64,000 nt of DNA from Candidatus Latescibacterota bacterium (GTDB taxonomy: Bacteria; Latescibacterota; UBA2968; GCA-2709665), in assembly GCA_963662665.2 (NCBI GenBank), contig CAXXJS010000021.1, positions 1-64,000 on the forward strand, written 5' to 3'. Position numbers and translations under genes: made by a program. Below the pieces are notes generated by a model. That model was not told the DNA's origin. It worked only from the letters and a program-made list of their open reading frames with translations, and ran no database searches. Positions within the stretch are counted from its first letter, which is position 1. Each line of letters opens with the position of its first letter. This document shows positions 1 through 64,000 of this stretch, piece by piece.

Positions 1-4
1 CCGG

Positions 5-1060
5 GTGCATACGGACGAAGGACCGGTGGGATTGGGTGAGGCAACCTACTCCCAGAAAGAGCCGGTGGTGGTTTCGGCGCTGGAACATATGAAACAGGAA
101 CTGGTCGGCGAAGATGTATCGCGGATCGAGTATCTCTGGCACAAGATCTACAGGATATCGTCGCTCAGCGGGATCTGGCGGATGGTGGGTCCGGTCTGGA
201 TGAGCGCCCTGAGCGGAATCGATCAGGCGTTGTGGGACCTGAAGGGGAAGGCGGCGAACCTCCCGCTGGTCGAGTTGCTCGGCGGGAAGTTCCGGGACAG
301 GGTCCGCGTCTATACCCACTTCGGAGGAGCGACGCCCGAGGCGTCGGCACGGCACGCCCGGTTCTGGGCGGACCGGGGTTACCGCGCGCTGAAGACCGGA
401 GCGCGATCCAATACGGGGCGGCCGTTCGAATTCTACCTGGACGACGGCGCACCGGACGAAACCGCGTCCTATTTCGCGGCCGCCAGGGAAGCGGTAGGTC
501 CGGATGTCGACCTTCTGGTTGACTGTCACGGGCGGTTTACGGTTGGCGGGGCCGTACGGCTGGCCCGCGCGCTGGAGCCATATGGTCTGTTCTGTTTCGA
601 GGACCCGGTTCCTCCGGAGGATCTGTCCGCGTATCCGAAAGTGAGAAGCCAGACTTCCATTCCGATAATGGGCAGCGAACGGCTCAACACCAAAACGCAG
701 TACCGGCAACTGCTGGAACTGGATGGAATCGATATCGCACAGCCGGACCTCATCTACGCGGGCGGGATTACGGAGGTGAAGAAGATCGCGGCAATTGCCG
801 ATACCTATCACGTTCCGATTTCCTTTCACAATACGAAGGGGCCCGTGGGTATTCTTGCGGCGGCGCATCTGCTGGCTTCCATCCCGAACGAAGCGCCGAT
901 GGAGTTTGTGACCGGAATCGAATGGCGGGATGAGATTCTGGTCGAACCCCTTAAGATCGAAGGCGGCTGCCTGGTGGTGCCGGACGGGCCGGGTCTGGGC
1001 GTGGAATTGAACATGGAGGGTGTGGAGAAACATCGGTGGCGCGAGGGAGATCCCTATTGA
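5..1060 (+). CDS. Mandelate racemase/muconate lactonizing enzyme family dehydratase (galactonate dehydratase-like); 5' end probably outside window
   Basis: ALSGIDQALWDLKGK capping motif, DCHG, FEDP, GSERL, DIAQPD and C-terminal PGLG of the enolase superfamily. Confidence 0.88.
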   Translation: MHTDEGPVGLGEATYSQKEPVVVSALEHMKQELVGEDVSRIEYLWHKIYRISSLSGIWRMVGPVWMSALSGIDQALWDLKGKAANLPLVELLGGKFRDRVRVYTHFGGATPEASARHARFWADRGYRALKTGARSNTGRPFEFYLDDGAPDETASYFAAAREAVGPDVDLLVDCHGRFTVGGAVRLARALEPYGLFCFEDPVPPEDLSAYPKVRSQTSIPIMGSERLNTKTQYRQLLELDGIDIAQPDLIYAGGITEVKKIAAIADTYHVPISFHNTKGPVGILAAAHLLASIPNEAPMEFVTGIEWRDEILVEPLKIEGGCLVVPDGPGLGVELNMEGVEKHRWREGDPY

Positions 1061-1153
1061 CGCAACGGCGGGGCCCTGTCGTGCCGGTGTCTATCTCGTC
1101 AATGCCCGGCTTCCAGGCCGATCGTTCGGGCCCGTTCCGGAAGAGCATCGACA

Positions 1154-2785
1154 ATGCTTGACGTTTTGATCCGAAATGCCAGACTCGTCGACGGAACCGG
1201 TGCAGCCCCCTTCGCGGGCGACGTGGGAATCGAAGGGGACAGCATCGCAGCCGTAGGGGATGTTTCGGGCCCGTCCAGGGTCGAGATTGACGCCGCAGGG
1301 TTGACGGCGGCACCTGGTTTTATCGACATCCATACCCACTCAGACTACAGCCTGCTGATCGACGGGAGGGGCGAGAGTGCGCTCTATCAGGGCGTGACGA
1401 CCCACGTGTGCGGAAACTGCGGCATTTCGGCATTTCCGGTGGGAAGGAACGGGTTCTATTTCGGTCCGTTCGACTCGGCTCGACTGCGGTCTGAAGCCGC
1501 CGGAGATTGGTCCTCCGCAGCCGGATATTTCAATGCGCTGGAGCGGCAGGGCGTGGCCATCAATGCCGCGTTTTTTGTGGGCCATGGCGCCGTCCGGCAC
1601 ACGGTGATGGGGCAATCCACGCAACCGCCCGCCCCTCATGAGATGGAGGGAATGAAAGCGCTGGTGGATGCCCAGATGGCCGAGGGTGCGCTGGGACTGT
1701 CCACCGGGCTGACCTATATGCCGGGCAGCAGCGCGAAGACAGACGAAATCATCGAGCTGTCGGCCGTAACCGCCCCGTACGGCGGCATATACGCGACGCA
1801 CATGCGCAACTATACGGCGTCCATAATGGAGGCGTTGGAGGAGGCGATCAATATTGGGCGGGAGGCGGGCGTTCCCGTGCACGCCTCCCATATAACGCCC
1901 TGTCCGCCGGCTACGGGTTCAGCCGCCCGTCTGCTGGATCGGATTGAACGCGCGCGGGCGGAAGGGCAGGATGTAACGGCGGAAACGGAGTTCTATGCGA
2001 CCGGGTCCACGTCGCTCAAGTCTCTCCTGCCGCCCTGGGCGCTGGACGGCGGAAACCGGATGATGGTGGAACGATTGAAGGAGACCCGACAGCGGAAGGT
2101 GATGTGGCAGGAGATTCAGGAAAGCGGATCGGAACTCGGCGGGAGCACGAAGACGGTCCTGATGCAGCGCGGGCTCTGGAACAAACTCTGGCTGGGCAAT
2201 TGCGCCGTTAACGCGTCGATGACCGGCAGGACCTTCGCCGAAATCGGTCGAATTCGAAATATGCACCCGTTTGAGGCAATCTGCGACGTTCTCATTGATG
2301 AAGGCGGCGCCGCCAGCTTTTACGGGGAGGACAAGACCGACCAGGACATCGACTGTCTCGCACAGGGGGCGTATTGCGGGGTGGGTTCGGATGGGCTGGC
2401 TATGGCCAATACGGGTCCGTTGGCGGGCGAAAGGGAACACCCCCGATGTTACGGGGGCATGGCGTATCTGATTCGGACGCTGGTACGCGAACGGAGTGTA
2501 CTGTCCCTTGAGTCCCTCGTGCAAAAGCTGACGCGGTTTCCGGCCGATCGTATGGGGTTTACGGACCGGGGTCATCTACAGGAAGGAAAACGGGCGGACC
2601 TGGTCCTGTTCGATCCCGAAGGCATGCTGGACCGGGCGACGATTCAGAATCCCTGTCTGTATTCGGAAGGGGTCCGCTGGCTTTTTGTCAACGGCGTCGC
2701 CGCAATTGAGCACGGCAGGGCAACGGGAACGAGAGCCGGCAGGGTGTTGCGGCGAGGGCTTTCCCGAAACCGTGGTCAGGGGTAG
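1154..2785 (+). CDS. N-acyl-D-amino-acid deacylase (D-aminoacylase), amidohydrolase superfamily
   Basis: PGFIDIHTHSD, GNCG, GLSTGLTY, HMRN, GSDG, HPRCYG, G-ADLVLFDP motifs. Confidence 0.9.
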   Translation: MLDVLIRNARLVDGTGAAPFAGDVGIEGDSIAAVGDVSGPSRVEIDAAGLTAAPGFIDIHTHSDYSLLIDGRGESALYQGVTTHVCGNCGISAFPVGRNGFYFGPFDSARLRSEAAGDWSSAAGYFNALERQGVAINAAFFVGHGAVRHTVMGQSTQPPAPHEMEGMKALVDAQMAEGALGLSTGLTYMPGSSAKTDEIIELSAVTAPYGGIYATHMRNYTASIMEALEEAINIGREAGVPVHASHITPCPPATGSAARLLDRIERARAEGQDVTAETEFYATGSTSLKSLLPPWALDGGNRMMVERLKETRQRKVMWQEIQESGSELGGSTKTVLMQRGLWNKLWLGNCAVNASMTGRTFAEIGRIRNMHPFEAICDVLIDEGGAASFYGEDKTDQDIDCLAQGAYCGVGSDGLAMANTGPLAGEREHPRCYGGMAYLIRTLVRERSVLSLESLVQKLTRFPADRMGFTDRGHLQEGKRADLVLFDPEGMLDRATIQNPCLYSEGVRWLFVNGVAAIEHGRATGTRAGRVLRRGLSRNRGQG

Positions 2786-2841
2786 CACGGGGCGGGCGGA
2801 CGCGTAGATATCCGGGAGTCGGAGGGTTTCGCGCGGCCATC

Positions 2842-2863
2842 TGTAAAAGGAGTCAATTTTACA
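2842..2863. promoter_or_regulatory. Inverted repeat TGTAAAA-N8-TTTTACA, possible operator
   Basis: Perfect 7-bp AT-rich inverted repeat in a GC-rich intergenic region just upstream of the acylase gene. Confidence 0.3.
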
Positions 2864-2879
2864 AACGGGTTGTCCAGGT

Positions 2880-5246
2880 ATGGGATCAGGAACCCTCACG
2901 TCACCAGATCGCGAACTATTGCCGCCGCCCGGATCGAAACGCGAATGTCGGGGTTTCAGTAGTACCCGCGTGCCGGCGTGGATCAGGATTTTCTCGGGCG
3001 TCATGCTGATTTGTGCTGTTTGGATCGACGGTGCAGAAGCGGCGCCTCCGTCCACCTATCAGGATAGCGTGAATTTGCTGCTCCCCGAGGTGCCCCTGAA
3101 TTCTCTCCTGGTGAAGTATGGAGATTCGCTGTTCAGACCGCCTGAAGGCAGGGCGCGGATTCTGAGGGATCGCTATGGCGTTCCTCACATTTTCGGCCGG
3201 CGCGACGTCGACGTTGCGTTCGGCTTCGGCTACGCACAAGCGCAGGATCACCTTATACCCATGTTGCTGAACTTCCGGTCGGCGGCCGGGACGGCCTCGG
3301 AGGTGCTTGGCGCCGGTCACCTGGAGAGCGACGAGCGGGCGCTGCTCTGGCGAATCAGGGGCGTGGCCGTCGAACGATACGGCGCGCTGGCCCCTGAGAC
3401 CCGGGATCTGCTGCGCGCTTTTGCGGACGGCATAAACCATTATATCGAAGTTTACAGGGAGAGGTTGCCCGATTGGGTAGGCCCCGTGGGCGGCACGGAC
3501 GTCGTGGCGCTGTCCCGGTGGCTGATGATGTTGTTTGCGGAGCGTGCGGGGTTGCTCGAATTGCAGGAGAAAGGACTGACGCCGTTGCTGCGTGCCCATG
3601 CGACGTCGAATATGTGGGTTCTGGGAGGATCGCGCACCGCCAGCGGAAACCCTGTTTTCGTGATGGATGTGCACCTGCCGTGGCAGGCGCCCTTTCAACC
3701 GTACGAGGCGCACCTTGTCAGCCGGGAGGGGCTGAACGTGGCCGGCGTGACCCTGTTCGGCCTACCGGTCATACTGGCGGGCCACAATCGGCACATGGCG
3801 TGGTCTGTGGCGGCGAACGAGGCGGATGTTTTCGACCTGTACGAACTGAAGCTGGATCCGGCAAACCGCAATCGGTATGTGTTCGAGAAGGAAAAGCGGC
3901 GCATGTCGTCGCAGCGCGTGCGCATCAGGGTTAAGGAACCTCACGGAATCCGCGAGGTCGAACGGGAGTTGCTCTATTCCCACCACGGGCCGATTTACAA
4001 GGCCGTAGACGATTGGGCCTATGCGGGACGGTGCAGTGCCGAGGAGGTTGTCAATACGATAGGGCAGCTTTACGCGATCAATCGGGCCGGAGACCCGGAC
4101 GAGTTCGAAGGTGCGTTGCGGATGCTCCAGCTTCCCGCGTTCCATGTCCTGTACGGCGACGGCAAAGGGCGCATGTTGTATGTATTCAGCGCCCGCAGCC
4201 CGATCCGGGCCGAAGAATTCGATTGGCGGCGTCCCGTTCCAGGTTGGGTTCCGGATACGGAATGGCGAAGTGTTACGGGGTATGAGTGGCTTCCGAGAGT
4301 TCTGAATCCGCGGGCTGATTTCCTGCAGAATTGCAATGTGGCGCCGGAATTCGTTACGCATAACAGCGGGCTGAAGTCCGCGGACTTTCCAACTTATATG
4401 GGCTGGGGCGGGATGGACGACCGCGGCCGGCGGATATTGACCTGGCTGTCGGACAACCGGAGAGCGACTCTGCCGCAGCTGTTGGAACTGGCCAGAGATC
4501 CGTATCTGATCGCGGCGGAGGAATTGAAGGGCTTTATTTTCAGTGCATATAATCGAACGTGGTGGGAAATCTACGACCCGGAGAGACACCTTGCCCTTGC
4601 CGTGGAGATTCTGCGCGGATGGGACAACCGCGCGTCGGTCGACAGTCGTGCGACGCTGTTATTCTCAATATGGAAAGCGAGGTTTGTTCTGCTGCTTACG
4701 GGACTGTCGCCGGAGCAGCTGGATCGCGTTTCGGTTTTGGAGGAATTAGCGCTCGAGACATTGAGAATGACCGTCGAGCATATGATGACAACCTACGGGC
4801 GGCTGGACGTGCCCTGGGGCGAGGTACACGTGATCGAACGGGGCGATCACGTGTTCCCGGTGGGCGGTTCGGCGCCCGGGACTCGGGCTCTGCATACCAC
4901 GTGGTCGATGCCCGATGGCGAGGGTCTGTTCCGCGTCGACGGCGGATCGGCCTATACGATGGTGGCGGAGCTGGCGGATTCCACCCGGTCCTGGAGCCTC
5001 CAGTCTTTCGGCAACAGTGAGGATCCGGAGTCGGACAACTTTCACGATCAGGCGGCGATGCAGGCAAGTGGGGAACTGAAGCGTTTCCGACTTCAAAATG
5101 AAGAGATCCGTGCGGACCTGCGATCGGCGGTAACCGTGCCGCTCGAGCAGGCCGACGTCGACCGGGAGCAGTTTCGCGTCCGGTGGAAGCTGAAGTCGGC
5201 GTCAGACGAGTTGGCGGACCAGGCGCCTGAAGACGGAGGCGGTTGA
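2880..5246 (+). CDS. Penicillin acylase / Ntn-hydrolase family (S45), probably secreted; true start likely downstream of 2880
   Basis: RDRYGVPHI, FGFGYAQAQD, beta-subunit nucleophile SNMW, QNCN; hydrophobic signal-like segment ending AEA. Confidence 0.9.
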   Translation: MGSGTLTSPDRELLPPPGSKRECRGFSSTRVPAWIRIFSGVMLICAVWIDGAEAAPPSTYQDSVNLLLPEVPLNSLLVKYGDSLFRPPEGRARILRDRYGVPHIFGRRDVDVAFGFGYAQAQDHLIPMLLNFRSAAGTASEVLGAGHLESDERALLWRIRGVAVERYGALAPETRDLLRAFADGINHYIEVYRERLPDWVGPVGGTDVVALSRWLMMLFAERAGLLELQEKGLTPLLRAHATSNMWVLGGSRTASGNPVFVMDVHLPWQAPFQPYEAHLVSREGLNVAGVTLFGLPVILAGHNRHMAWSVAANEADVFDLYELKLDPANRNRYVFEKEKRRMSSQRVRIRVKEPHGIREVERELLYSHHGPIYKAVDDWAYAGRCSAEEVVNTIGQLYAINRAGDPDEFEGALRMLQLPAFHVLYGDGKGRMLYVFSARSPIRAEEFDWRRPVPGWVPDTEWRSVTGYEWLPRVLNPRADFLQNCNVAPEFVTHNSGLKSADFPTYMGWGGMDDRGRRILTWLSDNRRATLPQLLELARDPYLIAAEELKGFIFSAYNRTWWEIYDPERHLALAVEILRGWDNRASVDSRATLLFSIWKARFVLLLTGLSPEQLDRVSVLEELALETLRMTVEHMMTTYGRLDVPWGEVHVIERGDHVFPVGGSAPGTRALHTTWSMPDGEGLFRVDGGSAYTMVAELADSTRSWSLQSFGNSEDPESDNFHDQAAMQASGELKRFRLQNEEIRADLRSAVTVPLEQADVDREQFRVRWKLKSASDELADQAPEDGGG

Positions 5247-5249
5247 ATC

Positions 5250-6017
5250 GTGTTGCCCAGCATGCGTCTTGAAGACAAGGTCGTGATGGTGACCGGTGCG
5301 GGCTCCGGCATTGGCAGGGCGGTGGCCATTGCGGCGGCCGAGGCCGGCGCGCACTGCGTGCCCTGTGAATTGCCTGAGAGGACAAACGACTTGGAGTGCG
5401 TCTGCGCACAGATCGAACGTCTGGATCGGCGGGCGCTCCCCGTACCCCTGCGTCTGCCGGACCTGCAGAGCATTGAGCTCGCCGTTGAGAAAGCCGTCAG
5501 CGAGATGGAGCGGATAGACGTGTTGGTGAACAACGCGGGCGTGAATATACCCAGAGAGGCTCTGGACGTCGACGAAGCAGACTGGGACGGCGTGATGGAC
5601 GTGAATCTTAAGGGTCTGTTCTTCATGTCCCAGCGCGTTGGCCGGCGGATGGTGGACGCCGGAGGCGGAAAGATCGTCAATATCGCGTCGCAGAACGGCG
5701 TGATCGGTTACTACCGCCGCGCGGCCTACTGTTCGAGCAAAGCCGGCGTGGTGAATCTGACCCGCGTGCTGGCCCTCGAATGGGCGCCGCACGGCATCAC
5801 CGTGAATGCCGTGGGTCCCACGTTTATCCTGACGCCGCTTACGCAGTCCACATTCAACGATCCGGCGCTTCGGGAGGATCTGCTGAAGCGGATACCGCTC
5901 GGGCGGGTGGGACGGCCCGAGGACGTTGTGGGGGCCGTGGTTTTCCTCGCGAGCCCTGCGGCGGACCTGATTACGGGTCATACGCTTCTGGTAGACGGAG
6001 GCTGGACGGCCGTCTAG
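5250..6017 (+). CDS. Short-chain dehydrogenase/reductase
   Basis: TGAGSGIG, NNAG, YCSSK catalytic motif, VDGG. Confidence 0.93.
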   Translation: MLPSMRLEDKVVMVTGAGSGIGRAVAIAAAEAGAHCVPCELPERTNDLECVCAQIERLDRRALPVPLRLPDLQSIELAVEKAVSEMERIDVLVNNAGVNIPREALDVDEADWDGVMDVNLKGLFFMSQRVGRRMVDAGGGKIVNIASQNGVIGYYRRAAYCSSKAGVVNLTRVLALEWAPHGITVNAVGPTFILTPLTQSTFNDPALREDLLKRIPLGRVGRPEDVVGAVVFLASPAADLITGHTLLVDGGWTAV

Positions 6018-6186
6018 CAGTCCGTTGTTAAAGTCGCTCTGCAGGCGAGGGAGCGCAACGCAGTATTTCGACCGCAAGGGCCGGCCGTAGCCCGGATGGA
6101 CTCTATCAAAGGGCTGATAGGACGCGGATTTCGCCGGGCAAGGTGTGTGCCCTCGATGGCTGAGACTTCTTGAACCGGATGGACGA

Positions 6187-7152
6187 ATGGATTCGCTAGG
6201 GATATCCGAGGTCGCCGTAATCGGGGGCGGAACCATGGGCTCCGTTATCGCCGGCATGTTCGCGCGGGCGGGATGTCATGTCCATCTCGCAGACATCAGC
6301 GATGCACTGCTGGATAAGGCAATGGCGCGTATGCGGCTGGGTCAGGAAGCGCTGGTTGAAGCGGGCCTGCTGCTTACACGGGACGCGGATGCGGCGGTTT
6401 CGCGGGTGACGACCACAACGGATCTGGCTGACGCGTGTGAGGGATCGGACCTTCTGTTGGAAGCGGTAACCGAAGACCTCGCGCTCAAGCAGGAGCTGTT
6501 TGCAGAATTTGACAGGCTTTGCCCGCCGGAAACCGTTCTGGCCACCAATACTTCCGGCCTGTCCGTGTCCGCTATCGCCGGCGCGACCGGTCGTTCGGAC
6601 AGGGTGGGCGGGATGCACTTCTGGAACCCGCCCCATCTGATACCCCTGGTGGAAGTGATACGCGCCGATACGACCTCCGAAGAAACGGCGGAACTCTTGA
6701 AAACGGTTGCCCTCGGGCTGAACAAGAAACCGATCCTGGTGCGGCGGGATATCCCCGGGTTCGTGGGCAACCGCCTGCAGTTTGCCGTCGTGCGGGAGGC
6801 GTTGCACCTGCTGGAGGAAGGCGTGGCGTCGGCGGAGGATATCGACACCGCAATGACCGCCGGCCCAGGACTCAGGTACAGCTTCCTGGGGCCGCTCCGG
6901 ACGGCCGACCTGGGTGGATTGGACGTATTTCGAGCCATTAGCAGCTATCTGTTCGCCCGGCTTGGCGCGGGCAGAGAGGCGCCGGAAGCGCTGAATGAGC
7001 TTGTTGCACAGGGAAAGCTCGGCGCAAAGACCGGCTCGGGGTTCTATAATTATACCGATGCCGATCAGGGGCGGTTCTTGCGCCATCGGGACCGGACCCT
7101 GTTGAGACTGCTGGAGGTTCTGGACGCAGAAGAGGACGAAAATCATGGCTGA
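6187..7152 (+). CDS. 3-hydroxyacyl-CoA dehydrogenase
   Basis: GGGTMG, EAVTE, NTS, HFWNPPH, PGFVGNRL; ATG 6187 preferred to 6145. Confidence 0.9.
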   Translation: MDSLGISEVAVIGGGTMGSVIAGMFARAGCHVHLADISDALLDKAMARMRLGQEALVEAGLLLTRDADAAVSRVTTTTDLADACEGSDLLLEAVTEDLALKQELFAEFDRLCPPETVLATNTSGLSVSAIAGATGRSDRVGGMHFWNPPHLIPLVEVIRADTTSEETAELLKTVALGLNKKPILVRRDIPGFVGNRLQFAVVREALHLLEEGVASAEDIDTAMTAGPGLRYSFLGPLRTADLGGLDVFRAISSYLFARLGAGREAPEALNELVAQGKLGAKTGSGFYNYTDADQGRFLRHRDRTLLRLLEVLDAEEDENHG

Positions 7153-8143
7153 GTTGGCATCTGGCGCTGGACCGTTGTTCACAGACCCCGACCCGGAGAC
7201 GGCGCGAGGGTTCTTCCGCGGGAAACGCGCGGCGTTCGATGACAAAGTGACGTCCGTACGGAATGCGGTGGGCCGTTTTGTGAAAGACGGTGATTACGTC
7301 GCATCCGGCGGATTCGGCGCGAACCGGATTTCAACCGCTTGCATGCACGAGATCCTGCGGCAGGGCAAGCTGGATCTGGGTTTCGCTGGGCACACGACCA
7401 CACACGACTTCGAAATCCTGGCTGCCGGCAACCGTAATGGCCGGATGCTGCTATCGCGGGTGGATGCGGCCTACATTGTGGGGCTGGAGGCAAGGGGCTT
7501 GTCGCCGCAAGCCCGGCGGACGATGGAAAGCGGTGAAGTCACGGTGTGTGAGTGGTCCAACTTTGCCCTGGCGGCGCGTTTCAGGGCCGCGGCAGCGGGC
7601 GTGCCGTTCATGCCGATGCGGAGCATTCTGGGTACAGACACCTTCCGGCGAAGCGCGGCAAAGGAAATCATCTGTCCGTTCACGGGCCACAAACTCCTGG
7701 CGGTGCCGGCACTGTATCCCGATGTCTCGTTTATCCACGTACACGAAAGCGATCCCAGCGGAAACTGCCGGATTCACGGGATCTCGGTTGCGGATTTCGA
7801 CCTCGCGCGGGCGTCGAAACGGCTTGTCATTACAACGGAGCGGCTCGTCAGCACGGATGAGATTCGTCGGACACCGGAGGCCACTGTGATTCCCGCATTC
7901 TGCGTGGACGCGGTCTGCGAGGTCCCGTTCGGTTCTTACCCGGGAAATATGGCGGGCGAGTATTTCTCGGATGAAGTCCACCTCAAGGAATGGCTGGACG
8001 TTGAAAAGGATGAGGAGCGGTTTGAGGCTTTTCTTGAGAAATTTATCTACGGTGTGGCGTGCTTTGAGGAATACGTGCGCCTTTGCGGCGGCACGGAACG
8101 CCTTGAGGAACTGCGGCGTATAGAGTTGCATCCGGAGTCATAG
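7145..8143 (+). CDS. gctA: CoA-transferase subunit A (glutaconate CoA-transferase-like)
   Basis: VKDGD, AAAAGVPFMP, CPFTG, VDAVCEVPFGSYP; adjacent to B subunit. Confidence 0.82.
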   Translation: MAELASGAGPLFTDPDPETARGFFRGKRAAFDDKVTSVRNAVGRFVKDGDYVASGGFGANRISTACMHEILRQGKLDLGFAGHTTTHDFEILAAGNRNGRMLLSRVDAAYIVGLEARGLSPQARRTMESGEVTVCEWSNFALAARFRAAAAGVPFMPMRSILGTDTFRRSAAKEIICPFTGHKLLAVPALYPDVSFIHVHESDPSGNCRIHGISVADFDLARASKRLVITTERLVSTDEIRRTPEATVIPAFCVDAVCEVPFGSYPGNMAGEYFSDEVHLKEWLDVEKDEERFEAFLEKFIYGVACFEEYVRLCGGTERLEELRRIELHPES

Positions 8144-8206
8144 CCCGGGTGGCGGCGCCGGACTCCGGCGTTGTCCGGATCCGATCACGTTCGAAAGGTT
8201 CAGCGC

Positions 8207-8974
8207 ATGCCTGAATACAGCGCCACCGAGCTGGCGATTTGCACGGCATCCAGAATGCTGGAGGACGGCGCGAGTGTGGGCGTTGGAACCGGCGCGCCGT
8301 GCGCAACCGCGATGCTTGCGCAAAAACGCCATGCCCCGCACCTGCTCGTGGCGTTCGAAGCGGGCGGGGTCGCGCCCCTCCTGCCGTCCATGCCAATCTC
8401 GGTTGGGGATTCACGGACGTTCCATCGGGCGCAGATGGCGACCAGTATGGGCGATGTCATGGAGGCATGCCAGCGGGGGATGATGGACTATGCTTTTCTG
8501 GGAGGCGCTCAGATCGATCCGTTCGGCAATCTGAACTCAACGGTGATCGGCTGTCACGGACATCCCGGGGTACGGTTTCCGGGCAGCGGCGGCGGGAATG
8601 ACTTCGCCAGTCTGTGCTGGCGCACGATGGTGATGACGCAGCACGATCGGCGGCGCTTCGTGGAGCGGCTGGATTTCTTGACGTCCCCCGGCTTTCTTTC
8701 GGGCCCTGGCGCCCGCGAGGCGGCAGGGTTGCCGGGCGGCGGCGGCCCCCACAAGGTGATTACGGATCTGGCGGTGATGGGGTATGATCCCGTGACCTGC
8801 CGCATGAGGGTGGAGCGTCTCCATCCGGGGGTCACGTTTGAAAGGGTTCAGGAGAACACCGGATTCGAGTTGCTGCAGGCGCCTCACGTGCGCGAAACGG
8901 CGCCGCCCGACGACGAGGAACTGCGCATCCTCAGGGAAGAGGTGGATCCCTACAGGTACATAATCGGCAGATGA
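8207..8974 (+). CDS. gctB: CoA-transferase subunit B (glutaconate CoA-transferase-like)
   Basis: Catalytic Glu in FEAG, LGGAQIDPFGNLN, PGSGGGND, VITDLAV, ENTGF. Confidence 0.85.
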   Translation: MPEYSATELAICTASRMLEDGASVGVGTGAPCATAMLAQKRHAPHLLVAFEAGGVAPLLPSMPISVGDSRTFHRAQMATSMGDVMEACQRGMMDYAFLGGAQIDPFGNLNSTVIGCHGHPGVRFPGSGGGNDFASLCWRTMVMTQHDRRRFVERLDFLTSPGFLSGPGAREAAGLPGGGGPHKVITDLAVMGYDPVTCRMRVERLHPGVTFERVQENTGFELLQAPHVRETAPPDDEELRILREEVDPYRYIIGR

Positions 8975-8990
8975 ACCGCGGAGGCTTCGC

Positions 8991-9854
8991 ATGTCATCAG
9001 TAAAGGAGATTTACAGGTTTGACGAGTTGACGTGGCCGGAGGTAAACGAGGCGGTCGCGATGGGGAAGATACCCATTGTTCCCACAGGATCCGTGGAACA
9101 GCACGGGCATCATCTGCCACTCAAGGTGGATCATCTCTGTGCCAATGCGGTTGCCACCGAGGCCGCGCGGCGGAAGCCGGAATTGAGCCTTGTATTGCCG
9201 CCGGTCAGCTATGGCTATGTCCATCATGTCATGGACTTTCCCGGTTCATTGAACATTCACTATGAACATTTCATACAATATGTGCTGGATATCTGCAAGA
9301 GTCTGGCCTATCATGGGTTCAAGAAGATGATTCTCGTGAACGGCCACGGATCCAACCACAATCTGGTGGACATGGTGGCCAGGCGTACGATTGTGGAGAC
9401 GGACGCGAGTTGCGTGTTCTGTTCCTGGTGGCAGTTGTTGAAGGTGAATCCGAATTTTGACAAGGAGTGGCGCGAGAGTGTTTTTCCCGGCGGATGCGCC
9501 CATGCGGGCGAACTGGAGACGTCGATGATGCTGTACCTGGCGCCGGAAAGCGTACGGAAGGATCGGATCAGGAGCGAGATCGCCAAAACGAACGAGCTGG
9601 GGTCGAAATATGTCTGGACGGATCTGTTCGCGAAGGGCGCGATGGGACTGATCGAGTGGACAAGCCAGTATACGGACAGCGGCGTGATGGGCGAGGCCGA
9701 GAAGGCGACAGCGGAAAAAGGAAAGGTCGTCTTTGAAGAGGCCAGCGGGAATCTGGCGGAGTTCATCGAGGAATACCACGCGATGAAAATCGCCGATCGC
9801 ACGAAGCACCAGACAAACGCGCCGACGTTTCCGCTGTCGTTTCCCACGGATTAG
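8991..9854 (+). CDS. Creatininase/creatinine amidohydrolase family
   Basis: GSVEQHGHHLP-D, NGHGSN, HAGELETS. Confidence 0.92.
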   Translation: MSSVKEIYRFDELTWPEVNEAVAMGKIPIVPTGSVEQHGHHLPLKVDHLCANAVATEAARRKPELSLVLPPVSYGYVHHVMDFPGSLNIHYEHFIQYVLDICKSLAYHGFKKMILVNGHGSNHNLVDMVARRTIVETDASCVFCSWWQLLKVNPNFDKEWRESVFPGGCAHAGELETSMMLYLAPESVRKDRIRSEIAKTNELGSKYVWTDLFAKGAMGLIEWTSQYTDSGVMGEAEKATAEKGKVVFEEASGNLAEFIEEYHAMKIADRTKHQTNAPTFPLSFPTD

Positions 9855-9971
9855 TTACTCATCGCCGAAGCCACGCCAGCAAAGGGTCGATAACGGTCGG
9901 TCTGCGTTCGAGCCGGGGAAGCGTTCGACCGACGGTGATTCTTCTGGGTTGTTTCCTAAAGGGGGTTCAGA

Positions 9972-10940
9972 ATGAAGCTTGTTACATATGGGATTGGAAG
10001 AGACCGGTATGTGGGGTCCGTGGTGGCCGATGGCAGAATCGTCGTGGATCTCTCGGCCGCGGAAAGAGAACTGGCAAGCGGCCAGGGCCGTGAAGCGCGT
10101 GGATACTTTGGCGATATGCTCGCGTTGCTCGATGCAGGCGGGGCCGGTCTGCGCGCGGCCAAACAGGTAACGCGCTTCGCCGAGGGCCGGCTTGGAGGGA
10201 AAGCGGACGGACGCCTTGGCCACCCGATCGGCAAGGTGCGGCTCAAGGCGCCCGTGCCGAACCCCCGCAAGGTGTTCTGCCTGGCAGGCAACTACCAGGA
10301 CCACATTGAAGAAGGCGGCGGGAAGATAGCCATCCAGGACAAGGAAACGCCACGGGTATTCATGAAGCCGCCGTCAACAACCGTGATCGGCCCCGGAGAC
10401 CGCATTCTGATTCCGCCCGTCGCCAGATCGATCGACTGGGAGGGGGAGTTGGCCGTGGTGATGGGACGCAGGGCGAAAGCCGTCAAGGCGGACGAAGCGC
10501 TGAAATACGTGGCCGGATATACCATTATGAACGATGTGTCGGAACGGGATCTGGTCATCAAGGAGCGCACCGACAGCCGCGACCGCGACAAGTGGTTCGA
10601 CTGGCTGAACGGAAAGTGGCTGGATACGTTCGGACCCCAGGGGCCGTGGATTGTGACGTCTGACGAGATCGGGGATCCCCAGTCGCTGGAGATCAGCACC
10701 TACGTGAACGGCGAACGAAAACAGAACAACAATACGGGGCAGATGTTGTACCCGGTCGATATGATCATTGAGTATATCTCGGCGATCATCACACTCGAGC
10801 CTGGTGACCTGATCAGTACCGGCACGATTTCCGGAGTCGGAGCGACCACGGGAACCTTCATGAAGCCAGGCGACCGCGTCGAAATCGAAATCACCGGAAT
10901 CGGCGTGTTGCACAACGGCGTGGCGGCAAGCAAGCGCTGA
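9972..10940 (+). CDS. Fumarylacetoacetate hydrolase family protein
   Basis: NYQDH, FMKP, DWEGEL, NDVSERD, GK-DTFGP-GP, LEPGDLISTGT. Confidence 0.93.
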   Translation: MKLVTYGIGRDRYVGSVVADGRIVVDLSAAERELASGQGREARGYFGDMLALLDAGGAGLRAAKQVTRFAEGRLGGKADGRLGHPIGKVRLKAPVPNPRKVFCLAGNYQDHIEEGGGKIAIQDKETPRVFMKPPSTTVIGPGDRILIPPVARSIDWEGELAVVMGRRAKAVKADEALKYVAGYTIMNDVSERDLVIKERTDSRDRDKWFDWLNGKWLDTFGPQGPWIVTSDEIGDPQSLEISTYVNGERKQNNNTGQMLYPVDMIIEYISAIITLEPGDLISTGTISGVGATTGTFMKPGDRVEIEITGIGVLHNGVAASKR

Positions 10941-11013
10941 CTTCGGCACGCCCCCCGCGAGCTTTTGTCGCGACAGGCACGATGCCGTCATCGGGATTAC
11001 CGGGGATGGAGAT

Positions 11014-12045
11014 ATGGACGCAAGGAGCAAACGCAAGATCAGCTGGTACCGGTGTCCGCTGGACCGTGAAACGCTGAACGCTCTGAATCGTCGCAGCGAC
11101 TTCCTGGGGTTCCTGCAAACCCTGGGCCACCTCGGCGTGCTCGCGCTTACCGGTGCGTTTGCCTGGTACGCATCTGTACACCTTGCACCGCCTTTCCTGA
11201 TCCTCGGCCTGTTCCTGCACGGGACCGGCTACGCGTTCCTGTTGAACGGGTTTCATGAGTTCTGCCACGGCACTGTGTTCAGATCGAAGTGGCTGAACGT
11301 GGTGTTTCTCAAGGTATTCAGCTTCCTGGGCTGGTACAATCCCGTATTCTTCTGGACGAGCCACTCGAAGCACCACCAATACACCCTCCATCCTCCCGAC
11401 GATATGGAGGTTGTCCTGCCGGTGGAAATCACGCTGGGGAGCTTCATCAAGGCCGCGGTCGTCAATCCCTGGGGTCTGTACAACAGACTGAAGGGCGTGG
11501 TCCGGTTGAGTCTGGGCAATTTGGAGGGACCCTGGGAGCGCGTGCTGTTTCCCGAGTCGGAACCCGCGCTGCGGCGTCGCCTGTTCAACTGGGCCCGAAT
11601 CCTGCTTGCGGGGCACGCGGCGCTTGCAGGTTTGTCGCTCTATTTCGGCCTGTGGATGCTTCCGTTGCTGATCACGCTGGCTCCGTTTTACGGCGGGTGG
11701 TTGCTTTTCCTCTGCAACAACACGCAGCACGTGGGACTTCAGGACAACGTGCCCGACTTTCGGTTGAACAGCCGGACCGTCATTCTGAACCCGCTGTTCC
11801 GGTTTCTCTACTGGCATATGAACTACCACGTCGAACATCACATGTACGCCGCGGTACCCTGCTATCGTCTGGGGAAACTGCACAAGTTGATCAAGGCGGA
11901 CATGCCCCGGTGTCCCGTCGGCCTCTTCTCCTGCTGGAAGGAGATAATCGGCATTCTAAGAAAGCAGAAAGCAGACTCCGGATACCAGTTTACACCGAAA
12001 CTTCCGGCGCAGGTTAGCGTCCTGGATCGAAAGCCCGCCGATTAA
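11014..12045 (+). CDS. Membrane fatty-acid desaturase superfamily protein
   Basis: His boxes HEFCH, HSKHH, YHVEHH with hydrophobic segments. Confidence 0.88.
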   Translation: MDARSKRKISWYRCPLDRETLNALNRRSDFLGFLQTLGHLGVLALTGAFAWYASVHLAPPFLILGLFLHGTGYAFLLNGFHEFCHGTVFRSKWLNVVFLKVFSFLGWYNPVFFWTSHSKHHQYTLHPPDDMEVVLPVEITLGSFIKAAVVNPWGLYNRLKGVVRLSLGNLEGPWERVLFPESEPALRRRLFNWARILLAGHAALAGLSLYFGLWMLPLLITLAPFYGGWLLFLCNNTQHVGLQDNVPDFRLNSRTVILNPLFRFLYWHMNYHVEHHMYAAVPCYRLGKLHKLIKADMPRCPVGLFSCWKEIIGILRKQKADSGYQFTPKLPAQVSVLDRKPAD

Positions 12046-12088
12046 CCTCCAAAAAAGACACACACCCCTCCAGGGATCCACCGACACC

Positions 12089-13282
12089 GTGACCGACCGA
12101 CCAAAGATCGCCGCCGTAGTTACCGAGTACCGCAAATACTCCCACGCCCAGCACATCTGTGACCGCTTTCTCGAGGGTTACGGCTGGAACGGCAGGCACC
12201 ACCGGCCGCCGATGGACCTGGTCTCGCTGTACGTGGACCAGGAACCCGATGGCGATCTTAGCGGAGACAGGGCGGCGCGCTTCCCCGCCCTGTCCGTTTT
12301 TCCAACGGTCGCGGACGCGCTGACCCTTGGCGGGCCCGAGTTGGCCGTGGACGGCATACTGCTCGTAGGGGAGCATGGGGAATACGGCACCAATGACAAG
12401 GGTCAGCACCTCTATCCGCGCTATGAGTTGTTCAAGCAGATTGCGGCTGTTTTTCGCACCTCGGGCAGGAGCGCGCCGGTATTCAACGACAAGCATCTGT
12501 CGTGGCGCTGGGAGTGGGCGAAGGAGATGTACGATATTTCACGGGAGATGGGCTTTGCCTTCATGGCGGGCTCGTCGCTCCCGGTGACGTGGCGTACGCC
12601 GTCTATCGACATGCCGCTGGACGCCCGTGTGACGGAAGCTATGTGCATCGGTTACGGCGGGGTGGACAGCTACGATTTCCACGCTCTGGAGACGCTGCAG
12701 TGCATGGTCGAACGGCGCCGGGGCGGCGAGACGGGCGTGCGCTGGATCGACACGTACCGCGGCGAACGCTTCTGGGAGGCCCACCACAACTGTGTATGGT
12801 CCCGGGAACTTTTAGAGTCCTGCCTGTCGCGCAGCCACACGCTGGCGCAGCCGCGATCAGGGTTCAATCACGTGCTACCGACTCTGGACGAAATGAAGTC
12901 GCTGGACACGGACCCGATTGCCTACCAGTACGAACACAACGACGGCCTGAAATCCACCATGATTCTTCTCAACGGCGTGGTGCGGGATTTCAATTTTGCG
13001 GCGCATCTGCCGGAGCGGGGCGACCCCCTGTCCACGCAGATGTACCTCCCCATGCCGCCCGCGTACACGACGCTGGCCAATTTCTTCTCGCCTCAGGTCA
13101 ACAACGTGGAGCAGATGTTCCTCACGGGAAAAGCCACGTACCCCGTTGAGCGGACCCTGCTCACCACCGGACTCGTGGCTGCAGCGGTGGACAGCCTGAA
13201 CCTTGACCAGGCTCGCGTTCAGACACCGCACCTCGACGTAATTTACAAGCCCAATCCCGAATCCACCTACTGGAGAACCTGA
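12089..13282 (+). CDS. Conserved hypothetical protein, divergent Gfo/Idh/MocA-like oxidoreductase (paralog 1)
   Basis: Long ORF; shares SHAQHI, YVDQ, GEHGEY, PVFNDKHLS, AGSSLP, HALE, ERRRGGETGV with next ORF. Confidence 0.7.
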   Translation: MTDRPKIAAVVTEYRKYSHAQHICDRFLEGYGWNGRHHRPPMDLVSLYVDQEPDGDLSGDRAARFPALSVFPTVADALTLGGPELAVDGILLVGEHGEYGTNDKGQHLYPRYELFKQIAAVFRTSGRSAPVFNDKHLSWRWEWAKEMYDISREMGFAFMAGSSLPVTWRTPSIDMPLDARVTEAMCIGYGGVDSYDFHALETLQCMVERRRGGETGVRWIDTYRGERFWEAHHNCVWSRELLESCLSRSHTLAQPRSGFNHVLPTLDEMKSLDTDPIAYQYEHNDGLKSTMILLNGVVRDFNFAAHLPERGDPLSTQMYLPMPPAYTTLANFFSPQVNNVEQMFLTGKATYPVERTLLTTGLVAAAVDSLNLDQARVQTPHLDVIYKPNPESTYWRT

Positions 13283-14497
13283 GTGGCTCGTCCTGAAGAA
13301 CGGAGCGTGCCGGGCGCCGCGCCCACGCGTCTTGCCGTCATCGCCACCGTATATCGCTACCTCTCTCACGCACAGCACATCGCGGACCGGTTCGTGGTGG
13401 GGTACCCGTATGAAGGGAAATGGCGGCTGCCGAACACGCGCATTGCGTCTCTCTACGTCGACCAGAAGCCGGAGGGCGACCAGAGCGGGGACCGCGCAAG
13501 AGAGTTCGGGTTCGACGTTTTCGACACCATAGCAGGCGCGCTGCGTTGTGGCGGCGACCGGCTGGCCGTGGATGCGGTCCTTATCATCGGAGAGCACGGC
13601 GAGTACCCTAAGAACGACAGGGGGCAGATTCTCTACCCGAGATATGAGTTCTTCAGGGAATGCGTCAAGGTATTCGAACAGGACGGGGTTGCCGTGCCGG
13701 TGTTCAACGACAAGCACCTCTCCTACAGTTTCGCGAAAGCCCGTGAAATGGTAGCGGATTCCCGCCGGCTCGGCTTCCCCCTTCTGGCGGGATCGTCGCT
13801 GCCTGTCGCCTACAGACTTCCAGACGTTGAGTTGCCGCCGGAGCGCATGATTCGCGAGGCCCTGATGGTTGGGGTGGGCGGCTCCGACGCGATGGACTAC
13901 CATGCGTTGGAGGGCATGCAGTGCATGGTTGAACGCAGGCGGGGCGGGGAAACCGGAGTCAGGACCGTGCAGATGATTGAAGGCGACGCGGTCTGGCGGG
14001 CAGGTGAGGAGGGCCGCTGGTCGCGGGACCTGCTTGAGGCGGCCCTCTCGCGCAGCGACACGCCGTGCGGCCTGCCCGAAGAAGACGGGCGCACCCGGGA
14101 CCTGCTGGGAGCCGGCGAGTTGCCGGGCCTGGCGAAGAATCCCGCGGCCTACTTCATCGAGTACCGCGATGGTCTGCGTGCCACCCTGCTCATGCTCAAT
14201 GGCGCCGTGCGCGATTACTGCTTTGCCGCGCGGGTGGATGGATATAACGCACCGTTGTCCACCCAGTTTTTTCTCTCACCCACGCCCAACGTCACCTATT
14301 CGGCATGCCTGGTTCACAATATCGTGAAGATGATCGACAGCGGGAGTGCGCCTTACCCGCCTGAACGCACCCTGATCGTCTGCGGCATTCTCGAGGCCTG
14401 TCTCACCTCCAGACTGCAGGGCGGACGGCGTCTGGAGACGCCCGACATCGACGTTAAATACCTGGCGCCCGCAGAGTCGCACCACGCGCGCGCCTGA
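13283..14497 (+). CDS. Conserved hypothetical protein, divergent Gfo/Idh/MocA-like oxidoreductase (paralog 2)
   Basis: Full-length paralog of preceding ORF, starts immediately after its stop. Confidence 0.7.
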   Translation: MARPEERSVPGAAPTRLAVIATVYRYLSHAQHIADRFVVGYPYEGKWRLPNTRIASLYVDQKPEGDQSGDRAREFGFDVFDTIAGALRCGGDRLAVDAVLIIGEHGEYPKNDRGQILYPRYEFFRECVKVFEQDGVAVPVFNDKHLSYSFAKAREMVADSRRLGFPLLAGSSLPVAYRLPDVELPPERMIREALMVGVGGSDAMDYHALEGMQCMVERRRGGETGVRTVQMIEGDAVWRAGEEGRWSRDLLEAALSRSDTPCGLPEEDGRTRDLLGAGELPGLAKNPAAYFIEYRDGLRATLLMLNGAVRDYCFAARVDGYNAPLSTQFFLSPTPNVTYSACLVHNIVKMIDSGSAPYPPERTLIVCGILEACLTSRLQGGRRLETPDIDVKYLAPAESHHARA

Positions 14498-14585
14498 CGT
14501 CCTGACGCCAAGGGTCTTTTGTCCCGGGCAAGGGCAGGGCTTGCCCGATTTCCGGCATCTATATCGAACACACGGGAGGTATGCC

Positions 14586-15683
14586 ATGAAAATGCAGGCG
14601 TCGGTACTGTTAGAGCCGCTCAAGCCGCTGGTCGTGGAGGAACTGGACCTGGAAGGGCCGAAGCAGGACGAGGTGTTGGTGCGGATGGCGGCCAGCGGGG
14701 TGTGTCACAGCTGTCTGCACGTTGTAGACGGGGGCTGGAAGGGATTCCCGATGCCCATGGTACTGGGCGATGAAGGGGCGGGGGTGGTGGAGGACGTCGG
14801 GCCGGGCGTGACGCACGTAAAACCCGGCGATCACGTGATCCTGTCGTGGTCGCCCACCTGCGGACGCTGCCACTATTGTGTCACCGGTCTTTCGCACTTG
14901 TGCGAACGCGGTGTTCCGTCAAACGGTGTGCTGATGGACGGTACTTCAAGGATGAAATTAAGGGGCGAAACGGTCTATCACTATGGACCGGCGTGCAGCT
15001 TTTCTTCCTACTCGGTGATGCCCGCGTCGTGTGCGGTGCCCATTCGCGAGGATATGCCGCTGGAGGTCGCTGCGCTGATCGGGTGTTCGGTGATGACGGG
15101 TGTGGGTTCGGTAATCAACACGGCCGCGGTAACGCCCGGGGCGAGCATGGCGGTGTTCGGAACGGGCGGAATAGGGCTCAACGCGGTCCAGGGCGGCACG
15201 CTCGTGCAGGCCCACCCGATCATAGCGGTGGACATCAACCCCGGTAAGCTTGAATACGCGAAATCGTTCGGCGCCACCCATACGATCAATGCGGCAGAGG
15301 ACGATCCCGTGGAGGCGATCCGGGACCTGACGGGGCGGGGTGCCGATTACTCGTTCGTGGCGGTGGGTGAGCCGAGGGTAATCAATCAGGCATGGGACTG
15401 TCTGGCCCCCAGGGGTCAGTGCGTGCTGATCGGACTTCCACCCACCGGTTCCACCGTGACGTTCGATACCGGGAACCTCCAATCCAACGAGCGGATCATG
15501 CGGGGTTCCAAATACGGAAGCGCCAGGACGTGGGACGACTTTCCCAGGATGGTGGAGCTCTATCTGGCCGGCAAGCTCAAGATTGACGAACTGGTGACGC
15601 GGAAATACGGTGTTGATGCGGCGAACGAGGCCTTTGATGCACTCACTGCGGGGGAGGTGGCGCGGGGTCTGATCGTCTTCTGA
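14586..15683 (+). CDS. Zn-dependent alcohol dehydrogenase (MDR family)
   Basis: GGAGG RBS; structural Zn site CGRCHYC..C, GTGGIG; atypical CHSC and GDE motifs. Confidence 0.9.
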   Translation: MKMQASVLLEPLKPLVVEELDLEGPKQDEVLVRMAASGVCHSCLHVVDGGWKGFPMPMVLGDEGAGVVEDVGPGVTHVKPGDHVILSWSPTCGRCHYCVTGLSHLCERGVPSNGVLMDGTSRMKLRGETVYHYGPACSFSSYSVMPASCAVPIREDMPLEVAALIGCSVMTGVGSVINTAAVTPGASMAVFGTGGIGLNAVQGGTLVQAHPIIAVDINPGKLEYAKSFGATHTINAAEDDPVEAIRDLTGRGADYSFVAVGEPRVINQAWDCLAPRGQCVLIGLPPTGSTVTFDTGNLQSNERIMRGSKYGSARTWDDFPRMVELYLAGKLKIDELVTRKYGVDAANEAFDALTAGEVARGLIVF

Positions 15684-15750
15684 TCAGGGCGACCCGGTAT
15701 ATTTCGCGAAGCCGGCCTCCGATCGATTTTAAGGTCCTCTTTCCGCTTCG

Positions 15751-16668
15751 CTACTCGTTCGATCGGTCGTCCCGCCACGACGGAGTCGTCCACGTATTGA
15801 ACCAGTTCCATTTCCAAAGGACCCGCTTCGAGGGCAGTTCGACTTCGTATTCCACCCCCGCCGTGAAGGGCAATATACGGGTTCTGTGTCCAACGGTTTC
15901 CCGGATCCATTCGATAAACGCGCCTGCGTCCGTAACGTCGGGCGGCCAGGTCCCGTGCGGGATCGGGTCGGACGCGCGGTCGGTGCGGTAGTGAGTTGGA
16001 ATCAGGAACTCCGGCTCGATGGCGTCGATGCATTGAAGGAGTTTGTCCGTGCGGTCCTCGTCGCCCCATTCCGTCAGGCCCATCTTCATGTGGATGAGGC
16101 AGGTGACCCTTCCGCGCAGCTTCTCCAGCGCGCGGTAGGGTTCGGTAAGGTCGCCGGTATGAAGGAATGAGATGTCGAGATCCCGAACGGTGACGAGGTA
16201 TCCGCAGTTGGGCAGGTCGGGTCTCTGGTTTTCCCCGCTCTCGATAATGTCCACGTGAATGGGACCGAGGTCCAGCTCAAAGGGACCGGGAAAGCTGCGG
16301 GATTCCCCGCCGACGTGGCTCAGGTGCCGGGGGAAGACCACCTGCACGAGTTCCGGGTCCAGGTATTTGGTGATGGGCAGATCCCGGTCGAATGCGGCGT
16401 CGCCGTATTTCTCGTCCACGGGCCGGTCGGGGTCGCAGCACCCGGGGCTGACGAAGATTTTCTTGAAGCGATCGCCCCGGCAGAGACGGCGAAGCGTGCC
16501 CGGGTGGCAGTGATCGAAGTGTTCGTGACTGATGAAGATATAGTCGAAATCCGGTGAAGCGCCGGTCAGGTTGTCTCCGAACAGATAGGGGTCGAAGGCG
16601 AAGTTGATCGCGTCCGTACGGACCTCGAAACCGCCGCAGCCGGTCCATTTGAGAAAGATTGGTTTCAT
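15751..16668 (-). CDS. MBL-fold metallo-hydrolase
   Basis: DPY, SHEHFDH (HxHxDH), HTGD, IPTHY. Confidence 0.85.
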   Translation of the reverse strand: MKPIFLKWTGCGGFEVRTDAINFAFDPYLFGDNLTGASPDFDYIFISHEHFDHCHPGTLRRLCRGDRFKKIFVSPGCCDPDRPVDEKYGDAAFDRDLPITKYLDPELVQVVFPRHLSHVGGESRSFPGPFELDLGPIHVDIIESGENQRPDLPNCGYLVTVRDLDISFLHTGDLTEPYRALEKLRGRVTCLIHMKMGLTEWGDEDRTDKLLQCIDAIEPEFLIPTHYRTDRASDPIPHGTWPPDVTDAGAFIEWIRETVGHRTRILPFTAGVEYEVELPSKRVLWKWNWFNTWTTPSWRDDRSNE

Positions 16669-16888
16669 GGCAGACTCGTAGAGTGAAAGTTTGAGTCCTG
16701 ATTCGTCGAGAACAGCGGCCCCGACTCTGGCGACATTAACTCCCCATATCTCCCGGTCAACGTGTAGGGGCGTCCGGTCTCACGTGGGGCGGGGTCCTTC
16801 GTTACCTGCCTGAGAAGACGGGCAGAAACCTGCCCGGACAACATATCGATCGTGAATCGGAAAGCAAAGCGCGGAATGGGGTGCGTCT

Positions 16889-17467
16889 TTGGCACGAAGC
16901 GCTGACACGCGTGTTGAGTCGAGTCGCGGGACGGCTGCAGGCGTTCAGTCTTCGGGGGCCCAAACCGGTCTCGCGATCTCTCTCTTTGTCTATGGAACGC
17001 TGAAACACGGGCATTCGAACCACGACGGTTACTGCCGCGGTGTGCTGGCGATTGAAAAGGCGGTGGTCCGCGGTTACCTCTACATCAGGCCCGATCGGAT
17101 CCCGTTTCTGGAGGTCCCCAAACGGGACGTCCTTGCAACGGGGACTTCCGATCCCGTGGCCGACGCGGCCACACAGGAACGCCTTGCCCGTCACATCGGC
17201 CCACATCGACTGGCCGAATGTCACCCCGGTCCGCCACCGAGCGTCCCGGACGTCGTGCACGGGCAATTGCACCTATTCGACGATCCCGAGACTCGCCTGC
17301 CCGCCATCGACCGCCTGGAAGGCTTCCACCCGGGCGGTCGTAGTCTTTACCGCCGGGTGCTCGTGCCTGTCAGGTTGAACGAAATGTGCACAGTCGCCTG
17401 GACTTACGCGGTGGAGACGAAACCTCCCAATTGGCCAAGACTGGCCTCCGGCTGCTGGACGGGGTGA
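16889..17467 (+). CDS. Gamma-glutamylcyclotransferase (GGCT/AIG2-like) protein; start uncertain
   Basis: LFVYGTLK-G-SNH, IDRLEG, YRR, AWTY. Confidence 0.85.
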   Translation: MARSADTRVESSRGTAAGVQSSGAQTGLAISLFVYGTLKHGHSNHDGYCRGVLAIEKAVVRGYLYIRPDRIPFLEVPKRDVLATGTSDPVADAATQERLARHIGPHRLAECHPGPPPSVPDVVHGQLHLFDDPETRLPAIDRLEGFHPGGRSLYRRVLVPVRLNEMCTVAWTYAVETKPPNWPRLASGCWTG

Positions 17468-17474
17468 AAAAAGC
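17296..17474 (+). repeat. Direct repeat A, copy 1 (GGCT 3' end plus short tail)
   Basis: 179 bp aligns without gaps to 37118-37296; ends near-identical, middle diverged. Confidence 0.9.
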
Positions 17475-17671
17475 CCACGTGCAAGATCCACATTGTGATG
17501 GGAACGAAATCGGATACATAGCTCGGGCCGGCGGAAGTCGGCCACAGAATAATAAGTGAATCATTTGAATTTCTTGTGGAATCCCATCGTATACCGGTCC
17601 TACACCCTCTACATTTCCGAATTCTGCCTCCAGGCCCTGTACTCCCTCCTCTCGTCTGTCGAGCCAGCAAA

Positions 17672-17723
17672 TATAGCACATGTTATAATAACTGTTGACA
17701 GCCACACGACCTATGTTTATATT
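17672..17723 (+). promoter_or_regulatory. Sigma70-type promoter with upstream palindrome for the helicase operon
   Basis: TTGACA (17695-17700), 17-bp spacer, TATATT (17718-17723); imperfect palindrome TATAGCA-CA-TGTTATA at 17672-17687. Confidence 0.7.
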
Positions 17724-17757
17724 TCGGCTACCTATATAGAAAGGGTCAGGAGCCGAT

Positions 17758-20700
17758 ATGTCAACCGTTATGCCAAACGTTGTGCCAGAGGATTGCGGGT
17801 CGCGTATCAAGAGCGCGCGCGGCGTCATGGGGCTGACCCAAACGCAGTTCGCCAATCTGATCGGGGTCTCCTTTGCGTCCGTCAACCGTTGGGAAAACGG
17901 ACAGTCGCGCCCGAATAAACTGGCCTGGCAAAGGATTGTCGAACTGGAGCGGGAGGCCGCAAGTTCCCAGGATGTCGGTCAGGACGATTCAGCCGCCACG
18001 CCGGCCACCGCGCCGGTCCTTGACTTCGCTGCCGACCCAAACGCGGTTTCCGTCCTTGCGGAGGCGCATCGTCTGGCGTGGGGTCATCTCTTCAATCCCA
18101 CGTTCGCCACCGAAACGTCGTCGATAGACCCACTGCCGCATCAACGCATCGCCGTATATGAAACAATGCTCAAACAGGCTCCCCTACGATTCCTGCTGGC
18201 CGACGACGCGGGCGCCGGAAAGACAATCATGACCGGCCTGTACGTGCGCGAAATGTTGTCGCGGGGATTGGTACGTCGCGTCTTGATTGTGCCTCCCGCC
18301 GGTCTGGTGGGCAATTGGGAGAGGGAGATGCAGACGCTGTTTCGCCTCCAGTTCCGAATCGTCCACGGCGCGGACGCCCGATCAGGCAATCCTTTCGCTG
18401 GACCGGATAGCGACCTGGTCATCGTCAGTGTCGATACGCTGGCCGGAAAAGGGATGTTTGCACAACTCCGAAACCAGGATACGGACGGTTATGATCTGGT
18501 TGTTTTCGACGAAGCTCACAAGCTGTCAGCCCACAGGGAACCGGGTTATCGGGTGCGGAGGACGGACCGGTACAGACTCGCCGAAGCAATTGCTGCCGCT
18601 GAATCCGATAATTCCGCCTGGACCCTTCCCTGGTTTGCCCAGCATCTGCTACTTCTGACGGCAACGCCACATATGGGGAAGGACTATCCGTACTTCGCTC
18701 TCTGGCGCCTGCTGCTCCCGGAAACACTCACGACCCAGGACGCCTTCGACGAGTTCTCGCCTGATTCCCGATCCAAACACTTTCTCCGTCGGACGAAAGA
18801 GGAGATGGTCCATTTTGATGGATCCGCACTCTATCCACAGAGGAACTGCGATACCCTGAGCTACGTTCTTTCGCAGGGTCCGGGGAGCGAGCAGGAACTG
18901 TACGACGAGACGACGGATTACATCAGGTTTTTCTACAACAAAGCCAGACAGCTGAACCGTTCCGCCGCGCGGCTGGCGATGAGCGTGTTCCAGCGGCGAC
19001 TGGCGAGTTCCACGTACGCGTTAATGCGTTCCTTCGAGCGCCGCGAAGAGAAATTGGCCGCTTTGATCGACGCAATACGCGTTGGAAGCGTAACCGAGGA
19101 ACAGCTGGCCGGCCAACAGCGGCGGTTGGATGCTCTCGATGATGAATTCGAAACGCGGACCTTTGACGAGGACACGGGGACGGGGGAAGCGATAGAACGG
19201 GATGAGGCGTTCGAAGGGCAGGCGCTGAACGGCACCGTGGCTGTCAGCCTTAGCGAACTTGAGGATGAACGTCAAAGGGTCGAGGCGTTGCTTAACAAGT
19301 CACGCCAGAGACTTGAAACGGGCGAGGAATCGAAATTCGAAAAGCTTCGCGAGGTACTCAGAGATCCCAGTTACGCAAACGAGAAGTTCATCATCTTCAC
19401 CGAGCACCGGGACACCGCCGTCTTTCTGGTACGTCGACTTGAAGGTCTCGGATTTACAGGTCGTGTCGCGCTGATTCACGGTGGCCTGCGGTACCAGGAT
19501 CGCGAAAGGCAAGTAGAGTTCTTCCGCCGCCCGGCGACGGAAGGCGGGGCCAGCTACCTGGTAGCGACTGATGCGGCTGGCGAGGGAATCAATCTCCAAT
19601 TCTGCTGGCTGATGGTGAATTACGACATACCCTGGAATCCTGCGCGGCTCGAACAACGGATGGGCCGCATTCACCGCTATGGGCAGCAGCACGATCCAGT
19701 GGTCATTGTCAATCTCGTTGCTGGCGGGACCCGTGAAGGGCGTGTGTTGAAAACCCTTCTCGACAAGCTGGAAGCAATGCGGCGACAACTTCATTCTGAC
19801 AAGGTTTTCGACGTTGTCGGACGTCTGTTCGCAGGTGTATCCATACGGGAATATCTCGAGCAGGCGGTCACCCAGGACGCTGAAGCCGCCGCAAGTCGAC
19901 TGGAGGGTGACCTTACTGTGGAGCAGGTGGAGGCGCTCAAACAAAAAGAACGCTCGCTCTTTGGCGAAGGGGGCGACGTGCGCCGCCGGCTCGCCCGTCT
20001 CAATAAGGAGACGGAGCAGGAAACCTTCCGCAGACTCCTGCCCGGTTTTGTTCGCCGTTTTGTGGCGAAGGCCGCGACCCTGCTCAATCTGCGGGTGGAC
20101 GGCGACCTGGAAGAAACGTTCGCACTTGTTCCAGATCGCCCCCGGGCCGCCGATCCTCTGTTATCTGCACTTGAGATTTATCCCGAGGCAGCGCAGGGTC
20201 AGCTCACGGTCTATAAGCCCGCCAGCCGGGAGGAAGTCGTGTGGATGCATCCTGGAGAACCGGTCTTCGACGCTATCTCCGCATCGATCATAGGCCGGTA
20301 CGGACGCGACGGTCTCCGTGGATCGGTGTTCATCGACCCCGAAGCATCCGAACCCTATCTGTTCCACATCGCAAGAATTTCCATTGAGGAGGTCAGCGAG
20401 ACCGCCGTGGGGTCAGGCAATTTGATAGACGAAAGTGGGGGCCGGGTGTCAGCCTCGAGGCTCCTTGATTCCAGACTGATCGGGCTACGTCAATCAAGCG
20501 ATGGAAACGTCGTGGAGTCACCGGTGGAACGCCTGCTCGTTTTGCGAGAAGCAGACGGCTTCGCACCAGGACGCGTGACCCTGGCGGCGGCGGCTCGGAG
20601 TCTCCTTTCCGACGCCGAACGGTTTGCACGGGAGGACATACTCGAGTCGCTCTTACAACAATATCAACGGCGTCGTTTCGCCGCTCAGCCGGCCCGCATC

Positions 20701-21366
20701 GACTTCGTCAAACGCGGATTCGACTATGATGCTGCCGAACTCGCCGCAGCCCGGTCGCGCCTTACAGAGATGGCTCGGTCCGGCGATAGCAAGGCGAATG
20801 AGAGACTGAGCGAAGTCAAGGCGCGCCAGCGGCGCCAGGCGGCACTCCGGGCTCGCCGGCTGGCCGAATTGCGGGCTGAATCAGACCGTGTTCGGGCCGG
20901 CCAGGTCGAGTTCCTGGTTCACGCGCTCGTTGTTCCGGCCCGGGATAGCGAAGACGCAGAACGCTACGATGCCGACGTCGAATCCATCGCCGTGGAGGTC
21001 GCCGTCAATTTTGAAGAGAGCTCAGACGCTGATGTAAAGGATGTCTCTAAACCCGAACTCGCCCGACGTGGTGGACTACCCGACTGGCCGGGATTTGACC
21101 TTCTCTCAGTTAGAACCGACGGGGAACGCCGCAGGATAGAGGTAAAGGGTCGCGCCGGAACCGGAAGTGTAGAGATGAAACATAACGAGTGGGCTAACGC
21201 CTGCATCCACCGCGAAGAATACTGGCTATACGTCGTCTTTGATTGTGCAACGCCGCGTCCGAGACTGATGCGGGTCAGGGACCCGTTCACAAGACTACTC
21301 GCCAGGGACCGTGAGTCTGTCGCTCACGTAATCACGCCGGGCGTTGTATTGGAAGCAGCCGAGTGA
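17758..21366 (+). CDS. XRE-HTH + SNF2 helicase + DUF3883 (PD-(D/E)XK) nuclease; helicase of DUF499/DUF1156 defence system
   Basis: N-terminal LTQTQFANLIGVSFASVNRWENG; ADDAGAGKT, DEAH, TATPH, TDAAGEGINLQ, QRMGRIHR; C-terminal GFDLLS...IEVKG. Confidence 0.9.
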   Translation: MSTVMPNVVPEDCGSRIKSARGVMGLTQTQFANLIGVSFASVNRWENGQSRPNKLAWQRIVELEREAASSQDVGQDDSAATPATAPVLDFAADPNAVSVLAEAHRLAWGHLFNPTFATETSSIDPLPHQRIAVYETMLKQAPLRFLLADDAGAGKTIMTGLYVREMLSRGLVRRVLIVPPAGLVGNWEREMQTLFRLQFRIVHGADARSGNPFAGPDSDLVIVSVDTLAGKGMFAQLRNQDTDGYDLVVFDEAHKLSAHREPGYRVRRTDRYRLAEAIAAAESDNSAWTLPWFAQHLLLLTATPHMGKDYPYFALWRLLLPETLTTQDAFDEFSPDSRSKHFLRRTKEEMVHFDGSALYPQRNCDTLSYVLSQGPGSEQELYDETTDYIRFFYNKARQLNRSAARLAMSVFQRRLASSTYALMRSFERREEKLAALIDAIRVGSVTEEQLAGQQRRLDALDDEFETRTFDEDTGTGEAIERDEAFEGQALNGTVAVSLSELEDERQRVEALLNKSRQRLETGEESKFEKLREVLRDPSYANEKFIIFTEHRDTAVFLVRRLEGLGFTGRVALIHGGLRYQDRERQVEFFRRPATEGGASYLVATDAAGEGINLQFCWLMVNYDIPWNPARLEQRMGRIHRYGQQHDPVVIVNLVAGGTREGRVLKTLLDKLEAMRRQLHSDKVFDVVGRLFAGVSIREYLEQAVTQDAEAAASRLEGDLTVEQVEALKQKERSLFGEGGDVRRRLARLNKETEQETFRRLLPGFVRRFVAKAATLLNLRVDGDLEETFALVPDRPRAADPLLSALEIYPEAAQGQLTVYKPASREEVVWMHPGEPVFDAISASIIGRYGRDGLRGSVFIDPEASEPYLFHIARISIEEVSETAVGSGNLIDESGGRVSASRLLDSRLIGLRQSSDGNVVESPVERLLVLREADGFAPGRVTLAAAARSLLSDAERFAREDILESLLQQYQRRRFAAQPARIDFVKRGFDYDAAELAAARSRLTEMARSGDSKANERLSEVKARQRRQAALRARRLAELRAESDRVRAGQVEFLVHALVVPARDSEDAERYDADVESIAVEVAVNFEESSDADVKDVSKPELARRGGLPDWPGFDLLSVRTDGERRRIEVKGRAGTGSVEMKHNEWANACIHREEYWLYVVFDCATPRPRLMRVRDPFTRLLARDRESVAHVITPGVVLEAAE

Positions 21367-21443
21367 CGCGGGCGGCCGGAGGTCCTGGAAGAACAGGTTG
21401 CGCAATGGCTTGAAGCGCCCTTGCCAGGAAGGAGTCGTTACAA

Positions 21444-23048
21444 ATGACAACAACAGCCAGGCGTTTCTTTAACACGGCGGGTCCCATAAAGAAGGACATG
21501 CACTACCATGTCCCGCCCCTGGCGCGGCTCGACGTCGAAGACCTGATGCTGCTCATCCGCCAGGAAAAGTACTTCGTCCTGCACGCGCCGCGGCAGACGG
21601 GCAAGACGTCGGCGTTGTTCGACCTGAGGAAAGAACTCAACGCCAGCGGCGAGTTCCGCTGTTTGTACGTCAACGTCGAGGTGGGGCAGTCGGCGCGGGA
21701 AGACGTGGCCGCGGCCATGCGGGCCATCCTCGGTCAGATGGCCTCCGAGGCGGAGTACGTTTTAGACGACCCGACACTGGGAAAGATAGGTCTCGACACC
21801 TTCGAAGCGTTTGGTCCGCACCAGGCTTTCCGGGGAACCCTTGCCCGCTGGGCCGAGTCGGACGCCATGCCGCTGGTGCTGATGATCGACGAGATAGACG
21901 CGCTGATCGGCGACACTCTGCTGGCAGTGCTGCGGCAATTGCGCGCCGGCTACCCGGACCGCCCGCGCCGCTTTCCACAGAGCGTGATCCTGTGCGGCGT
22001 GCGCGACGTGCGCGACTACCGCATCCGGTCTTCCGCCGAAAACGCCATCGTCGCCGGTGGCAGCGCCTTCAACGTCCGCGCCGAGTCCCTGCGGCTCGGG
22101 GACTTCTCGCGCCGCGAAGTCGAGTCGCTGCTGGCGCAGCACACCGAGGAGACCGGCCAGGCGTTCACGAACGAGGCGCGAGGCGGCGTCTGGGAGCTGA
22201 CCCAGGGCCAGCCGTGGCTGGTCAACGCCCTGGCCTACGAAGCCTGCTTCAAGAACAAGGCCGGCCGAGACCGCAGCCAATCCATCACCGCCGACGCCGT
22301 CCAGGACGCGCGCGAGCAATTGATCCTCCGCCGCGAGACCCACTTGGATCAACTCACCGACAAGCTCCAGGAGGATCGCGTCCGCCGGGTGGTCGAACCG
22401 CTACTGACCGGTGGCGACGCAATCGACTCGATTTCAGACGACGATCTGCAGTACGTTCGCGATCTCGGTCTGTTCGCGCAGGCCGGTCCCGTCGGCATCG
22501 CCAACCCGATCTACCAAGAGGTGATCCCGCGCGCCCTCATCTACACCACCCAGGAAATGTCGATTCACCAGGACCCGGCATGGTACGTCGACGCCGCCGG
22601 CGCACTGCTGGTGGGCAGGCTGCTGGCAGCATTCCAGGTGTTCTTCCGCGAGCACTCCGAGCACTGGGTAGAGCGCTTCCAGTACAAGGAAGCCGGTCCG
22701 CAGTTACTGCTGCAGGCGTTTTTGCAGCGCATCGTCAATAGCGGCGGGCGCATCGAGCGCGAGTACGGCCTGGGCCGCCGCCGCACCGATCTGCTGCTGG
22801 TGTGGCCCGTGGGCGGGGACGCCGGCCGCACGCAGAAGGTTGTCATTGAGTGCAAGGTGCTTCACCGGGGTCTCCGGCGGACGCTGGTCGAAGGTCTAGA
22901 GCAGACGCGCGATTACATGGGCCGTTGCGCTACGGAGGAAGGGCACCTTGTGCTCTTCGACCGCGCCGAGGACAAATCGTGGGACGACAAGGTGTATCGC
23001 CGAGACGAAACCGAAGGCGGCGCGCGAGTCACGGTGTGGGGGATGTGA
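21444..23048 (+). CDS. STAND/AAA-like ATPase with C-terminal PD-(D/E)XK nuclease-like domain
   Basis: FFNTAGP, HAPRQTGKTS, MIDEID, GQPWLVN; REYGLGRRRTDLL...IECK. Confidence 0.85.
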   Translation: MTTTARRFFNTAGPIKKDMHYHVPPLARLDVEDLMLLIRQEKYFVLHAPRQTGKTSALFDLRKELNASGEFRCLYVNVEVGQSAREDVAAAMRAILGQMASEAEYVLDDPTLGKIGLDTFEAFGPHQAFRGTLARWAESDAMPLVLMIDEIDALIGDTLLAVLRQLRAGYPDRPRRFPQSVILCGVRDVRDYRIRSSAENAIVAGGSAFNVRAESLRLGDFSRREVESLLAQHTEETGQAFTNEARGGVWELTQGQPWLVNALAYEACFKNKAGRDRSQSITADAVQDAREQLILRRETHLDQLTDKLQEDRVRRVVEPLLTGGDAIDSISDDDLQYVRDLGLFAQAGPVGIANPIYQEVIPRALIYTTQEMSIHQDPAWYVDAAGALLVGRLLAAFQVFFREHSEHWVERFQYKEAGPQLLLQAFLQRIVNSGGRIEREYGLGRRRTDLLLVWPVGGDAGRTQKVVIECKVLHRGLRRTLVEGLEQTRDYMGRCATEEGHLVLFDRAEDKSWDDKVYRRDETEGGARVTVWGM

Positions 23049-23241
23049 GTTTCTGTGACGTGGAAACCCGGCGTCAATCCTTTTCCGGAGACGCAGACAT
23101 CGAGCCATTGCATGGGACAACGGGTCTGGAGTACCACGGTATCGAAGTCGATCCGCTCATCCAACGACTGAAGAAACTGCAGGACGTGCGGCGAAGGAGG
23201 CCCTGGACGTAATCGAAATATAGAGAATCGCGGAGTAGCAG

Positions 23242-23498
23242 GTGAGTACGGTAACAGCATTATAGCAATGAGGAGATCGCTCGACGCGGTCGGGCGATCT
23301 GCGAGAAACGAGTGACGCCGCAGTAGGAGAAAGGCAACGGAGGCAGGATTGTGGCGACTGATATTCAGACGGAGGTATGAGTCTGCGATAGCGGGCGACC
23401 CACTTGCCGCCTTCGACCAACTCTATAAGCGTTATCCAGACGCAAAGTCGTGGTTATTCCGATTCGGGTACCGTGCGCGACATCGGTTCGGGCTGTAA
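23242..23498 (+). pseudogene. Decayed small conserved protein gene
   Basis: Fragments YSNEEIARRGRAI, GRIVATDI, YPDAKSWLFRFGYRARHRFG broken by stops and frameshifts; resembles, from recall, a small protein common in TA-rich loci. Confidence 0.5.
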
Positions 23499-23578
23499 CA
23501 TCCTCCTTTTAGCAAATTACCTTCGACTTTGTTTCACCAAATAGAACTCTGTCATTCGACACTCTCTGAATTAGATGG

Positions 23579-25372
23579 TTGGAAGCAAAAACACTATCGG
23601 AGCTTTCCACAATGGAAAATGAAACTCGCCACAGCGACACTACGGTGATTCATTGCTTGGATCTGCCAGATGATTCTCCTGCAGTCTCATTCGAAAGTAT
23701 CACCTTTTCGGACGGAACCAAGGTTACTCTCGACTCCACAGACGTTGTGGTTTTTGTGGGACCCAACAATGCCGGGAAAAGTCTGGCGCTTCGAGAACTT
23801 GAGAATCAATTTGACAATCCCATAGAGACGATCGTTATAAAGTCCACCGAAAAACATACAACCGGTTCAGCAGAGCATTTCGTCACGTTTGTTTACAAGC
23901 ACTTGCGGGTAACAGCCGAGGGGTCATCTCGCTTGTTTTCCGGGTATCGTTTTTCATTTTCCACGTCTGACGATATTGAAAGCCATTGGCCTAGCGGCAT
24001 GAGTCTGTTTAAGTCATTATTCTGTACGCGACTCTCAACAGAGACGCGTATAACAGACAGTAATCCAGTGAACGCGATTGCTGTTCTCGACGAACCACCA
24101 GCCCATCCTATACATATGTTGTATTCAGACGATCTACTAGAACGCAGGATTAGTGGGTATTTCCGACGAGGATTTGGTGAAGACCTTGTAGTCTTCCATG
24201 CCGGTGGCGGAACCATCCCACTATTCGTTGGAAAACGTCCTGAATTGGCACGAGATGAGCAACGTATTTCTCGTCGCTACAGCGAACGACTACGCAGCTC
24301 AATGGTTCCCCTGAACGAGCAGGGAGATGGAATGCGAAGCTTTGCAAGTGTTGTATTGCATTTACTGTCCCCGATTACCTTTTCCATTCTGCTACTTGAT
24401 GAGCCGGAGGCGTTTCTGCATCCGCCGCAGGCTCGGCTGCTTGGAGAATTAATCGCCACCGAAAAATCCTCTCGTGCTCAGCTATTTGTGGCAACGCACA
24501 GTCCGGACGTACTTCACGGTTTAATTAATGTCTCCCCCGAGCACCTTCGCGTGTTGAGAATGCAGCGCGACGGAAACGTCAATCGCGTTAAGGAATTGGA
24601 CAAGGAATACGTTAAAAAGATAAGTGCCGATCCGTTAATGAAGTATTCATCTGTTATGGCCGGTGTCTTCCATGAACGTGTGATCATATGTGAGGCCGAT
24701 GCCGATTGCATGTTTTACAGTTCCCTTTTGGATCTGCCTGAAGTTCACGGGGATCGTCAACCTGATGTGCTTTTTGTACATGCTAACGGCAAGGACCGAA
24801 TGGCTACACTGGCTTCGACACTAGTGGCACTTGACGTTCCGGTGGATGTGGTTGCCGACATAGACATTCTCAATGATTTGAATGTCTTAAAAGGCGTCAT
24901 TAAGGCACTTGATGGAGATTGGGGGGTCGTGGAACCGATGGCGACGGCACTTAAGAAATCGATAGAGGAACACAAGCCTTGGCTTACTCTCGACGAGATT
25001 AAGAAAGGAATAACAAGCGCGATCGACAAGGAACCATCAAACGGTGAGTCCGTGAAACAATTTCGCTCAAGAATAAACGCAATTTTCCGCCAAGCCTCAC
25101 CTTGGGATCCGGTTAAGAATGCAGGTGAAGCCGCTCTTCCGCCAGGTCGGGCGACACAAGAGTTCCAAGACCTGCAGGGGCTTTGTAAAGGAATGGGCCT
25201 ATGGATATTGCCCGTTGGCGAAATGGAGGGTTTCTGTAAGGCTATTGGTGGACATGGTCCAAGTTGGGTTCGGCAAGTTATTGAACAGCGAGACCTCGCA
25301 AATGCTCCTGACCTCGAGGGTGTCCGCATATTCGTGCGCGAGATATGGGAAAGCAAGCGGGAGAATAGATAA
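23579..25372 (+). CDS. OLD-family ABC ATPase-TOPRIM nuclease
   Basis: GPNNAGKS, QGDGMR, LLLDEPEAFLHP, ATHS; TOPRIM IICEADAD and VADID; stop overlaps DUF1156 start (TAATG). Confidence 0.85.
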   Translation: MEAKTLSELSTMENETRHSDTTVIHCLDLPDDSPAVSFESITFSDGTKVTLDSTDVVVFVGPNNAGKSLALRELENQFDNPIETIVIKSTEKHTTGSAEHFVTFVYKHLRVTAEGSSRLFSGYRFSFSTSDDIESHWPSGMSLFKSLFCTRLSTETRITDSNPVNAIAVLDEPPAHPIHMLYSDDLLERRISGYFRRGFGEDLVVFHAGGGTIPLFVGKRPELARDEQRISRRYSERLRSSMVPLNEQGDGMRSFASVVLHLLSPITFSILLLDEPEAFLHPPQARLLGELIATEKSSRAQLFVATHSPDVLHGLINVSPEHLRVLRMQRDGNVNRVKELDKEYVKKISADPLMKYSSVMAGVFHERVIICEADADCMFYSSLLDLPEVHGDRQPDVLFVHANGKDRMATLASTLVALDVPVDVVADIDILNDLNVLKGVIKALDGDWGVVEPMATALKKSIEEHKPWLTLDEIKKGITSAIDKEPSNGESVKQFRSRINAIFRQASPWDPVKNAGEAALPPGRATQEFQDLQGLCKGMGLWILPVGEMEGFCKAIGGHGPSWVRQVIEQRDLANAPDLEGVRIFVREIWESKRENR

Positions 25373-28300
25373 TGACCACCAACGACAAACGCCTAATCGA
25401 AGTCGCCTTTCCACTTAAACAGGTCTCCCTGGACTCTGTCCACGAGAAGAACGTGCGGCACGGGCATATTTCCACGTTGCATATCTGGCCGGCGAGGAGG
25501 CCGTTGGCGGCGTGCCGCGCTGCCCTGATCGCGACGTTGCTTCCCGATCCAGGTGATGCAGACACGCGAAACGAGATCTTGGAGCGTATGGCTGGCCGCA
25601 TAATTGAGAAGATCGAACGCAAAAGGATAAACGGCCGTTTGGTTGAGAGGGTCAAAGAGGAAACGATTGGCGGCATCCTTCGCTGGAAGCGCGAGAGCGG
25701 TTCTGACATCACGTGGTTTCGTGACGAGATTCGCAAGGCGTACGGCGGGCGGGCACCTAAAGTGCTGGACCCGTTCGCCGGCGGCGGCGCTATTCCACTT
25801 GAAGCCATGCGCCTCGGTTGCGACGTGACGGCCATGGACATCAATCCGGTCGCCTGGTTCATTCTCAAGTGCACCCTCGAATATCCACAGAAACTCGCCG
25901 GGCAGACCCGCCTACTTCCCGACTTTGCGCTGGAGGACGCTGAATACATTGAAGCGTTCTTGAAGGCGAAAGGGTTTAAAGGTGCGAGCTTGCGGACGTT
26001 TATGGAGCGCCTCGGCCACGGCGATGGCGGCGAAATCCAGCTCAGTGCCCTCGTTCGCGAAGATGCTACGCTGGAAGCGGACCTCGCGTGGCACGTGCGC
26101 GCCTGGGGCCGGTGGGTCTTGGCAAGAGCACGCAAGGAACTGGCTTCGAATTACCCGACCTATGCCGAGTTAGAGCCGCTGGAACTGGGCAGGAAGTTCA
26201 AGTCACACCCCATTCGGCTGCTGGAGATCGACAATGACGGGGTTCCACAACTCGATCCGCTCAATGCACGGTTCGCCGCGGGCTATCTCAGTGATCCGCG
26301 CAATCCGAGATGGATTGCAAAGCCGACTGTGGCATACCTATGGGCGCGCACCGTTGTCTGCAAACAGTGCCGCGCCACGCTGCCGCTGCTCAAGACGCGC
26401 TGGTTGTGCAAGAAGGACCATAAGCGCGTGCTGCTGACCATGGAGCCTGTGGTCAGTGGTCTGCGGTCAGTGACCGATGACCAGTCCCCGCTACCCCACT
26501 CTGACGAACGGCGGGGCGGACAGACCACCGATCGCAAGCCATTGGCCACTGTGGTTTTCGGCGTGGAGCGCGATGTCCCGAAAAACGGCGGCAACGCGGC
26601 GCAACGGCGGGAGCACGACAAGCGCATCGGAGCGGGTACTATGTCCCGTACCGGCGCAACCTGTCCGTCCTGCGGCACGATAATGACCATGGAAGATATC
26701 CGCTTCGAAGGCCGCGCCGGTCGGTTGGGCGCGGTAATGACGGCCGTCGTGGTAGACGGGCGGAAGGGCAAGGAATATCGCTTACCAAAGGACCATGAGC
26801 GGGTGGTAGCTGAAGTAACTGAAGAAAAGCTTCATGCGCTCTTTGCAGACATCCCGTTCGGGTTGCCGGAAGAACCGCTGGCGAGCAAGGAGGCTCTCGG
26901 GTTCCGTGTTCCGCTGTACGGATTCGACGCCTGGCGGAAGCTGTTTACGAATCGGCAGTTGATGGCGATTGGTTCTTTCGTTCTTGCCGTTCGGGGACTC
27001 ATGCAGGAGCATGACGGGTCGCCTGAGAGTTGGCGCGAGGGGCTGTTTGCAAGTCTTATGCTCGTGAATGATCGATTGGCGGATTATTCGAGCGCGATCT
27101 GCTCCTGGCACAACGGAAGAGAGACTATCGGTCATACCTTTGCGCGCTTTGCCCTTCCGATTGTGTGGGATTATACCGAAGTTAATCCGTTGTCGAACTC
27201 CTCCGGAAATTATCTCGGTGCGCTTGATTGGGTCTCACGCTTTATCGCTCATGCGCTCCAAGCAGCTCATTCGGCGGAAACGACAACCGTGAAGAATTCC
27301 AGCGCGACCGGAATAACGGGGAAATACGACGCCATCGTAACCGACCCACCGTACTACGACGCCATTCCGTATTCCGACCTCATGGATTTCTTCTATGTTT
27401 GGCTGAGGCGCTCGACTTCGGGGTTGTCCGCCGAATTCAAGGCGGCGTTCAGTAATGTCCTTGGCCCCAAATGGAATCATAGCACCGATGACGGCGAACT
27501 CATTGACGACGCCAGTAGATTCGATGGAGACAAAGAACGATCCAGGCGAAATTATGAAGACGGAATGGCTCGCTCGTTCCGATCTTGTCATGCCGCGTTG
27601 CGGCCAGACGGGCGGCTCATAGTCGTATTCGCCAACAAACAGCCCGAGGCATGGGAGACGCTGGTCGCCGCATTGATCCGAGCCGGTTTCGTCGTCGACG
27701 GATCATGGCCCATCCAGACCGAGATGGGTACCAGGACTCGCGCGATGGCCTCCGCCGCGTTATCATCATCCGTCTGGATTGTCTGCCAGAAACGCACTGC
27801 CATCCGCCCTGGATGGGACAATAATGTTCTAAGAGAAATGCGCAAGAATATCACCCAGAGGCTCCACGACTTCTGGGACGCAGGCATCCGCGGCCCTGAC
27901 TTCGTTTGGGCCGCGACCGGCCCGGCCTTAGAAGCCTTTAGCAAGTACCCGGTCGTCAAGAAAGCAAACGACCCTAACCAGTTAATGACCGTCTCGGAGT
28001 TTCTGCGCGAGGTGCGTCGCATGGTCGTTGATTTCGTCGTCGGTCGCGTGCTAACTCAGGAAGAAGATCAGGAAGCAGCGACGGGCCTCGACGATGTGAC
28101 CACGTACTATATTCTTCATCGCCACGACTTTGGAACGGCGGAAGCTCCGGTGGGGGGATGCATTCTATATGCCCTGTCTTGCAACCTTTCCGATACAGCT
28201 TTGGTCAAGCAGCACGACATTCTCGCGCAATCGGGCAAGAGCGGAACGGGCGACGAACTGGAAGAGAGCGAGACAATTGAGGACGCGGACCAGTCCGGCA

Positions 28301-28650
28301 GCGGCGCAAAAGTCAAACTCAAGTCCTGGAGTCGCCGTAAGGGCCGCAATCTCGGACTTGAAACCCATGGCGGTCACCCCGTACCACTAATCGACCAGTT
28401 ACACAAACTAATGCACCTCTGGCGCGCTGGCGACCAGGTCAAAGTTGACGACTACCTGGACACCCGCGGTCTCCAGCGCAACGCCCTCTTCAATCAAATA
28501 CTTCAGGCCATCATCGAATTGGCCGACGCCGGATCCGACGAGCGCTCCATACTGGAGGCCTTGAGCAATCACGTCGCGGCGCGAGGTGATGTCGGAACAC
28601 CACAGCAGAGTCGGTTGCAATTCGGAAAGAAAACGGATGGCAATGGATAA
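25372..28650 (+). CDS. DUF1156 amino-(adenine) DNA methyltransferase
   Basis: RLIEVAFP, HIWPARRPLAACRA, DPFAGGG (motif I), TDPPYY (motif IV), CKQC/CPSC zinc ribbon. Confidence 0.9.
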   Translation: MTTNDKRLIEVAFPLKQVSLDSVHEKNVRHGHISTLHIWPARRPLAACRAALIATLLPDPGDADTRNEILERMAGRIIEKIERKRINGRLVERVKEETIGGILRWKRESGSDITWFRDEIRKAYGGRAPKVLDPFAGGGAIPLEAMRLGCDVTAMDINPVAWFILKCTLEYPQKLAGQTRLLPDFALEDAEYIEAFLKAKGFKGASLRTFMERLGHGDGGEIQLSALVREDATLEADLAWHVRAWGRWVLARARKELASNYPTYAELEPLELGRKFKSHPIRLLEIDNDGVPQLDPLNARFAAGYLSDPRNPRWIAKPTVAYLWARTVVCKQCRATLPLLKTRWLCKKDHKRVLLTMEPVVSGLRSVTDDQSPLPHSDERRGGQTTDRKPLATVVFGVERDVPKNGGNAAQRREHDKRIGAGTMSRTGATCPSCGTIMTMEDIRFEGRAGRLGAVMTAVVVDGRKGKEYRLPKDHERVVAEVTEEKLHALFADIPFGLPEEPLASKEALGFRVPLYGFDAWRKLFTNRQLMAIGSFVLAVRGLMQEHDGSPESWREGLFASLMLVNDRLADYSSAICSWHNGRETIGHTFARFALPIVWDYTEVNPLSNSSGNYLGALDWVSRFIAHALQAAHSAETTTVKNSSATGITGKYDAIVTDPPYYDAIPYSDLMDFFYVWLRRSTSGLSAEFKAAFSNVLGPKWNHSTDDGELIDDASRFDGDKERSRRNYEDGMARSFRSCHAALRPDGRLIVVFANKQPEAWETLVAALIRAGFVVDGSWPIQTEMGTRTRAMASAALSSSVWIVCQKRTAIRPGWDNNVLREMRKNITQRLHDFWDAGIRGPDFVWAATGPALEAFSKYPVVKKANDPNQLMTVSEFLREVRRMVVDFVVGRVLTQEEDQEAATGLDDVTTYYILHRHDFGTAEAPVGGCILYALSCNLSDTALVKQHDILAQSGKSGTGDELEESETIEDADQSGSGAKVKLKSWSRRKGRNLGLETHGGHPVPLIDQLHKLMHLWRAGDQVKVDDYLDTRGLQRNALFNQILQAIIELADAGSDERSILEALSNHVAARGDVGTPQQSRLQFGKKTDGNG
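26449..26549. repeat. Palindromic heptamer-based element inside the methyltransferase ORF, in frame
   Basis: GTGGTCAGTGGTCTGCGGTCAGTG pairs imperfectly with CACCGATCGCAAGCCATTGGCCAC; inner CCCCGC/GCGGGG stem; CTGTGGT repeated 102 bp apart. Confidence 0.6.
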
Positions 28651-29131
28651 GAAAACGGTATACATCGAGACCTCGATCGTGTCATATTTGACAGCTCGAC
28701 CTACGAGGGATCTGCTGGCGTCTGCCTGGCAAATGATCACGGTTGAGTGGTGGGAAACACAGAGAAACCGATTCAGTCTTTACACCTCTGATGTTGCGCT
28801 TGAAGAGGCTGGAAAGGGCAACATCGAGGCGGCGGCGCGATGTCTTGATGCGTTATCCAGTATATCCATATTGCCCATTACGGGGAGCGTCGTTGCGTTG
28901 TCCAAAGTGCTTCTCCCGGGAAAAGCCGTGCCCGCCAGGGCCCTGGACGATGCCCTGCATATTGCCGTGTCCGCGGTACACGGCATTGATTATCTTTTGA
29001 TCTGGAACTGTCGGCATCTTGATAATGCCGAAACCAAACCCGTCGTGCGCAGCATTTGTAGCATACACGGGCATACCAGTCCCGAAATATGCACCCCTCA
29101 AGAACTTATGGGAGTAGCTGAAGATGTCTGA
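28643..29131 (+). CDS. PIN-domain (VapC-like) toxin
   Basis: VYIETSIVSYL, DALHIA, WNCRHL, ICTP; start overlaps end of DUF1156 gene. Confidence 0.88.
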   Translation: MDKKTVYIETSIVSYLTARPTRDLLASAWQMITVEWWETQRNRFSLYTSDVALEEAGKGNIEAAARCLDALSSISILPITGSVVALSKVLLPGKAVPARALDDALHIAVSAVHGIDYLLIWNCRHLDNAETKPVVRSICSIHGHTSPEICTPQELMGVAEDV

Positions 29132-29314
29132 CAAAATCATCGAGGAACTCTGGCAGATCAAAGACAGCATCGCGCGGGAACATGACTATGATATCGAGTC
29201 CCTTGTTGCCCATCTCCAAACCAAACAGCGGTCGACGGATCGGCAAGTAGTGGATCTGAGTGCCTTGAGACGGACCGCGGACCAGGGCGCTTCAGGAGCG
29301 CCAGACAAGCCGCG
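28929..29314 (+). repeat. Direct repeat B, copy 1 (PIN 3' half plus partner)
   Basis: 386 bp, colinear with 53826-54211. Confidence 0.9.
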
Positions 29315-29339
29315 TCCCGAAAGCTTGGTCGGGGGTTAG
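29124..29339 (+). CDS. Small putative antitoxin partner of PIN toxin
   Basis: 71 aa, overlaps PIN stop; D-IIEEL..IK...A-EHDYD pattern; second copy at 54021. Confidence 0.65.
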   Translation: MSDKIIEELWQIKDSIAREHDYDIESLVAHLQTKQRSTDRQVVDLSALRRTADQGASGAPDKPRPESLVGG

Positions 29340-29428
29340 GAAAAATCTCTTTCCGATGTACTTATTCTATGAATGCGTGAGCCTGTCGAAGCCAAGTAGC
29401 GATTGAATAGCCAACTGGAGAGAGTCAG

Positions 29429-30664
29429 ATGATTAAGTCTATTCGCCTTGTGAACTTCAAGAACTTCGCCGACGAGACCCTGCGCGTCGGCCCGTTCACC
29501 GTAATCGTAGGCGCGAACGCCAGCGGCAAAAGCAACATTCGCGACGCCTTCCGTTTTCTACACGGTATCGGTCGCGGCTATAAGCTGGCCGAGATATTTG
29601 GCGGAAAATATGGCGGCGGCGGTCAACACGAATGGGAACCAATCCGCGGCGCTGCTGACGAAATTGTCCGTTTTGGGCAACTCCAGTTTTCTCTTGAGGT
29701 TGAATTTAAATTGAACGACACTGAACTGCACTACTTGATTGAGGTTGAATACGACCCAGCGAGTCGCAGTAGGTTCCAATTGTTAAAAGAAAAACTCACG
29801 TCCGACACGGAGACTATTTTCGAAGCTTATAGCTCCGATATGCAACTCAAGATCCGCACGCCTGAAACTTCTAGTGCCTTGCCTCTATCACATCTGGAAC
29901 AACCAATCCTTTCACAGATAGTCAGAGGCTTAAAAATCCCTTATAAGTTCTCCTATAGGAGGTCCTGTTATGAAATCCACCACCTCTTAAACAGTATGCG
30001 TTTTCTGGAACCGTCGTCCGACCGAATGCGGGAACCGAGTTTCCCCGGCGTGAACATATTGGGAGACTCCGGCGAGAATTTGCCGACGGTACTAGAAGAA
30101 GCCTGCGCCGATCCTAATCGCCGAGAGATTTTGGCAAGTTGGGTACACGAACTCACACCAATGGACATAAAGGATTTCGAGTTCCCACGTGATCCTAGCG
30201 GTCGAATCCATCTCACGCTCTGCGAGTCGAATGGTAGAAAAGTATCGGCCTATAGCGCATCGGATGGCACACTGCGTTTTCTCGCCATGCTGGCGGCGAT
30301 GCTCGGTACAAACCCGTCCAACTTCTACTTTTTTGAGGAAATTGACAATGGTATCCACCCGGTGCGACTGAATTTGTTAACGGATTTAATTGAACGGCAA
30401 ACCGCGAAGCACGGTATTCAGGTACTCACCACAACCCATGCGCCAACCCTGTTGACCGTAATGAACGACAATACCTTCGAGCACACCTCGGTCGTCTGCC
30501 GCCTGGAAGATACTTCCGATGCCATCATCCGTCCGATTGCCGAACTGCCCAACGTGCGGGAACTGCGGCAGGATCAAGGACTAGGGCGGCTCCATGAATC
30601 CGGCTGGATGGAGGATGCGCTTTTCTTCAACGAAGACTACGACGAAGCGGAGCACGGCTCGTGA
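29429..30664 (+). CDS. ABC-type (AAA_21-like) ATPase
   Basis: GANASGKSN, SDGTLR, FEEIDNGIHP, TTH. Confidence 0.88.
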   Translation: MIKSIRLVNFKNFADETLRVGPFTVIVGANASGKSNIRDAFRFLHGIGRGYKLAEIFGGKYGGGGQHEWEPIRGAADEIVRFGQLQFSLEVEFKLNDTELHYLIEVEYDPASRSRFQLLKEKLTSDTETIFEAYSSDMQLKIRTPETSSALPLSHLEQPILSQIVRGLKIPYKFSYRRSCYEIHHLLNSMRFLEPSSDRMREPSFPGVNILGDSGENLPTVLEEACADPNRREILASWVHELTPMDIKDFEFPRDPSGRIHLTLCESNGRKVSAYSASDGTLRFLAMLAAMLGTNPSNFYFFEEIDNGIHPVRLNLLTDLIERQTAKHGIQVLTTTHAPTLLTVMNDNTFEHTSVVCRLEDTSDAIIRPIAELPNVRELRQDQGLGRLHESGWMEDALFFNEDYDEAEHGS

Positions 30665-31233
30665 GAGTTCTCATCATCCCGGAAGACGACCGCAAGGATC
30701 AATACATCCTGAATCCAATCTTCAGCCAGCTTCTTCGATCCATCGGTAAGTCGAAGGCACGTATTCGAGTTTGCCAGGACCCACGACTTGGTGGCGTTGT
30801 TGAAGCAATGAAACGGGACCGAATAGCGGAAATCGTAGAGCGCTATAAAGGAATGATGGACATCTTCATTCTGTGCGTCGACCGGGACGGCGAAAAAGGA
30901 CGGCGTCAGAGACTCGACCAGATAGAAGCGGAGTTTGGGGATGTTCGGGTATTCTTGGCCGAAAACGCTTGGGAAGAGCTTGAGACCTGGGTCCTCGCGG
31001 GCCTGGATTTGTCCGCAGATTTGAATTGGAAGCGCGTTCGAGCGGAAGTACAGGTCAAGGAACAGTACTTCGAGCCGCTTGTCGCCCAGCGCAACTTATC
31101 GGACAAGCCCGGCGGTGGTCGAGAGCCCTTGGCACAAGAGGCGTCGCGCCGACTAAACGCCATTCGTCAGAAATGCCCCGAGGATTTCGATAATCTCGTC
31201 CGGCGGCTTGACACCGCTGTCCGCACCATCTGA
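30661..31233 (+). CDS. TOPRIM-like (DUF4276/RloB-like) partner protein
   Basis: IIPED..D, CVDRD, ELETW; GTGA overlap with ATPase. Confidence 0.7.
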   Translation: MRVLIIPEDDRKDQYILNPIFSQLLRSIGKSKARIRVCQDPRLGGVVEAMKRDRIAEIVERYKGMMDIFILCVDRDGEKGRRQRLDQIEAEFGDVRVFLAENAWEELETWVLAGLDLSADLNWKRVRAEVQVKEQYFEPLVAQRNLSDKPGGGREPLAQEASRRLNAIRQKCPEDFDNLVRRLDTAVRTI

Positions 31234-31313
31234 GGAGAACCGCATAGTGAAGGGGAAGGAAGCCAAACTCAGGCTCAAAGGGTGCTTAGCGTAAATTTAA
31301 CGAGGATCGCAGA

Positions 31314-32612
31314 ATGCCTAGGATAGAAGGATTCAGAGTAAGAAACTTCAAAGTGCTTAAAGACGTGACATTGGGGCGCCTTTGGAACCAACGGGGAAAC
31401 CAACCCTTGACCCCGATGACGGCAGTAATCGGAAGAAATGGGGTCGGAAAAAGCGTCCTATTCGATGCGTTCGGATTCCTCGCTGACGCACTTAAGAACG
31501 GCGTCGAGGAAGCTTGTGACGCACGAGGGCGAGGCGGATTCGAGAAGATGCTGACGCAAGGAGAAACAGGCCCAATTGAGTTTGAAGTATATTACAGGGA
31601 ACACGGAAACGCGCGGCCGATTACATATGAAATCGCCATCGAAGCGGACGAAATTGGGCGCCCCTATGTGCAAGGAGAAAGACTCAGGCAAAGAAGAAAA
31701 GGCCAGAGTTATGGTCGCCCGTTCTCCTTTTTGGTGCTCAATAATGGGAGCGGTGTAGCATGGAAGGGAGAACAGGAAGGGCGTCAGATAGATGAGGGCG
31801 AGGAGGCGTCTGAACTGGAAGGCTTGTTAGCCCTGCTGATTGGCGAAGAAACAGAAGAAACGGAGGAATCGAGTGAGACAGAGATTATCGAATTGGATGA
31901 CCGTCGTAAACTCGGCATTGCCACACTCGGAGCCTTGAAGCAGCACCCTCGCATATCCGCTTTTCGCCGCTTCATTGAGGGATGGTATCTTAGCTACTTC
32001 ACGCCGGACGCGGCGCGAAGTCTGCCACTGGCTGGTCTCCAGCAGCATCTGAATATCCGTGGTGACAATCTCGGCAACGTGGTGCAATATATGGAACGCG
32101 AGCATTCGGGACGGTTCCAAACTATACTAAAAAAAATCGCCGAGAAAATACCGGGCGTAGACCGGATTGACACGGAAAGAACCAACGACGGTAGACTACT
32201 CCTCCGATTCAACGACACTGGCTTTCTGAACCCCTTCTATGCGCAGCAAGTGTCCGACGGAACGCTGAAAGTTTTCGCTTACCTATTGATGCTCGAAGAT
32301 CCGATACCACCACCGTTCCTTTGCATTGAAGAACCGGAGAATGGCCTGTATCACAAGCTTCTAGAAACTTTGGCAAACGAGTTCCGCGAACACGCCAGGA
32401 ACCCACGAGGCGGATCTCAGGTCTTTGTGACAACACACCAACCCTACTTCGTAGATGCCTTGGAGCCCAATGAAGTTTGGATCCTGGAGAAGGGAACGGA
32501 CGGTCTATCAACGATTCGCAGGTCGAGCGACGATCCTATCGTAAACAACATGGTCGAAGAGGGCCTGCCCCTGGGCGGCCTTTGGTATAGCGACTATCTG
32601 GACGCGAGGTGA
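31314..32612 (+). CDS. ABC-type (AAA_21-like) ATPase
   Basis: GRNGVGKS, SDGTLK, IEEPENGLYH, TTH. Confidence 0.88.
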   Translation: MPRIEGFRVRNFKVLKDVTLGRLWNQRGNQPLTPMTAVIGRNGVGKSVLFDAFGFLADALKNGVEEACDARGRGGFEKMLTQGETGPIEFEVYYREHGNARPITYEIAIEADEIGRPYVQGERLRQRRKGQSYGRPFSFLVLNNGSGVAWKGEQEGRQIDEGEEASELEGLLALLIGEETEETEESSETEIIELDDRRKLGIATLGALKQHPRISAFRRFIEGWYLSYFTPDAARSLPLAGLQQHLNIRGDNLGNVVQYMEREHSGRFQTILKKIAEKIPGVDRIDTERTNDGRLLLRFNDTGFLNPFYAQQVSDGTLKVFAYLLMLEDPIPPPFLCIEEPENGLYHKLLETLANEFREHARNPRGGSQVFVTTHQPYFVDALEPNEVWILEKGTDGLSTIRRSSDDPIVNNMVEEGLPLGGLWYSDYLDAR

Positions 32613-32616
32613 TCGG

Positions 32617-33300
32617 ATGCACTATGATATACTCGTCGAAGACGCGTCCGGCAAGAAGGCCCTCGACATTCTGATTCCTAAAATCATCGGCGATCAACAT
32701 ACATTCAAGATTACGAATTACAAAGGAATTGGCCGCATTCCGAAGAAACTCACAAGTGGTACCGTAGCGAGAAATCGACATCTGCTCGACCATCTGCCGA
32801 GGATGCTCAGGGGGTATGGAAAGACCCATTCAGGTTACCCTGAGAACTATCCTGCAGCCGTCATCTTGGTTTGCGACTTGGACAATGAGTGTCTGAAGAC
32901 GTTCCGCCAGCAACTATACGCGGTCCTCAATGTCTGCAATCCGAAACCGGTGACCCGGTTCTGCCTTGCAGTCGAGGAAGGCGAAGCATGGCTTCTAGGC
33001 GACATTGCCGCGATCAGGGCAGCATATCCGAAACGCAACGAGAGCGTGCTGAGTGGTTACAAAAACGACTCTATTTGTGGTACCTGGGAGCTCTTGGCCG
33101 ACGCGGTCTTCGCCGGTGGCTCAGGTACACTCATGAATCAGGGTTGGCAATCAGTTGGCAGGGAGAAATCTGCATGGTCCGAAAGAGTCGCTCCTCTAAT
33201 GGATGTGGACAACAATGCGTCACCAAGCTTCTGCTATTTCCGAGACAAGCTTCGTGAGCTTACCTTAGTTTCCACCGAAAGATCACATCGTGGCAATTGA
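32617..33300 (+). CDS. DUF4276-like TOPRIM-fold partner protein
   Basis: ILVED-S, CDLD, EEGEAWLLGD, NASPSF. Confidence 0.75.
   Translation: MHYDILVEDASGKKALDILIPKIIGDQHTFKITNYKGIGRIPKKLTSGTVARNRHLLDHLPRMLRGYGKTHSGYPENYPAAVILVCDLDNECLKTFRQQLYAVLNVCNPKPVTRFCLAVEEGEAWLLGDIAAIRAAYPKRNESVLSGYKNDSICGTWELLADAVFAGGSGTLMNQGWQSVGREKSAWSERVAPLMDVDNNASPSFCYFRDKLRELTLVSTERSHRGN
32919..33264 (+). repeat. Direct repeat C, copy 1 (DUF4276 3' half)
   Basis: 346 bp, colinear with 54236-54581. Confidence 0.88.
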
Positions 33301-33345
33301 TCGTTTATTATCACACAGAAGAGTGTTCGCCACACTGAGGTAAAT

Positions 33346-36300
33346 ATGGCAATCAAATCCTCCAGCAGACCCTGGCACGAGGTGGTTCACCTACGCGACG
33401 ATCTGAAAACCGGTGAATTGCCACTGGCCATATTCGCTGCCGATCTGTACGATGTGGTGATGCAGAAGGGTGGACGTCCGGTGTACGAGCGACCAGAAGA
33501 TTTCTTCGCCCTGACGTATCCGACTTTAAATCTTCGCGAACTGGTCAAGGATGTAGCGACGCGGCTGGCCGGCCAGAGCGACAAGGCCTATCGGAAACTG
33601 TCGGTGAATTACGGAGGTGGAAAGACCCACACGCTCATCGCGCTACGGCATCTCGCACACGATCCGGACAATCTTCCGGACCTGCCAGCCGTGAAGGATT
33701 TCGATGCGCACATTGGATTCAGGATGCCTGGAGCCCGTGTGGCGGCGCTATGCTTTGACAAGATCGACCTCGAAAAGGGTGTCGAGACGCTGGGTCCCGG
33801 CGGCGAGATCAGAATGCTCAAGAACCCGTGGAGCATCCTCGCGTTCCAACTGGCAGGGGCCGATGGCCTCCGCCTCATACACGCTGAAGGCGAAGACCAG
33901 GAGCGCGATACGCCTCCGGCCGAACCGTTAGTGGTGGAACTTCTGTCAAGACCGCAAACGGACGGGCTCTCGACACTGGTGCTGATTGACGAAGTGCTGA
34001 TGTATATCCGAAGCCAGGTTGAGGCGCAGCCGGATTCGCGAGGCCGCTTGATCAGCTTTTTCCAATATCTAACGCAGGCCGTGGTCAAAGTGGACCGCTG
34101 TGCGATGGTGGCCTCACTTCTCGCCTCGGATCCGAGGAAGCACGACGAATTTGGAAATGAACTCCTGCGGGACGTGGCGGAAGTCTTCGGTCGGCAAATG
34201 GAGGAGGATGCAAGCCCCGTAAGCAAGGAGGACGTGGCGGAAGTGCTTCGGCGTCGATTCTTCAAACCGGAATCCATCCGCGACCCGGGTGAATTCCGAC
34301 CCCACGTCACTTCTATAATTGGCAGCGTCGCAACGCTGGACGAACAGACGGCAAAGGAACGTGGAGCGGCCGAGGAGCGATTCCTTGCCAGTTATCCGTT
34401 CCACCCCGACCTCACGGAGGTCTTCTACTCCCGTTGGACTCAACTGGAAGGGTTTCAGCGCACTCGTGGCATCCTGCGGACGTTTGCCATTGGCCTGCGT
34501 GATGCCGAGAAGTGGGACACCAGTCCGCTGGTCGGGCCGAATATCCTGCTGGCCGATCCGAAAAAAGACGGTCTGGGCGAAGCCGCGAGTGATCTCGCTT
34601 CCTTTGCCAGCGTTGACTCGGCCACGGGGCAGCATCAGGAATGGCGGCCGATCCTTGAAGGCGAGTTGTCCAAGGCACGTGCCATTCAGATCGAGACGAC
34701 TGGCCTGAGCCATCGGGAGATGGAACAGGCTGTTATTGCCGTGTTTCTCAGTTCTCAACCCATTGGTCACAAGGCGCTCACCCGAGAAATCATGGTGCTT
34801 GTTGGATCAGCCGATCCGGATAAAATAGAACTGGAAAAGGCTCTGCGTCGCTGGACGGAACTGTCGTGGTTTCTCGACGAAGCGGAAGTCGCCACCGGAG
34901 AAGAAAGTACCGACGGGCAATTGCCAGGGGCATGGAGGTTGGGCAATCGGCCCAATCTGCGCCAAATGCACCACGATGCCTGCAGCAATCGTGTATCTCA
35001 GTCTCTCGTAGAGGCGCAACTGATCGATGCGATCGAGAAACAGCGCTCCCTTACCTCCGGCGCAGCCGCAGGCGGCGCAACGGTGCACAACCTTCCAGCG
35101 AGACCTCGAGACATCGGGGACGACGGCAAGTTTCACTACGCTGTGCTTGGCCCCGATGCGGTATCGGAGTCCGGTAAACCGAGCAGCGTCGCCAGGCGAT
35201 TCATCGACGAGACGACTGCCACCGATCGCCCGCGTGTGAATCGGAACGCAATCGTCCTCGCCGTTCCTTCCAGGGACGGTCTCGACGCGGTGCGCGTTCG
35301 TGTCCGTGAGCATCTCGGCTGGATGGAGGTCGGTGAACAACTCAAGGGACAACCAATCGATCCGATTCGCGAACAAATGCTCTCAAGCGAAACACAAGCG
35401 TCGCGCAGGAGGATTCCGGAAGCCGTCACTCAGGCCTATTCCATTGTTGTTGCGGTGAACGAAAGCAACGACGTCCACGCCTTCAAAGTCGTCGTGACTG
35501 ACGAACCCTTGTTCACGACCATAAAGGCTGACAGGCGGGCCCGCATCCAGGAGACACCCATAAACTCGGAAGCAATGATGCCTGGTGGTCCGTACGACTT
35601 ATGGCGGGAAGAGGAACCGTCGCGCCGGGTAAAGGATCTTGTCGGAGCGTTTTCTCAATTTGCAAAATTGCCGAAAATGCTGCGGCAGAAGGAGATTCTG
35701 GATACCGTAGTACATGGCGTACAGGAAGGGATATGGGTGGCACAGGTAATCCGCCCCGACAGGACCATCAGGACGTTCTGGCGGACGTCTATCGACGAGA
35801 CTGCCGTACAAGATCCAGGCCTTGAAGTGTTTCTGCCGGAAGCGGCCACGTTAAGTGAACTCGTTCCAGACCTGCTCGAGCACGAAAAACTCCTTGGGCT
35901 CTGGTCGTCCGATGAACTCGCGGTTCAGGAAGTCTATGACTATTTCTCGGGTGGCCACACGGTAGTCGTACAAAGGGAGGGTTACGAGGAAACAGTTATG
36001 ATCCCTAAGTGCGACACAAACATAGTCGAAGTCGCTATTTCCCAAGCCGTTGAACTGGGCCTGTTGTGGTTGACGAACGGGCCGGCCTCGATTCTCAAGG
36101 AACCTGTACCGCCCGGAGTACTCACGAATGCAGCGGTCCTGAGACCGCCGCCGGAGGGTATCGACGTTACTAAATTGATGCCAACGTCGATACCGAGCGC
36201 ATGGGTAGAAGACAAAGCCAACGCGCTCGCTATCTCCACGGCGCTTTCGGGTCAGTGCGGGATGACCCTGCCCTGGTCCACTGTCGAATCAGCAATTGAT

Positions 36301-36666
36301 GCTGGTATTCGTGCGCGGTGGATCGAGCTCAGTCCTGACAGCGCTGAGTGGCCATGCGGTATCGGAAATGCACAGCATGTAATCCTGCAGATTCCGTTGC
36401 AGACGGGTGTCGGCGAAGCCGGCGGGGGACCCTATGGCAGCGGCGATGAACCGACGGGCGCGCTGCGTGCCGAAGCGGAACTTGAAGCGAATGGTATCCA
36501 GGATCTGGCTGATCAAATTCCGGAAATTACCAAAGCCGCTGTGGGTAATGATCTTAAATTTAAGGTCCGAATCGATTTCGGAGGAGAAAAGTCTCCCGAT
36601 CCGGAGGCGGTGAAAACCATCAACGATCTGCTCTGTGATGTGTCGGACTCATTCAAGCTTGAATAA
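33346..36666 (+). CDS. DUF499 AAA+ ATPase
   Basis: PWHEVV-LRDD, FAADL, YGGGKTH, LIDE, YPFHP, FQRTRGILR. Confidence 0.9.
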   Translation: MAIKSSSRPWHEVVHLRDDLKTGELPLAIFAADLYDVVMQKGGRPVYERPEDFFALTYPTLNLRELVKDVATRLAGQSDKAYRKLSVNYGGGKTHTLIALRHLAHDPDNLPDLPAVKDFDAHIGFRMPGARVAALCFDKIDLEKGVETLGPGGEIRMLKNPWSILAFQLAGADGLRLIHAEGEDQERDTPPAEPLVVELLSRPQTDGLSTLVLIDEVLMYIRSQVEAQPDSRGRLISFFQYLTQAVVKVDRCAMVASLLASDPRKHDEFGNELLRDVAEVFGRQMEEDASPVSKEDVAEVLRRRFFKPESIRDPGEFRPHVTSIIGSVATLDEQTAKERGAAEERFLASYPFHPDLTEVFYSRWTQLEGFQRTRGILRTFAIGLRDAEKWDTSPLVGPNILLADPKKDGLGEAASDLASFASVDSATGQHQEWRPILEGELSKARAIQIETTGLSHREMEQAVIAVFLSSQPIGHKALTREIMVLVGSADPDKIELEKALRRWTELSWFLDEAEVATGEESTDGQLPGAWRLGNRPNLRQMHHDACSNRVSQSLVEAQLIDAIEKQRSLTSGAAAGGATVHNLPARPRDIGDDGKFHYAVLGPDAVSESGKPSSVARRFIDETTATDRPRVNRNAIVLAVPSRDGLDAVRVRVREHLGWMEVGEQLKGQPIDPIREQMLSSETQASRRRIPEAVTQAYSIVVAVNESNDVHAFKVVVTDEPLFTTIKADRRARIQETPINSEAMMPGGPYDLWREEEPSRRVKDLVGAFSQFAKLPKMLRQKEILDTVVHGVQEGIWVAQVIRPDRTIRTFWRTSIDETAVQDPGLEVFLPEAATLSELVPDLLEHEKLLGLWSSDELAVQEVYDYFSGGHTVVVQREGYEETVMIPKCDTNIVEVAISQAVELGLLWLTNGPASILKEPVPPGVLTNAAVLRPPPEGIDVTKLMPTSIPSAWVEDKANALAISTALSGQCGMTLPWSTVESAIDAGIRARWIELSPDSAEWPCGIGNAQHVILQIPLQTGVGEAGGGPYGSGDEPTGALRAEAELEANGIQDLADQIPEITKAAVGNDLKFKVRIDFGGEKSPDPEAVKTINDLLCDVSDSFKLE

Positions 36667-36852
36667 CAATTCGCTTCGTTCCCCGAAACAAGAGTTTTCC
36701 CTTTCCGCCGGAAAGTTCCTGAATCCGCGCGGCGAGGTTCGTGTTGCCTTTTGTTTTCGTGGTATCATCGATAGGCGGATGTTTCCCGTTTACCGCTCTC
36801 CACCGTTCTCTTATTGACCCGTTGCCGGAGTTGTTGCCGTGAGAGAAAACTG

Positions 36853-37086
36853 ATGCATTCGGTTGACGTAAATGAAGCACAAACAGAACTTTCCGGGCTC
36901 CTGGCGCGAGTCGACGCCGGCGAGTACGTCGTAATTACCCGTGACGGCGAACCGGTCGCGCGCGTTGTCCCGTACGGGAGACACCAAGGTACGCGACGAT
37001 TCGAAGCGATGAAGGGGCAGATTGTGTTGGACGACAGTTTCTTCGAGCCTCTCCCGGAGACAGAGTTGGCCGCGTGGGAGAGTTGA
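36853..37086 (+). CDS. Phd/YefM-family antitoxin, orphan
   Basis: EAQTELSGLL-RV-AGE-VVITRDGEPVAR, DDSFFEPLP; no intact toxin downstream. Confidence 0.8.
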   Translation: MHSVDVNEAQTELSGLLARVDAGEYVVITRDGEPVARVVPYGRHQGTRRFEAMKGQIVLDDSFFEPLPETELAAWES

Positions 37087-37117
37087 ATGCGCGTAGATTC
37101 TACGATCGCAGATCCTT

Positions 37118-37296
37118 CCTGCCCGCCATCGACCGCCTGGAAGGCTTCCGCCCCGGCAGTCGAAGTCTCTATCGCCGGGTGCTCGTGCCGGAAAGCGTGA
37201 AAGATTCGTCCACGGTTGCCTGGACTTACGCGGTGGAGACGAAACCGCGCGCCTGGCCAAAACTGGCCTCCGGCTGCTGGACGGGGTGAAAAAAGC
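37118..37296 (+). repeat. Direct repeat A, copy 2 (GGCT 3' fragment)
   Basis: Encodes LPAIDRLEGF...LASGCWTG*, matching the C-terminus of ORF 16889-17467. Confidence 0.9.
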
Positions 37297-37392
37297 TGGT
37301 GTTCGCTCGAGATCCAGAGCGCCGCTGCAAGCCCGGCAGTCAATCCGGTTCGTTAAGGTGGAATTGAGATTCACGCCACGTGCGAACCGACA

Positions 37393-38104
37393 ATGGCACG
37401 CATTTTGCCAGCACTTTTCATCAAGATGTTCGGCGATCCGGCTACGAATCCGATGGGTTGGACGGTTGCGCACCTTGGAGAAGCAATTGTCGAGACACAA
37501 TATGGGACGTCCGAACGCGCGAACACAGATGGCAGAGGAGTCCCGGTTTTACGCACGAACAACATTTCATCCGTCGGAGAAATCGAAATGGGCGATTTGA
37601 AGTTCGTCGATCTCGATCGAACCGAACTTAATCGTCAGCTACTACAGCGAGGGGATATTCTGTTCAATCGAACGAATAGCATCGACCTCGTTGGCAAGGA
37701 CTGGGTTGTGGAAGGAATCCGAACTTCAAGCAGTTGCTGCGTCCTATTTGATACGTGTTCGAGTTGATGTAGACAAGCTTTTACCGCCTTACGTTTGGGC
37801 AATGATGCAAACGACATTTTTGAAATCCATGCTTGCTTCGAGAGCACGCCGCGCTGTGGGAATGGCGAACATCAATGCCACAGAGCTGCGACGATTACCT
37901 GCTATGTTTCCGCCTCTCGAACTCCAGGAAGAATTCGCAACTCTGTCAGCCTCGATTCGGCAACTGAATAAGAATCGACGTGGATCCATTATCACAAACG
38001 AGAGACTGTCTCGAAACCTGTTGGATAGAGCGTTCTCCGGTCCACATACAACCTCGCGGCGAGAAGTGCAAATTAGAGAGTTTATTCAGGAAACTGGGCG
38101 TTAG
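37393..38104 (+). pseudogene. hsdS: Type I restriction specificity subunit, single-TRD fragment with frameshift
   Basis: ALFIKMFGDP..NPMGW, QYG, GDILFNRTNS.DLVGK then TG in another frame (extra G near 37699), NIN, PPLELQEEF. Confidence 0.8.
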
Positions 38105-38622
38105 ACGAAGGCCCTTGCTGAAGTGACAATGTGGCGACTCAGAGAGCACGAACAAACAGGCCGATACAACGTTCGCTCTGACTGGGAATCTGAGGGATGT
38201 GTTACGGCTTATTTCGTTACCGGTTCAAAGTATGGTACCTGTCCCGTGCGATATTTCAACACGCTGAACGGTGCAACGTCGATATTGCATTAAAAGTCAG
38301 GCGATTTGTAGTTTCTGTCGCGACAAGGCGGATGGTTTGGGGGAGCGAACGCTCCGGAGCAGCATCCTTTGTTAGCGCCTTCCGAGGAAGACGAATCTCC
38401 GAACATGGATGAGATGGGAGGTCAGCTTATGAAGCAAACAAAGAATACGGACGCTCCTCCTTCGGTTCGTCTGAACCGAAGGAATGCATTCCTGCTGGCA
38501 CTCCATGTGCTAGTTGTTAGTGTCTCGGTGTACTTACACCCGATAATTGATACTGGCGCCAGCAGGGCGCTGCCCTACCCTACGTGCCAATATAGAGTGA
38601 GACAACTCCCCCTCCGAGTTTA

Positions 38623-39123
38623 ATGTCGTACATTGGGCGGAGAGGAGAGCACGAGATGAGGTCAAGAGTCGATGTTGGAGACAACGGCAGCAAGGGGTCT
38701 CTGGTTGTGGAGGTCCCGCGCGGGACCTCCACAACCACGAGGCCGGATCCGGAGGTGCCTGCGCGTGCGAAGCGTCGCCGGTTCACCGCGCGGTATAAGC
38801 TTCGCATCCTGGAAGAGGCGGAGGCTTGCCGGGCTCCTGGTGAAGTTGGCGCGCTGCTGCGTCGCGAAGGGTTGTATTCCTCGCAGTTGACCCAGTGGCG
38901 TCGGGCGCGTCGTGAGGGGTCGCTCAAGGCACTATCCAAATCGCGGGGACCCAAGGGACGTCGCCGCGACGAGGTCGCCGTCGAGAACGAGCAACTGCGC
39001 AAGGAAAACGCCCGTTTGCGTCGACGGCTGGAGCAGGCGAACACGATCCTCGAGATCCAAAAAAAAGCCTCCGAGATCCTGGGCATCCCCCTGAACCGTC
39101 CGCCAAGCGACGACGACGTATGA
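38623..39123 (+). CDS. IS3-family transposase OrfA (start uncertain)
   Basis: RRRFTARYKLRIL, GALLRREGLYSS HTH region, coiled-coil. Confidence 0.85.
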   Translation: MSYIGRRGEHEMRSRVDVGDNGSKGSLVVEVPRGTSTTTRPDPEVPARAKRRRFTARYKLRILEEAEACRAPGEVGALLRREGLYSSQLTQWRRARREGSLKALSKSRGPKGRRRDEVAVENEQLRKENARLRRRLEQANTILEIQKKASEILGIPLNRPPSDDDV

Positions 39124-40133
39124 TGCGTGCGGCAGAACAACTGGCCCCAAAGGTCGGGTTGGCGGGGGCGTGTCGGGCGTTGGGTGTGGCGCGTGCTTCG
39201 GTCTACCGTGCGCGTAAACCATCGCGATCGGGTCCTCGTAGCGCGCGCCCCTCGTCGCCACGTGCGCTTTCCCAAACCGAGCGCGCTGCCGTGCTGGACA
39301 TCCTGCACGAGGATCGCTTCGCAGACCGGGCCCCAGCGGCAGTCTACGCCACGTTGCTGGAGGAAGGACGGTATGTCTGCTCGATCCGCACGATGTATCG
39401 GGTACTGCACGACGCAGGGGAGGTGCGCCAGCGGCGACACCAGCGGCGTCATCCACGTCTCGAACCACCCCGGTTGATGGCCAGTGCGCCCAACCAGGTC
39501 TGGACGTGGGATATCACCAGGCTGCCAGGACCCCGCAAGTGGGTGACCTTTCCCCTCTACGTCGTACTGGATCTGTTCTCCCGCTATGTCGTGGCCTGGA
39601 TGGTCGCCGCAAGGGAGAGCGCCACAAACGCAAAGCGGCTTATTGCCAACGCGTGCCAGAAGCAGGGCATTCAACCCGGACAGCTGACGCTGCACCAGGA
39701 CCGTGGCGCACCGATGACGGCCAAGACGTTTTCGCAGTTGCTGATGGATCTCGACATCCTGGCCAGCTACTCTCGACCCCGCGTTTCCGATGACAACCCG
39801 TATTCTGAAAGCCAGTTCAAGACGCTCAAATACACCCCATCATACCCCGAGCGCTTCACCGATCCGCAAGAAGCGCGCACCTATTTGCAGGCCTTCTTTC
39901 ACTGGTACAACACAAAACACCGTCACAGCGGCCTGGGATTGCACACCCCCGACACCGTCCACTATGGGCTGACACAGCAGATTCAGGCCGTCAGACAAAC
40001 GGTGCTGGACCAGGCTTATCATAAACACCCTGAACGATTTGTTAAGGGGCATCCTCGTCCGCCAAGCGTTCCGGACGAAGTGTGGATAAACCAACCCGCG
40101 AATACCATCGAATGCCATCAGTTACTTCACTAA
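39120..40133 (+). CDS. IS3-family transposase OrfB (rve, DDE)
   Basis: WTWDIT, LHQDRG, DNPYSESQFKTLK, YN..H.HSGL. Confidence 0.92.
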   Translation: MMRAAEQLAPKVGLAGACRALGVARASVYRARKPSRSGPRSARPSSPRALSQTERAAVLDILHEDRFADRAPAAVYATLLEEGRYVCSIRTMYRVLHDAGEVRQRRHQRRHPRLEPPRLMASAPNQVWTWDITRLPGPRKWVTFPLYVVLDLFSRYVVAWMVAARESATNAKRLIANACQKQGIQPGQLTLHQDRGAPMTAKTFSQLLMDLDILASYSRPRVSDDNPYSESQFKTLKYTPSYPERFTDPQEARTYLQAFFHWYNTKHRHSGLGLHTPDTVHYGLTQQIQAVRQTVLDQAYHKHPERFVKGHPRPPSVPDEVWINQPANTIECHQLLH

Positions 40134-40394
40134 ATTCCAACGGGCGTTGTCTCATTTCTATTGACACGTTCCGCTAAGCCATTCGCCTTTGACCATGTGA
40201 TAACTTGTGGCGTGGAAACTGTGGCCTTTACAAATTGCGTTTCTCAACTCGGTTCGATCCGATCCGGGGTTTTTCGGATCGCGTTCGCTGCTTACCAATC
40301 CCAGGCTATTGACGTGAATTTCATCGTAGGTCGATGTTAGCGGTCAGCCGATTGATTTCCGCACGAGTTCGTTCCGAAAGCAGGGTTCTTCGAC

Positions 40395-43300
40395 ATGCCC
40401 ATTAAGGGTGGACCCGCAAATAAGCTCGGCAACCGCTACGAAACGTGGTGGACGGTCTCGCAGTTGGTTCGAATGCTCCGAGGCGACACGGATGAAATCC
40501 GTATTGAGGATCCCAGGATCGACAAGGCGGAGTTTGTCGTTAAAGCCGGGTCCTATCGAGAATTCCATCAGGTGAAACGCACCCATCCAAGCGGTAAATG
40601 GAGTCTCGCTGCTCTCTGCAATGACGGGCTTCTTCAGGCCATCGGCGAGCAGTTGGCGGGTAACGACGATCGGTTCGTTTTCGCATCGGGCAGCGACGCT
40701 CGGGAGCTATCCGAGTTGTGCGAGGCGGCGAGCAGCGCGGAGTCAGTGGAGGAGTTCACGCGGTCTTTTCTTGTGGCCAAGAAACGAAAGAAACGGTTCG
40801 AGAGGCTGCTTGGCTGTTGGAAGTCTGACGTACCAGCCGCGGTTGACCAACTGCGACGGATCGACGTTCACACGATTGACGAGCGTGAACTGGTAGAAAA
40901 GGTGCAATGTGGCGTGCAGGCGCTCTTTCTCGCAAATCCGAACCGCGTGGTGGAGAAGCTCCGGGGAATCGCTGAAGATTCGGTGCACCGCACGTTGAGG
41001 CGTCGACCGCTAGTCGACGAACTTGCCCAACACGGATATCAGCTGCGACGCCTGCGTAGCCCCGAGCATGCGGGCGATGCCGTAGAAGCGGCGACGAATC
41101 GGTACGTGGACGGTGCACGAAGCAGGCTAATTCAGAAAAAGCTCGTCCCGAGGACAGCTGCGGAAACGCTGCTTTCGCGACTGGAGGGAAAGGCGACCGA
41201 CTGCGTCATGACCGGCAGGGCAGGCACCGGGAAAACGTCCTGTGTCGTTCAGATCACAGAGTGCCTCCACGAGCGGGGAATTCCCGTGTTGGCGTTCCGG
41301 CTGGACAGGGTCCCTTCAGCATCTACAACTACGGAACTTGGAAGTTTCCTTGACCTCGAAGAGTCGCCAGTTTTTGTACTCGCGGCCGCAGCAGAAGCCG
41401 CAGGACGTCCGGGCGTCCTGATCGTCGATCAATTGGACGCGGTGAGCACCCTGTCAGGTAGGAAGTCCGAGGCATTTGGTCTCGTCGAGCGGCTGCTTCG
41501 CGAAGCCCGGGGGACACGACAGCGAGCGAACGTACATACCGTCGTCGTCTGCCGGGCGTTCGACTGGAAGAACGACTCGCGATTGCGAAAGCTTATGCCG
41601 GATTCACACGCCCAGGTAGACGTCATCGAGTTTATGGTCGAGGAGGTCAAGACAATTTTGGGGGATGCCGGGTTTGATTCGGAGTTGTTCCAGAAGCGCC
41701 AGTTGGAGCTACTGAGGCTTCCGCAGAACCTCTCTCTTTTTCTCGATGCCGATATTGACGCTTCGCAGGCGCCCACGTTCGGCACTGCCACAAAGCTCTT
41801 CGACCTGTACTGGGACACCAAGCGACAAGTCGTAGTAGAGCAAGTCGAGAGGGATCTGTGGATGAAAGTCATGAAGACCCTCTGCAATGAGATGACCGTC
41901 ACCCAGCAACTTGCGGTAGCCAGGGAGAAGCTGGACGAAATCCAGCCCGATTATTTGCGCTGCCTTGCGTCGGAAGGCGTACTTAGCTTCGACGGGCGCC
42001 GGTACGGATTCGGCCACGAAAGTTTTTTCGACTACTGCTTTGCGCGACTGTTTTTCAGTCGATCTGAATCGATGGTCTCGTTCCTCAAGGGGTCGGAGCA
42101 ACACCTATTCCGCCGCGCTCAGGTCCGTCAGGCACTTGCCTATCTCCGTGACGCTGACTTCCCCCGTTATATACAAGAGGTCAATTGCCTGCTCTCGGAC
42201 GAGGGAATCCGGCCGCATATCAAGGATCTTACGTTCGCGCTTCTCGCCGAAGTTGCGGATCCGACCGAAGAAGAGTGGGCGATCTGGAAGCGGTGGAGGG
42301 CCCCGGCGCTCAAGGCCATTGAGCAAGGAACGCCAAACACGGACAAGCTGTCTGAAATCGCATGGCGGCGCTTCAATGGGTCATCGTCGTGGTTTGGGTT
42401 CGCCGGGACGCAGGAGCTGATCAAGCAATGGCTGGCCTCCGGCAACGACCGCATAGTGAATGAGGCTGTAGGTTACCTGAGGATAAATCAACGGCAGTCG
42501 CCCGATATCGTCATGGCCCTTCTCGAACCATACGCTGACCGCGGCGATGATTGGCCCCGGCGGCTTTGCCATATAATGAATTTCGCCGATTTCGGCGTGA
42601 GCCGTCGATTTTTCGATTTCTGTCTGCTTCTGGTTGAAAACGGGGTGCTGCACGATCCCCATAAGCCCGACGCCCTGGAGGGTACATTCCGGCGCATGTT
42701 GTACACTCTTGCTGAGAGCAGGCCTCAATGGGTTCCGGAGTTTCTGGCAAAGAGGCTTCAGAGACGATTTTCGGTTATCATGGAAACAGGCGAGGACTTG
42801 CGCCAAGCGAAGCTTCTTGGGTACAGCAACTCCATTGCCGAGATATTCGACAAGGCTGCGTCCCGAGCACCCGCCGAATACGTGCAGCATTTGCTTCCGG
42901 TTATTCTTCAGATATCAGATTCTGCGTTGATTGGCGATAGATCGCCGAGGCCCGATGCAGTTTGGCCGATTCTGACGCGGTCGGAGCGACCCGATGGCGA
43001 GGAAGCATGCCTCGCGGCGTTGGTCAAGGCACTTGCCGCTCTCGCACGCGAGGGTAACACGGATCTGTCCAATGTGGTCGCGGACTTGCGCCGCCGCGAT
43101 ACGCACATCGCGAACCACCTTCTTCTGGCATTGTACAGGGGAGGGGCCGATCGTTGCGCGGACGAGGCGGTTGCGCTGCTGTGTGAGGAGCCGTGGCGCT
43201 TCGAGTGTGGGTTCTACGATAACCCGAATTGGTGCGCGATGGAGGCGATTCGGGCGGTGGTGTCGCACTGCTCGCCCGAAATATGTAATAGACTTGAAAC

Positions 43301-44912
43301 GGTGTTAATGCGCTACGCCAATTCTTATGAACGAACCGGATGCGGATACAAAGAAAATGGGCGATCCCGTTTTGCGCTGCTGTCCGCGATCCCATCGGAG
43401 TTGCGCAGTCCTCGGGCAGATTTGCATTTCGATGAACTGAAGCGGAAGTTCGGTGAACCGGAAGGCAAGCCGCGCAAAATCACGGGAGGCTTTGTCTCGT
43501 CACCGATTGAAAGCGCCGCTACGAAAAAAATGACAGATGACCAGTGGCTTCGCGCGATTGCGAAATACAGCACGAATCGAACTGACTACTCGGGCGACCG
43601 AATAAAGGGCGGTGCGCCAGAGTTGGCGCGAATTCTGGAAGAGCGGGTCAAAGAGGAGCCGATTCGATTCGCGCGCCTTAGCCTCAGGTTCCATGCCGAT
43701 GCCAATCCGGTGTATCTTGATCGGATATTGGCCGCGTTGAGGGAATCCACTGTAGACAGCGCACTCATTCTTCAGGTCTGTTACAAGGCCTTCCAGGAAT
43801 CACCTGGGCACTGCGGCAAGTCGATCGCGGACGTCCTCGGAAGCTTAGAGGAGGCACCCCCGGACCGAGCCGTTCAAATGCTGCACGACCTGGCAACGGA
43901 ACACGACGATCCCGCAAGAGAATTGTGGCGTAGGGAAGTCGGCAATAGCGAACCCTTTTACGGTGGTGATATCTATATGAACGGAATAAACACCACGCGG
44001 GGGCGAGCGGCCAATGCCATTCGTGACCTCATTCTCGAAGACGCGGCGTACGTCGACCGTTTTCAGCACACTTTGGCAACGATGATTCGGGACCCTAGCC
44101 CAGCGGTGCTGTCATGTGTAGGCGCCGCGGTCGAAACCGTCGCATTTGTTGACATATCGCTCGGAGTGTCGCTTTTCCGGCGCATGAATCTCTCCGAAGA
44201 CCGGCTGCTTGCAACAAGATTTGTCTACCGCTTAATTCACCGTGGATTGCGCGCCTACCTATCCGAAATGCTGCCAATCATTAGTCGCATGCTCCGGTCA
44301 TCCGAACCCGATGTACTGGAGTCTGGCGCACGACTCGCAAGCATCGCCGCCCTGATACACGAGAATTCCAAGGATGTTGCGGACCTTGCAAATGAAGCCT
44401 TTCGCGGACCCGCCAAGTGTCGTCTCGGTGTGGCGCAGGTCGCGTACGCAAATATCGCTGTACCTGAGTACCGAACCTGGGCCGAAGAACGGCTATGTTT
44501 ATTGTTCAATGACGACGATATTGAAGTACGGCGTATCGCTGCGTCATGCTTCGACAAACTGCGCAATGAGTCCCTCCAATCATACGAAGGATTAATCACG
44601 TCATTCTGCGACAGCAAGGCATTTCACGACGAGTCGACTTACCTGGTCGAAACGATGGAGGAATCAACTGGGCGCCTTCCGGGAATCACTTGTGTGGTTT
44701 GTGAGCGATTCCTGGACCGCTTCGCAGACGAAGCACGAGACATCAGGACCAGTCGTTCAGCCGACGCACATGGTATCGGGAAGCTCATCTTCCGTACGTA
44801 CCAGCAACACCAGCAGGGCGAATGGGCGTCGCGTGCATTGGACTTGATCGACCGGCTCTGTCTGGAAGGGGTGGGCGACATTGGAAGTAAGTTTGAGGAG
44901 TTTGAGCGGTAG
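40395..44912 (+). CDS. Avs-like STAND/NACHT ATPase with N-terminal restriction-like nuclease and C-terminal helical sensor region
   Basis: GNRYE...IRIED...AEF...HQVK nuclease pattern; GRAGTGKT; LIVDQLD; FGHESFFDY; long helical C-terminus. Confidence 0.78.
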   Translation: MPIKGGPANKLGNRYETWWTVSQLVRMLRGDTDEIRIEDPRIDKAEFVVKAGSYREFHQVKRTHPSGKWSLAALCNDGLLQAIGEQLAGNDDRFVFASGSDARELSELCEAASSAESVEEFTRSFLVAKKRKKRFERLLGCWKSDVPAAVDQLRRIDVHTIDERELVEKVQCGVQALFLANPNRVVEKLRGIAEDSVHRTLRRRPLVDELAQHGYQLRRLRSPEHAGDAVEAATNRYVDGARSRLIQKKLVPRTAAETLLSRLEGKATDCVMTGRAGTGKTSCVVQITECLHERGIPVLAFRLDRVPSASTTTELGSFLDLEESPVFVLAAAAEAAGRPGVLIVDQLDAVSTLSGRKSEAFGLVERLLREARGTRQRANVHTVVVCRAFDWKNDSRLRKLMPDSHAQVDVIEFMVEEVKTILGDAGFDSELFQKRQLELLRLPQNLSLFLDADIDASQAPTFGTATKLFDLYWDTKRQVVVEQVERDLWMKVMKTLCNEMTVTQQLAVAREKLDEIQPDYLRCLASEGVLSFDGRRYGFGHESFFDYCFARLFFSRSESMVSFLKGSEQHLFRRAQVRQALAYLRDADFPRYIQEVNCLLSDEGIRPHIKDLTFALLAEVADPTEEEWAIWKRWRAPALKAIEQGTPNTDKLSEIAWRRFNGSSSWFGFAGTQELIKQWLASGNDRIVNEAVGYLRINQRQSPDIVMALLEPYADRGDDWPRRLCHIMNFADFGVSRRFFDFCLLLVENGVLHDPHKPDALEGTFRRMLYTLAESRPQWVPEFLAKRLQRRFSVIMETGEDLRQAKLLGYSNSIAEIFDKAASRAPAEYVQHLLPVILQISDSALIGDRSPRPDAVWPILTRSERPDGEEACLAALVKALAALAREGNTDLSNVVADLRRRDTHIANHLLLALYRGGADRCADEAVALLCEEPWRFECGFYDNPNWCAMEAIRAVVSHCSPEICNRLETVLMRYANSYERTGCGYKENGRSRFALLSAIPSELRSPRADLHFDELKRKFGEPEGKPRKITGGFVSSPIESAATKKMTDDQWLRAIAKYSTNRTDYSGDRIKGGAPELARILEERVKEEPIRFARLSLRFHADANPVYLDRILAALRESTVDSALILQVCYKAFQESPGHCGKSIADVLGSLEEAPPDRAVQMLHDLATEHDDPARELWRREVGNSEPFYGGDIYMNGINTTRGRAANAIRDLILEDAAYVDRFQHTLATMIRDPSPAVLSCVGAAVETVAFVDISLGVSLFRRMNLSEDRLLATRFVYRLIHRGLRAYLSEMLPIISRMLRSSEPDVLESGARLASIAALIHENSKDVADLANEAFRGPAKCRLGVAQVAYANIAVPEYRTWAEERLCLLFNDDDIEVRRIAASCFDKLRNESLQSYEGLITSFCDSKAFHDESTYLVETMEESTGRLPGITCVVCERFLDRFADEARDIRTSRSADAHGIGKLIFRTYQQHQQGEWASRALDLIDRLCLEGVGDIGSKFEEFER

Positions 44913-44965
44913 CCGTTTCATAGACCGGCGTCTGCCAAAACCTTAGAGACACAAATGGTGACACG

Positions 44966-46708
44966 ATGCTGACCAAACTAACCATCCGCAACTTTAAGCG
45001 CTTCGGTGAAGTGGAGATCGAATTGGGGAGCCCGGTGGTCTTCATCGGACCCAACAACTCGGGCAAAACCTCGGCGATGCAGGCGCTGGCGCTCTGGGAC
45101 ATCGGTCTCAATCGCTGGAACGAAAAACGGTCGGGAAAGACCGCACCCGAAAAACGACCTGGTGTGACGATCAACCGGCGCGACCTTGTTGCCATCCCGA
45201 TTCCGGAGGCAAACCTTCTCTGGCGCGATCTCCACGTGCGTGACGTTCGGTCAGTCGATGGAAAGCAACGTACCAGCAATATTCGTATTGACATCACAGT
45301 GGAGGGAGTTACGGAGGACCGGCACTGGAAATGCGGACTCGAGTACGACTACGCAAACGACGAGTCATTCTACTGCCGACCGCTTCGCCTGTCGGAAAGC
45401 AAGACTCCGGACCACATGCCCCTTCCGCTCGAAGCTGGAAGCACACGAATCGCATTCCTGTCGCCAATGTCGGGCATGGACGCGACAGAGACACGTCTCG
45501 ACGAAGGGGCCGTAAATGTACGGATTGGCGAGGGGCGTACAGCTGACGTCCTGCGCAACCTGTGCTTCCGGGTTTATCAGGATAAGCCGTCACAGTGGGA
45601 TGATCTTGTCAGTCAGATCCAGATGCTGTTTGGATCCCGGCTCGATCCTCCGCGTTACATCACCAAGCGCGGTGAGATCGCGATGACCTACACCGAAGAG
45701 AGTGTCCGTCTTGACCTGTCGTCATCCGGACAAGGTCTGCAACAGACACTGCTCCTTTTGGCGTATATGTACGCGAATCCCGGTTCGGTTGTGCTCCTGG
45801 AGGAGCCGGACGCGCATTTAGAGATTCTCCGCCAACGCCAGATCTGCGGGCTGCTCACCGCCGTCGCGAGAGAAAGTGGCAGTCAGGTCATTGCCGCCAG
45901 CCACTCCGAAGTGCTGCTCAATGAGGTCGCGGGTCGGGAAGTGGTCATCTCGTTCGATGAAGGGCCGCATCCGATTGACGACAACGGAAGCCAGGTTCAG
46001 AAGGCGCTCAATGGAATCAGTTTCGACCAGTACTATCTGGCCCAACAAACCGGCTGGGTACTCTACCTGAAGAGCTCGACGGACCTGGCGATACTGCAGG
46101 CATTCGCAAAGCGACTTAATCATGAACGCGCGATAAAGACGCTTGAACGGCCCTTTGTGCATTACGTAGGAAACCGTCCGCCCGCGGTTCGTCGCCACTT
46201 CGATGGATTGAGGGAGGCCTACCCAGCTATTTGCGGCATTGCGTTATTTGACCGATTGGATTCAGGAATTGGTGACATCTCCCCGGTCGTATGCCTGAGT
46301 TGGGAACGTCACGAGATTGAGAACTATCTATCTTCGCGGTCGACACTCTTGGCGTTCGCCGAAGCGTCGAGCATGGACGACGTGCCTGCACCCCTGTTTG
46401 CGGCGGCTGAAAGACAGAGGCGTGTTAACGCGATGGACGCGGCAATTGACGAAATCGAGTCGGCACTCAAGGCGCTGGGCAAGCCCTCGCCGTGGAGCCC
46501 GGACATTAAGGCGAGCGATGAATTCCTGGATCCGTTATTCGCTTCCTATTTCAAACGACTTGATCTGCCGAATCTGATGGCAAAGAAGAACTTCCATGAA
46601 CTCGTTGACTGCGTCCCCGATAGCGAAATTGATCCCGAAATCCGGATCAAACTCGACGCAATTGCGGATGTCGCGGACAGTGCGGTTCCTGCAGGAGATG
46701 GAACGTGA
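44966..46708 (+). CDS. ABC ATPase-TOPRIM (OLD-like) protein with degenerate motifs
   Basis: GPNNSGKT, SGQG, LLEEPDAHL, ASHS; TOPRIM-like YLKSSTD, LFDRLD, EIENY. Confidence 0.8.
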   Translation: MLTKLTIRNFKRFGEVEIELGSPVVFIGPNNSGKTSAMQALALWDIGLNRWNEKRSGKTAPEKRPGVTINRRDLVAIPIPEANLLWRDLHVRDVRSVDGKQRTSNIRIDITVEGVTEDRHWKCGLEYDYANDESFYCRPLRLSESKTPDHMPLPLEAGSTRIAFLSPMSGMDATETRLDEGAVNVRIGEGRTADVLRNLCFRVYQDKPSQWDDLVSQIQMLFGSRLDPPRYITKRGEIAMTYTEESVRLDLSSSGQGLQQTLLLLAYMYANPGSVVLLEEPDAHLEILRQRQICGLLTAVARESGSQVIAASHSEVLLNEVAGREVVISFDEGPHPIDDNGSQVQKALNGISFDQYYLAQQTGWVLYLKSSTDLAILQAFAKRLNHERAIKTLERPFVHYVGNRPPAVRRHFDGLREAYPAICGIALFDRLDSGIGDISPVVCLSWERHEIENYLSSRSTLLAFAEASSMDDVPAPLFAAAERQRRVNAMDAAIDEIESALKALGKPSPWSPDIKASDEFLDPLFASYFKRLDLPNLMAKKNFHELVDCVPDSEIDPEIRIKLDAIADVADSAVPAGDGT

Positions 46709-46960
46709 ATTGAAGGCTCACAATATTGCCGCTGTTGTCTACGCTCCATCCGCTTGTTGTCAGAGAGTTAAAATGACTACATGGAATACATAGGTTCGAG
46801 GAATCGAATTGTCTTTCTGCAGCAACATTTCCACTCTTGCAATTGCTCCACTTGCGAACATTGGGAGAGCCAAGCGCGGCGTCTAGGAGACTTCGATTGG
46901 AGAGTACGCCGTTGATACGGACCCAAGTCGCTTTACCGCTGTTACCTGTGGTTTAGCAAA

Positions 46961-49900
46961 ATGTCGGATTCAAAACTTCCGTCGATTTGTGAGAATCTTG
47001 ATTACTCCAGGCAGAGTTATTCTGTGGCTGTTCTCCTCGCTACGTCCCATCGGACATATCTGCTGAAGAGCCGAGCTCTTCCATCGATCCAGCACCAGTC
47101 CCTTCCCCCAGAGCGGGTGATCATCGTCGATGACTCGGGCGATGAGGCCGCCGCCGAACGAACCGAACTGCTAGTCCGGCAATGGCAACCTGCCGGAGTG
47201 GATGTCAACTTTCTACGCAATCGGCGTACGAATGGGGCCGCAGGGGCGTGGAACTCAGGTTTAGATCACCTGCTGCGGACATGCGGTGACCCAGAACAAC
47301 AGTACGTCGCAATCTTGGACGACGATGATCAGTGGAATCCCCACCATTTACGCACATGTCTGGCAGCCGCCGAGGCACGAAGCCTTGACATGGTCGCGGC
47401 TCCGTTTCTTCGGGTGGAAGAGCAAGCCAAGGCCCTTTTGACGTCTCCGCCGAAATCACTTGATGTGTCTGACTTCCTGGTCGGTAATCCCGGTATCCAA
47501 GGCAGCAATCTCGTTTGTCGGTTGAGTGTGCTGCTTGAAGCAGGTCTGTTCGACGAATCGCTGCCGAGTTGTACGGACCGCGACCTGTGCATCAGAATCG
47601 CGGAGTTGCCCGGCGTTCGGTACGGTACCACTAGTGAACCGACTGTTCATCACTTTGCGTGCGAGTCGAGGCCGCGATTATCAACACGAGGGTCGCAGAA
47701 TAAAGTCAAGGGGCTGGATCGATTCTTCCGCAAGTACAAGGGGCGTATGTCTAACGCCGAGAGATTAGGGTTTTGCGGCCGCGCAGAACATCTGTTCGGA
47801 TGGAAGGAATCGCCGCCAGCACCCACAGCTGAAGATTGTTTCCACGGCGGCCAACTGTCATCAATTTCTCGAACACTGGCACCGCGTCAGGCGCCGCCCC
47901 ACTTGATCGTGGGGCTGATCGCCGACATTGCGAGGCTCAAAGAGTTAGGCAATCTGCTCGCCGATCTTCGCGGGTTGGCAGACGCACCTGACTTGTCGGG
48001 CTACGACGTCCTAATCTTGGAGAACGGTGACGATAGCACGCCCAGCGGTGAACTGCGAACACTCATCGAGCACGAGCGCCGCGGCGGTCTGCGTATCCAT
48101 CTTGTTGACCGTTCGCGGCATTTGCAAGATGCGACGAGCGGACTGGTTCTGGACGGCGGCGTGAGTAAGGAGTCTAGGTTGTCAATTGCCCATGCGCGGA
48201 CGGTATTACAGACGTACCTGTACGCCTTCTCCAAGAGACGGCCAGGTGCCGTGGTATGGATCGTCGATGACGATATGCGGCTCGACCCGCTGGTTGTTGA
48301 AAAAAATGGAAGCCTACAGCGGCGAGTCAATAAGATCGCTCCGATGCTCCAAGAGCTTCGCCGACTCCGTGCCGGTGGGATCGTCGATATTGCCATCGGG
48401 GCGTACACTGGAGCTGCGCCGTTGCCGTCTTTCGCAACTGTACGTGTCCAGCTCGTCGATTTGATCGCGTCGCTGTGGTGGCTGGCGTCCCAGAAACCTA
48501 CGGACTCCCTTCCAGACCGCGGGATAGAGAACGCCAAGTGGCGGTCCGGCCGACGCGACTACTATTACGATCTGTCGCGTAATGAGACCGATCGATTGGA
48601 AGCCCCGTTCTGGATCACGCCCGCGTTTCTTGGTGAGGATGTTGGTTCGGCGTTCGTCCGCGTAGCTGGCATTGCGGAGCGGATCCTTGCCGGCGAGCAG
48701 ATCTTCCGTCCACTCGCATTGGAGGCCAGTCTCAACCCTCTCAATTCGATCGGTGATGGGCTACAGCGCGGCGGCAATACTTTGGTGTTCGATGTCGAAT
48801 CTCTGAAACTGGCCCCCAATCCATCACCGATAATCGACGGGCGGTCGAGCCGCCGTGCTGACATGATTTGGACGTTGCTGCAGAAACGCTACTTCAGCCG
48901 TCAGGTCGTCACCTTGCCGCTCGGCCTATTTCACGACAGATCACATGTCGTCGCCGAATTGGATGTCGACGACATCGTCGACGACATACGTGGCTATGCG
49001 TTGTTCTCAGCGCTTGAGGACATTCCTGGGGTATTCAAGATCACCACGGATGACCGGGGCATTCGTTTGTCCGAGGAAATGGTTGAGTGTTTCGCTCAGC
49101 GCGTCCACAAATACTTAGAAGAGCGGCTGGCCGCAATTCGCCTTTCTTTCTACCGGATCCGCGGTTTGACCCGCGTCTTAAGGCGGCAAATGTACGACCC
49201 AGAAAAATGGTGGCAGGGAGATGAATATCGAGTTGCCGCAAAACTGCTTCGGACGTTTTCCGAACGCTTGGCCGATTTCTACAAAATGGAGACTCTGAAT
49301 CGCATTAGACGCGAAGCCGAGGAACTGGATGCCCCCCGTATCGGCAAGTTTCTTGATCATCTGCCGATCGAAATTGAGAGCCATAGAAGGCGGCTTTCGG
49401 ACTTCTCGGCTCTGATAAACAGTCTTGAGGGCGAAAGGATCGCCAACGCCAAGACCATTGCCATGCGACTGGCTGTTCCCACCCGTGCGCTTAAGGTATT
49501 AGGATGCGGCATTGAGGGAGTAGCTCTCACCGACGGCACAAGGGTATTCAAAGTCTTCGATTACTGGTGGAAGCGTTCTCACAACCTCTCAGCCCCTGCG
49601 TTCCTGCGCTCGCTTGTCGGTGCTTGGAAGGACGCGAGCTGTCTCTATCCGCTTCTTGATTTCCTCGAGTCGGGACATCAGAAGGTGCTGACGTATACTT
49701 ATGAAGTCAGCGAACCGTACAAGGGCGGTCACGGGCCCGCCATGGTCAATCTGGTCGCCGAATGTCGCCAGCATGGTATCGTCTGTCGAAACATCGATCC
49801 AGATAACTTGCGTTTAGCCAATGGACGGATTCGGCTGATCGACTACGGTTCGGACATCCACCCTTTCGATGAAGATGAGTTCCATACGATGTGCCAACGC

Positions 49901-52258
49901 GCCTGGCTATCATATCGCTGGGCTAACCGTTCGAACTTAAAAAACATCATGCGCGAGGCGCTGACGGACGAGCGAATACCTGAACTCGATGGTTTTGATC
50001 GGTTCTACGAGGCAATTCGAATGGTTACAGGTCAGCATGAAACGCGGAAGGATGTTGTGCTGAACTTTGTTGGGAAGGCCGAGCGCGTTCTCGACTACGG
50101 TTGTGGCAAGGGACGGCTTGCCCGAGAAATTTCGGACCGGGGAGTGGATGTATTTGCCTACGATCCTGAAGTAACATACAGGTCGCGCTGGGAGTCACTC
50201 AGTCGGGAAAGCGAAAGCTTACGATTTACGGACGATCTAAATGACGCGTTGGCGGCGGGGCCATTTGATCTTGTTGTTTGCCGTCGTGTGCTATGCACCA
50301 TTGAAGACAACAGTGAATTTAGAACGATTCTCAGCGATCTGCGAAATCTAGTCAGCGAGAGCGGTCGGGTATTGGTGACTGTTTGTGACCCGAATTTTAC
50401 GTTCGGTGCTTCGACACCTGAGGCTGAGCGCGAACTACCGCCTGATGCCAGTTACGAAAGCGTCTTCACGTGGCTCAAGAGGGTGCGCGAAACGGGCCGG
50501 ATGCGCGTAGAGGTGCATCGACCCGAACGGATACTGCGACGCGAATTTGCTCTGGCAGGTCTGGCGGTGTGTAGCCGTGTGGAGGTGCCTACGGTCGATC
50601 TGGAGCGATTCGAACCAGCGTCGGACCGGTTAGTGTTTGAACTCAGCCCGATGGAGCCACTGCCAGCCGAGGTCACTCTAATAATCAAGGCATGTGCCAT
50701 GGAAGCTGCTACTTTGGATGTTCAGGTTCGCCACCTTGTTTCACAACTGGAGACCTCTAGGGCTTTTGCAGACCGAATTCTGGTAATCGATTCCCGAGAA
50801 GATGAATTCCTTAGGCAACACACGTTTGGGAACTTGGGCGACTTGTACAATGCGGCGCGTCGTTTAGAGGAAGCAGGATGGATCGACCGGATCGTTGACG
50901 GACCGAATGACGGCGATGACACGGCATTGCTACACAAGCGGTGGTTCGGAATTCCCTGTCGTACGGCTCATTCCTGCAGCGGCGCTCAGATCGCCTCGAC
51001 GCTTAACGGGTTCGATGCTTGTGCCACACGGTACGTCCTCCAACTGGATGCCGACGTCATGATCGGCCGGCTGGATCGTAGTCACGATTATCTCGCCGAA
51101 ATGCTTGCAGTCTTGCAGCGCGATCCTGAAGCGGTCACGGCATCTTTCAACATAGCGATGGATCATGATCGGCCCTATACCGAAGCGGGAGACAGAGGGC
51201 CGTGGCGTGTGGAGGTGCGTGCAGGAATGATTGATCTCAAACGTCTTTTCGAAGCGCGGCCACTACCGAACCGGCTCATTGGAGAACGTCTGAAATTTCA
51301 CTGGTACCGGGCCCTTGATCGGCAGATCGCGCAGGGTAGAGGTCGTTCATATCGCGGCGGCGATCGCCGGACCTTCTTCGTGCACCCCCCCAATGTTCGC
51401 AAGCGCAAAATTACGGAGTGGTTCGCAATACTCGACCGCATCGAACATGGTGTGGTCCCGTGCGTTCAATATGGAAAGGTGGATTGGGTCGGCGACAAGG
51501 CAAGCTGGATGGGACCGCCTCGGTTAGAACCGTTCGTTTTTGTGGTATCGGGTCGCAACGTGCAGTCGGGGCGGTTTCGTCGTTGCATCGAGTCAATGGC
51601 TCGGCAGAAAGGAGCACAATGGGGCGCCGTCGTTTTTGACGACGCATCCGACCCGATGTTCTCCGAACACTTTGAGATCGCTTGCAGGCCGCTCGTAGAG
51701 CGTTGCACGGTCATTCGTAACCGCCGTCGCTGTGGATTGCTCCTCAACATGGTGACTGCAATTCGGGAGGTATGTGCCGATCCCGAATCGGTCATCATTA
51801 CGCTGGATTCTGACGATGCCCTGATAGGTGATCGCGTTCTGGAACGACTTGCAGCAGAGTACGATCGGGGAGCCGACGTGACAGTTGGCACAATGCTGCG
51901 GACCGACAAGGACGCCAATTATCCTGTATGTTTCGATCAGCCGCGGCGACACCGCGGAGGAAACGTCTGGCAGCACCTTCGGTCGTTCAAGAAACGGCTT
52001 TTCGATGCGATTCCTGACGATGCACTTCGACTTGATGGAGACTATATCGATCTCGCCAACGACTGGGCGTACATGCTACCGATTGTGGAGATAGCAGACC
52101 TGCCAGTACATATCGCTGAACCACTTTATCTTTACGAACCTTCGGGGATTTGGAAAGGGGCAGATCGAACACTTCGCGAGGAAGTTATCGCACGCATCGT
52201 CGCGAAAGACACGCTGTACCAAGACGAGACGTGCGATACGTACAGCGAAAAAATCTAA
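46961..52258 (+). CDS. Giant multidomain protein: GT2 - GT-A-like - kinase-like - class I SAM methyltransferase - GT-A-like - GT2
   Basis: IVDDS/GAWN/LDDDD/DRD; ILENG/IVDDD; GCGIEG-VFK-RNIDPDN-IDYG; VLDYGCGKG/FDLV; QLDAD; FDDAS/LDSDD/DWAY. Confidence 0.85.
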   Translation: MSDSKLPSICENLDYSRQSYSVAVLLATSHRTYLLKSRALPSIQHQSLPPERVIIVDDSGDEAAAERTELLVRQWQPAGVDVNFLRNRRTNGAAGAWNSGLDHLLRTCGDPEQQYVAILDDDDQWNPHHLRTCLAAAEARSLDMVAAPFLRVEEQAKALLTSPPKSLDVSDFLVGNPGIQGSNLVCRLSVLLEAGLFDESLPSCTDRDLCIRIAELPGVRYGTTSEPTVHHFACESRPRLSTRGSQNKVKGLDRFFRKYKGRMSNAERLGFCGRAEHLFGWKESPPAPTAEDCFHGGQLSSISRTLAPRQAPPHLIVGLIADIARLKELGNLLADLRGLADAPDLSGYDVLILENGDDSTPSGELRTLIEHERRGGLRIHLVDRSRHLQDATSGLVLDGGVSKESRLSIAHARTVLQTYLYAFSKRRPGAVVWIVDDDMRLDPLVVEKNGSLQRRVNKIAPMLQELRRLRAGGIVDIAIGAYTGAAPLPSFATVRVQLVDLIASLWWLASQKPTDSLPDRGIENAKWRSGRRDYYYDLSRNETDRLEAPFWITPAFLGEDVGSAFVRVAGIAERILAGEQIFRPLALEASLNPLNSIGDGLQRGGNTLVFDVESLKLAPNPSPIIDGRSSRRADMIWTLLQKRYFSRQVVTLPLGLFHDRSHVVAELDVDDIVDDIRGYALFSALEDIPGVFKITTDDRGIRLSEEMVECFAQRVHKYLEERLAAIRLSFYRIRGLTRVLRRQMYDPEKWWQGDEYRVAAKLLRTFSERLADFYKMETLNRIRREAEELDAPRIGKFLDHLPIEIESHRRRLSDFSALINSLEGERIANAKTIAMRLAVPTRALKVLGCGIEGVALTDGTRVFKVFDYWWKRSHNLSAPAFLRSLVGAWKDASCLYPLLDFLESGHQKVLTYTYEVSEPYKGGHGPAMVNLVAECRQHGIVCRNIDPDNLRLANGRIRLIDYGSDIHPFDEDEFHTMCQRAWLSYRWANRSNLKNIMREALTDERIPELDGFDRFYEAIRMVTGQHETRKDVVLNFVGKAERVLDYGCGKGRLAREISDRGVDVFAYDPEVTYRSRWESLSRESESLRFTDDLNDALAAGPFDLVVCRRVLCTIEDNSEFRTILSDLRNLVSESGRVLVTVCDPNFTFGASTPEAERELPPDASYESVFTWLKRVRETGRMRVEVHRPERILRREFALAGLAVCSRVEVPTVDLERFEPASDRLVFELSPMEPLPAEVTLIIKACAMEAATLDVQVRHLVSQLETSRAFADRILVIDSREDEFLRQHTFGNLGDLYNAARRLEEAGWIDRIVDGPNDGDDTALLHKRWFGIPCRTAHSCSGAQIASTLNGFDACATRYVLQLDADVMIGRLDRSHDYLAEMLAVLQRDPEAVTASFNIAMDHDRPYTEAGDRGPWRVEVRAGMIDLKRLFEARPLPNRLIGERLKFHWYRALDRQIAQGRGRSYRGGDRRTFFVHPPNVRKRKITEWFAILDRIEHGVVPCVQYGKVDWVGDKASWMGPPRLEPFVFVVSGRNVQSGRFRRCIESMARQKGAQWGAVVFDDASDPMFSEHFEIACRPLVERCTVIRNRRRCGLLLNMVTAIREVCADPESVIITLDSDDALIGDRVLERLAAEYDRGADVTVGTMLRTDKDANYPVCFDQPRRHRGGNVWQHLRSFKKRLFDAIPDDALRLDGDYIDLANDWAYMLPIVEIADLPVHIAEPLYLYEPSGIWKGADRTLREEVIARIVAKDTLYQDETCDTYSEKI

Positions 52259-52999
52259 GCAAGAGTCAGGCGACAAGGGGAATTTTCGTTGTAGCGGTTA
52301 TTTTGGCCGGCGGCCATGCCACGAACCCTTCGCCTGCCATCGCTACTTGCCACACGTTGTTACGGGGAGCACTCTATTGTTGACATCGAAATCATCAGTT
52401 CAAGTAGCAAGAATTTTCCTCTTTTCAACGCAATCGCAAAAACCATAGGTCATATCACAAAGCTGAACTCACAACTCATTTCTGCGTCGTGTGGAATGCA
52501 ACTTTCCTGTGAGGCAGACGCACGAGATTTTTCTTGCTCAAGACGTAATCTCGTGCAAAAACCCCACTTAACGCGGACTCGGGGTCCACGGCCACGACAC
52601 ATGCAAACATTCAGCGATTTTCGGCAATACTAACACCACCACGATCATGGCCTAACAGTCGAAAGCCCTCTCGTCTAGCGATTCCAAGTGGTCGTCCTCG
52701 CACCTTGAGGGGAGACAGACCGGCGGGGAGTCGCTTTCTGACGGTAATGACGACCATCCTATGTCACCACAGTGCAATAGAATTCATAGAGAAGCTTGTT
52801 TGATCGTAAGGGTTCATGAGGAATTGCTGCGTTCACACGAACCTCGTGCACGCTGAAGTTCGCATATACTAGAACTCGGACGCCTAGCGGGAAACACAAT
52901 AGGGACTTGACGGCATACATGGGGCTTGTACGATGGGTTTAGACGTTGGCACGTGCATTGCGCGTGTTTTCGTCGACGGCGGATTAAAATACCTCATGC

Positions 53000-53425
53000 G
53001 TGGTTGGGTCGTCTGTTGGACATACAGGAACGACTCTCAATCCATCGAGGTCTATTGCGCATGCAGTCGTGAAAACGCCCTGTATTGAGATTGTCATCAA
53101 GGGGGACATTCCGGACAGGCTGATGACCGTACTGAATGAGGAATACGGCGAACAGGTTCAGTTGTCCGAAGACAACAGCGACGATCTCGTCGACGTATTT
53201 GAGACAGACTGGTACCGAAGCATCAAATCCGGAATGGCGCCCGGAGACAATCTGAGGACCTACCGGGAGAATCACGGGTTGACGCAGGCGAGGCTGGGTG
53301 AGTTACTCGGCGGTGTTCCTCGCCAGCATGTCTCGAATATGGAAAGGGAAGTCCGTTCAATCAGCCTGAATACCGCGCGAAAGCTGGCGGATATTTTTCA
53401 AGTGTCACTCGAGAAATTCGTTTGA
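53000..53425 (+). CDS. XRE-family HTH protein, antitoxin-like; true start probably near 53069
   Basis: YRENHGLTQARLGELLG..RQHVSNME..R.IS...ARKLA. Confidence 0.8.
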   Translation: MVGSSVGHTGTTLNPSRSIAHAVVKTPCIEIVIKGDIPDRLMTVLNEEYGEQVQLSEDNSDDLVDVFETDWYRSIKSGMAPGDNLRTYRENHGLTQARLGELLGGVPRQHVSNMEREVRSISLNTARKLADIFQVSLEKFV

Positions 53426-53589
53426 AGGCGTGAAATGGCGGACAGAAGGCGGAAGGCACCAAGGTGTTGGTTTTCGCGTCCCGGAATTCTCCAGACATGT
53501 TTGGCATTGAGTCCGTACCCAACGCCACAGCAGATACTTGAAGCCCTTGATTCATCATTAGTTTTTTTCGATTGCAGAAGGGTAGAAAA

Positions 53590-53733
53590 GTGACACAGGT
53601 CACCGGCACTCTCATCGACCTGATGGTACGAGCTGTCGTCGCTGAAATCGATCCGGAGCAGGTGATCCTCTTCGGCTCCCGCGGACGGGGCGACGAGCAC
53701 CAGGATTCGGACGTGGATCTGCTGGCGGGATGA
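53590..53733 (+). pseudogene. Truncated minimal nucleotidyltransferase (MNT)
   Basis: VILFGSRGRGD...DSDVDLL, then stop after 47 codons. Confidence 0.75.
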
Positions 53734-53825
53734 CTTCAGACGAAGGAAAGAGGACGTCCTGCGAAGTCTCGGGAGTGAGACGTTCTGAATTGAAGGAGAC
53801 AGCAGTCGCGCGATGCGGCTGATGC

Positions 53826-54211
53826 TGCCCGCCCGGGCCCTGGACGATGCCCTGCATATTGCCGTATCCGCGGTACACGGCATCGATTATCTTCTGACCT
53901 GGAACTGTCGGCATCTAGATAATGCCGAAACCAAACCCATCGTGCGCAGCATATGCAGCATACACGAGCATTCCAGTCCCGAAATTTGTACCCCTCAGGA
54001 ACTTATGGGAGTAGCTGAAGATGTCTGACCAAATCATCGAGGAACTCTGGCAGCTCAAAGACAGCATCGCCCGGGAACACGACTATGATATCGAGTCCCT
54101 TGTTGCACATCTCCAAACCAGACAGCAGGCGGCGGGTCGGCAAGTTGTGGATCTTAGCGCCCTGAGGCGGACCGCCGACGAGGGTGCTCCACGAGCAGCG
54201 GACAAGCCGCG
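53826..54211 (+). repeat. Direct repeat B, copy 2 (5'-truncated PIN toxin plus partner gene 54021-54218)
   Basis: PARALDDALHIA...GVAEDV and MSDQIIEELW near-identical to copy 1. Confidence 0.9.
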
Positions 54212-54235
54212 CCAATGAGATAGACCGCCTGTTTT

Positions 54236-54584
54236 CGCGGTCCTACACGCCTGCAATCCCATGCCTAAACCCCGGTTCTGCATTGCCATTAAAGAAGGCG
54301 AAGCCTGGCTTCCAGGCGATATTGCTGCGATCAGGGCAGTATATCCAAAACTCAACGACCGCGTGTTAAGTGGTTACCAAAACGATTCGATTTGCGGCAC
54401 CTGGGAGGTTCTGGCCGACGCCGTATACGCCGGCGGTGCACACTCGCTGAAAAACCGTGGCTGGCGGGCAGTGGGGAGGGAAAAATACATATGGGCCGAA
54501 AGAATCGCGCCGTTGATGGACGTGGACAACAACGCGTCGCCCAGCTTCTGCTACTTCCGAGACAAGCTTCGTGAACTTACCTGA
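54236..54584 (+). pseudogene. Direct repeat C, copy 2 (5'-truncated DUF4276-like gene)
   Basis: RFC.A..EGEAWL.GDIAAIRA...NASPSFCYFRDKLRELT matches the C-half of ORF 32617-33300. Confidence 0.88.
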
Positions 54585-54663
54585 GTATGTACCGCGAGAA
54601 CCCACCCTGGCGATGGATTATTTTTCGTGCAAAAAAACTCCGATTAGGTCAGATATATAAAAC

Positions 54664-55938
54664 ATGACTCGTCTTCGCTTTGTACATGCCGCTGATTTGC
54701 ATCTCGATAGCCCATTTGTCGGCATAAAGGCCGTCGCTCCCGACAATGTGTCTGGCGCGTTGCGCGATGCGACGTTCAGCGCCTACGAGAACATCGTCAA
54801 CCTGTGCATCGAAGAACGTGTAGACGCGTTGCTGGTCGCTGGGGACGTTTACGACGCTGCCGACCGGAGCCTGCGCGCGCAGCTCAAGTTCGTCGATGGC
54901 CTGAAACGGCTGGACGAGGCCGGCATACGGTCTTTCGTGTGCCACGGCAACCACGATCCGCTCAACGGATGGGAAGCTCAGCTGGAATACCCCAAAGGAT
55001 GTACGCGCTTCGGCGAGGAGGCGCAGGCCGTACCGGTTCTTGAAGACGATCCCGAACGCGCGGTCGTTCACGGAATCAGCTATCCGAAACAGAAGGTCAA
55101 CGAGAACCTCGCACTTCGTCTCGGCGCGGCAGATTCCAGCATGTTCTCGATTGGTCTGGTGCATGCCAATGTAGACAGCGACACGAAACACGTGAACTAC
55201 GCGCCCTGCTCGCTCGACGATCTTGAACGGTCTGGTATAGACTACTGGGCGCTCGGACACGTGCATACCAGGCAGGTACTCAGAGAACGGACCCCTACCG
55301 TCGTCTATCCGGGCAACCCGCAGGGCAGGCATCCGAATGAACCGGGCGCGCGCGGCGTGTATCTCGTCGAGGTGGATGAGGGTAACGACGTCCACCTAAA
55401 CTTCAGGACCGTGGATACGGTACGGTGGGCACAGGCCGACCTGGATGTCTCCCGAACAGACTCGGTACCGGAGTTGATTGAAGGACTCCACCAGCGCATC
55501 CAGGATTCTCTGGCCGAATCGGACGGCCGATCGGTCGTGCTGAGGATCAGTCTGTCAGGGCGGGGCGGTGTACACCGTTCGCTGCAGCAGCCGACGTTCA
55601 TTGAGGAGTTGATGGGCGAGTTAAATCGGGAATGGGCGGAGCGTTCACCGTTCGCGTGGTGTGAGCGCATCGTGGACGAGACGGCTGCGCCGTTCAACCG
55701 CGAGGATCGCATTGCAGGATCGGACTTCCTTGCCGAGGTACTTAAGACCGTGGATCTTGCGAAGGACGAAGGCGAGTTGCAAAACCGTCTTCGCAAAGGG
55801 CTTGCCGACCTTTATGAGCACCGCCGCTATCGCAGTCACCTGTTGGACCACGCTCCCGGTGATGACGACCTTGTCCTGCTGATCGACGAGGCTGAGACAA
55901 TTGTCGTAGACCTGCTTTCAGGGGATGAGGACGCATGA
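54664..55938 (+). CDS. yhaO: SbcD/Mre11-like metallophosphoesterase (YhaO family)
   Basis: ADLHLD, AGDVYD, GNHD, YWALGHVH, YPGNPQGR. Confidence 0.88.
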   Translation: MTRLRFVHAADLHLDSPFVGIKAVAPDNVSGALRDATFSAYENIVNLCIEERVDALLVAGDVYDAADRSLRAQLKFVDGLKRLDEAGIRSFVCHGNHDPLNGWEAQLEYPKGCTRFGEEAQAVPVLEDDPERAVVHGISYPKQKVNENLALRLGAADSSMFSIGLVHANVDSDTKHVNYAPCSLDDLERSGIDYWALGHVHTRQVLRERTPTVVYPGNPQGRHPNEPGARGVYLVEVDEGNDVHLNFRTVDTVRWAQADLDVSRTDSVPELIEGLHQRIQDSLAESDGRSVVLRISLSGRGGVHRSLQQPTFIEELMGELNREWAERSPFAWCERIVDETAAPFNREDRIAGSDFLAEVLKTVDLAKDEGELQNRLRKGLADLYEHRRYRSHLLDHAPGDDDLVLLIDEAETIVVDLLSGDEDA

Positions 55939-58900
55939 AGATCCGGGACATTCGCATCGACGGGTTCGGCCGGTTTTCGGACGCCCAATTCGGGCCGCTG
56001 GAGCGATCCTTAACCGTTTTCGTCGGCCCGAACGAGGCGGGCAAGAGTACCCTGCTGGAATTCGTCCGCAGGATACTTTTCGGATTTCCCCGCAAGAGCG
56101 GACGGGTAAACCCCTACCCGGCGTTGGGCGGGGGGCGGTACGGAGGTCGCGTTGCTATCGAGGGTTCTGACGGTCGAATGTGCGACTTACACAGAACGAC
56201 GGGGGGAAGTTTCAGGGGTGACGTGGTCCTGACTTCTGCATCCGGACAGCCCCTCCCGGAAAACGAACTTACGGCACTTCTGGGGAATCACTCGAGGGAC
56301 GTCTTCGAACAGGTGTTCGCATTCACGCTCGAAGACCTCTACAGCGACGAACTGTTAAACGACGAAAATGTCAATAGCCAGATATACAGTGCGGGCATGG
56401 GTGTGACCTTGCTCCCTGGCGCCGTCAGGTCGATCGAGTCAGGCCGCACAGACATCTTTCTGAAGGGAGGTAGCAGCCAGAAGGTCTATGAAGTCCGCGG
56501 TAGAATCGAGGAATTGGACGAAACGCTGCGAAGCGTCCGGGACAACGCGGCGAGATATGGGGAACTGACCGACCGCCGCCGGCAGATCGAGGATGAGCTT
56601 AGAAACCTCGCGGTGCGGCGACAAGAGATTCAGTCTCGGTATAACCATCAGGTCATGCTTCAGAATGCCTGGGGGAGCTGGATCGACCTGAATTCCGCCG
56701 AGGAAGATTTGGCTGAACTACCGGCCATTGACGATTTTCCTGCGGATGGATTGAATCGCCTGGAAGCATTACAAGAGCGCTTGAGCGCCGCTCGGAGGGA
56801 GTACGAGTCCGACGAACATCGGGTGTCGAAGGCCGAACGAGCAGCGGACGTCAGGATAGAGCATGAGGCTATTCTGACAAATTCGGCCGAAGTCCGTCGT
56901 CTGCAAAACGGCCGTACCGCGTTCGACGGGTCTGTAAGAGACCTTCCGGAACGCGAGACCGAGCTTGAAGGCCACACAAGAACGCTCGCCGACACCCTGA
57001 AAAACCTGGGGCCGGACTGGGACGAATGCCGGTTGGAAGGGTTCGATTTCTCTATAGCAGTCCGCCAGCAGATCTCTGAACACGGCGACCGATTGCGCAG
57101 CGCATCCGCCGGACTCACGGATGTCAAATCGGCGTTGGGCCAGGATACAGCGGCGTTAGAGGAAGCCAAGGACGCGGAGAGCAACGCCGGACGAAGACTC
57201 GAGGCCGCAGATAAACCACGCCTCAATCCAGACCGGATACGACAACACCGCCACCTTGTTCGGGCAACCAGGTCGCAGCTTGATGAAATCAGCCGACAGC
57301 GACAAAACGTGCTGAATCTCAAGAATCAGCTCAAGGGCGTGGAGGGCGCGGCGCAAGCGGAGGGCGCACGTGCCGGCAGCAGAACCGTCGCAGCCATCAG
57401 CTTCGTTATTGGACTCGCGCTTCTTATCGCAGGTGCGGCTCTGGGAGGCATGGCTTCCATCATCGGCGCGGCGGCCGGAATTGCGTTGGCAGGCTTAGGC
57501 ATTTACCTGTTCATGTCCGAAAATTTCCGACCGGTACTCGCAGGGAAATCCCCTCTTGCCCAACCGATTCGCGAGTCCATTCGCGACGCCGAAAGGGACA
57601 TAGATGATCGCCGGTCAAAGATGAAGCAGGATGCAGCCCCCCTTAACCTTAATGTGATCGATGAATCGTCACTCCTTTCAGCCGAACAGACGATCGACGA
57701 AGAGGAGGAATTGCTGAACGAGCGAACGCGCCTCACCGAAACGCTCGAGGACGCTAAGGAACTTGCAAAGCAGCGACAGATCCGCACTGACAGAACTGCC
57801 ATTGCCGTCACGGAAGCAAAGGGTCGACTCAACGCAGCACGGCTCGAATGGCGGAAGTGGGCAATGTCTCGCGGCCTGTCTGATACCTTTACGCCTGAGA
57901 CGGCCGACGTGCTGCAAGGGCAGGTCGAACTCGGTCGGAGCCGGCTCGAAGACGTGAGGAGTTGGCAGCAGCGCATCGAGGCCATCCAGAAAGACATCGA
58001 CGAATACATCGACGCTGTTGAGCCGCTTGCGGCCGCGTTCGACGTCCCGTTTGATCGAAACGACTCACGCGTCGTAGCTGCTGCCGCCGACAGGCTGGTG
58101 GAGTTATTGGAAGAGGTACAGGAAGACGTCCGGAAGCGGACCGACACGGAGGCTGAACTGGAAGACGCCAGGCGACAATTGAAAGACCGTAAGGGCGATC
58201 TACGAAAGGCAGAGGAGGAGCTTGAACAATTGCTCCATTCGGGCGGCGCCGAGGACGTGGAAACGTTCCGCGTGCGGGCAGATCTTTTCGACCGGCGGGC
58301 GAGACTGGATGACAATGCCCGCGCCGCGCACGACAGGCTTCGCCGCCTCAGCGGGACCGGCGAACTACTGGAATCGTTGAAATCGGACCTTCAAGAGACG
58401 AATCCTGAGTCCATCGCAGACGAGTTAGCCACACTCGAGCATGAGCGGGATTCTACCGACGCTCAACGTGAAATGCGTTCGGCCGAACAGGGCGAAATCC
58501 GTAAGGGGCTGGATGGGCTCGTCGGTGAAGAAGAGTCATCGCGGCTGCGGATGGAACGGAACGTGCTCCTGGAGCAACTCAGGGGCCACGCACGTGATTG
58601 GACCCGGCTTACGATCGCCCGGAACCTGCTCGCCGAAGCGCGCCGAAGGTTTGAGCGCGAGCGGCAGCCCGGCGTTATCCGTCACGCTGAGCGCTTCTTC
58701 GCTGCGATCACCGATGGACGGTACCGGCAGGTTTATGCTCCCCTTGGTGAACAGACGATTACGGTGACGGACGCCGACGGGCAGACGAAGCAGCCGTCGG
58801 AACTGAGCCGGGGTACGCGGGAGCAACTGTTCTTGTCGCTCCGTTTCGGGCTGATCCGCGAACTGGGGGAGCGGACGGAGCCGCTCCCCGTCGTCGTGGA

Positions 58901-59075
58901 CGAAATCCTGGTCAACTTCGATCCCGATCGCGCCCTTCGAGCCGCCGTTGCCTTCACGGAGTTGTCCAAAACCAACCAGGTCCTGGTCTTTACCTGCCAT
59001 CCGACGGTCGTCGAACTGTTCCGGAATGCGGCATCCGAGGCGGACGTCAATGAACCGCAGGTCATTGAAATATAG
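55935..59075 (+). CDS. yhaN: SbcC/Rad50-like coiled-coil ATPase with central transmembrane hairpin (YhaN family)
   Basis: GPNEAGKST, long coiled coils, two hydrophobic helices mid-protein, LSRGTREQL, VDEILVNFD, FTCH; ATGA overlap with yhaO. Confidence 0.88.
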   Translation: MKIRDIRIDGFGRFSDAQFGPLERSLTVFVGPNEAGKSTLLEFVRRILFGFPRKSGRVNPYPALGGGRYGGRVAIEGSDGRMCDLHRTTGGSFRGDVVLTSASGQPLPENELTALLGNHSRDVFEQVFAFTLEDLYSDELLNDENVNSQIYSAGMGVTLLPGAVRSIESGRTDIFLKGGSSQKVYEVRGRIEELDETLRSVRDNAARYGELTDRRRQIEDELRNLAVRRQEIQSRYNHQVMLQNAWGSWIDLNSAEEDLAELPAIDDFPADGLNRLEALQERLSAARREYESDEHRVSKAERAADVRIEHEAILTNSAEVRRLQNGRTAFDGSVRDLPERETELEGHTRTLADTLKNLGPDWDECRLEGFDFSIAVRQQISEHGDRLRSASAGLTDVKSALGQDTAALEEAKDAESNAGRRLEAADKPRLNPDRIRQHRHLVRATRSQLDEISRQRQNVLNLKNQLKGVEGAAQAEGARAGSRTVAAISFVIGLALLIAGAALGGMASIIGAAAGIALAGLGIYLFMSENFRPVLAGKSPLAQPIRESIRDAERDIDDRRSKMKQDAAPLNLNVIDESSLLSAEQTIDEEEELLNERTRLTETLEDAKELAKQRQIRTDRTAIAVTEAKGRLNAARLEWRKWAMSRGLSDTFTPETADVLQGQVELGRSRLEDVRSWQQRIEAIQKDIDEYIDAVEPLAAAFDVPFDRNDSRVVAAAADRLVELLEEVQEDVRKRTDTEAELEDARRQLKDRKGDLRKAEEELEQLLHSGGAEDVETFRVRADLFDRRARLDDNARAAHDRLRRLSGTGELLESLKSDLQETNPESIADELATLEHERDSTDAQREMRSAEQGEIRKGLDGLVGEEESSRLRMERNVLLEQLRGHARDWTRLTIARNLLAEARRRFERERQPGVIRHAERFFAAITDGRYRQVYAPLGEQTITVTDADGQTKQPSELSRGTREQLFLSLRFGLIRELGERTEPLPVVVDEILVNFDPDRALRAAVAFTELSKTNQVLVFTCHPTVVELFRNAASEADVNEPQVIEI

Positions 59076-59096
59076 TAGGATACCGGGTTTTGGATT

Positions 59097-60932
59097 CTAC
59101 CGTTCATACCATCCCGCCTGTAGTGCCCACATCCGGGCGTACTCTCCTTTTTGGTCGACCAGTTCATCGTGGGTACCTGTTTCAACCAGCCGCCCTTCTT
59201 TCAGGACGAGGATCCGGTCGCACATCCGCGCCGAGCCCAGCCGATGGGATACCATGATCGTGGTGCGTCCGCCGGCCATGGCGAGAAAGCGGCGGAATAC
59301 GTCTGCCTCTGCCATCGGATCCAGGGAGGCGGTCGGCTCGTCCAGGACGACGAGGTCGGCGTCGCGCATGAATCCCCTGGAGATCGCAACGCGCTGCCAC
59401 TCCCCGCCTGACAGCTCCGTGGCGCCTTCGAATTCCCTGCCAAGCAGGGTTTCATATCCCTCCGGGAGCCGGCCGGCAACGGCGTCGGCCCCGCCCCGTT
59501 GTGCTGCACGCTCGATTTCGCCCGGCTCTCGCATCCGCTTCCAGTGTCCGAAACCGATGTTCTCACCCAGGGTGAAGGCGAAGCGTGTGTAGTCCTGGAA
59601 CACCGCCGTGCAACGGTTCCACACTTCGTCCCGGTTGGTCAGGTTTCCCGGGAGGTTACCGTAATTCAGATCGCCGGCGGTTGGACGGAACAGCCCCAGC
59701 AGGACCTTGACGAGCGTCGTCTTGCCCGAGCCGTTCTCGCCGACAAGGGCGACCCGCTCGCCGGGTCGAATGGCCATGGTGACATCGTTGATCGCGTGAC
59801 GTTCTGTCTGTGGATACCTGAACGACAGGGCTTTGGTTGTGATCGCTTTGCCTTTGAGCGTGGCGATGTTGGCGCCGCCGGGCGGTTCTTCAGGGCCGAG
59901 GTCCAGGTAGATGAACAGGTCGGCGATGTTCAACAGCTGGATTGCAAGAAAGCTCATGCGGTTTACGAGGTGGTCAGCACCGGTTCGTACCTGACGCAGG
60001 GCGACCAGCATTGCGGCGAACTGACCGGCGGACAGCCCGCCCGCGAGGACGGCCCACGCCGACCAGCCCACGGCGCCGGCAAATGCCACAAGGCTGACGG
60101 CAGACAGGCAGCCACCGGTGGCGTGATGCCTGCGTCTCTGGCGGTAAAGGGAATCTGCGGCCTGCCAATAGAGGTGATCCCACCACGCGGCCAGGTTGGG
60201 CCCGAGCCGAAACACCCGCACTTCTTTAGCAGCGTCGCGTTCAGTCAGCGTACTCTCCAGATATCCCTGCAGCCTCTGGGCTTGTGTCGCTCTTCGAAAA
60301 GTGTAAAACCTGCCCCGGTCGTGAATCAGACTCATCAGGGGCGGCGGCAGCGAGACGAGCACGACGGCGAGGAGGAGTACCGGGTTCCAGAGCCCGACAA
60401 CGATGGCAACGGAGACCGCCGTTACCGTTCCGGCAAAGATAGATCGGATTTCGCCAAATAGGTTCAGGAAAAAGCCGGGGGTGGCGGCCTCCTGGGCGCG
60501 CCGCAGGAGGTCGTGGAAGTCGGCCCGTTCGAAGACCTCCAGGTGAAGCGAACGGGACTTGACCTGGAGTTGTTCGAGTAGCCGGTCCTCCAGTTCCTGC
60601 TTCACTCGCTCAAGCAGAATCACTCGGCTCCAGGCCATGATGCCGTTTTCCGCCACGCTGACGGCCGCCCAGAGCACCAGCCAGGGGAGCATGGAATTGA
60701 CCGGCAATTCGCCTTCGTACACGCCGACGCCACGGTCGACGAGTTCACGCACGACCCAGACCGTCGCGGCCGGCAGCACGCCTACGGTGAACTCCAGTGT
60801 AAGCGCGACGATAACCCGCTGCGGGTCGATGCGGATCATCCAGCCCAGGAAGCGGAAGAGGGTCCGGGGACCGCGCGGGCGCTTCAGAATGGGATCGGGT
60901 TCTACCGGTACCACGATGCCTGTTCCTCCCAC
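59097..60932 (-). CDS. ABC exporter, fused permease/ATP-binding subunit (start may be slightly downstream)
   Basis: TM domain; GENGSGKT, LSGGEWQR, LDEPTA, SHR. Confidence 0.92.
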   Translation of the reverse strand: MGGTGIVVPVEPDPILKRPRGPRTLFRFLGWMIRIDPQRVIVALTLEFTVGVLPAATVWVVRELVDRGVGVYEGELPVNSMLPWLVLWAAVSVAENGIMAWSRVILLERVKQELEDRLLEQLQVKSRSLHLEVFERADFHDLLRRAQEAATPGFFLNLFGEIRSIFAGTVTAVSVAIVVGLWNPVLLLAVVLVSLPPPLMSLIHDRGRFYTFRRATQAQRLQGYLESTLTERDAAKEVRVFRLGPNLAAWWDHLYWQAADSLYRQRRRHHATGGCLSAVSLVAFAGAVGWSAWAVLAGGLSAGQFAAMLVALRQVRTGADHLVNRMSFLAIQLLNIADLFIYLDLGPEEPPGGANIATLKGKAITTKALSFRYPQTERHAINDVTMAIRPGERVALVGENGSGKTTLVKVLLGLFRPTAGDLNYGNLPGNLTNRDEVWNRCTAVFQDYTRFAFTLGENIGFGHWKRMREPGEIERAAQRGGADAVAGRLPEGYETLLGREFEGATELSGGEWQRVAISRGFMRDADLVVLDEPTASLDPMAEADVFRRFLAMAGGRTTIMVSHRLGSARMCDRILVLKEGRLVETGTHDELVDQKGEYARMWALQAGWYER

Positions 60933-62818
60933 ATGCCGGCGTAGACGCCCCCGCAGGCCAGGAGATCGTCGTGATGACCCTCCTCCACGATACGGCCCCG
61001 CTGGAGTACGAGGATGCGATCGGCCATGCGTGCTGAGCCGAGCCGATGGCTGATCAGCAGGGCAGTTCGCCCACGGAGGAGTTCGGCGAACTGCCGGTAT
61101 AGCGCCGCCTCCGCCACCGCATCGAGCGCCGCGGCCGGCTCGTCGAGGATGAGCAATTCCGGATCACGGGTGAAAGCCCGTGCGATGGCGATGCGCTGCC
61201 ATTCGCCGCCGGACAGCCCCTGCCCGCCGTCGAGGACGTGCCCGACAGGGGTGTCGTAGCCATTGGGAAGCCGTCCGGCGATCTCGTCGGCGCCGGCGCG
61301 CCGGGCAGCCTCCGCGGCCACCGACATGTGGGGCTGCATCCCCGCTGGCCACAGTTCGGTGGCTGGCCCGTCACCCGAAGTGCCCAGAGTGCCGATGCCG
61401 ATGGATTGCCCCAGGGTGAGTTCGAACCGGCAGTAGTCCTGGAACGCGGCGCTTACGGCGCCTCCCAGGCTGTCCGGGTCAATATCGGCATAGTCCAGTC
61501 CGTCGGCGGTCACGCGCCCCAAGGTGGGGGCGTAGAGACCAAGCAGGATCTTTGCCAGAGTGGACTTGCCGGCGCCGTTGTCACCGACGAGGGCGACGCG
61601 TTCGCCCCGCTGCACGTTGAAACTGACCCCATGCAGCACGGACGGTGTTTCCTCACCGGAACCGGATGCGGGGTAGGCGAAGTGTACGTCGTCCACGGAA
61701 AAGCCCTTTCGGACGGGGCGTGGAAAGGAAGCCCCACCCGAAGAACCGGCTGTCACGGCGGGCGCTTCCGTTTCAGCCAAATTGCTATCCCGTTGATCGA
61801 AGAACTCGCGTACGTAACCGACTAGCGAAGAGCGCTCCTGTAACTCGCGGGAGTTGTAGCCGAGACTGGCACCCGCGCCCAGCATATCGGCCACACCCTG
61901 GAACAGCGCCACGAATTGTCCAGGCGTGAGTACACGGTCTCCAAGGAGGTACGTGAGGACCACGGCCACGCCGACACCCACCGCAACCCGCAATCCGGTT
62001 GCGGGCAATTCCCTCGCGACCTGTCGTTGGCGCTGATCCAGCAGTCGTTTACGCAAGACCTGCCGCATCGTCCGCCAGCGCCCGGTTAACGGCGTGAAAA
62101 GGACGAAGAGACGCATTTCCTTCTGTTCCGACCGACCTGTCAGGATGCGGTTCACGTATCCGGCGCGGCGTTCCTCCGGCGTCTCCCCGTAGGTGAAGGA
62201 CATGAACATTCGGCTCTGCTGTATCGCCAGGAGGATCTGCGGGATCAGCACCGCCACCAGTGCCAGAGAGATCCACGGAGAAACCGTGAAGAACATGACG
62301 GCCACCGAAACGGCCTTGATTGCGGCCTGGAAAAAATGCAGGGCGGCGAAGAAAAGCCGATCGAGTTTGCGGCCCGGGTCCCGGGCGCGTTCTAGGCGGT
62401 CGTAGGTCCCGCTGACGTCAAAGAACAAAAGAGATAGCCGGGACGAACGTTCGAGTAGCCGTCTGCCCAGGATGTGTGCGAGGTTCTGTTCCATCCTGAG
62501 ATGAAGGATATCCCGCACGTTCCAGAGTACTTCTCTGGTGAGCAGTTGAATCAGGCCGAATGCAATCAGCCACGGCAGGATATCGTCAAAGCCGGACATG
62601 CCGCCGCCGGCCGCATCGACCACGGCGTCGACGAGGTGCCTGGTCACGTAAATGAGCAACGCCGGCTGGATTCCAAGCAGAACGTGAATGGCAATCAGGC
62701 AGAGCGCAGCCGGTCTGGCGTGAGCCCGAATGTGGCGCCACGTCCACCACAGGTTGGCGAAAATCGCGCCGGCGTTCTCGCGGCGGATCCAGTATTCGAG
62801 GTCGGATCGCGGCAGCAT
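60902..62818 (-). CDS. ABC exporter, fused permease/ATP-binding subunit
   Basis: TM domain; GDNGAGKS, LSGGEWQR, LDEPAA, SHR; tandem paralog suggests a heterodimer. Confidence 0.92.
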   Translation of the reverse strand: MLPRSDLEYWIRRENAGAIFANLWWTWRHIRAHARPAALCLIAIHVLLGIQPALLIYVTRHLVDAVVDAAGGGMSGFDDILPWLIAFGLIQLLTREVLWNVRDILHLRMEQNLAHILGRRLLERSSRLSLLFFDVSGTYDRLERARDPGRKLDRLFFAALHFFQAAIKAVSVAVMFFTVSPWISLALVAVLIPQILLAIQQSRMFMSFTYGETPEERRAGYVNRILTGRSEQKEMRLFVLFTPLTGRWRTMRQVLRKRLLDQRQRQVARELPATGLRVAVGVGVAVVLTYLLGDRVLTPGQFVALFQGVADMLGAGASLGYNSRELQERSSLVGYVREFFDQRDSNLAETEAPAVTAGSSGGASFPRPVRKGFSVDDVHFAYPASGSGEETPSVLHGVSFNVQRGERVALVGDNGAGKSTLAKILLGLYAPTLGRVTADGLDYADIDPDSLGGAVSAAFQDYCRFELTLGQSIGIGTLGTSGDGPATELWPAGMQPHMSVAAEAARRAGADEIAGRLPNGYDTPVGHVLDGGQGLSGGEWQRIAIARAFTRDPELLILDEPAAALDAVAEAALYRQFAELLRGRTALLISHRLGSARMADRILVLQRGRIVEEGHHDDLLACGGVYAGMWEEQASWYR

Positions 62819-62948
62819 CAGAGGTTCCCTTCAGGCGTTCGTCTATCGTACAATTGGTTCCGGCATGCAGGACAAAGATAAGACATCCATCCCACGCTAT
62901 CAATGGCAAAAATACACTTAAGTAGATGTTTATAAATATTTTATATAC

Positions 62949-62977
62949 TTGACTTTTGGGTCGATTTCTGTTATATT
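62949..62977 (+). promoter_or_regulatory. Sigma70-type promoter
   Basis: TTGACT - 17 bp - TATATT with AT-rich upstream tract. Confidence 0.65.
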
Positions 62978-62993
62978 ATATACGTCGGAAATC

Positions 62994-63038
62994 AACGAGG
63001 GAGTTGAAGGCATTTGCCTTCAACTCCCTCGTTTTTTT
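62994..63038 (+). terminator. Rho-independent terminator
   Basis: Perfect 18-bp stem AACGAGGGAGTTGAAGGC / GCCTTCAACTCCCTCGTT, ATTT loop, T7 tract. Confidence 0.85.
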
Positions 63039-63155
63039 GTGTCCCGGTTCCGAAATTCGCCTGAGGCGCCATGCCGGAAGGTAAATGGACCGGGTTGCGG
63101 TATCAACCGGACGCGAACAGTCGGCTTAGCCTCTGCTGACCGGTCTACCTGAGAC

Positions 63156-63412
63156 TCACGACGGCTCGTGCTGATATCGCTCGGCGTTAATGTCCAGCAC
63201 TCTTCGAGTCATGCTCTGGTAGGATACGCCGTTCTGCCGCGCGCTTGCCTTGAAGAAATCGACGCTCCTCTTGTTTGGATTAAGGGTCACCCGTAGGTTT
63301 CCTCTCGCAGGACAAGCCGGTCGGGAGACGGCAGAAAGTCCGGAATTACCTCGGCCTGTTCGATTGCTCCCGCAAGTTTGGCAGATGCTTTTTCATATTT
63401 CATTTTGCTCAT
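63156..63412 (-). pseudogene. CopG/BrnA-like antitoxin with a 1-nt frameshift
   Basis: DFLPSPDRLVLREE then VTL...RSVDFFK..A...GVSYQ.M.RRVLD in another frame; span is 257 nt. Confidence 0.75.
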
Positions 63413-63455
63413 AACGCTTTCTTCCTTCCCGCCAATAACCGGCGCCGAAAATGCG
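63393..63455 (-). pseudogene. C-terminal remnant of BrnT-like toxin
   Basis: RIFGAGYWREGRKRYEQNEI* overlapping the antitoxin start; begins only 7 nt after the porin stop. Confidence 0.65.
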
Positions 63456-63462
63456 TTGGCTG

Positions 63463-64000
63463 CTATCGGTGGTGGAATCCGTGGTTAATATCCAGCCGGA
63501 CGCCTATTACCAATGCGTTCTCGAGTCCCGGATCAGCGCCCGGATTGAGGATGTATTGGAGGTCCGGCTGGACCTGCAATATGTCGCTGATCCGAAGAAC
63601 ATACGTGAACTCAAATGCGGTCTCATGGCTTTCCGCGCCGGCAGCAGCGCGAAAATCCGCGCTGCACCGCGCCATGGCCATGGATATCCCAACCTGGTCG
63701 TCCGGCCTGTGCGGGACGAATCCGGACATCACCATCCCGGCGCCGAAGTACCTATCGAAGGGATTGAGCGCGCCGTTGGCGGTTCCTAAGCGAATGAAAG
63801 CCGATGTGCTCCGTCCGTCGGCGTCCGTGTTGGTCGCGCCTTCGGCAAATCCATACCATCCGGCATTCCCGTCCCGGCGCACCGGATTACCCGTGGCGTC
63901 GGTCTCTCGAATCGCTTCGAAGTCGGCGCTATAAGAGAATGCGCCGAGACCCATCCGCCAGGCGCCGAAGAATTCTCGTGTGTACTCGAAGGCATGTAAG
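63463..64000 (-). CDS. oprB: Carbohydrate-selective porin (OprB family), 5' part outside window
   Basis: RPDDQVGI, E...E.TY, VQPDLQYILNPG, NALVIGVR. Confidence 0.85.
   Translation of the reverse strand, partial: LHAFEYTREFFGAWRMGLGAFSYSADFEAIRETDATGNPVRRDGNAGWYGFAEGATNTDADGRSTSAFIRLGTANGALNPFDRYFGAGMVMSGFVPHRPDDQVGISMAMARCSADFRAAAGAESHETAFEFTYVLRISDILQVQPDLQYILNPGADPGLENALVIGVRLDINHGFHHR

Follow-up and report, generated by a model that had tools for sequence, protein, structure and literature searches.

The window, a stretch of 64,000 nucleotides from a Candidatus Latescibacterota bacterium, carries a single 1765-residue reading frame at 46961..52258 on the plus strand. The frame, singled out in an initial annotation of this DNA, is intact and contains no internal stop codon. 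Its gene sits in a low-GC island. Gene annotation of the window covers the region from ~17 kb onward and reveals the following features.

17758-36666: Hma system, within which OLD-like, PDC-M07A, and HEC-01 genes are embedded (PADLOC/Pfam)
40395-44912: STAND NTPase (PADLOC/Pfam)
44966-46708, plus strand: AAA_15/AAA_21 ABC-type ATPase of 580 aa, upstream of the enzyme gene (Pfam; PADLOC AriA/NsnB/AriAB models)
46961..52258, plus strand: the enzyme gene (P0001), 1765 aa, domain order D1-D2-H-K-M-D5-D6

An HTH gene and an SbcCD-like pair lie downstream of the enzyme gene (PADLOC/Pfam). The earlier description of the neighbours as defence genes is borne out by the Hma system, the STAND NTPase, and the ATPase upstream and by the SbcCD-like pair downstream. 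It is likewise correct that no Wzm/Wzt or flippase gene is placed next to the enzyme gene by the PADLOC/Pfam annotation. An ABC exporter pair is located at 59097-62818 on the minus strand of the window. No tRNA genes were found in the window, and a scan for promoters and terminators around the enzyme gene returned sites no more numerous than in shuffles.

The protein has more than 120 full-length relatives that share 50–94% identity. It can be divided into seven regions.

D1, residues 15-295, 47003..47845, plus strand: glycosyltransferase domain of the GT2/GT-A type, DDDD motif at 120-123
D2, residues 305-700, 47873..49060, plus strand: family-defining domain, its N-terminal half GT-A-like, with D436 and D438
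H, residues 700-835, 49058..49465, plus strand: poorly conserved linker
K, residues 836-1015, 49466..50005, plus strand: protein-kinase-like domain in which Asn944 replaces the catalytic Asp
M, residues 1016-1225, 50006..50635, plus strand: class I SAM-dependent methyltransferase
D5, residues 1226-1495, 50636..51445, plus strand: divergent, probably GT2-like domain with D1363 and D1365
D6, residues 1496-1750, 51446..52210, plus strand: GT2-like domain with D1616, D1618, and D1619

The highest mean Kyte-Doolittle value over any 19 residues is 1.39, indicating no transmembrane segment, in agreement with the initial annotation. The protein is predicted to be a soluble, cytoplasmic multi-enzyme. 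Its sole match in PADLOC-DB 2.0.0 is mad2 (7.7e-8), which covers the methyltransferase region 1021-1229; no model of that database matched beyond the methyltransferase domain. The motifs named in the initial annotation are all in place, and they stay conserved when relatives are reduced to clusters of at most 50% identity and aligned in depth. Retention of the DxD motifs, of the SAM motif in M, and of the residues with which K would bind ATP suggests, at the level of sequence, that the domains are active.

The GT2 model PF00535 scores 90.2 bits on the protein against a cut-off of 23.3 and matches two stretches, the better one at residues 38-151, within D1. Residues D120-D123 (~47318) are kept in 111-113 of 114 relatives. 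A profile built from a mixed D2 alignment had drawn D1 into it, so its PDB matches describe D1 rather than D2. These matches are solved GT-A enzymes, including 6p61 (1e-11), chondroitin synthase 2z86, and PglI 9jma; the solved structures nearest to D1 belong to polysaccharide, teichoic-acid, and N-glycan glycosyltransferases. D6 aligns with D1 in hhalign with a probability of 97.5% (E 5e-12). Its residues D1616, D1618, and D1619 (~51806) are present in all 55 relatives, and a 17-sequence D6 profile gave no PDB match at E<=0.001.

D2 and D5 are more distant. The aspartates of D2 (~48266) are nearly invariant, D436 being present in 135/135 and D438 in 133/135 relatives. No Pfam match was obtained among 69 diverse D2 members, and no significant PDB match by profile search. 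Phosphodiesterase-4 structures matched the start of D2 at E 0.005-0.4; these weak matches were treated as chance. With deeper local alignments, hhalign matches D2 to D1 over 127 columns with a probability of 76% (E 2e-5), and this local profile-profile match, the single tie of D2 to GT-A, weakly suggests a relationship. D2 also occurs as a standalone protein of ~470 aa in three loci (L073, L087, and L088). D5 retains D1363 and D1365 (~51048) in 59 of 59 relatives. It is weakly linked to GT2 through PF00535 only, to which 9 of 31 members show a weak similarity (E 9e-5 at best); its hhalign probability against D1 is 1.4%, and a profile search yielded no PDB match. Shallow hhalign comparisons of D2 and D5 with D6, and of D2 with D5, gave probabilities of 1% or less. 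The fold assignments of D2, D5, and H are sequence-based. Four GT-A/GT2-like domains with DxD motifs had been proposed: all four motifs are conserved, and the fold is supported in D1 by PF00535 and by solved GT-A relatives and in D6 by the hhalign match to D1, but D2 and D5 are tied to it weakly.

The H region has just three positions that are conserved in at least 90% of 97 sequences, and it is absent from some forms of the family. The K domain that follows matches protein kinases of known structure, including MRCK (5.5e-6) and CK2alpha (1.3e-6), and its loop aligns to the HRD...N and DFG elements of these enzymes. Of 55 members, 13 show a weak match to the Pfam Pkinase model. Most of the ATP site is retained: G848 and G850 of the glycine loop (~49502) are found in 100 and 104 of 106 relatives, the beta-3 lysine K864 in 104, and D961 and G963 of the D-x-G motif in 104 and 106, respectively; the metal-binding N949 is also present, its count lying within the range of 100-106/106 for ATP-site residues. 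In the catalytic-loop sequence RNIDPDN, however, Asn944 aligns with the HRD aspartate of MRCK and CK2alpha, and asparagine occupies this position in 104 of 106 relatives. The replacement makes ordinary phosphotransfer doubtful, and K may phosphorylate nothing. The earlier call of a kinase-like domain thus holds for the glycine loop, the lysine, the metal-binding asparagine, and the DFG aspartate, but not for the catalytic residue.

The M domain is a class I SAM-dependent methyltransferase, as first annotated. It matches PF13489 (1.1e-12; 48.4 bits against a cut-off of 27), PF08241, and PF13649, the class I models falling at residues 1039-1160. The SAM motif residues D1045, G1047, and G1049 (~50093), together with the acidic D1068 after strand 2, are conserved in 85-87 of 87 relatives. 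In a PDB profile search the best match is 3e8s (7e-10), followed by UbiG and TehB. WbdD is matched at 4e-6, about 14th and behind generic methyltransferases.

The family, whose invariant core is D1-D2, forms 673 clusters at 50% identity. Its distribution is patchy, with members in 5 of 61 related genomes. Identity reaches 87-89% between members in records titled Latescibacterota and Gemmatimonadota, and is 58-70% to proteobacterial records. Several loci reveal mobile settings. On a Pseudoalteromonas donghaensis plasmid, a four-gene cassette follows TraC. In L055, the cassette is flanked by an integrase, a recombination directionality factor, and HsdR, and in L073, HsdM-DarT-Macro is directly upstream. 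Integrase, transposase, restriction, and toxin-antitoxin genes are common around related loci. In raw counts that carry no genome background, PADLOC defence hits lie at most three genes away in 6-7 of 17 genome loci, with none at 10 of 17, and at least 13 of the 53 metagenome loci have clear defence or mobile-element genes alongside. Several loci have plain metabolic neighbours (hydantoinase, glycine-cleavage T, transketolase-like, sulfate permease). The family is large and horizontally mobile and resides on islands, plasmids, and integrative elements. A search of 2.9 million viral contigs yielded just three relatives, and a phage collection yielded none; a phage origin of the family was rejected on these counts. 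The scarcity fits a cellular gene and does not in itself show action against phages. A literature search found nothing on this architecture; supplementary lists of candidate systems, which might name the family, were outside the search.

Partner genes were counted in 103 related loci, composed of 50 long forms (48 plus 2 split) and 53 short forms, on contigs many of which end early. The long forms are associated with SLOG (LOG-like) proteins. A SLOG gene is adjacent, or fused to the K and M domains, in 21 of 50. A gene of SLOG cluster 4 (PF18306, E down to 1e-37) accompanies 19 of the 48 unsplit forms, usually as the next gene downstream; in L014 and L017 it shares 4 bases with the end of the enzyme gene. 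In both split forms (L090 and L094, n=2) a SLOG-K-M fusion adjoins D1-D2. The short forms are instead associated with a GTP cyclohydrolase II (GCHII)-NADAR gene, present in 34 of 53 and usually accompanied by asparagine-synthase-like and arylamine-N-acetyltransferase-like genes. In L075, GCHII-NADAR is fused to K. SLOG and GCHII-NADAR never occur together in one locus (0/103). Fusions of GCHII have reportedly been described by Frelin et al. in 2015. NADAR domains are described as ribosyl N-glycosidases acting on riboflavin-pathway intermediates (PMC9503650).

The initial annotation had suggested that the enzyme may stand alone. This is true of the window copy, which has no SLOG or NADAR partner gene, but not of the family, in which one or the other partner is found in 58 of 103 loci; 28 of the 48 unsplit long forms have no partner in the available DNA. 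A SLOG remnant downstream of the window gene was considered and rejected, since tblastn with partner proteins returned nothing better than E 0.009 window-wide. No NADAR was found in the source genome. The genome contains one generic LDcluster4 match elsewhere, given by a model that likewise finds matches in 13 of 14 control genomes. Other genes recur near the cassettes. Epimerase/dehydratase genes lie beside 15 loci, UDP-glucose dehydrogenase-like genes beside 6, and deacetylases and a nucleotidyltransferase beside some. These sugar-related neighbours (epimerase, dehydrogenase, deacetylase) are equally compatible with a polysaccharide pathway.

The nucleotide-splitting partners, together with the defence and mobile setting, suggest that the product is probably nucleotide-derived and decorated with sugar, rather than a cell-surface glycan. 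The favoured reading, to which we assign a probability of roughly 0.4, is that the enzyme makes a glycosylated and tailored small molecule, derived from a nucleobase or nucleotide, in the cytoplasm. What is observed is which domains the protein has, how well their motifs are kept, how large and mobile the family is, and which partner genes it has; the acceptor, the sequence of steps, whatever K may do, and the biological role are inferred as follows. The acceptor would be a nucleotide-derived free nucleobase, aminopyrimidine, or close derivative. D1 and D2 would glycosylate it using NDP-sugars, D5 and D6 would then lengthen the product, and K, in an ATP-dependent manner, and the SAM methyltransferase M would tailor it. 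In most relatives, a dedicated nucleotide N-glycosidase would supply the acceptor. This supplier would be the SLOG/LOG-like protein in long forms and the GCHII-NADAR fusion in short forms, where the asparagine-synthase-like and arylamine-N-acetyltransferase-like enzymes would carry out tailoring. The window copy, whose partner was lost or never present, would draw on the cellular pool.

The initial annotation had further proposed that the enzyme may build and cap a glycan and serve an anti-phage function; both functions are putative. Because members of the family reside among defence genes, carried by islands, plasmids, and integrative elements, an antimetabolite directed against phages or other elements is a possible product; an anti-phage role is plausible, and what points to it is gene neighbourhood only. 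A bolder and quite speculative extension is that the D1-D2 family represents a new class of mobile chemical-defence cassettes. An N-glycosidase would free a base or aminopyrimidine, D2, as an unrecognised GT-A family, would couple the sugar, and a pseudokinase-like K, methyltransferase, amidotransferase, and N-acetyltransferase would complete a hexosyl-nucleoside antimetabolite, which would keep phages or plasmids from replicating. The window protein would then be the most fused version, with the whole pathway in one polypeptide.

Four other explanations were weighed against the same evidence. The enzyme could instead modify macromolecules in conflicts. Its GT-A domains would glycosylate host or invader DNA, RNA, or protein, K and M would add further marks that are either self-marking or toxic, and SLOG and NADAR would serve as erasers or immunity proteins that remove the N-linked group. 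The setting in defence islands and mobile elements agrees with such a role, as does the protein-kinase type of K. NADAR is described as replacing Macro in DarT-DarG-like systems, with a predicted release of ADP-ribose from macromolecules (PMC9503650), and the L073 cassette directly follows a DarT-Macro pair; in L052, a UDG-superfamily gene is directly upstream. The DarT and UDG neighbours, however, come from one locus each, and the core has no conserved companion domain for DNA binding, nuclease activity, or base exchange. Moreover, the fusion or adjacency of NADAR to GCHII in the 34 short-form loci, with asparagine-synthase-like and N-acetyltransferase-like genes, is the signature of a metabolic pathway rather than of an eraser. 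We consider this explanation unlikely, with a modest claim to attention.

A second explanation is a polymerase-terminator of surface or lipid-linked polysaccharide, resembling a fused WbdA/WbdD or WbbB, in which the glycosyltransferases build a chain that K and M cap and export genes reside elsewhere. It draws on the solved relatives of D1, on the match of M to the WbdD methyltransferase domain, and on the epimerase, UDP-glucose-dehydrogenase-like, deacetylase, and asparagine-synthase-like neighbours, which are known in sugar pathways. A MacB/FtsX-type permease also lies three genes downstream in L014. Yet the protein has no indicated membrane segment, and no Wzx, Wzy, Wzm/Wzt, initiating transferase, or Wza-type gene is found next to the window gene or among the annotated neighbours of related loci. 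The homologs are not placed mainly in O-antigen or capsule loci, an arrangement that would have counted against the proposal of the initial annotation. The partner genes are nucleotide-centred, the distribution is patchy and island-borne, and the WbdD match ranks behind those to generic methyltransferases. With the order of K and M reversed relative to WbdD and the catalytic Asp of K replaced in nearly all relatives, a polysaccharide role appears rather improbable.

The enzyme might also make, within the cytoplasm, a compatible solute or an oligo- or polysaccharide, such as a methylated storage or stress glycan, without any conflict role, its island location reflecting mobility only. A soluble protein with four GT-like domains and a methyltransferase would suit this task, several loci have metabolic neighbours only, and 10 of 17 genome loci lack a nearby PADLOC hit. 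This explanation leaves the mutually exclusive SLOG and GCHII-NADAR partners and their K fusions unaccounted for, along with the frequent integrase, restriction, and toxin-antitoxin neighbours, and seems very unlikely.

Little probability is likewise given to a two-gene module in which the upstream ATPase (44966-46708) senses infection and switches on the enzyme as effector: the two genes lie side by side in the same orientation in the window, L006, and L014, and between the window and L014 both the ATPase (over its full length) and the enzyme are 66% identical though the other neighbours differ, but the ATPase family is directly upstream in these three loci only and in the neighbourhood of 6 of 104, the genes are separated by 252 bp in the window and ~350 bp in L014, such ATPases are common in any defence island, and this one, which matches fused AriA-AriB-type models, may be a complete system by itself. 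The ATPase may travel with the enzyme, which does not imply a functional tie.

If the nucleobase-glycoside reading is correct, at least several hundred clusters annotated merely as 'glycosyltransferase' would represent a self-contained nucleobase- or nucleotide-glycoside pathway on islands, plasmids, and integrative elements. It would bring with it D2, a new family of glycosyltransferase domains, and a kinase-like domain with a conserved Asp-to-Asn replacement, and would possibly be the second case, after viperins, of bacterial nucleoside-type antimetabolites in mobile defence. The compact four-gene cassette on the plasmid of a cultured Pseudoalteromonas makes the question directly testable. 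Even with an ordinary glycan product, a 5.3-kb single-gene pathway that has spread across phyla clearly exemplifies recent horizontal transfer.

Several known systems resemble the enzyme in part. WbdD of E. coli O9a is a chain terminator with kinase and methyltransferase activities and the partner of the multi-domain mannosyltransferase WbdA. It is composed of an N-terminal methyltransferase, a kinase, a coiled coil, and a membrane-binding C-terminus. The present enzyme likewise joins kinase-like and class I methyltransferase domains with several GT domains, and a profile of M finds the methyltransferase of WbdD at E 4e-6. K (836-1015), however, precedes M (1016-1225), the reverse of WbdD, and GT-A/GT2-like domains lie on both sides within the same polypeptide. 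The catalytic Asp is replaced by Asn, and the protein shows no membrane anchor and no strongly hydrophobic segment. No ABC-transporter O-antigen locus is found beside the gene or among the annotated neighbours of related loci, and the partners of the family are of the nucleotide N-glycosidase type. The WbdD analogy drawn in the initial annotation thus fails in domain order, catalytic residue, and genomic context.

Prokaryotic viperins are radical SAM enzymes that act as anti-phage systems by producing small molecules. The analogy is that a defence-island enzyme would turn a nucleotide into an antiviral analogue; the fold and chemistry differ (radical SAM versus GT-A), and the D1-D2 family has no known phage phenotype.

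A parallel in pathway logic is the synthesis of vicine and convicine in plants. The proposed vicine route leads from GTP through GTP cyclohydrolase II, hydrolysis by COG3236, and deamination to glucosylation (bioRxiv 10.1101/2020.02.26.966523). The short-form cassettes, which pair GCHII-NADAR with GT domains, would follow the same logic, in which a pyrimidine aglycone is released from GTP and then glycosylated. The glucosyltransferase of the plant pathway is not identified, and the likeness to the cassettes lies in the proposed logic. The bacterial cassettes, moreover, add asparagine-synthase-like and N-acetyltransferase-like enzymes, and the long form in the window has no GCHII-NADAR partner.

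BlsD and MilC, the cytosylglucuronic acid synthases of the blasticidin S and mildiomycin pathways, offer a parallel in chemistry. Their genes are part of Streptomyces antibiotic clusters that also contain radical SAM and peptide-tailoring genes, in contrast to a compact mobile cassette. In this chemistry, free cytosine and UDP-glucuronic acid are coupled to give cytosylglucuronic acid (PMC3715490). The D1-D2 enzymes would similarly join a nucleobase and a UDP-sugar into a hexopyranosyl nucleoside, and UDP-glucose-dehydrogenase-like genes lie beside six family loci.

The enzyme is encoded by a single uninterrupted open reading frame of 1765 residues (window positions 46961 to 52258, forward strand), as the initial annotation proposed. 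In a Pfam scan, PF00535 (GT2) scores 90.2 bits over two stretches, the best at residues 38–151, class I methyltransferase models match residues 1039–1160, and nothing else rises above noise. In NCBIfam, various glycosyltransferase and methyltransferase models match, all below threshold, and PADLOC models match the protein solely through its methyltransferase. The 19-residue hydropathy mean peaks at 1.39, so a membrane segment is not indicated, in agreement with the earlier view. The borders of the seven parts were set from motifs and from split points seen in natural relatives; motif conservation was counted after aligning relatives that had been clustered at ≤50% identity.

Parts of the enzyme (residues) and conserved motifs
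15–295, D1, glycosyltransferase-like: D120–123 kept in 111–113 of 114 relatives
305–700, D2, glycosyltransferase-like: D436 and D438 kept in 135/135 and 133/135
700–835, H, linker: poorly conserved across relatives
836–1015, K, kinase-like: K864 kept in 104/106, D961 and G963 in 104/106 and 106/106
1016–1225, M, methyltransferase: D1045/G1047/G1049 kept in 85–87 of 87
1226–1495, D5, glycosyltransferase-like: D1363/D1365 kept in 59/59
1496–1750, D6, glycosyltransferase-like: D1616/1618/1619 kept in 55/55

Every motif named in the initial annotation is found where it was placed and is conserved in relatives.

As predicted from sequence, the enzyme's parts are known folds. D1 is predicted to be a standard GT-A/GT2 domain, and a profile containing it matches the solved structures 6p61 (1e-11), chondroitin synthase 2z86/2z87, PglI 9jma, and TarP 6h1j. 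The D6 profile has no PDB match of its own and is linked to D1 by profile–profile comparison (97.5%, E 5e-12). D5 has no match in the PDB and gives weak PF00535 matches in 9 of 31 diverse members (best E 9e-5). D2 is absent from both Pfam and the PDB: 69 diverse members yield no meaningful Pfam family match at E ≤ 0.1, and three profiles find no relative among solved structures. The one link comes from a deep local comparison (76%, E 2e-5), in which the nucleotide-binding half of D1 aligns with the opening ~170 residues of D2, where the invariant D436-x-D438 lies. The four glycosyltransferase domains originally proposed are supported for D1 and D6 by PF00535 or profile links, and D2 and D5 are tied weakly to GT-A/GT2.

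The K profile aligns with protein kinases (MRCK, 5.5e-6; CK2alpha, 1.3e-6), and Pkinase matches K weakly in 13 of 55 members. K retains the lysine, the metal-binding Asn949, and the DxG aspartate, and its glycine-loop glutamate is invariant in relatives. In the MRCK and CK2alpha alignments, Asn944 occupies the position of the HRD aspartate; this residue is Asn in 104 and Asp in 2 of 106 relatives. Because Asn replaces the HRD Asp while the ATP-binding residues stay, K is probably an ATP-binding kinase-fold domain that is unlikely to perform ordinary phosphotransfer. The earlier kinase assignment holds for the fold and fails at the catalytic Asp. Kinase-fold enzymes without the HRD Asp include AMP-transferring pseudokinases, which offer a lead to the possible activity of K. 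M is a generic class I methyltransferase, the Pfam models and conserved motif agreeing with its original designation. Its closest solved relatives in the PDB profile search are 3e8s, TehB, and UbiG; WbdD matches at 4e-6, ranking about 14th.

Among the candidates scored in a full-length search, 417 are relatives of the enzyme. The best 120 of these align along about 98% of the length at 50–94% identity, and any database name they carry is simply ‘glycosyltransferase’. Searching exhaustively with residues 300–1020 yields 673 clusters at E ≤ 1e-3; at E ≤ 1e-30 there are 228. The family has D1-D2 as its constant core and occurs as D1-D2(-H) (about 780 aa), D1-K-D2-H (about 1100 aa), D1-D2-H-K-M (about 1230 aa), the full form (1700–2000 aa), D2 alone (about 470 aa), and split forms in which a neighbouring gene encodes K-M.

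Homolog-bearing genome records are titled Latescibacterota, Gemmatimonadota, Alpha- and Gammaproteobacteria, Poribacteria, and others. Enzyme identity reaches 87–89% between two phyla, by record title, and is 58–70% to most proteobacterial records. The gene is present in 5 of the 61 related genomes surveyed, the window's own among them, with one copy broken; within the genus, 2 of the 14 other members have it. GC content is 0.52–0.59 at 24–58 kb of the window, which holds the gene, versus about 0.59–0.65 outside. The patchy spread, cross-phylum identity, and lower GC therefore identify a horizontally moving accessory gene. A search of 2.9 million viral contigs gives 3 relatives, and the phage collection gives zero. 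A same-order relative (L109/L110, G022:C1:4037101-4037986) has D2 fragments alone, in two open frames, and its copy has therefore probably decayed.

A census covered 23 genome and 80 metagenome loci, in which open reading frames were called and neighbours clustered; many contigs end a few genes from the homolog. Long forms are accompanied in 19 of 48 cases by a SLOG cluster-4 gene (PF18306), usually the next gene and sometimes fused with a polysaccharide-deacetylase domain. This gene and the enzyme gene share four bases at L014 and L017, and SLOG is fused to K-M beside a D1-D2 gene at two other loci (L090:462-2291 and L094:3217-5049). A GTP cyclohydrolase II-NADAR (GCHII-NADAR) fusion follows the homolog in 34 of 53 short forms, and at L075:4974-6599 GCHII-NADAR is fused to K. 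The two partner sets are mutually exclusive across the 103 loci; either partner is present at 58, many contigs ending within a few genes. An asparagine-synthase-like amidotransferase and an arylamine-N-acetyltransferase-like protein are each found at 27 of 103 loci, and an epimerase/dehydratase at 15. Short-form cassettes often also carry a deacetylase, nucleotidyltransferase, UDP-glucose-dehydrogenase-like, or epimerase/dehydratase gene. The window copy has neither a SLOG nor a NADAR partner and no remnant downstream; its genome contains no NADAR and, elsewhere, a single generic match to LDcluster4, a model that also matches 13 of 14 control genomes.

Three further arrangements were seen. At L002 (17925-22199, minus strand), four genes away from the homolog, is a 1424-aa protein composed of NADAR, DprA-like/LDcluster4, and two YAcAr SLOG domains; a Dsr1-type SIR2 gene occupies the opposite side. 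A convergent gene of about 200–310 aa, without a Pfam match, lies directly 3′ of long forms in 10 loci (L007:7585-8496, L021:15016-15684, L039:14323-14991, and seven more) and is absent from the window. L015:3794-14068 and L020:9701-14593 are disaggregated versions of the family, with a D1-D2 gene followed by sulfotransferase, M20 peptidase-like, PhyH dioxygenase, and N-acetyltransferase-like genes; L015 additionally has SLOG-deacetylase and epimerase genes.

SLOG/LOG-type domains and NADAR domains each cleave the N-glycosidic bond in nucleotides. NADAR is described as acting on riboflavin-pathway intermediates (PMC9503650). The exclusive pairing of SLOG or NADAR with the D1-D2 core, together with the fusions to K, argues for a pathway that starts from a nucleotide. 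With a probability of roughly 0.4, the family glycosylates the freed base or pyrimidine, or the remainder, and then tailors the product. The SLOG or NADAR partner would make the initial cut, and the transferases would act on one of these putative acceptors. The amidotransferase and N-acetyltransferase of short cassettes would tailor the aminopyrimidine or sugar; in long forms, K and M may fill this role and D5-D6 may add further sugars to the presumed product. The domains, their conservation, the partner pattern, and the mobility are established observations; the acceptor, the product, what K does, and any antiviral role are inferred. A bolder reading, in which such cassettes form a new class of chemical defence based on nucleobase glycosides, is unlikely. 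Literature searches turned up no account of its architecture or of its cassette.

PADLOC defence-type proteins lie within three genes of the homolog at 6–7 of 17 genome loci, and the other 10 have none. Matches include a restriction-like and ATPase pair, Dsr1-type SIR2, Mokosh-type helicase, type I methylase, PDC-M45B, and AriA-like ATPase; ThiF is ambiguous. The metagenome outer-neighbour scan covered 140 of 167 candidate proteins at 53 loci. Clear defence or mobile-element genes occur at at least 13 of these loci, with 8 more ambiguous; these are raw counts, and any enrichment around the family is a matter of judgement. The neighbours include GmrSD_C, RES, BrxL-type, SNF2 with MmeI-type methylase, Eco57I with ResIII, AAA_21 with RloB, PLD-helicase, integrases, recombinases, IS110, IstB, and PFIN. 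Seven more loci received full annotation, and four of them agree with this: L055 (integrase, recombination directionality factor, HsdR), L053 (HipA, HicB), L052 (DUF3987-type primases), and L073 (HsdM-DarT-Macro directly upstream of the cassette). An effector that modifies a macromolecule, with SLOG or NADAR as eraser, would suit the island setting and the DarT-Macro neighbour; it is unlikely, as it misfits the pathway-like GCHII-NADAR-amidotransferase-acetyltransferase cassette.

Annotated-neighbour scans of related loci reveal no polysaccharide export or initiating genes, the O-antigen/capsule context for which the initial annotation had proposed a check. A WbdA/WbdD- or WbbB-like surface-glycan polymerase-terminator, of which WbdA/WbdD is the analogy drawn there, is less probable again: the solved structures closest to D1 and the neighbours with sugar-tailoring roles fit, but the domain order is wrong, the catalytic Asp is missing, no membrane anchor is indicated, and the scans show no export genes. 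The sequence observations behind that proposal of a glycan-building and -capping anti-phage enzyme stand, and its interpretation is supported in part only. A cytoplasmic stress or storage glycan would leave the partners unexplained and is improbable.

At L073 (531-11374), one strand encodes HsdM, DarT, and Macro, then an unbroken run of deacetylase, unknown gene, GTP cyclohydrolase II, and NADAR, ending with asparagine-synthase-like, N-acetyltransferase-like, and stand-alone D2 proteins. The single plasmid match is in a cultured organism, Pseudoalteromonas donghaensis HJ51 (L114, NZ_CP032092.1, 116683-123205). Its four-gene short-form cassette, directly after TraV-TraC, is annotated as GT2 family protein, RibA, asparagine synthase-related protein, and arylamine N-acetyltransferase, and would offer experiments an easy starting point. 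Its surroundings include a gene with a DGQHR domain and a PRTRC system.

The enzyme gene itself sits within a defence island (PADLOC, Pfam), bearing out the neighbourhood first described.

Island features in the window
17758–21366, HmaA (Hma-type system, spanning 17758–36666)
23579–25372, OLD/Gabija-like ATPase-Toprim, inserted among Hma genes
25372–28650, HmaB
29429–30664, PDC-M07A, inserted among Hma genes
31314–33300, HEC-01 pair, inserted among Hma genes
33346–36666, HmaC
38623–40133, IS3-type transposase pair (HTH_Tnp_1 and rve), adjoining an hsdS fragment
40395–44912, STAND-type NTPase, 1505 aa, weak PDC-M54A match
44966–46708, AAA_15/21 ATPase, directly upstream of the enzyme gene
54664–59075, Metallophos and AAA_27 (SbcCD-like) pair, downstream; conserved with L006

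An HTH gene also lies downstream of the enzyme, and an AAA_22 gene is inserted between Hma parts. A 137-aa fragment within 37691–40133 matches type I specificity subunits solely over their C-terminal part and is therefore probably a broken hsdS. The STAND NTPase has a 1703-aa counterpart at the equivalent place in L006, and at L091 a Metallophos gene stands beside a MORC-like HATPase_c_3 gene near the homolog. The AAA_15/21 ATPase carries a long C-terminal extension. It is directly upstream of the enzyme gene in the window and in L014 (L014:7950-9680; 66% identity), where the remaining neighbours differ. A two-gene module of this ATPase and the enzyme, drawing on three loci and on equal divergence of the two proteins (66%), is improbable; the ATPase resembles an independent system of the fused AriA/AriB type.

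For the preferred reading, glycosylation of a base or pyrimidine freed from a nucleotide, two precedents share the proposed logic. The route proposed for vicine runs from GTP through GTP cyclohydrolase II, COG3236 hydrolysis, and deamination to glucosylation (bioRxiv 10.1101/2020.02.26.966523), and free cytosine combines with UDP-glucuronic acid to give cytosylglucuronic acid (PMC3715490).
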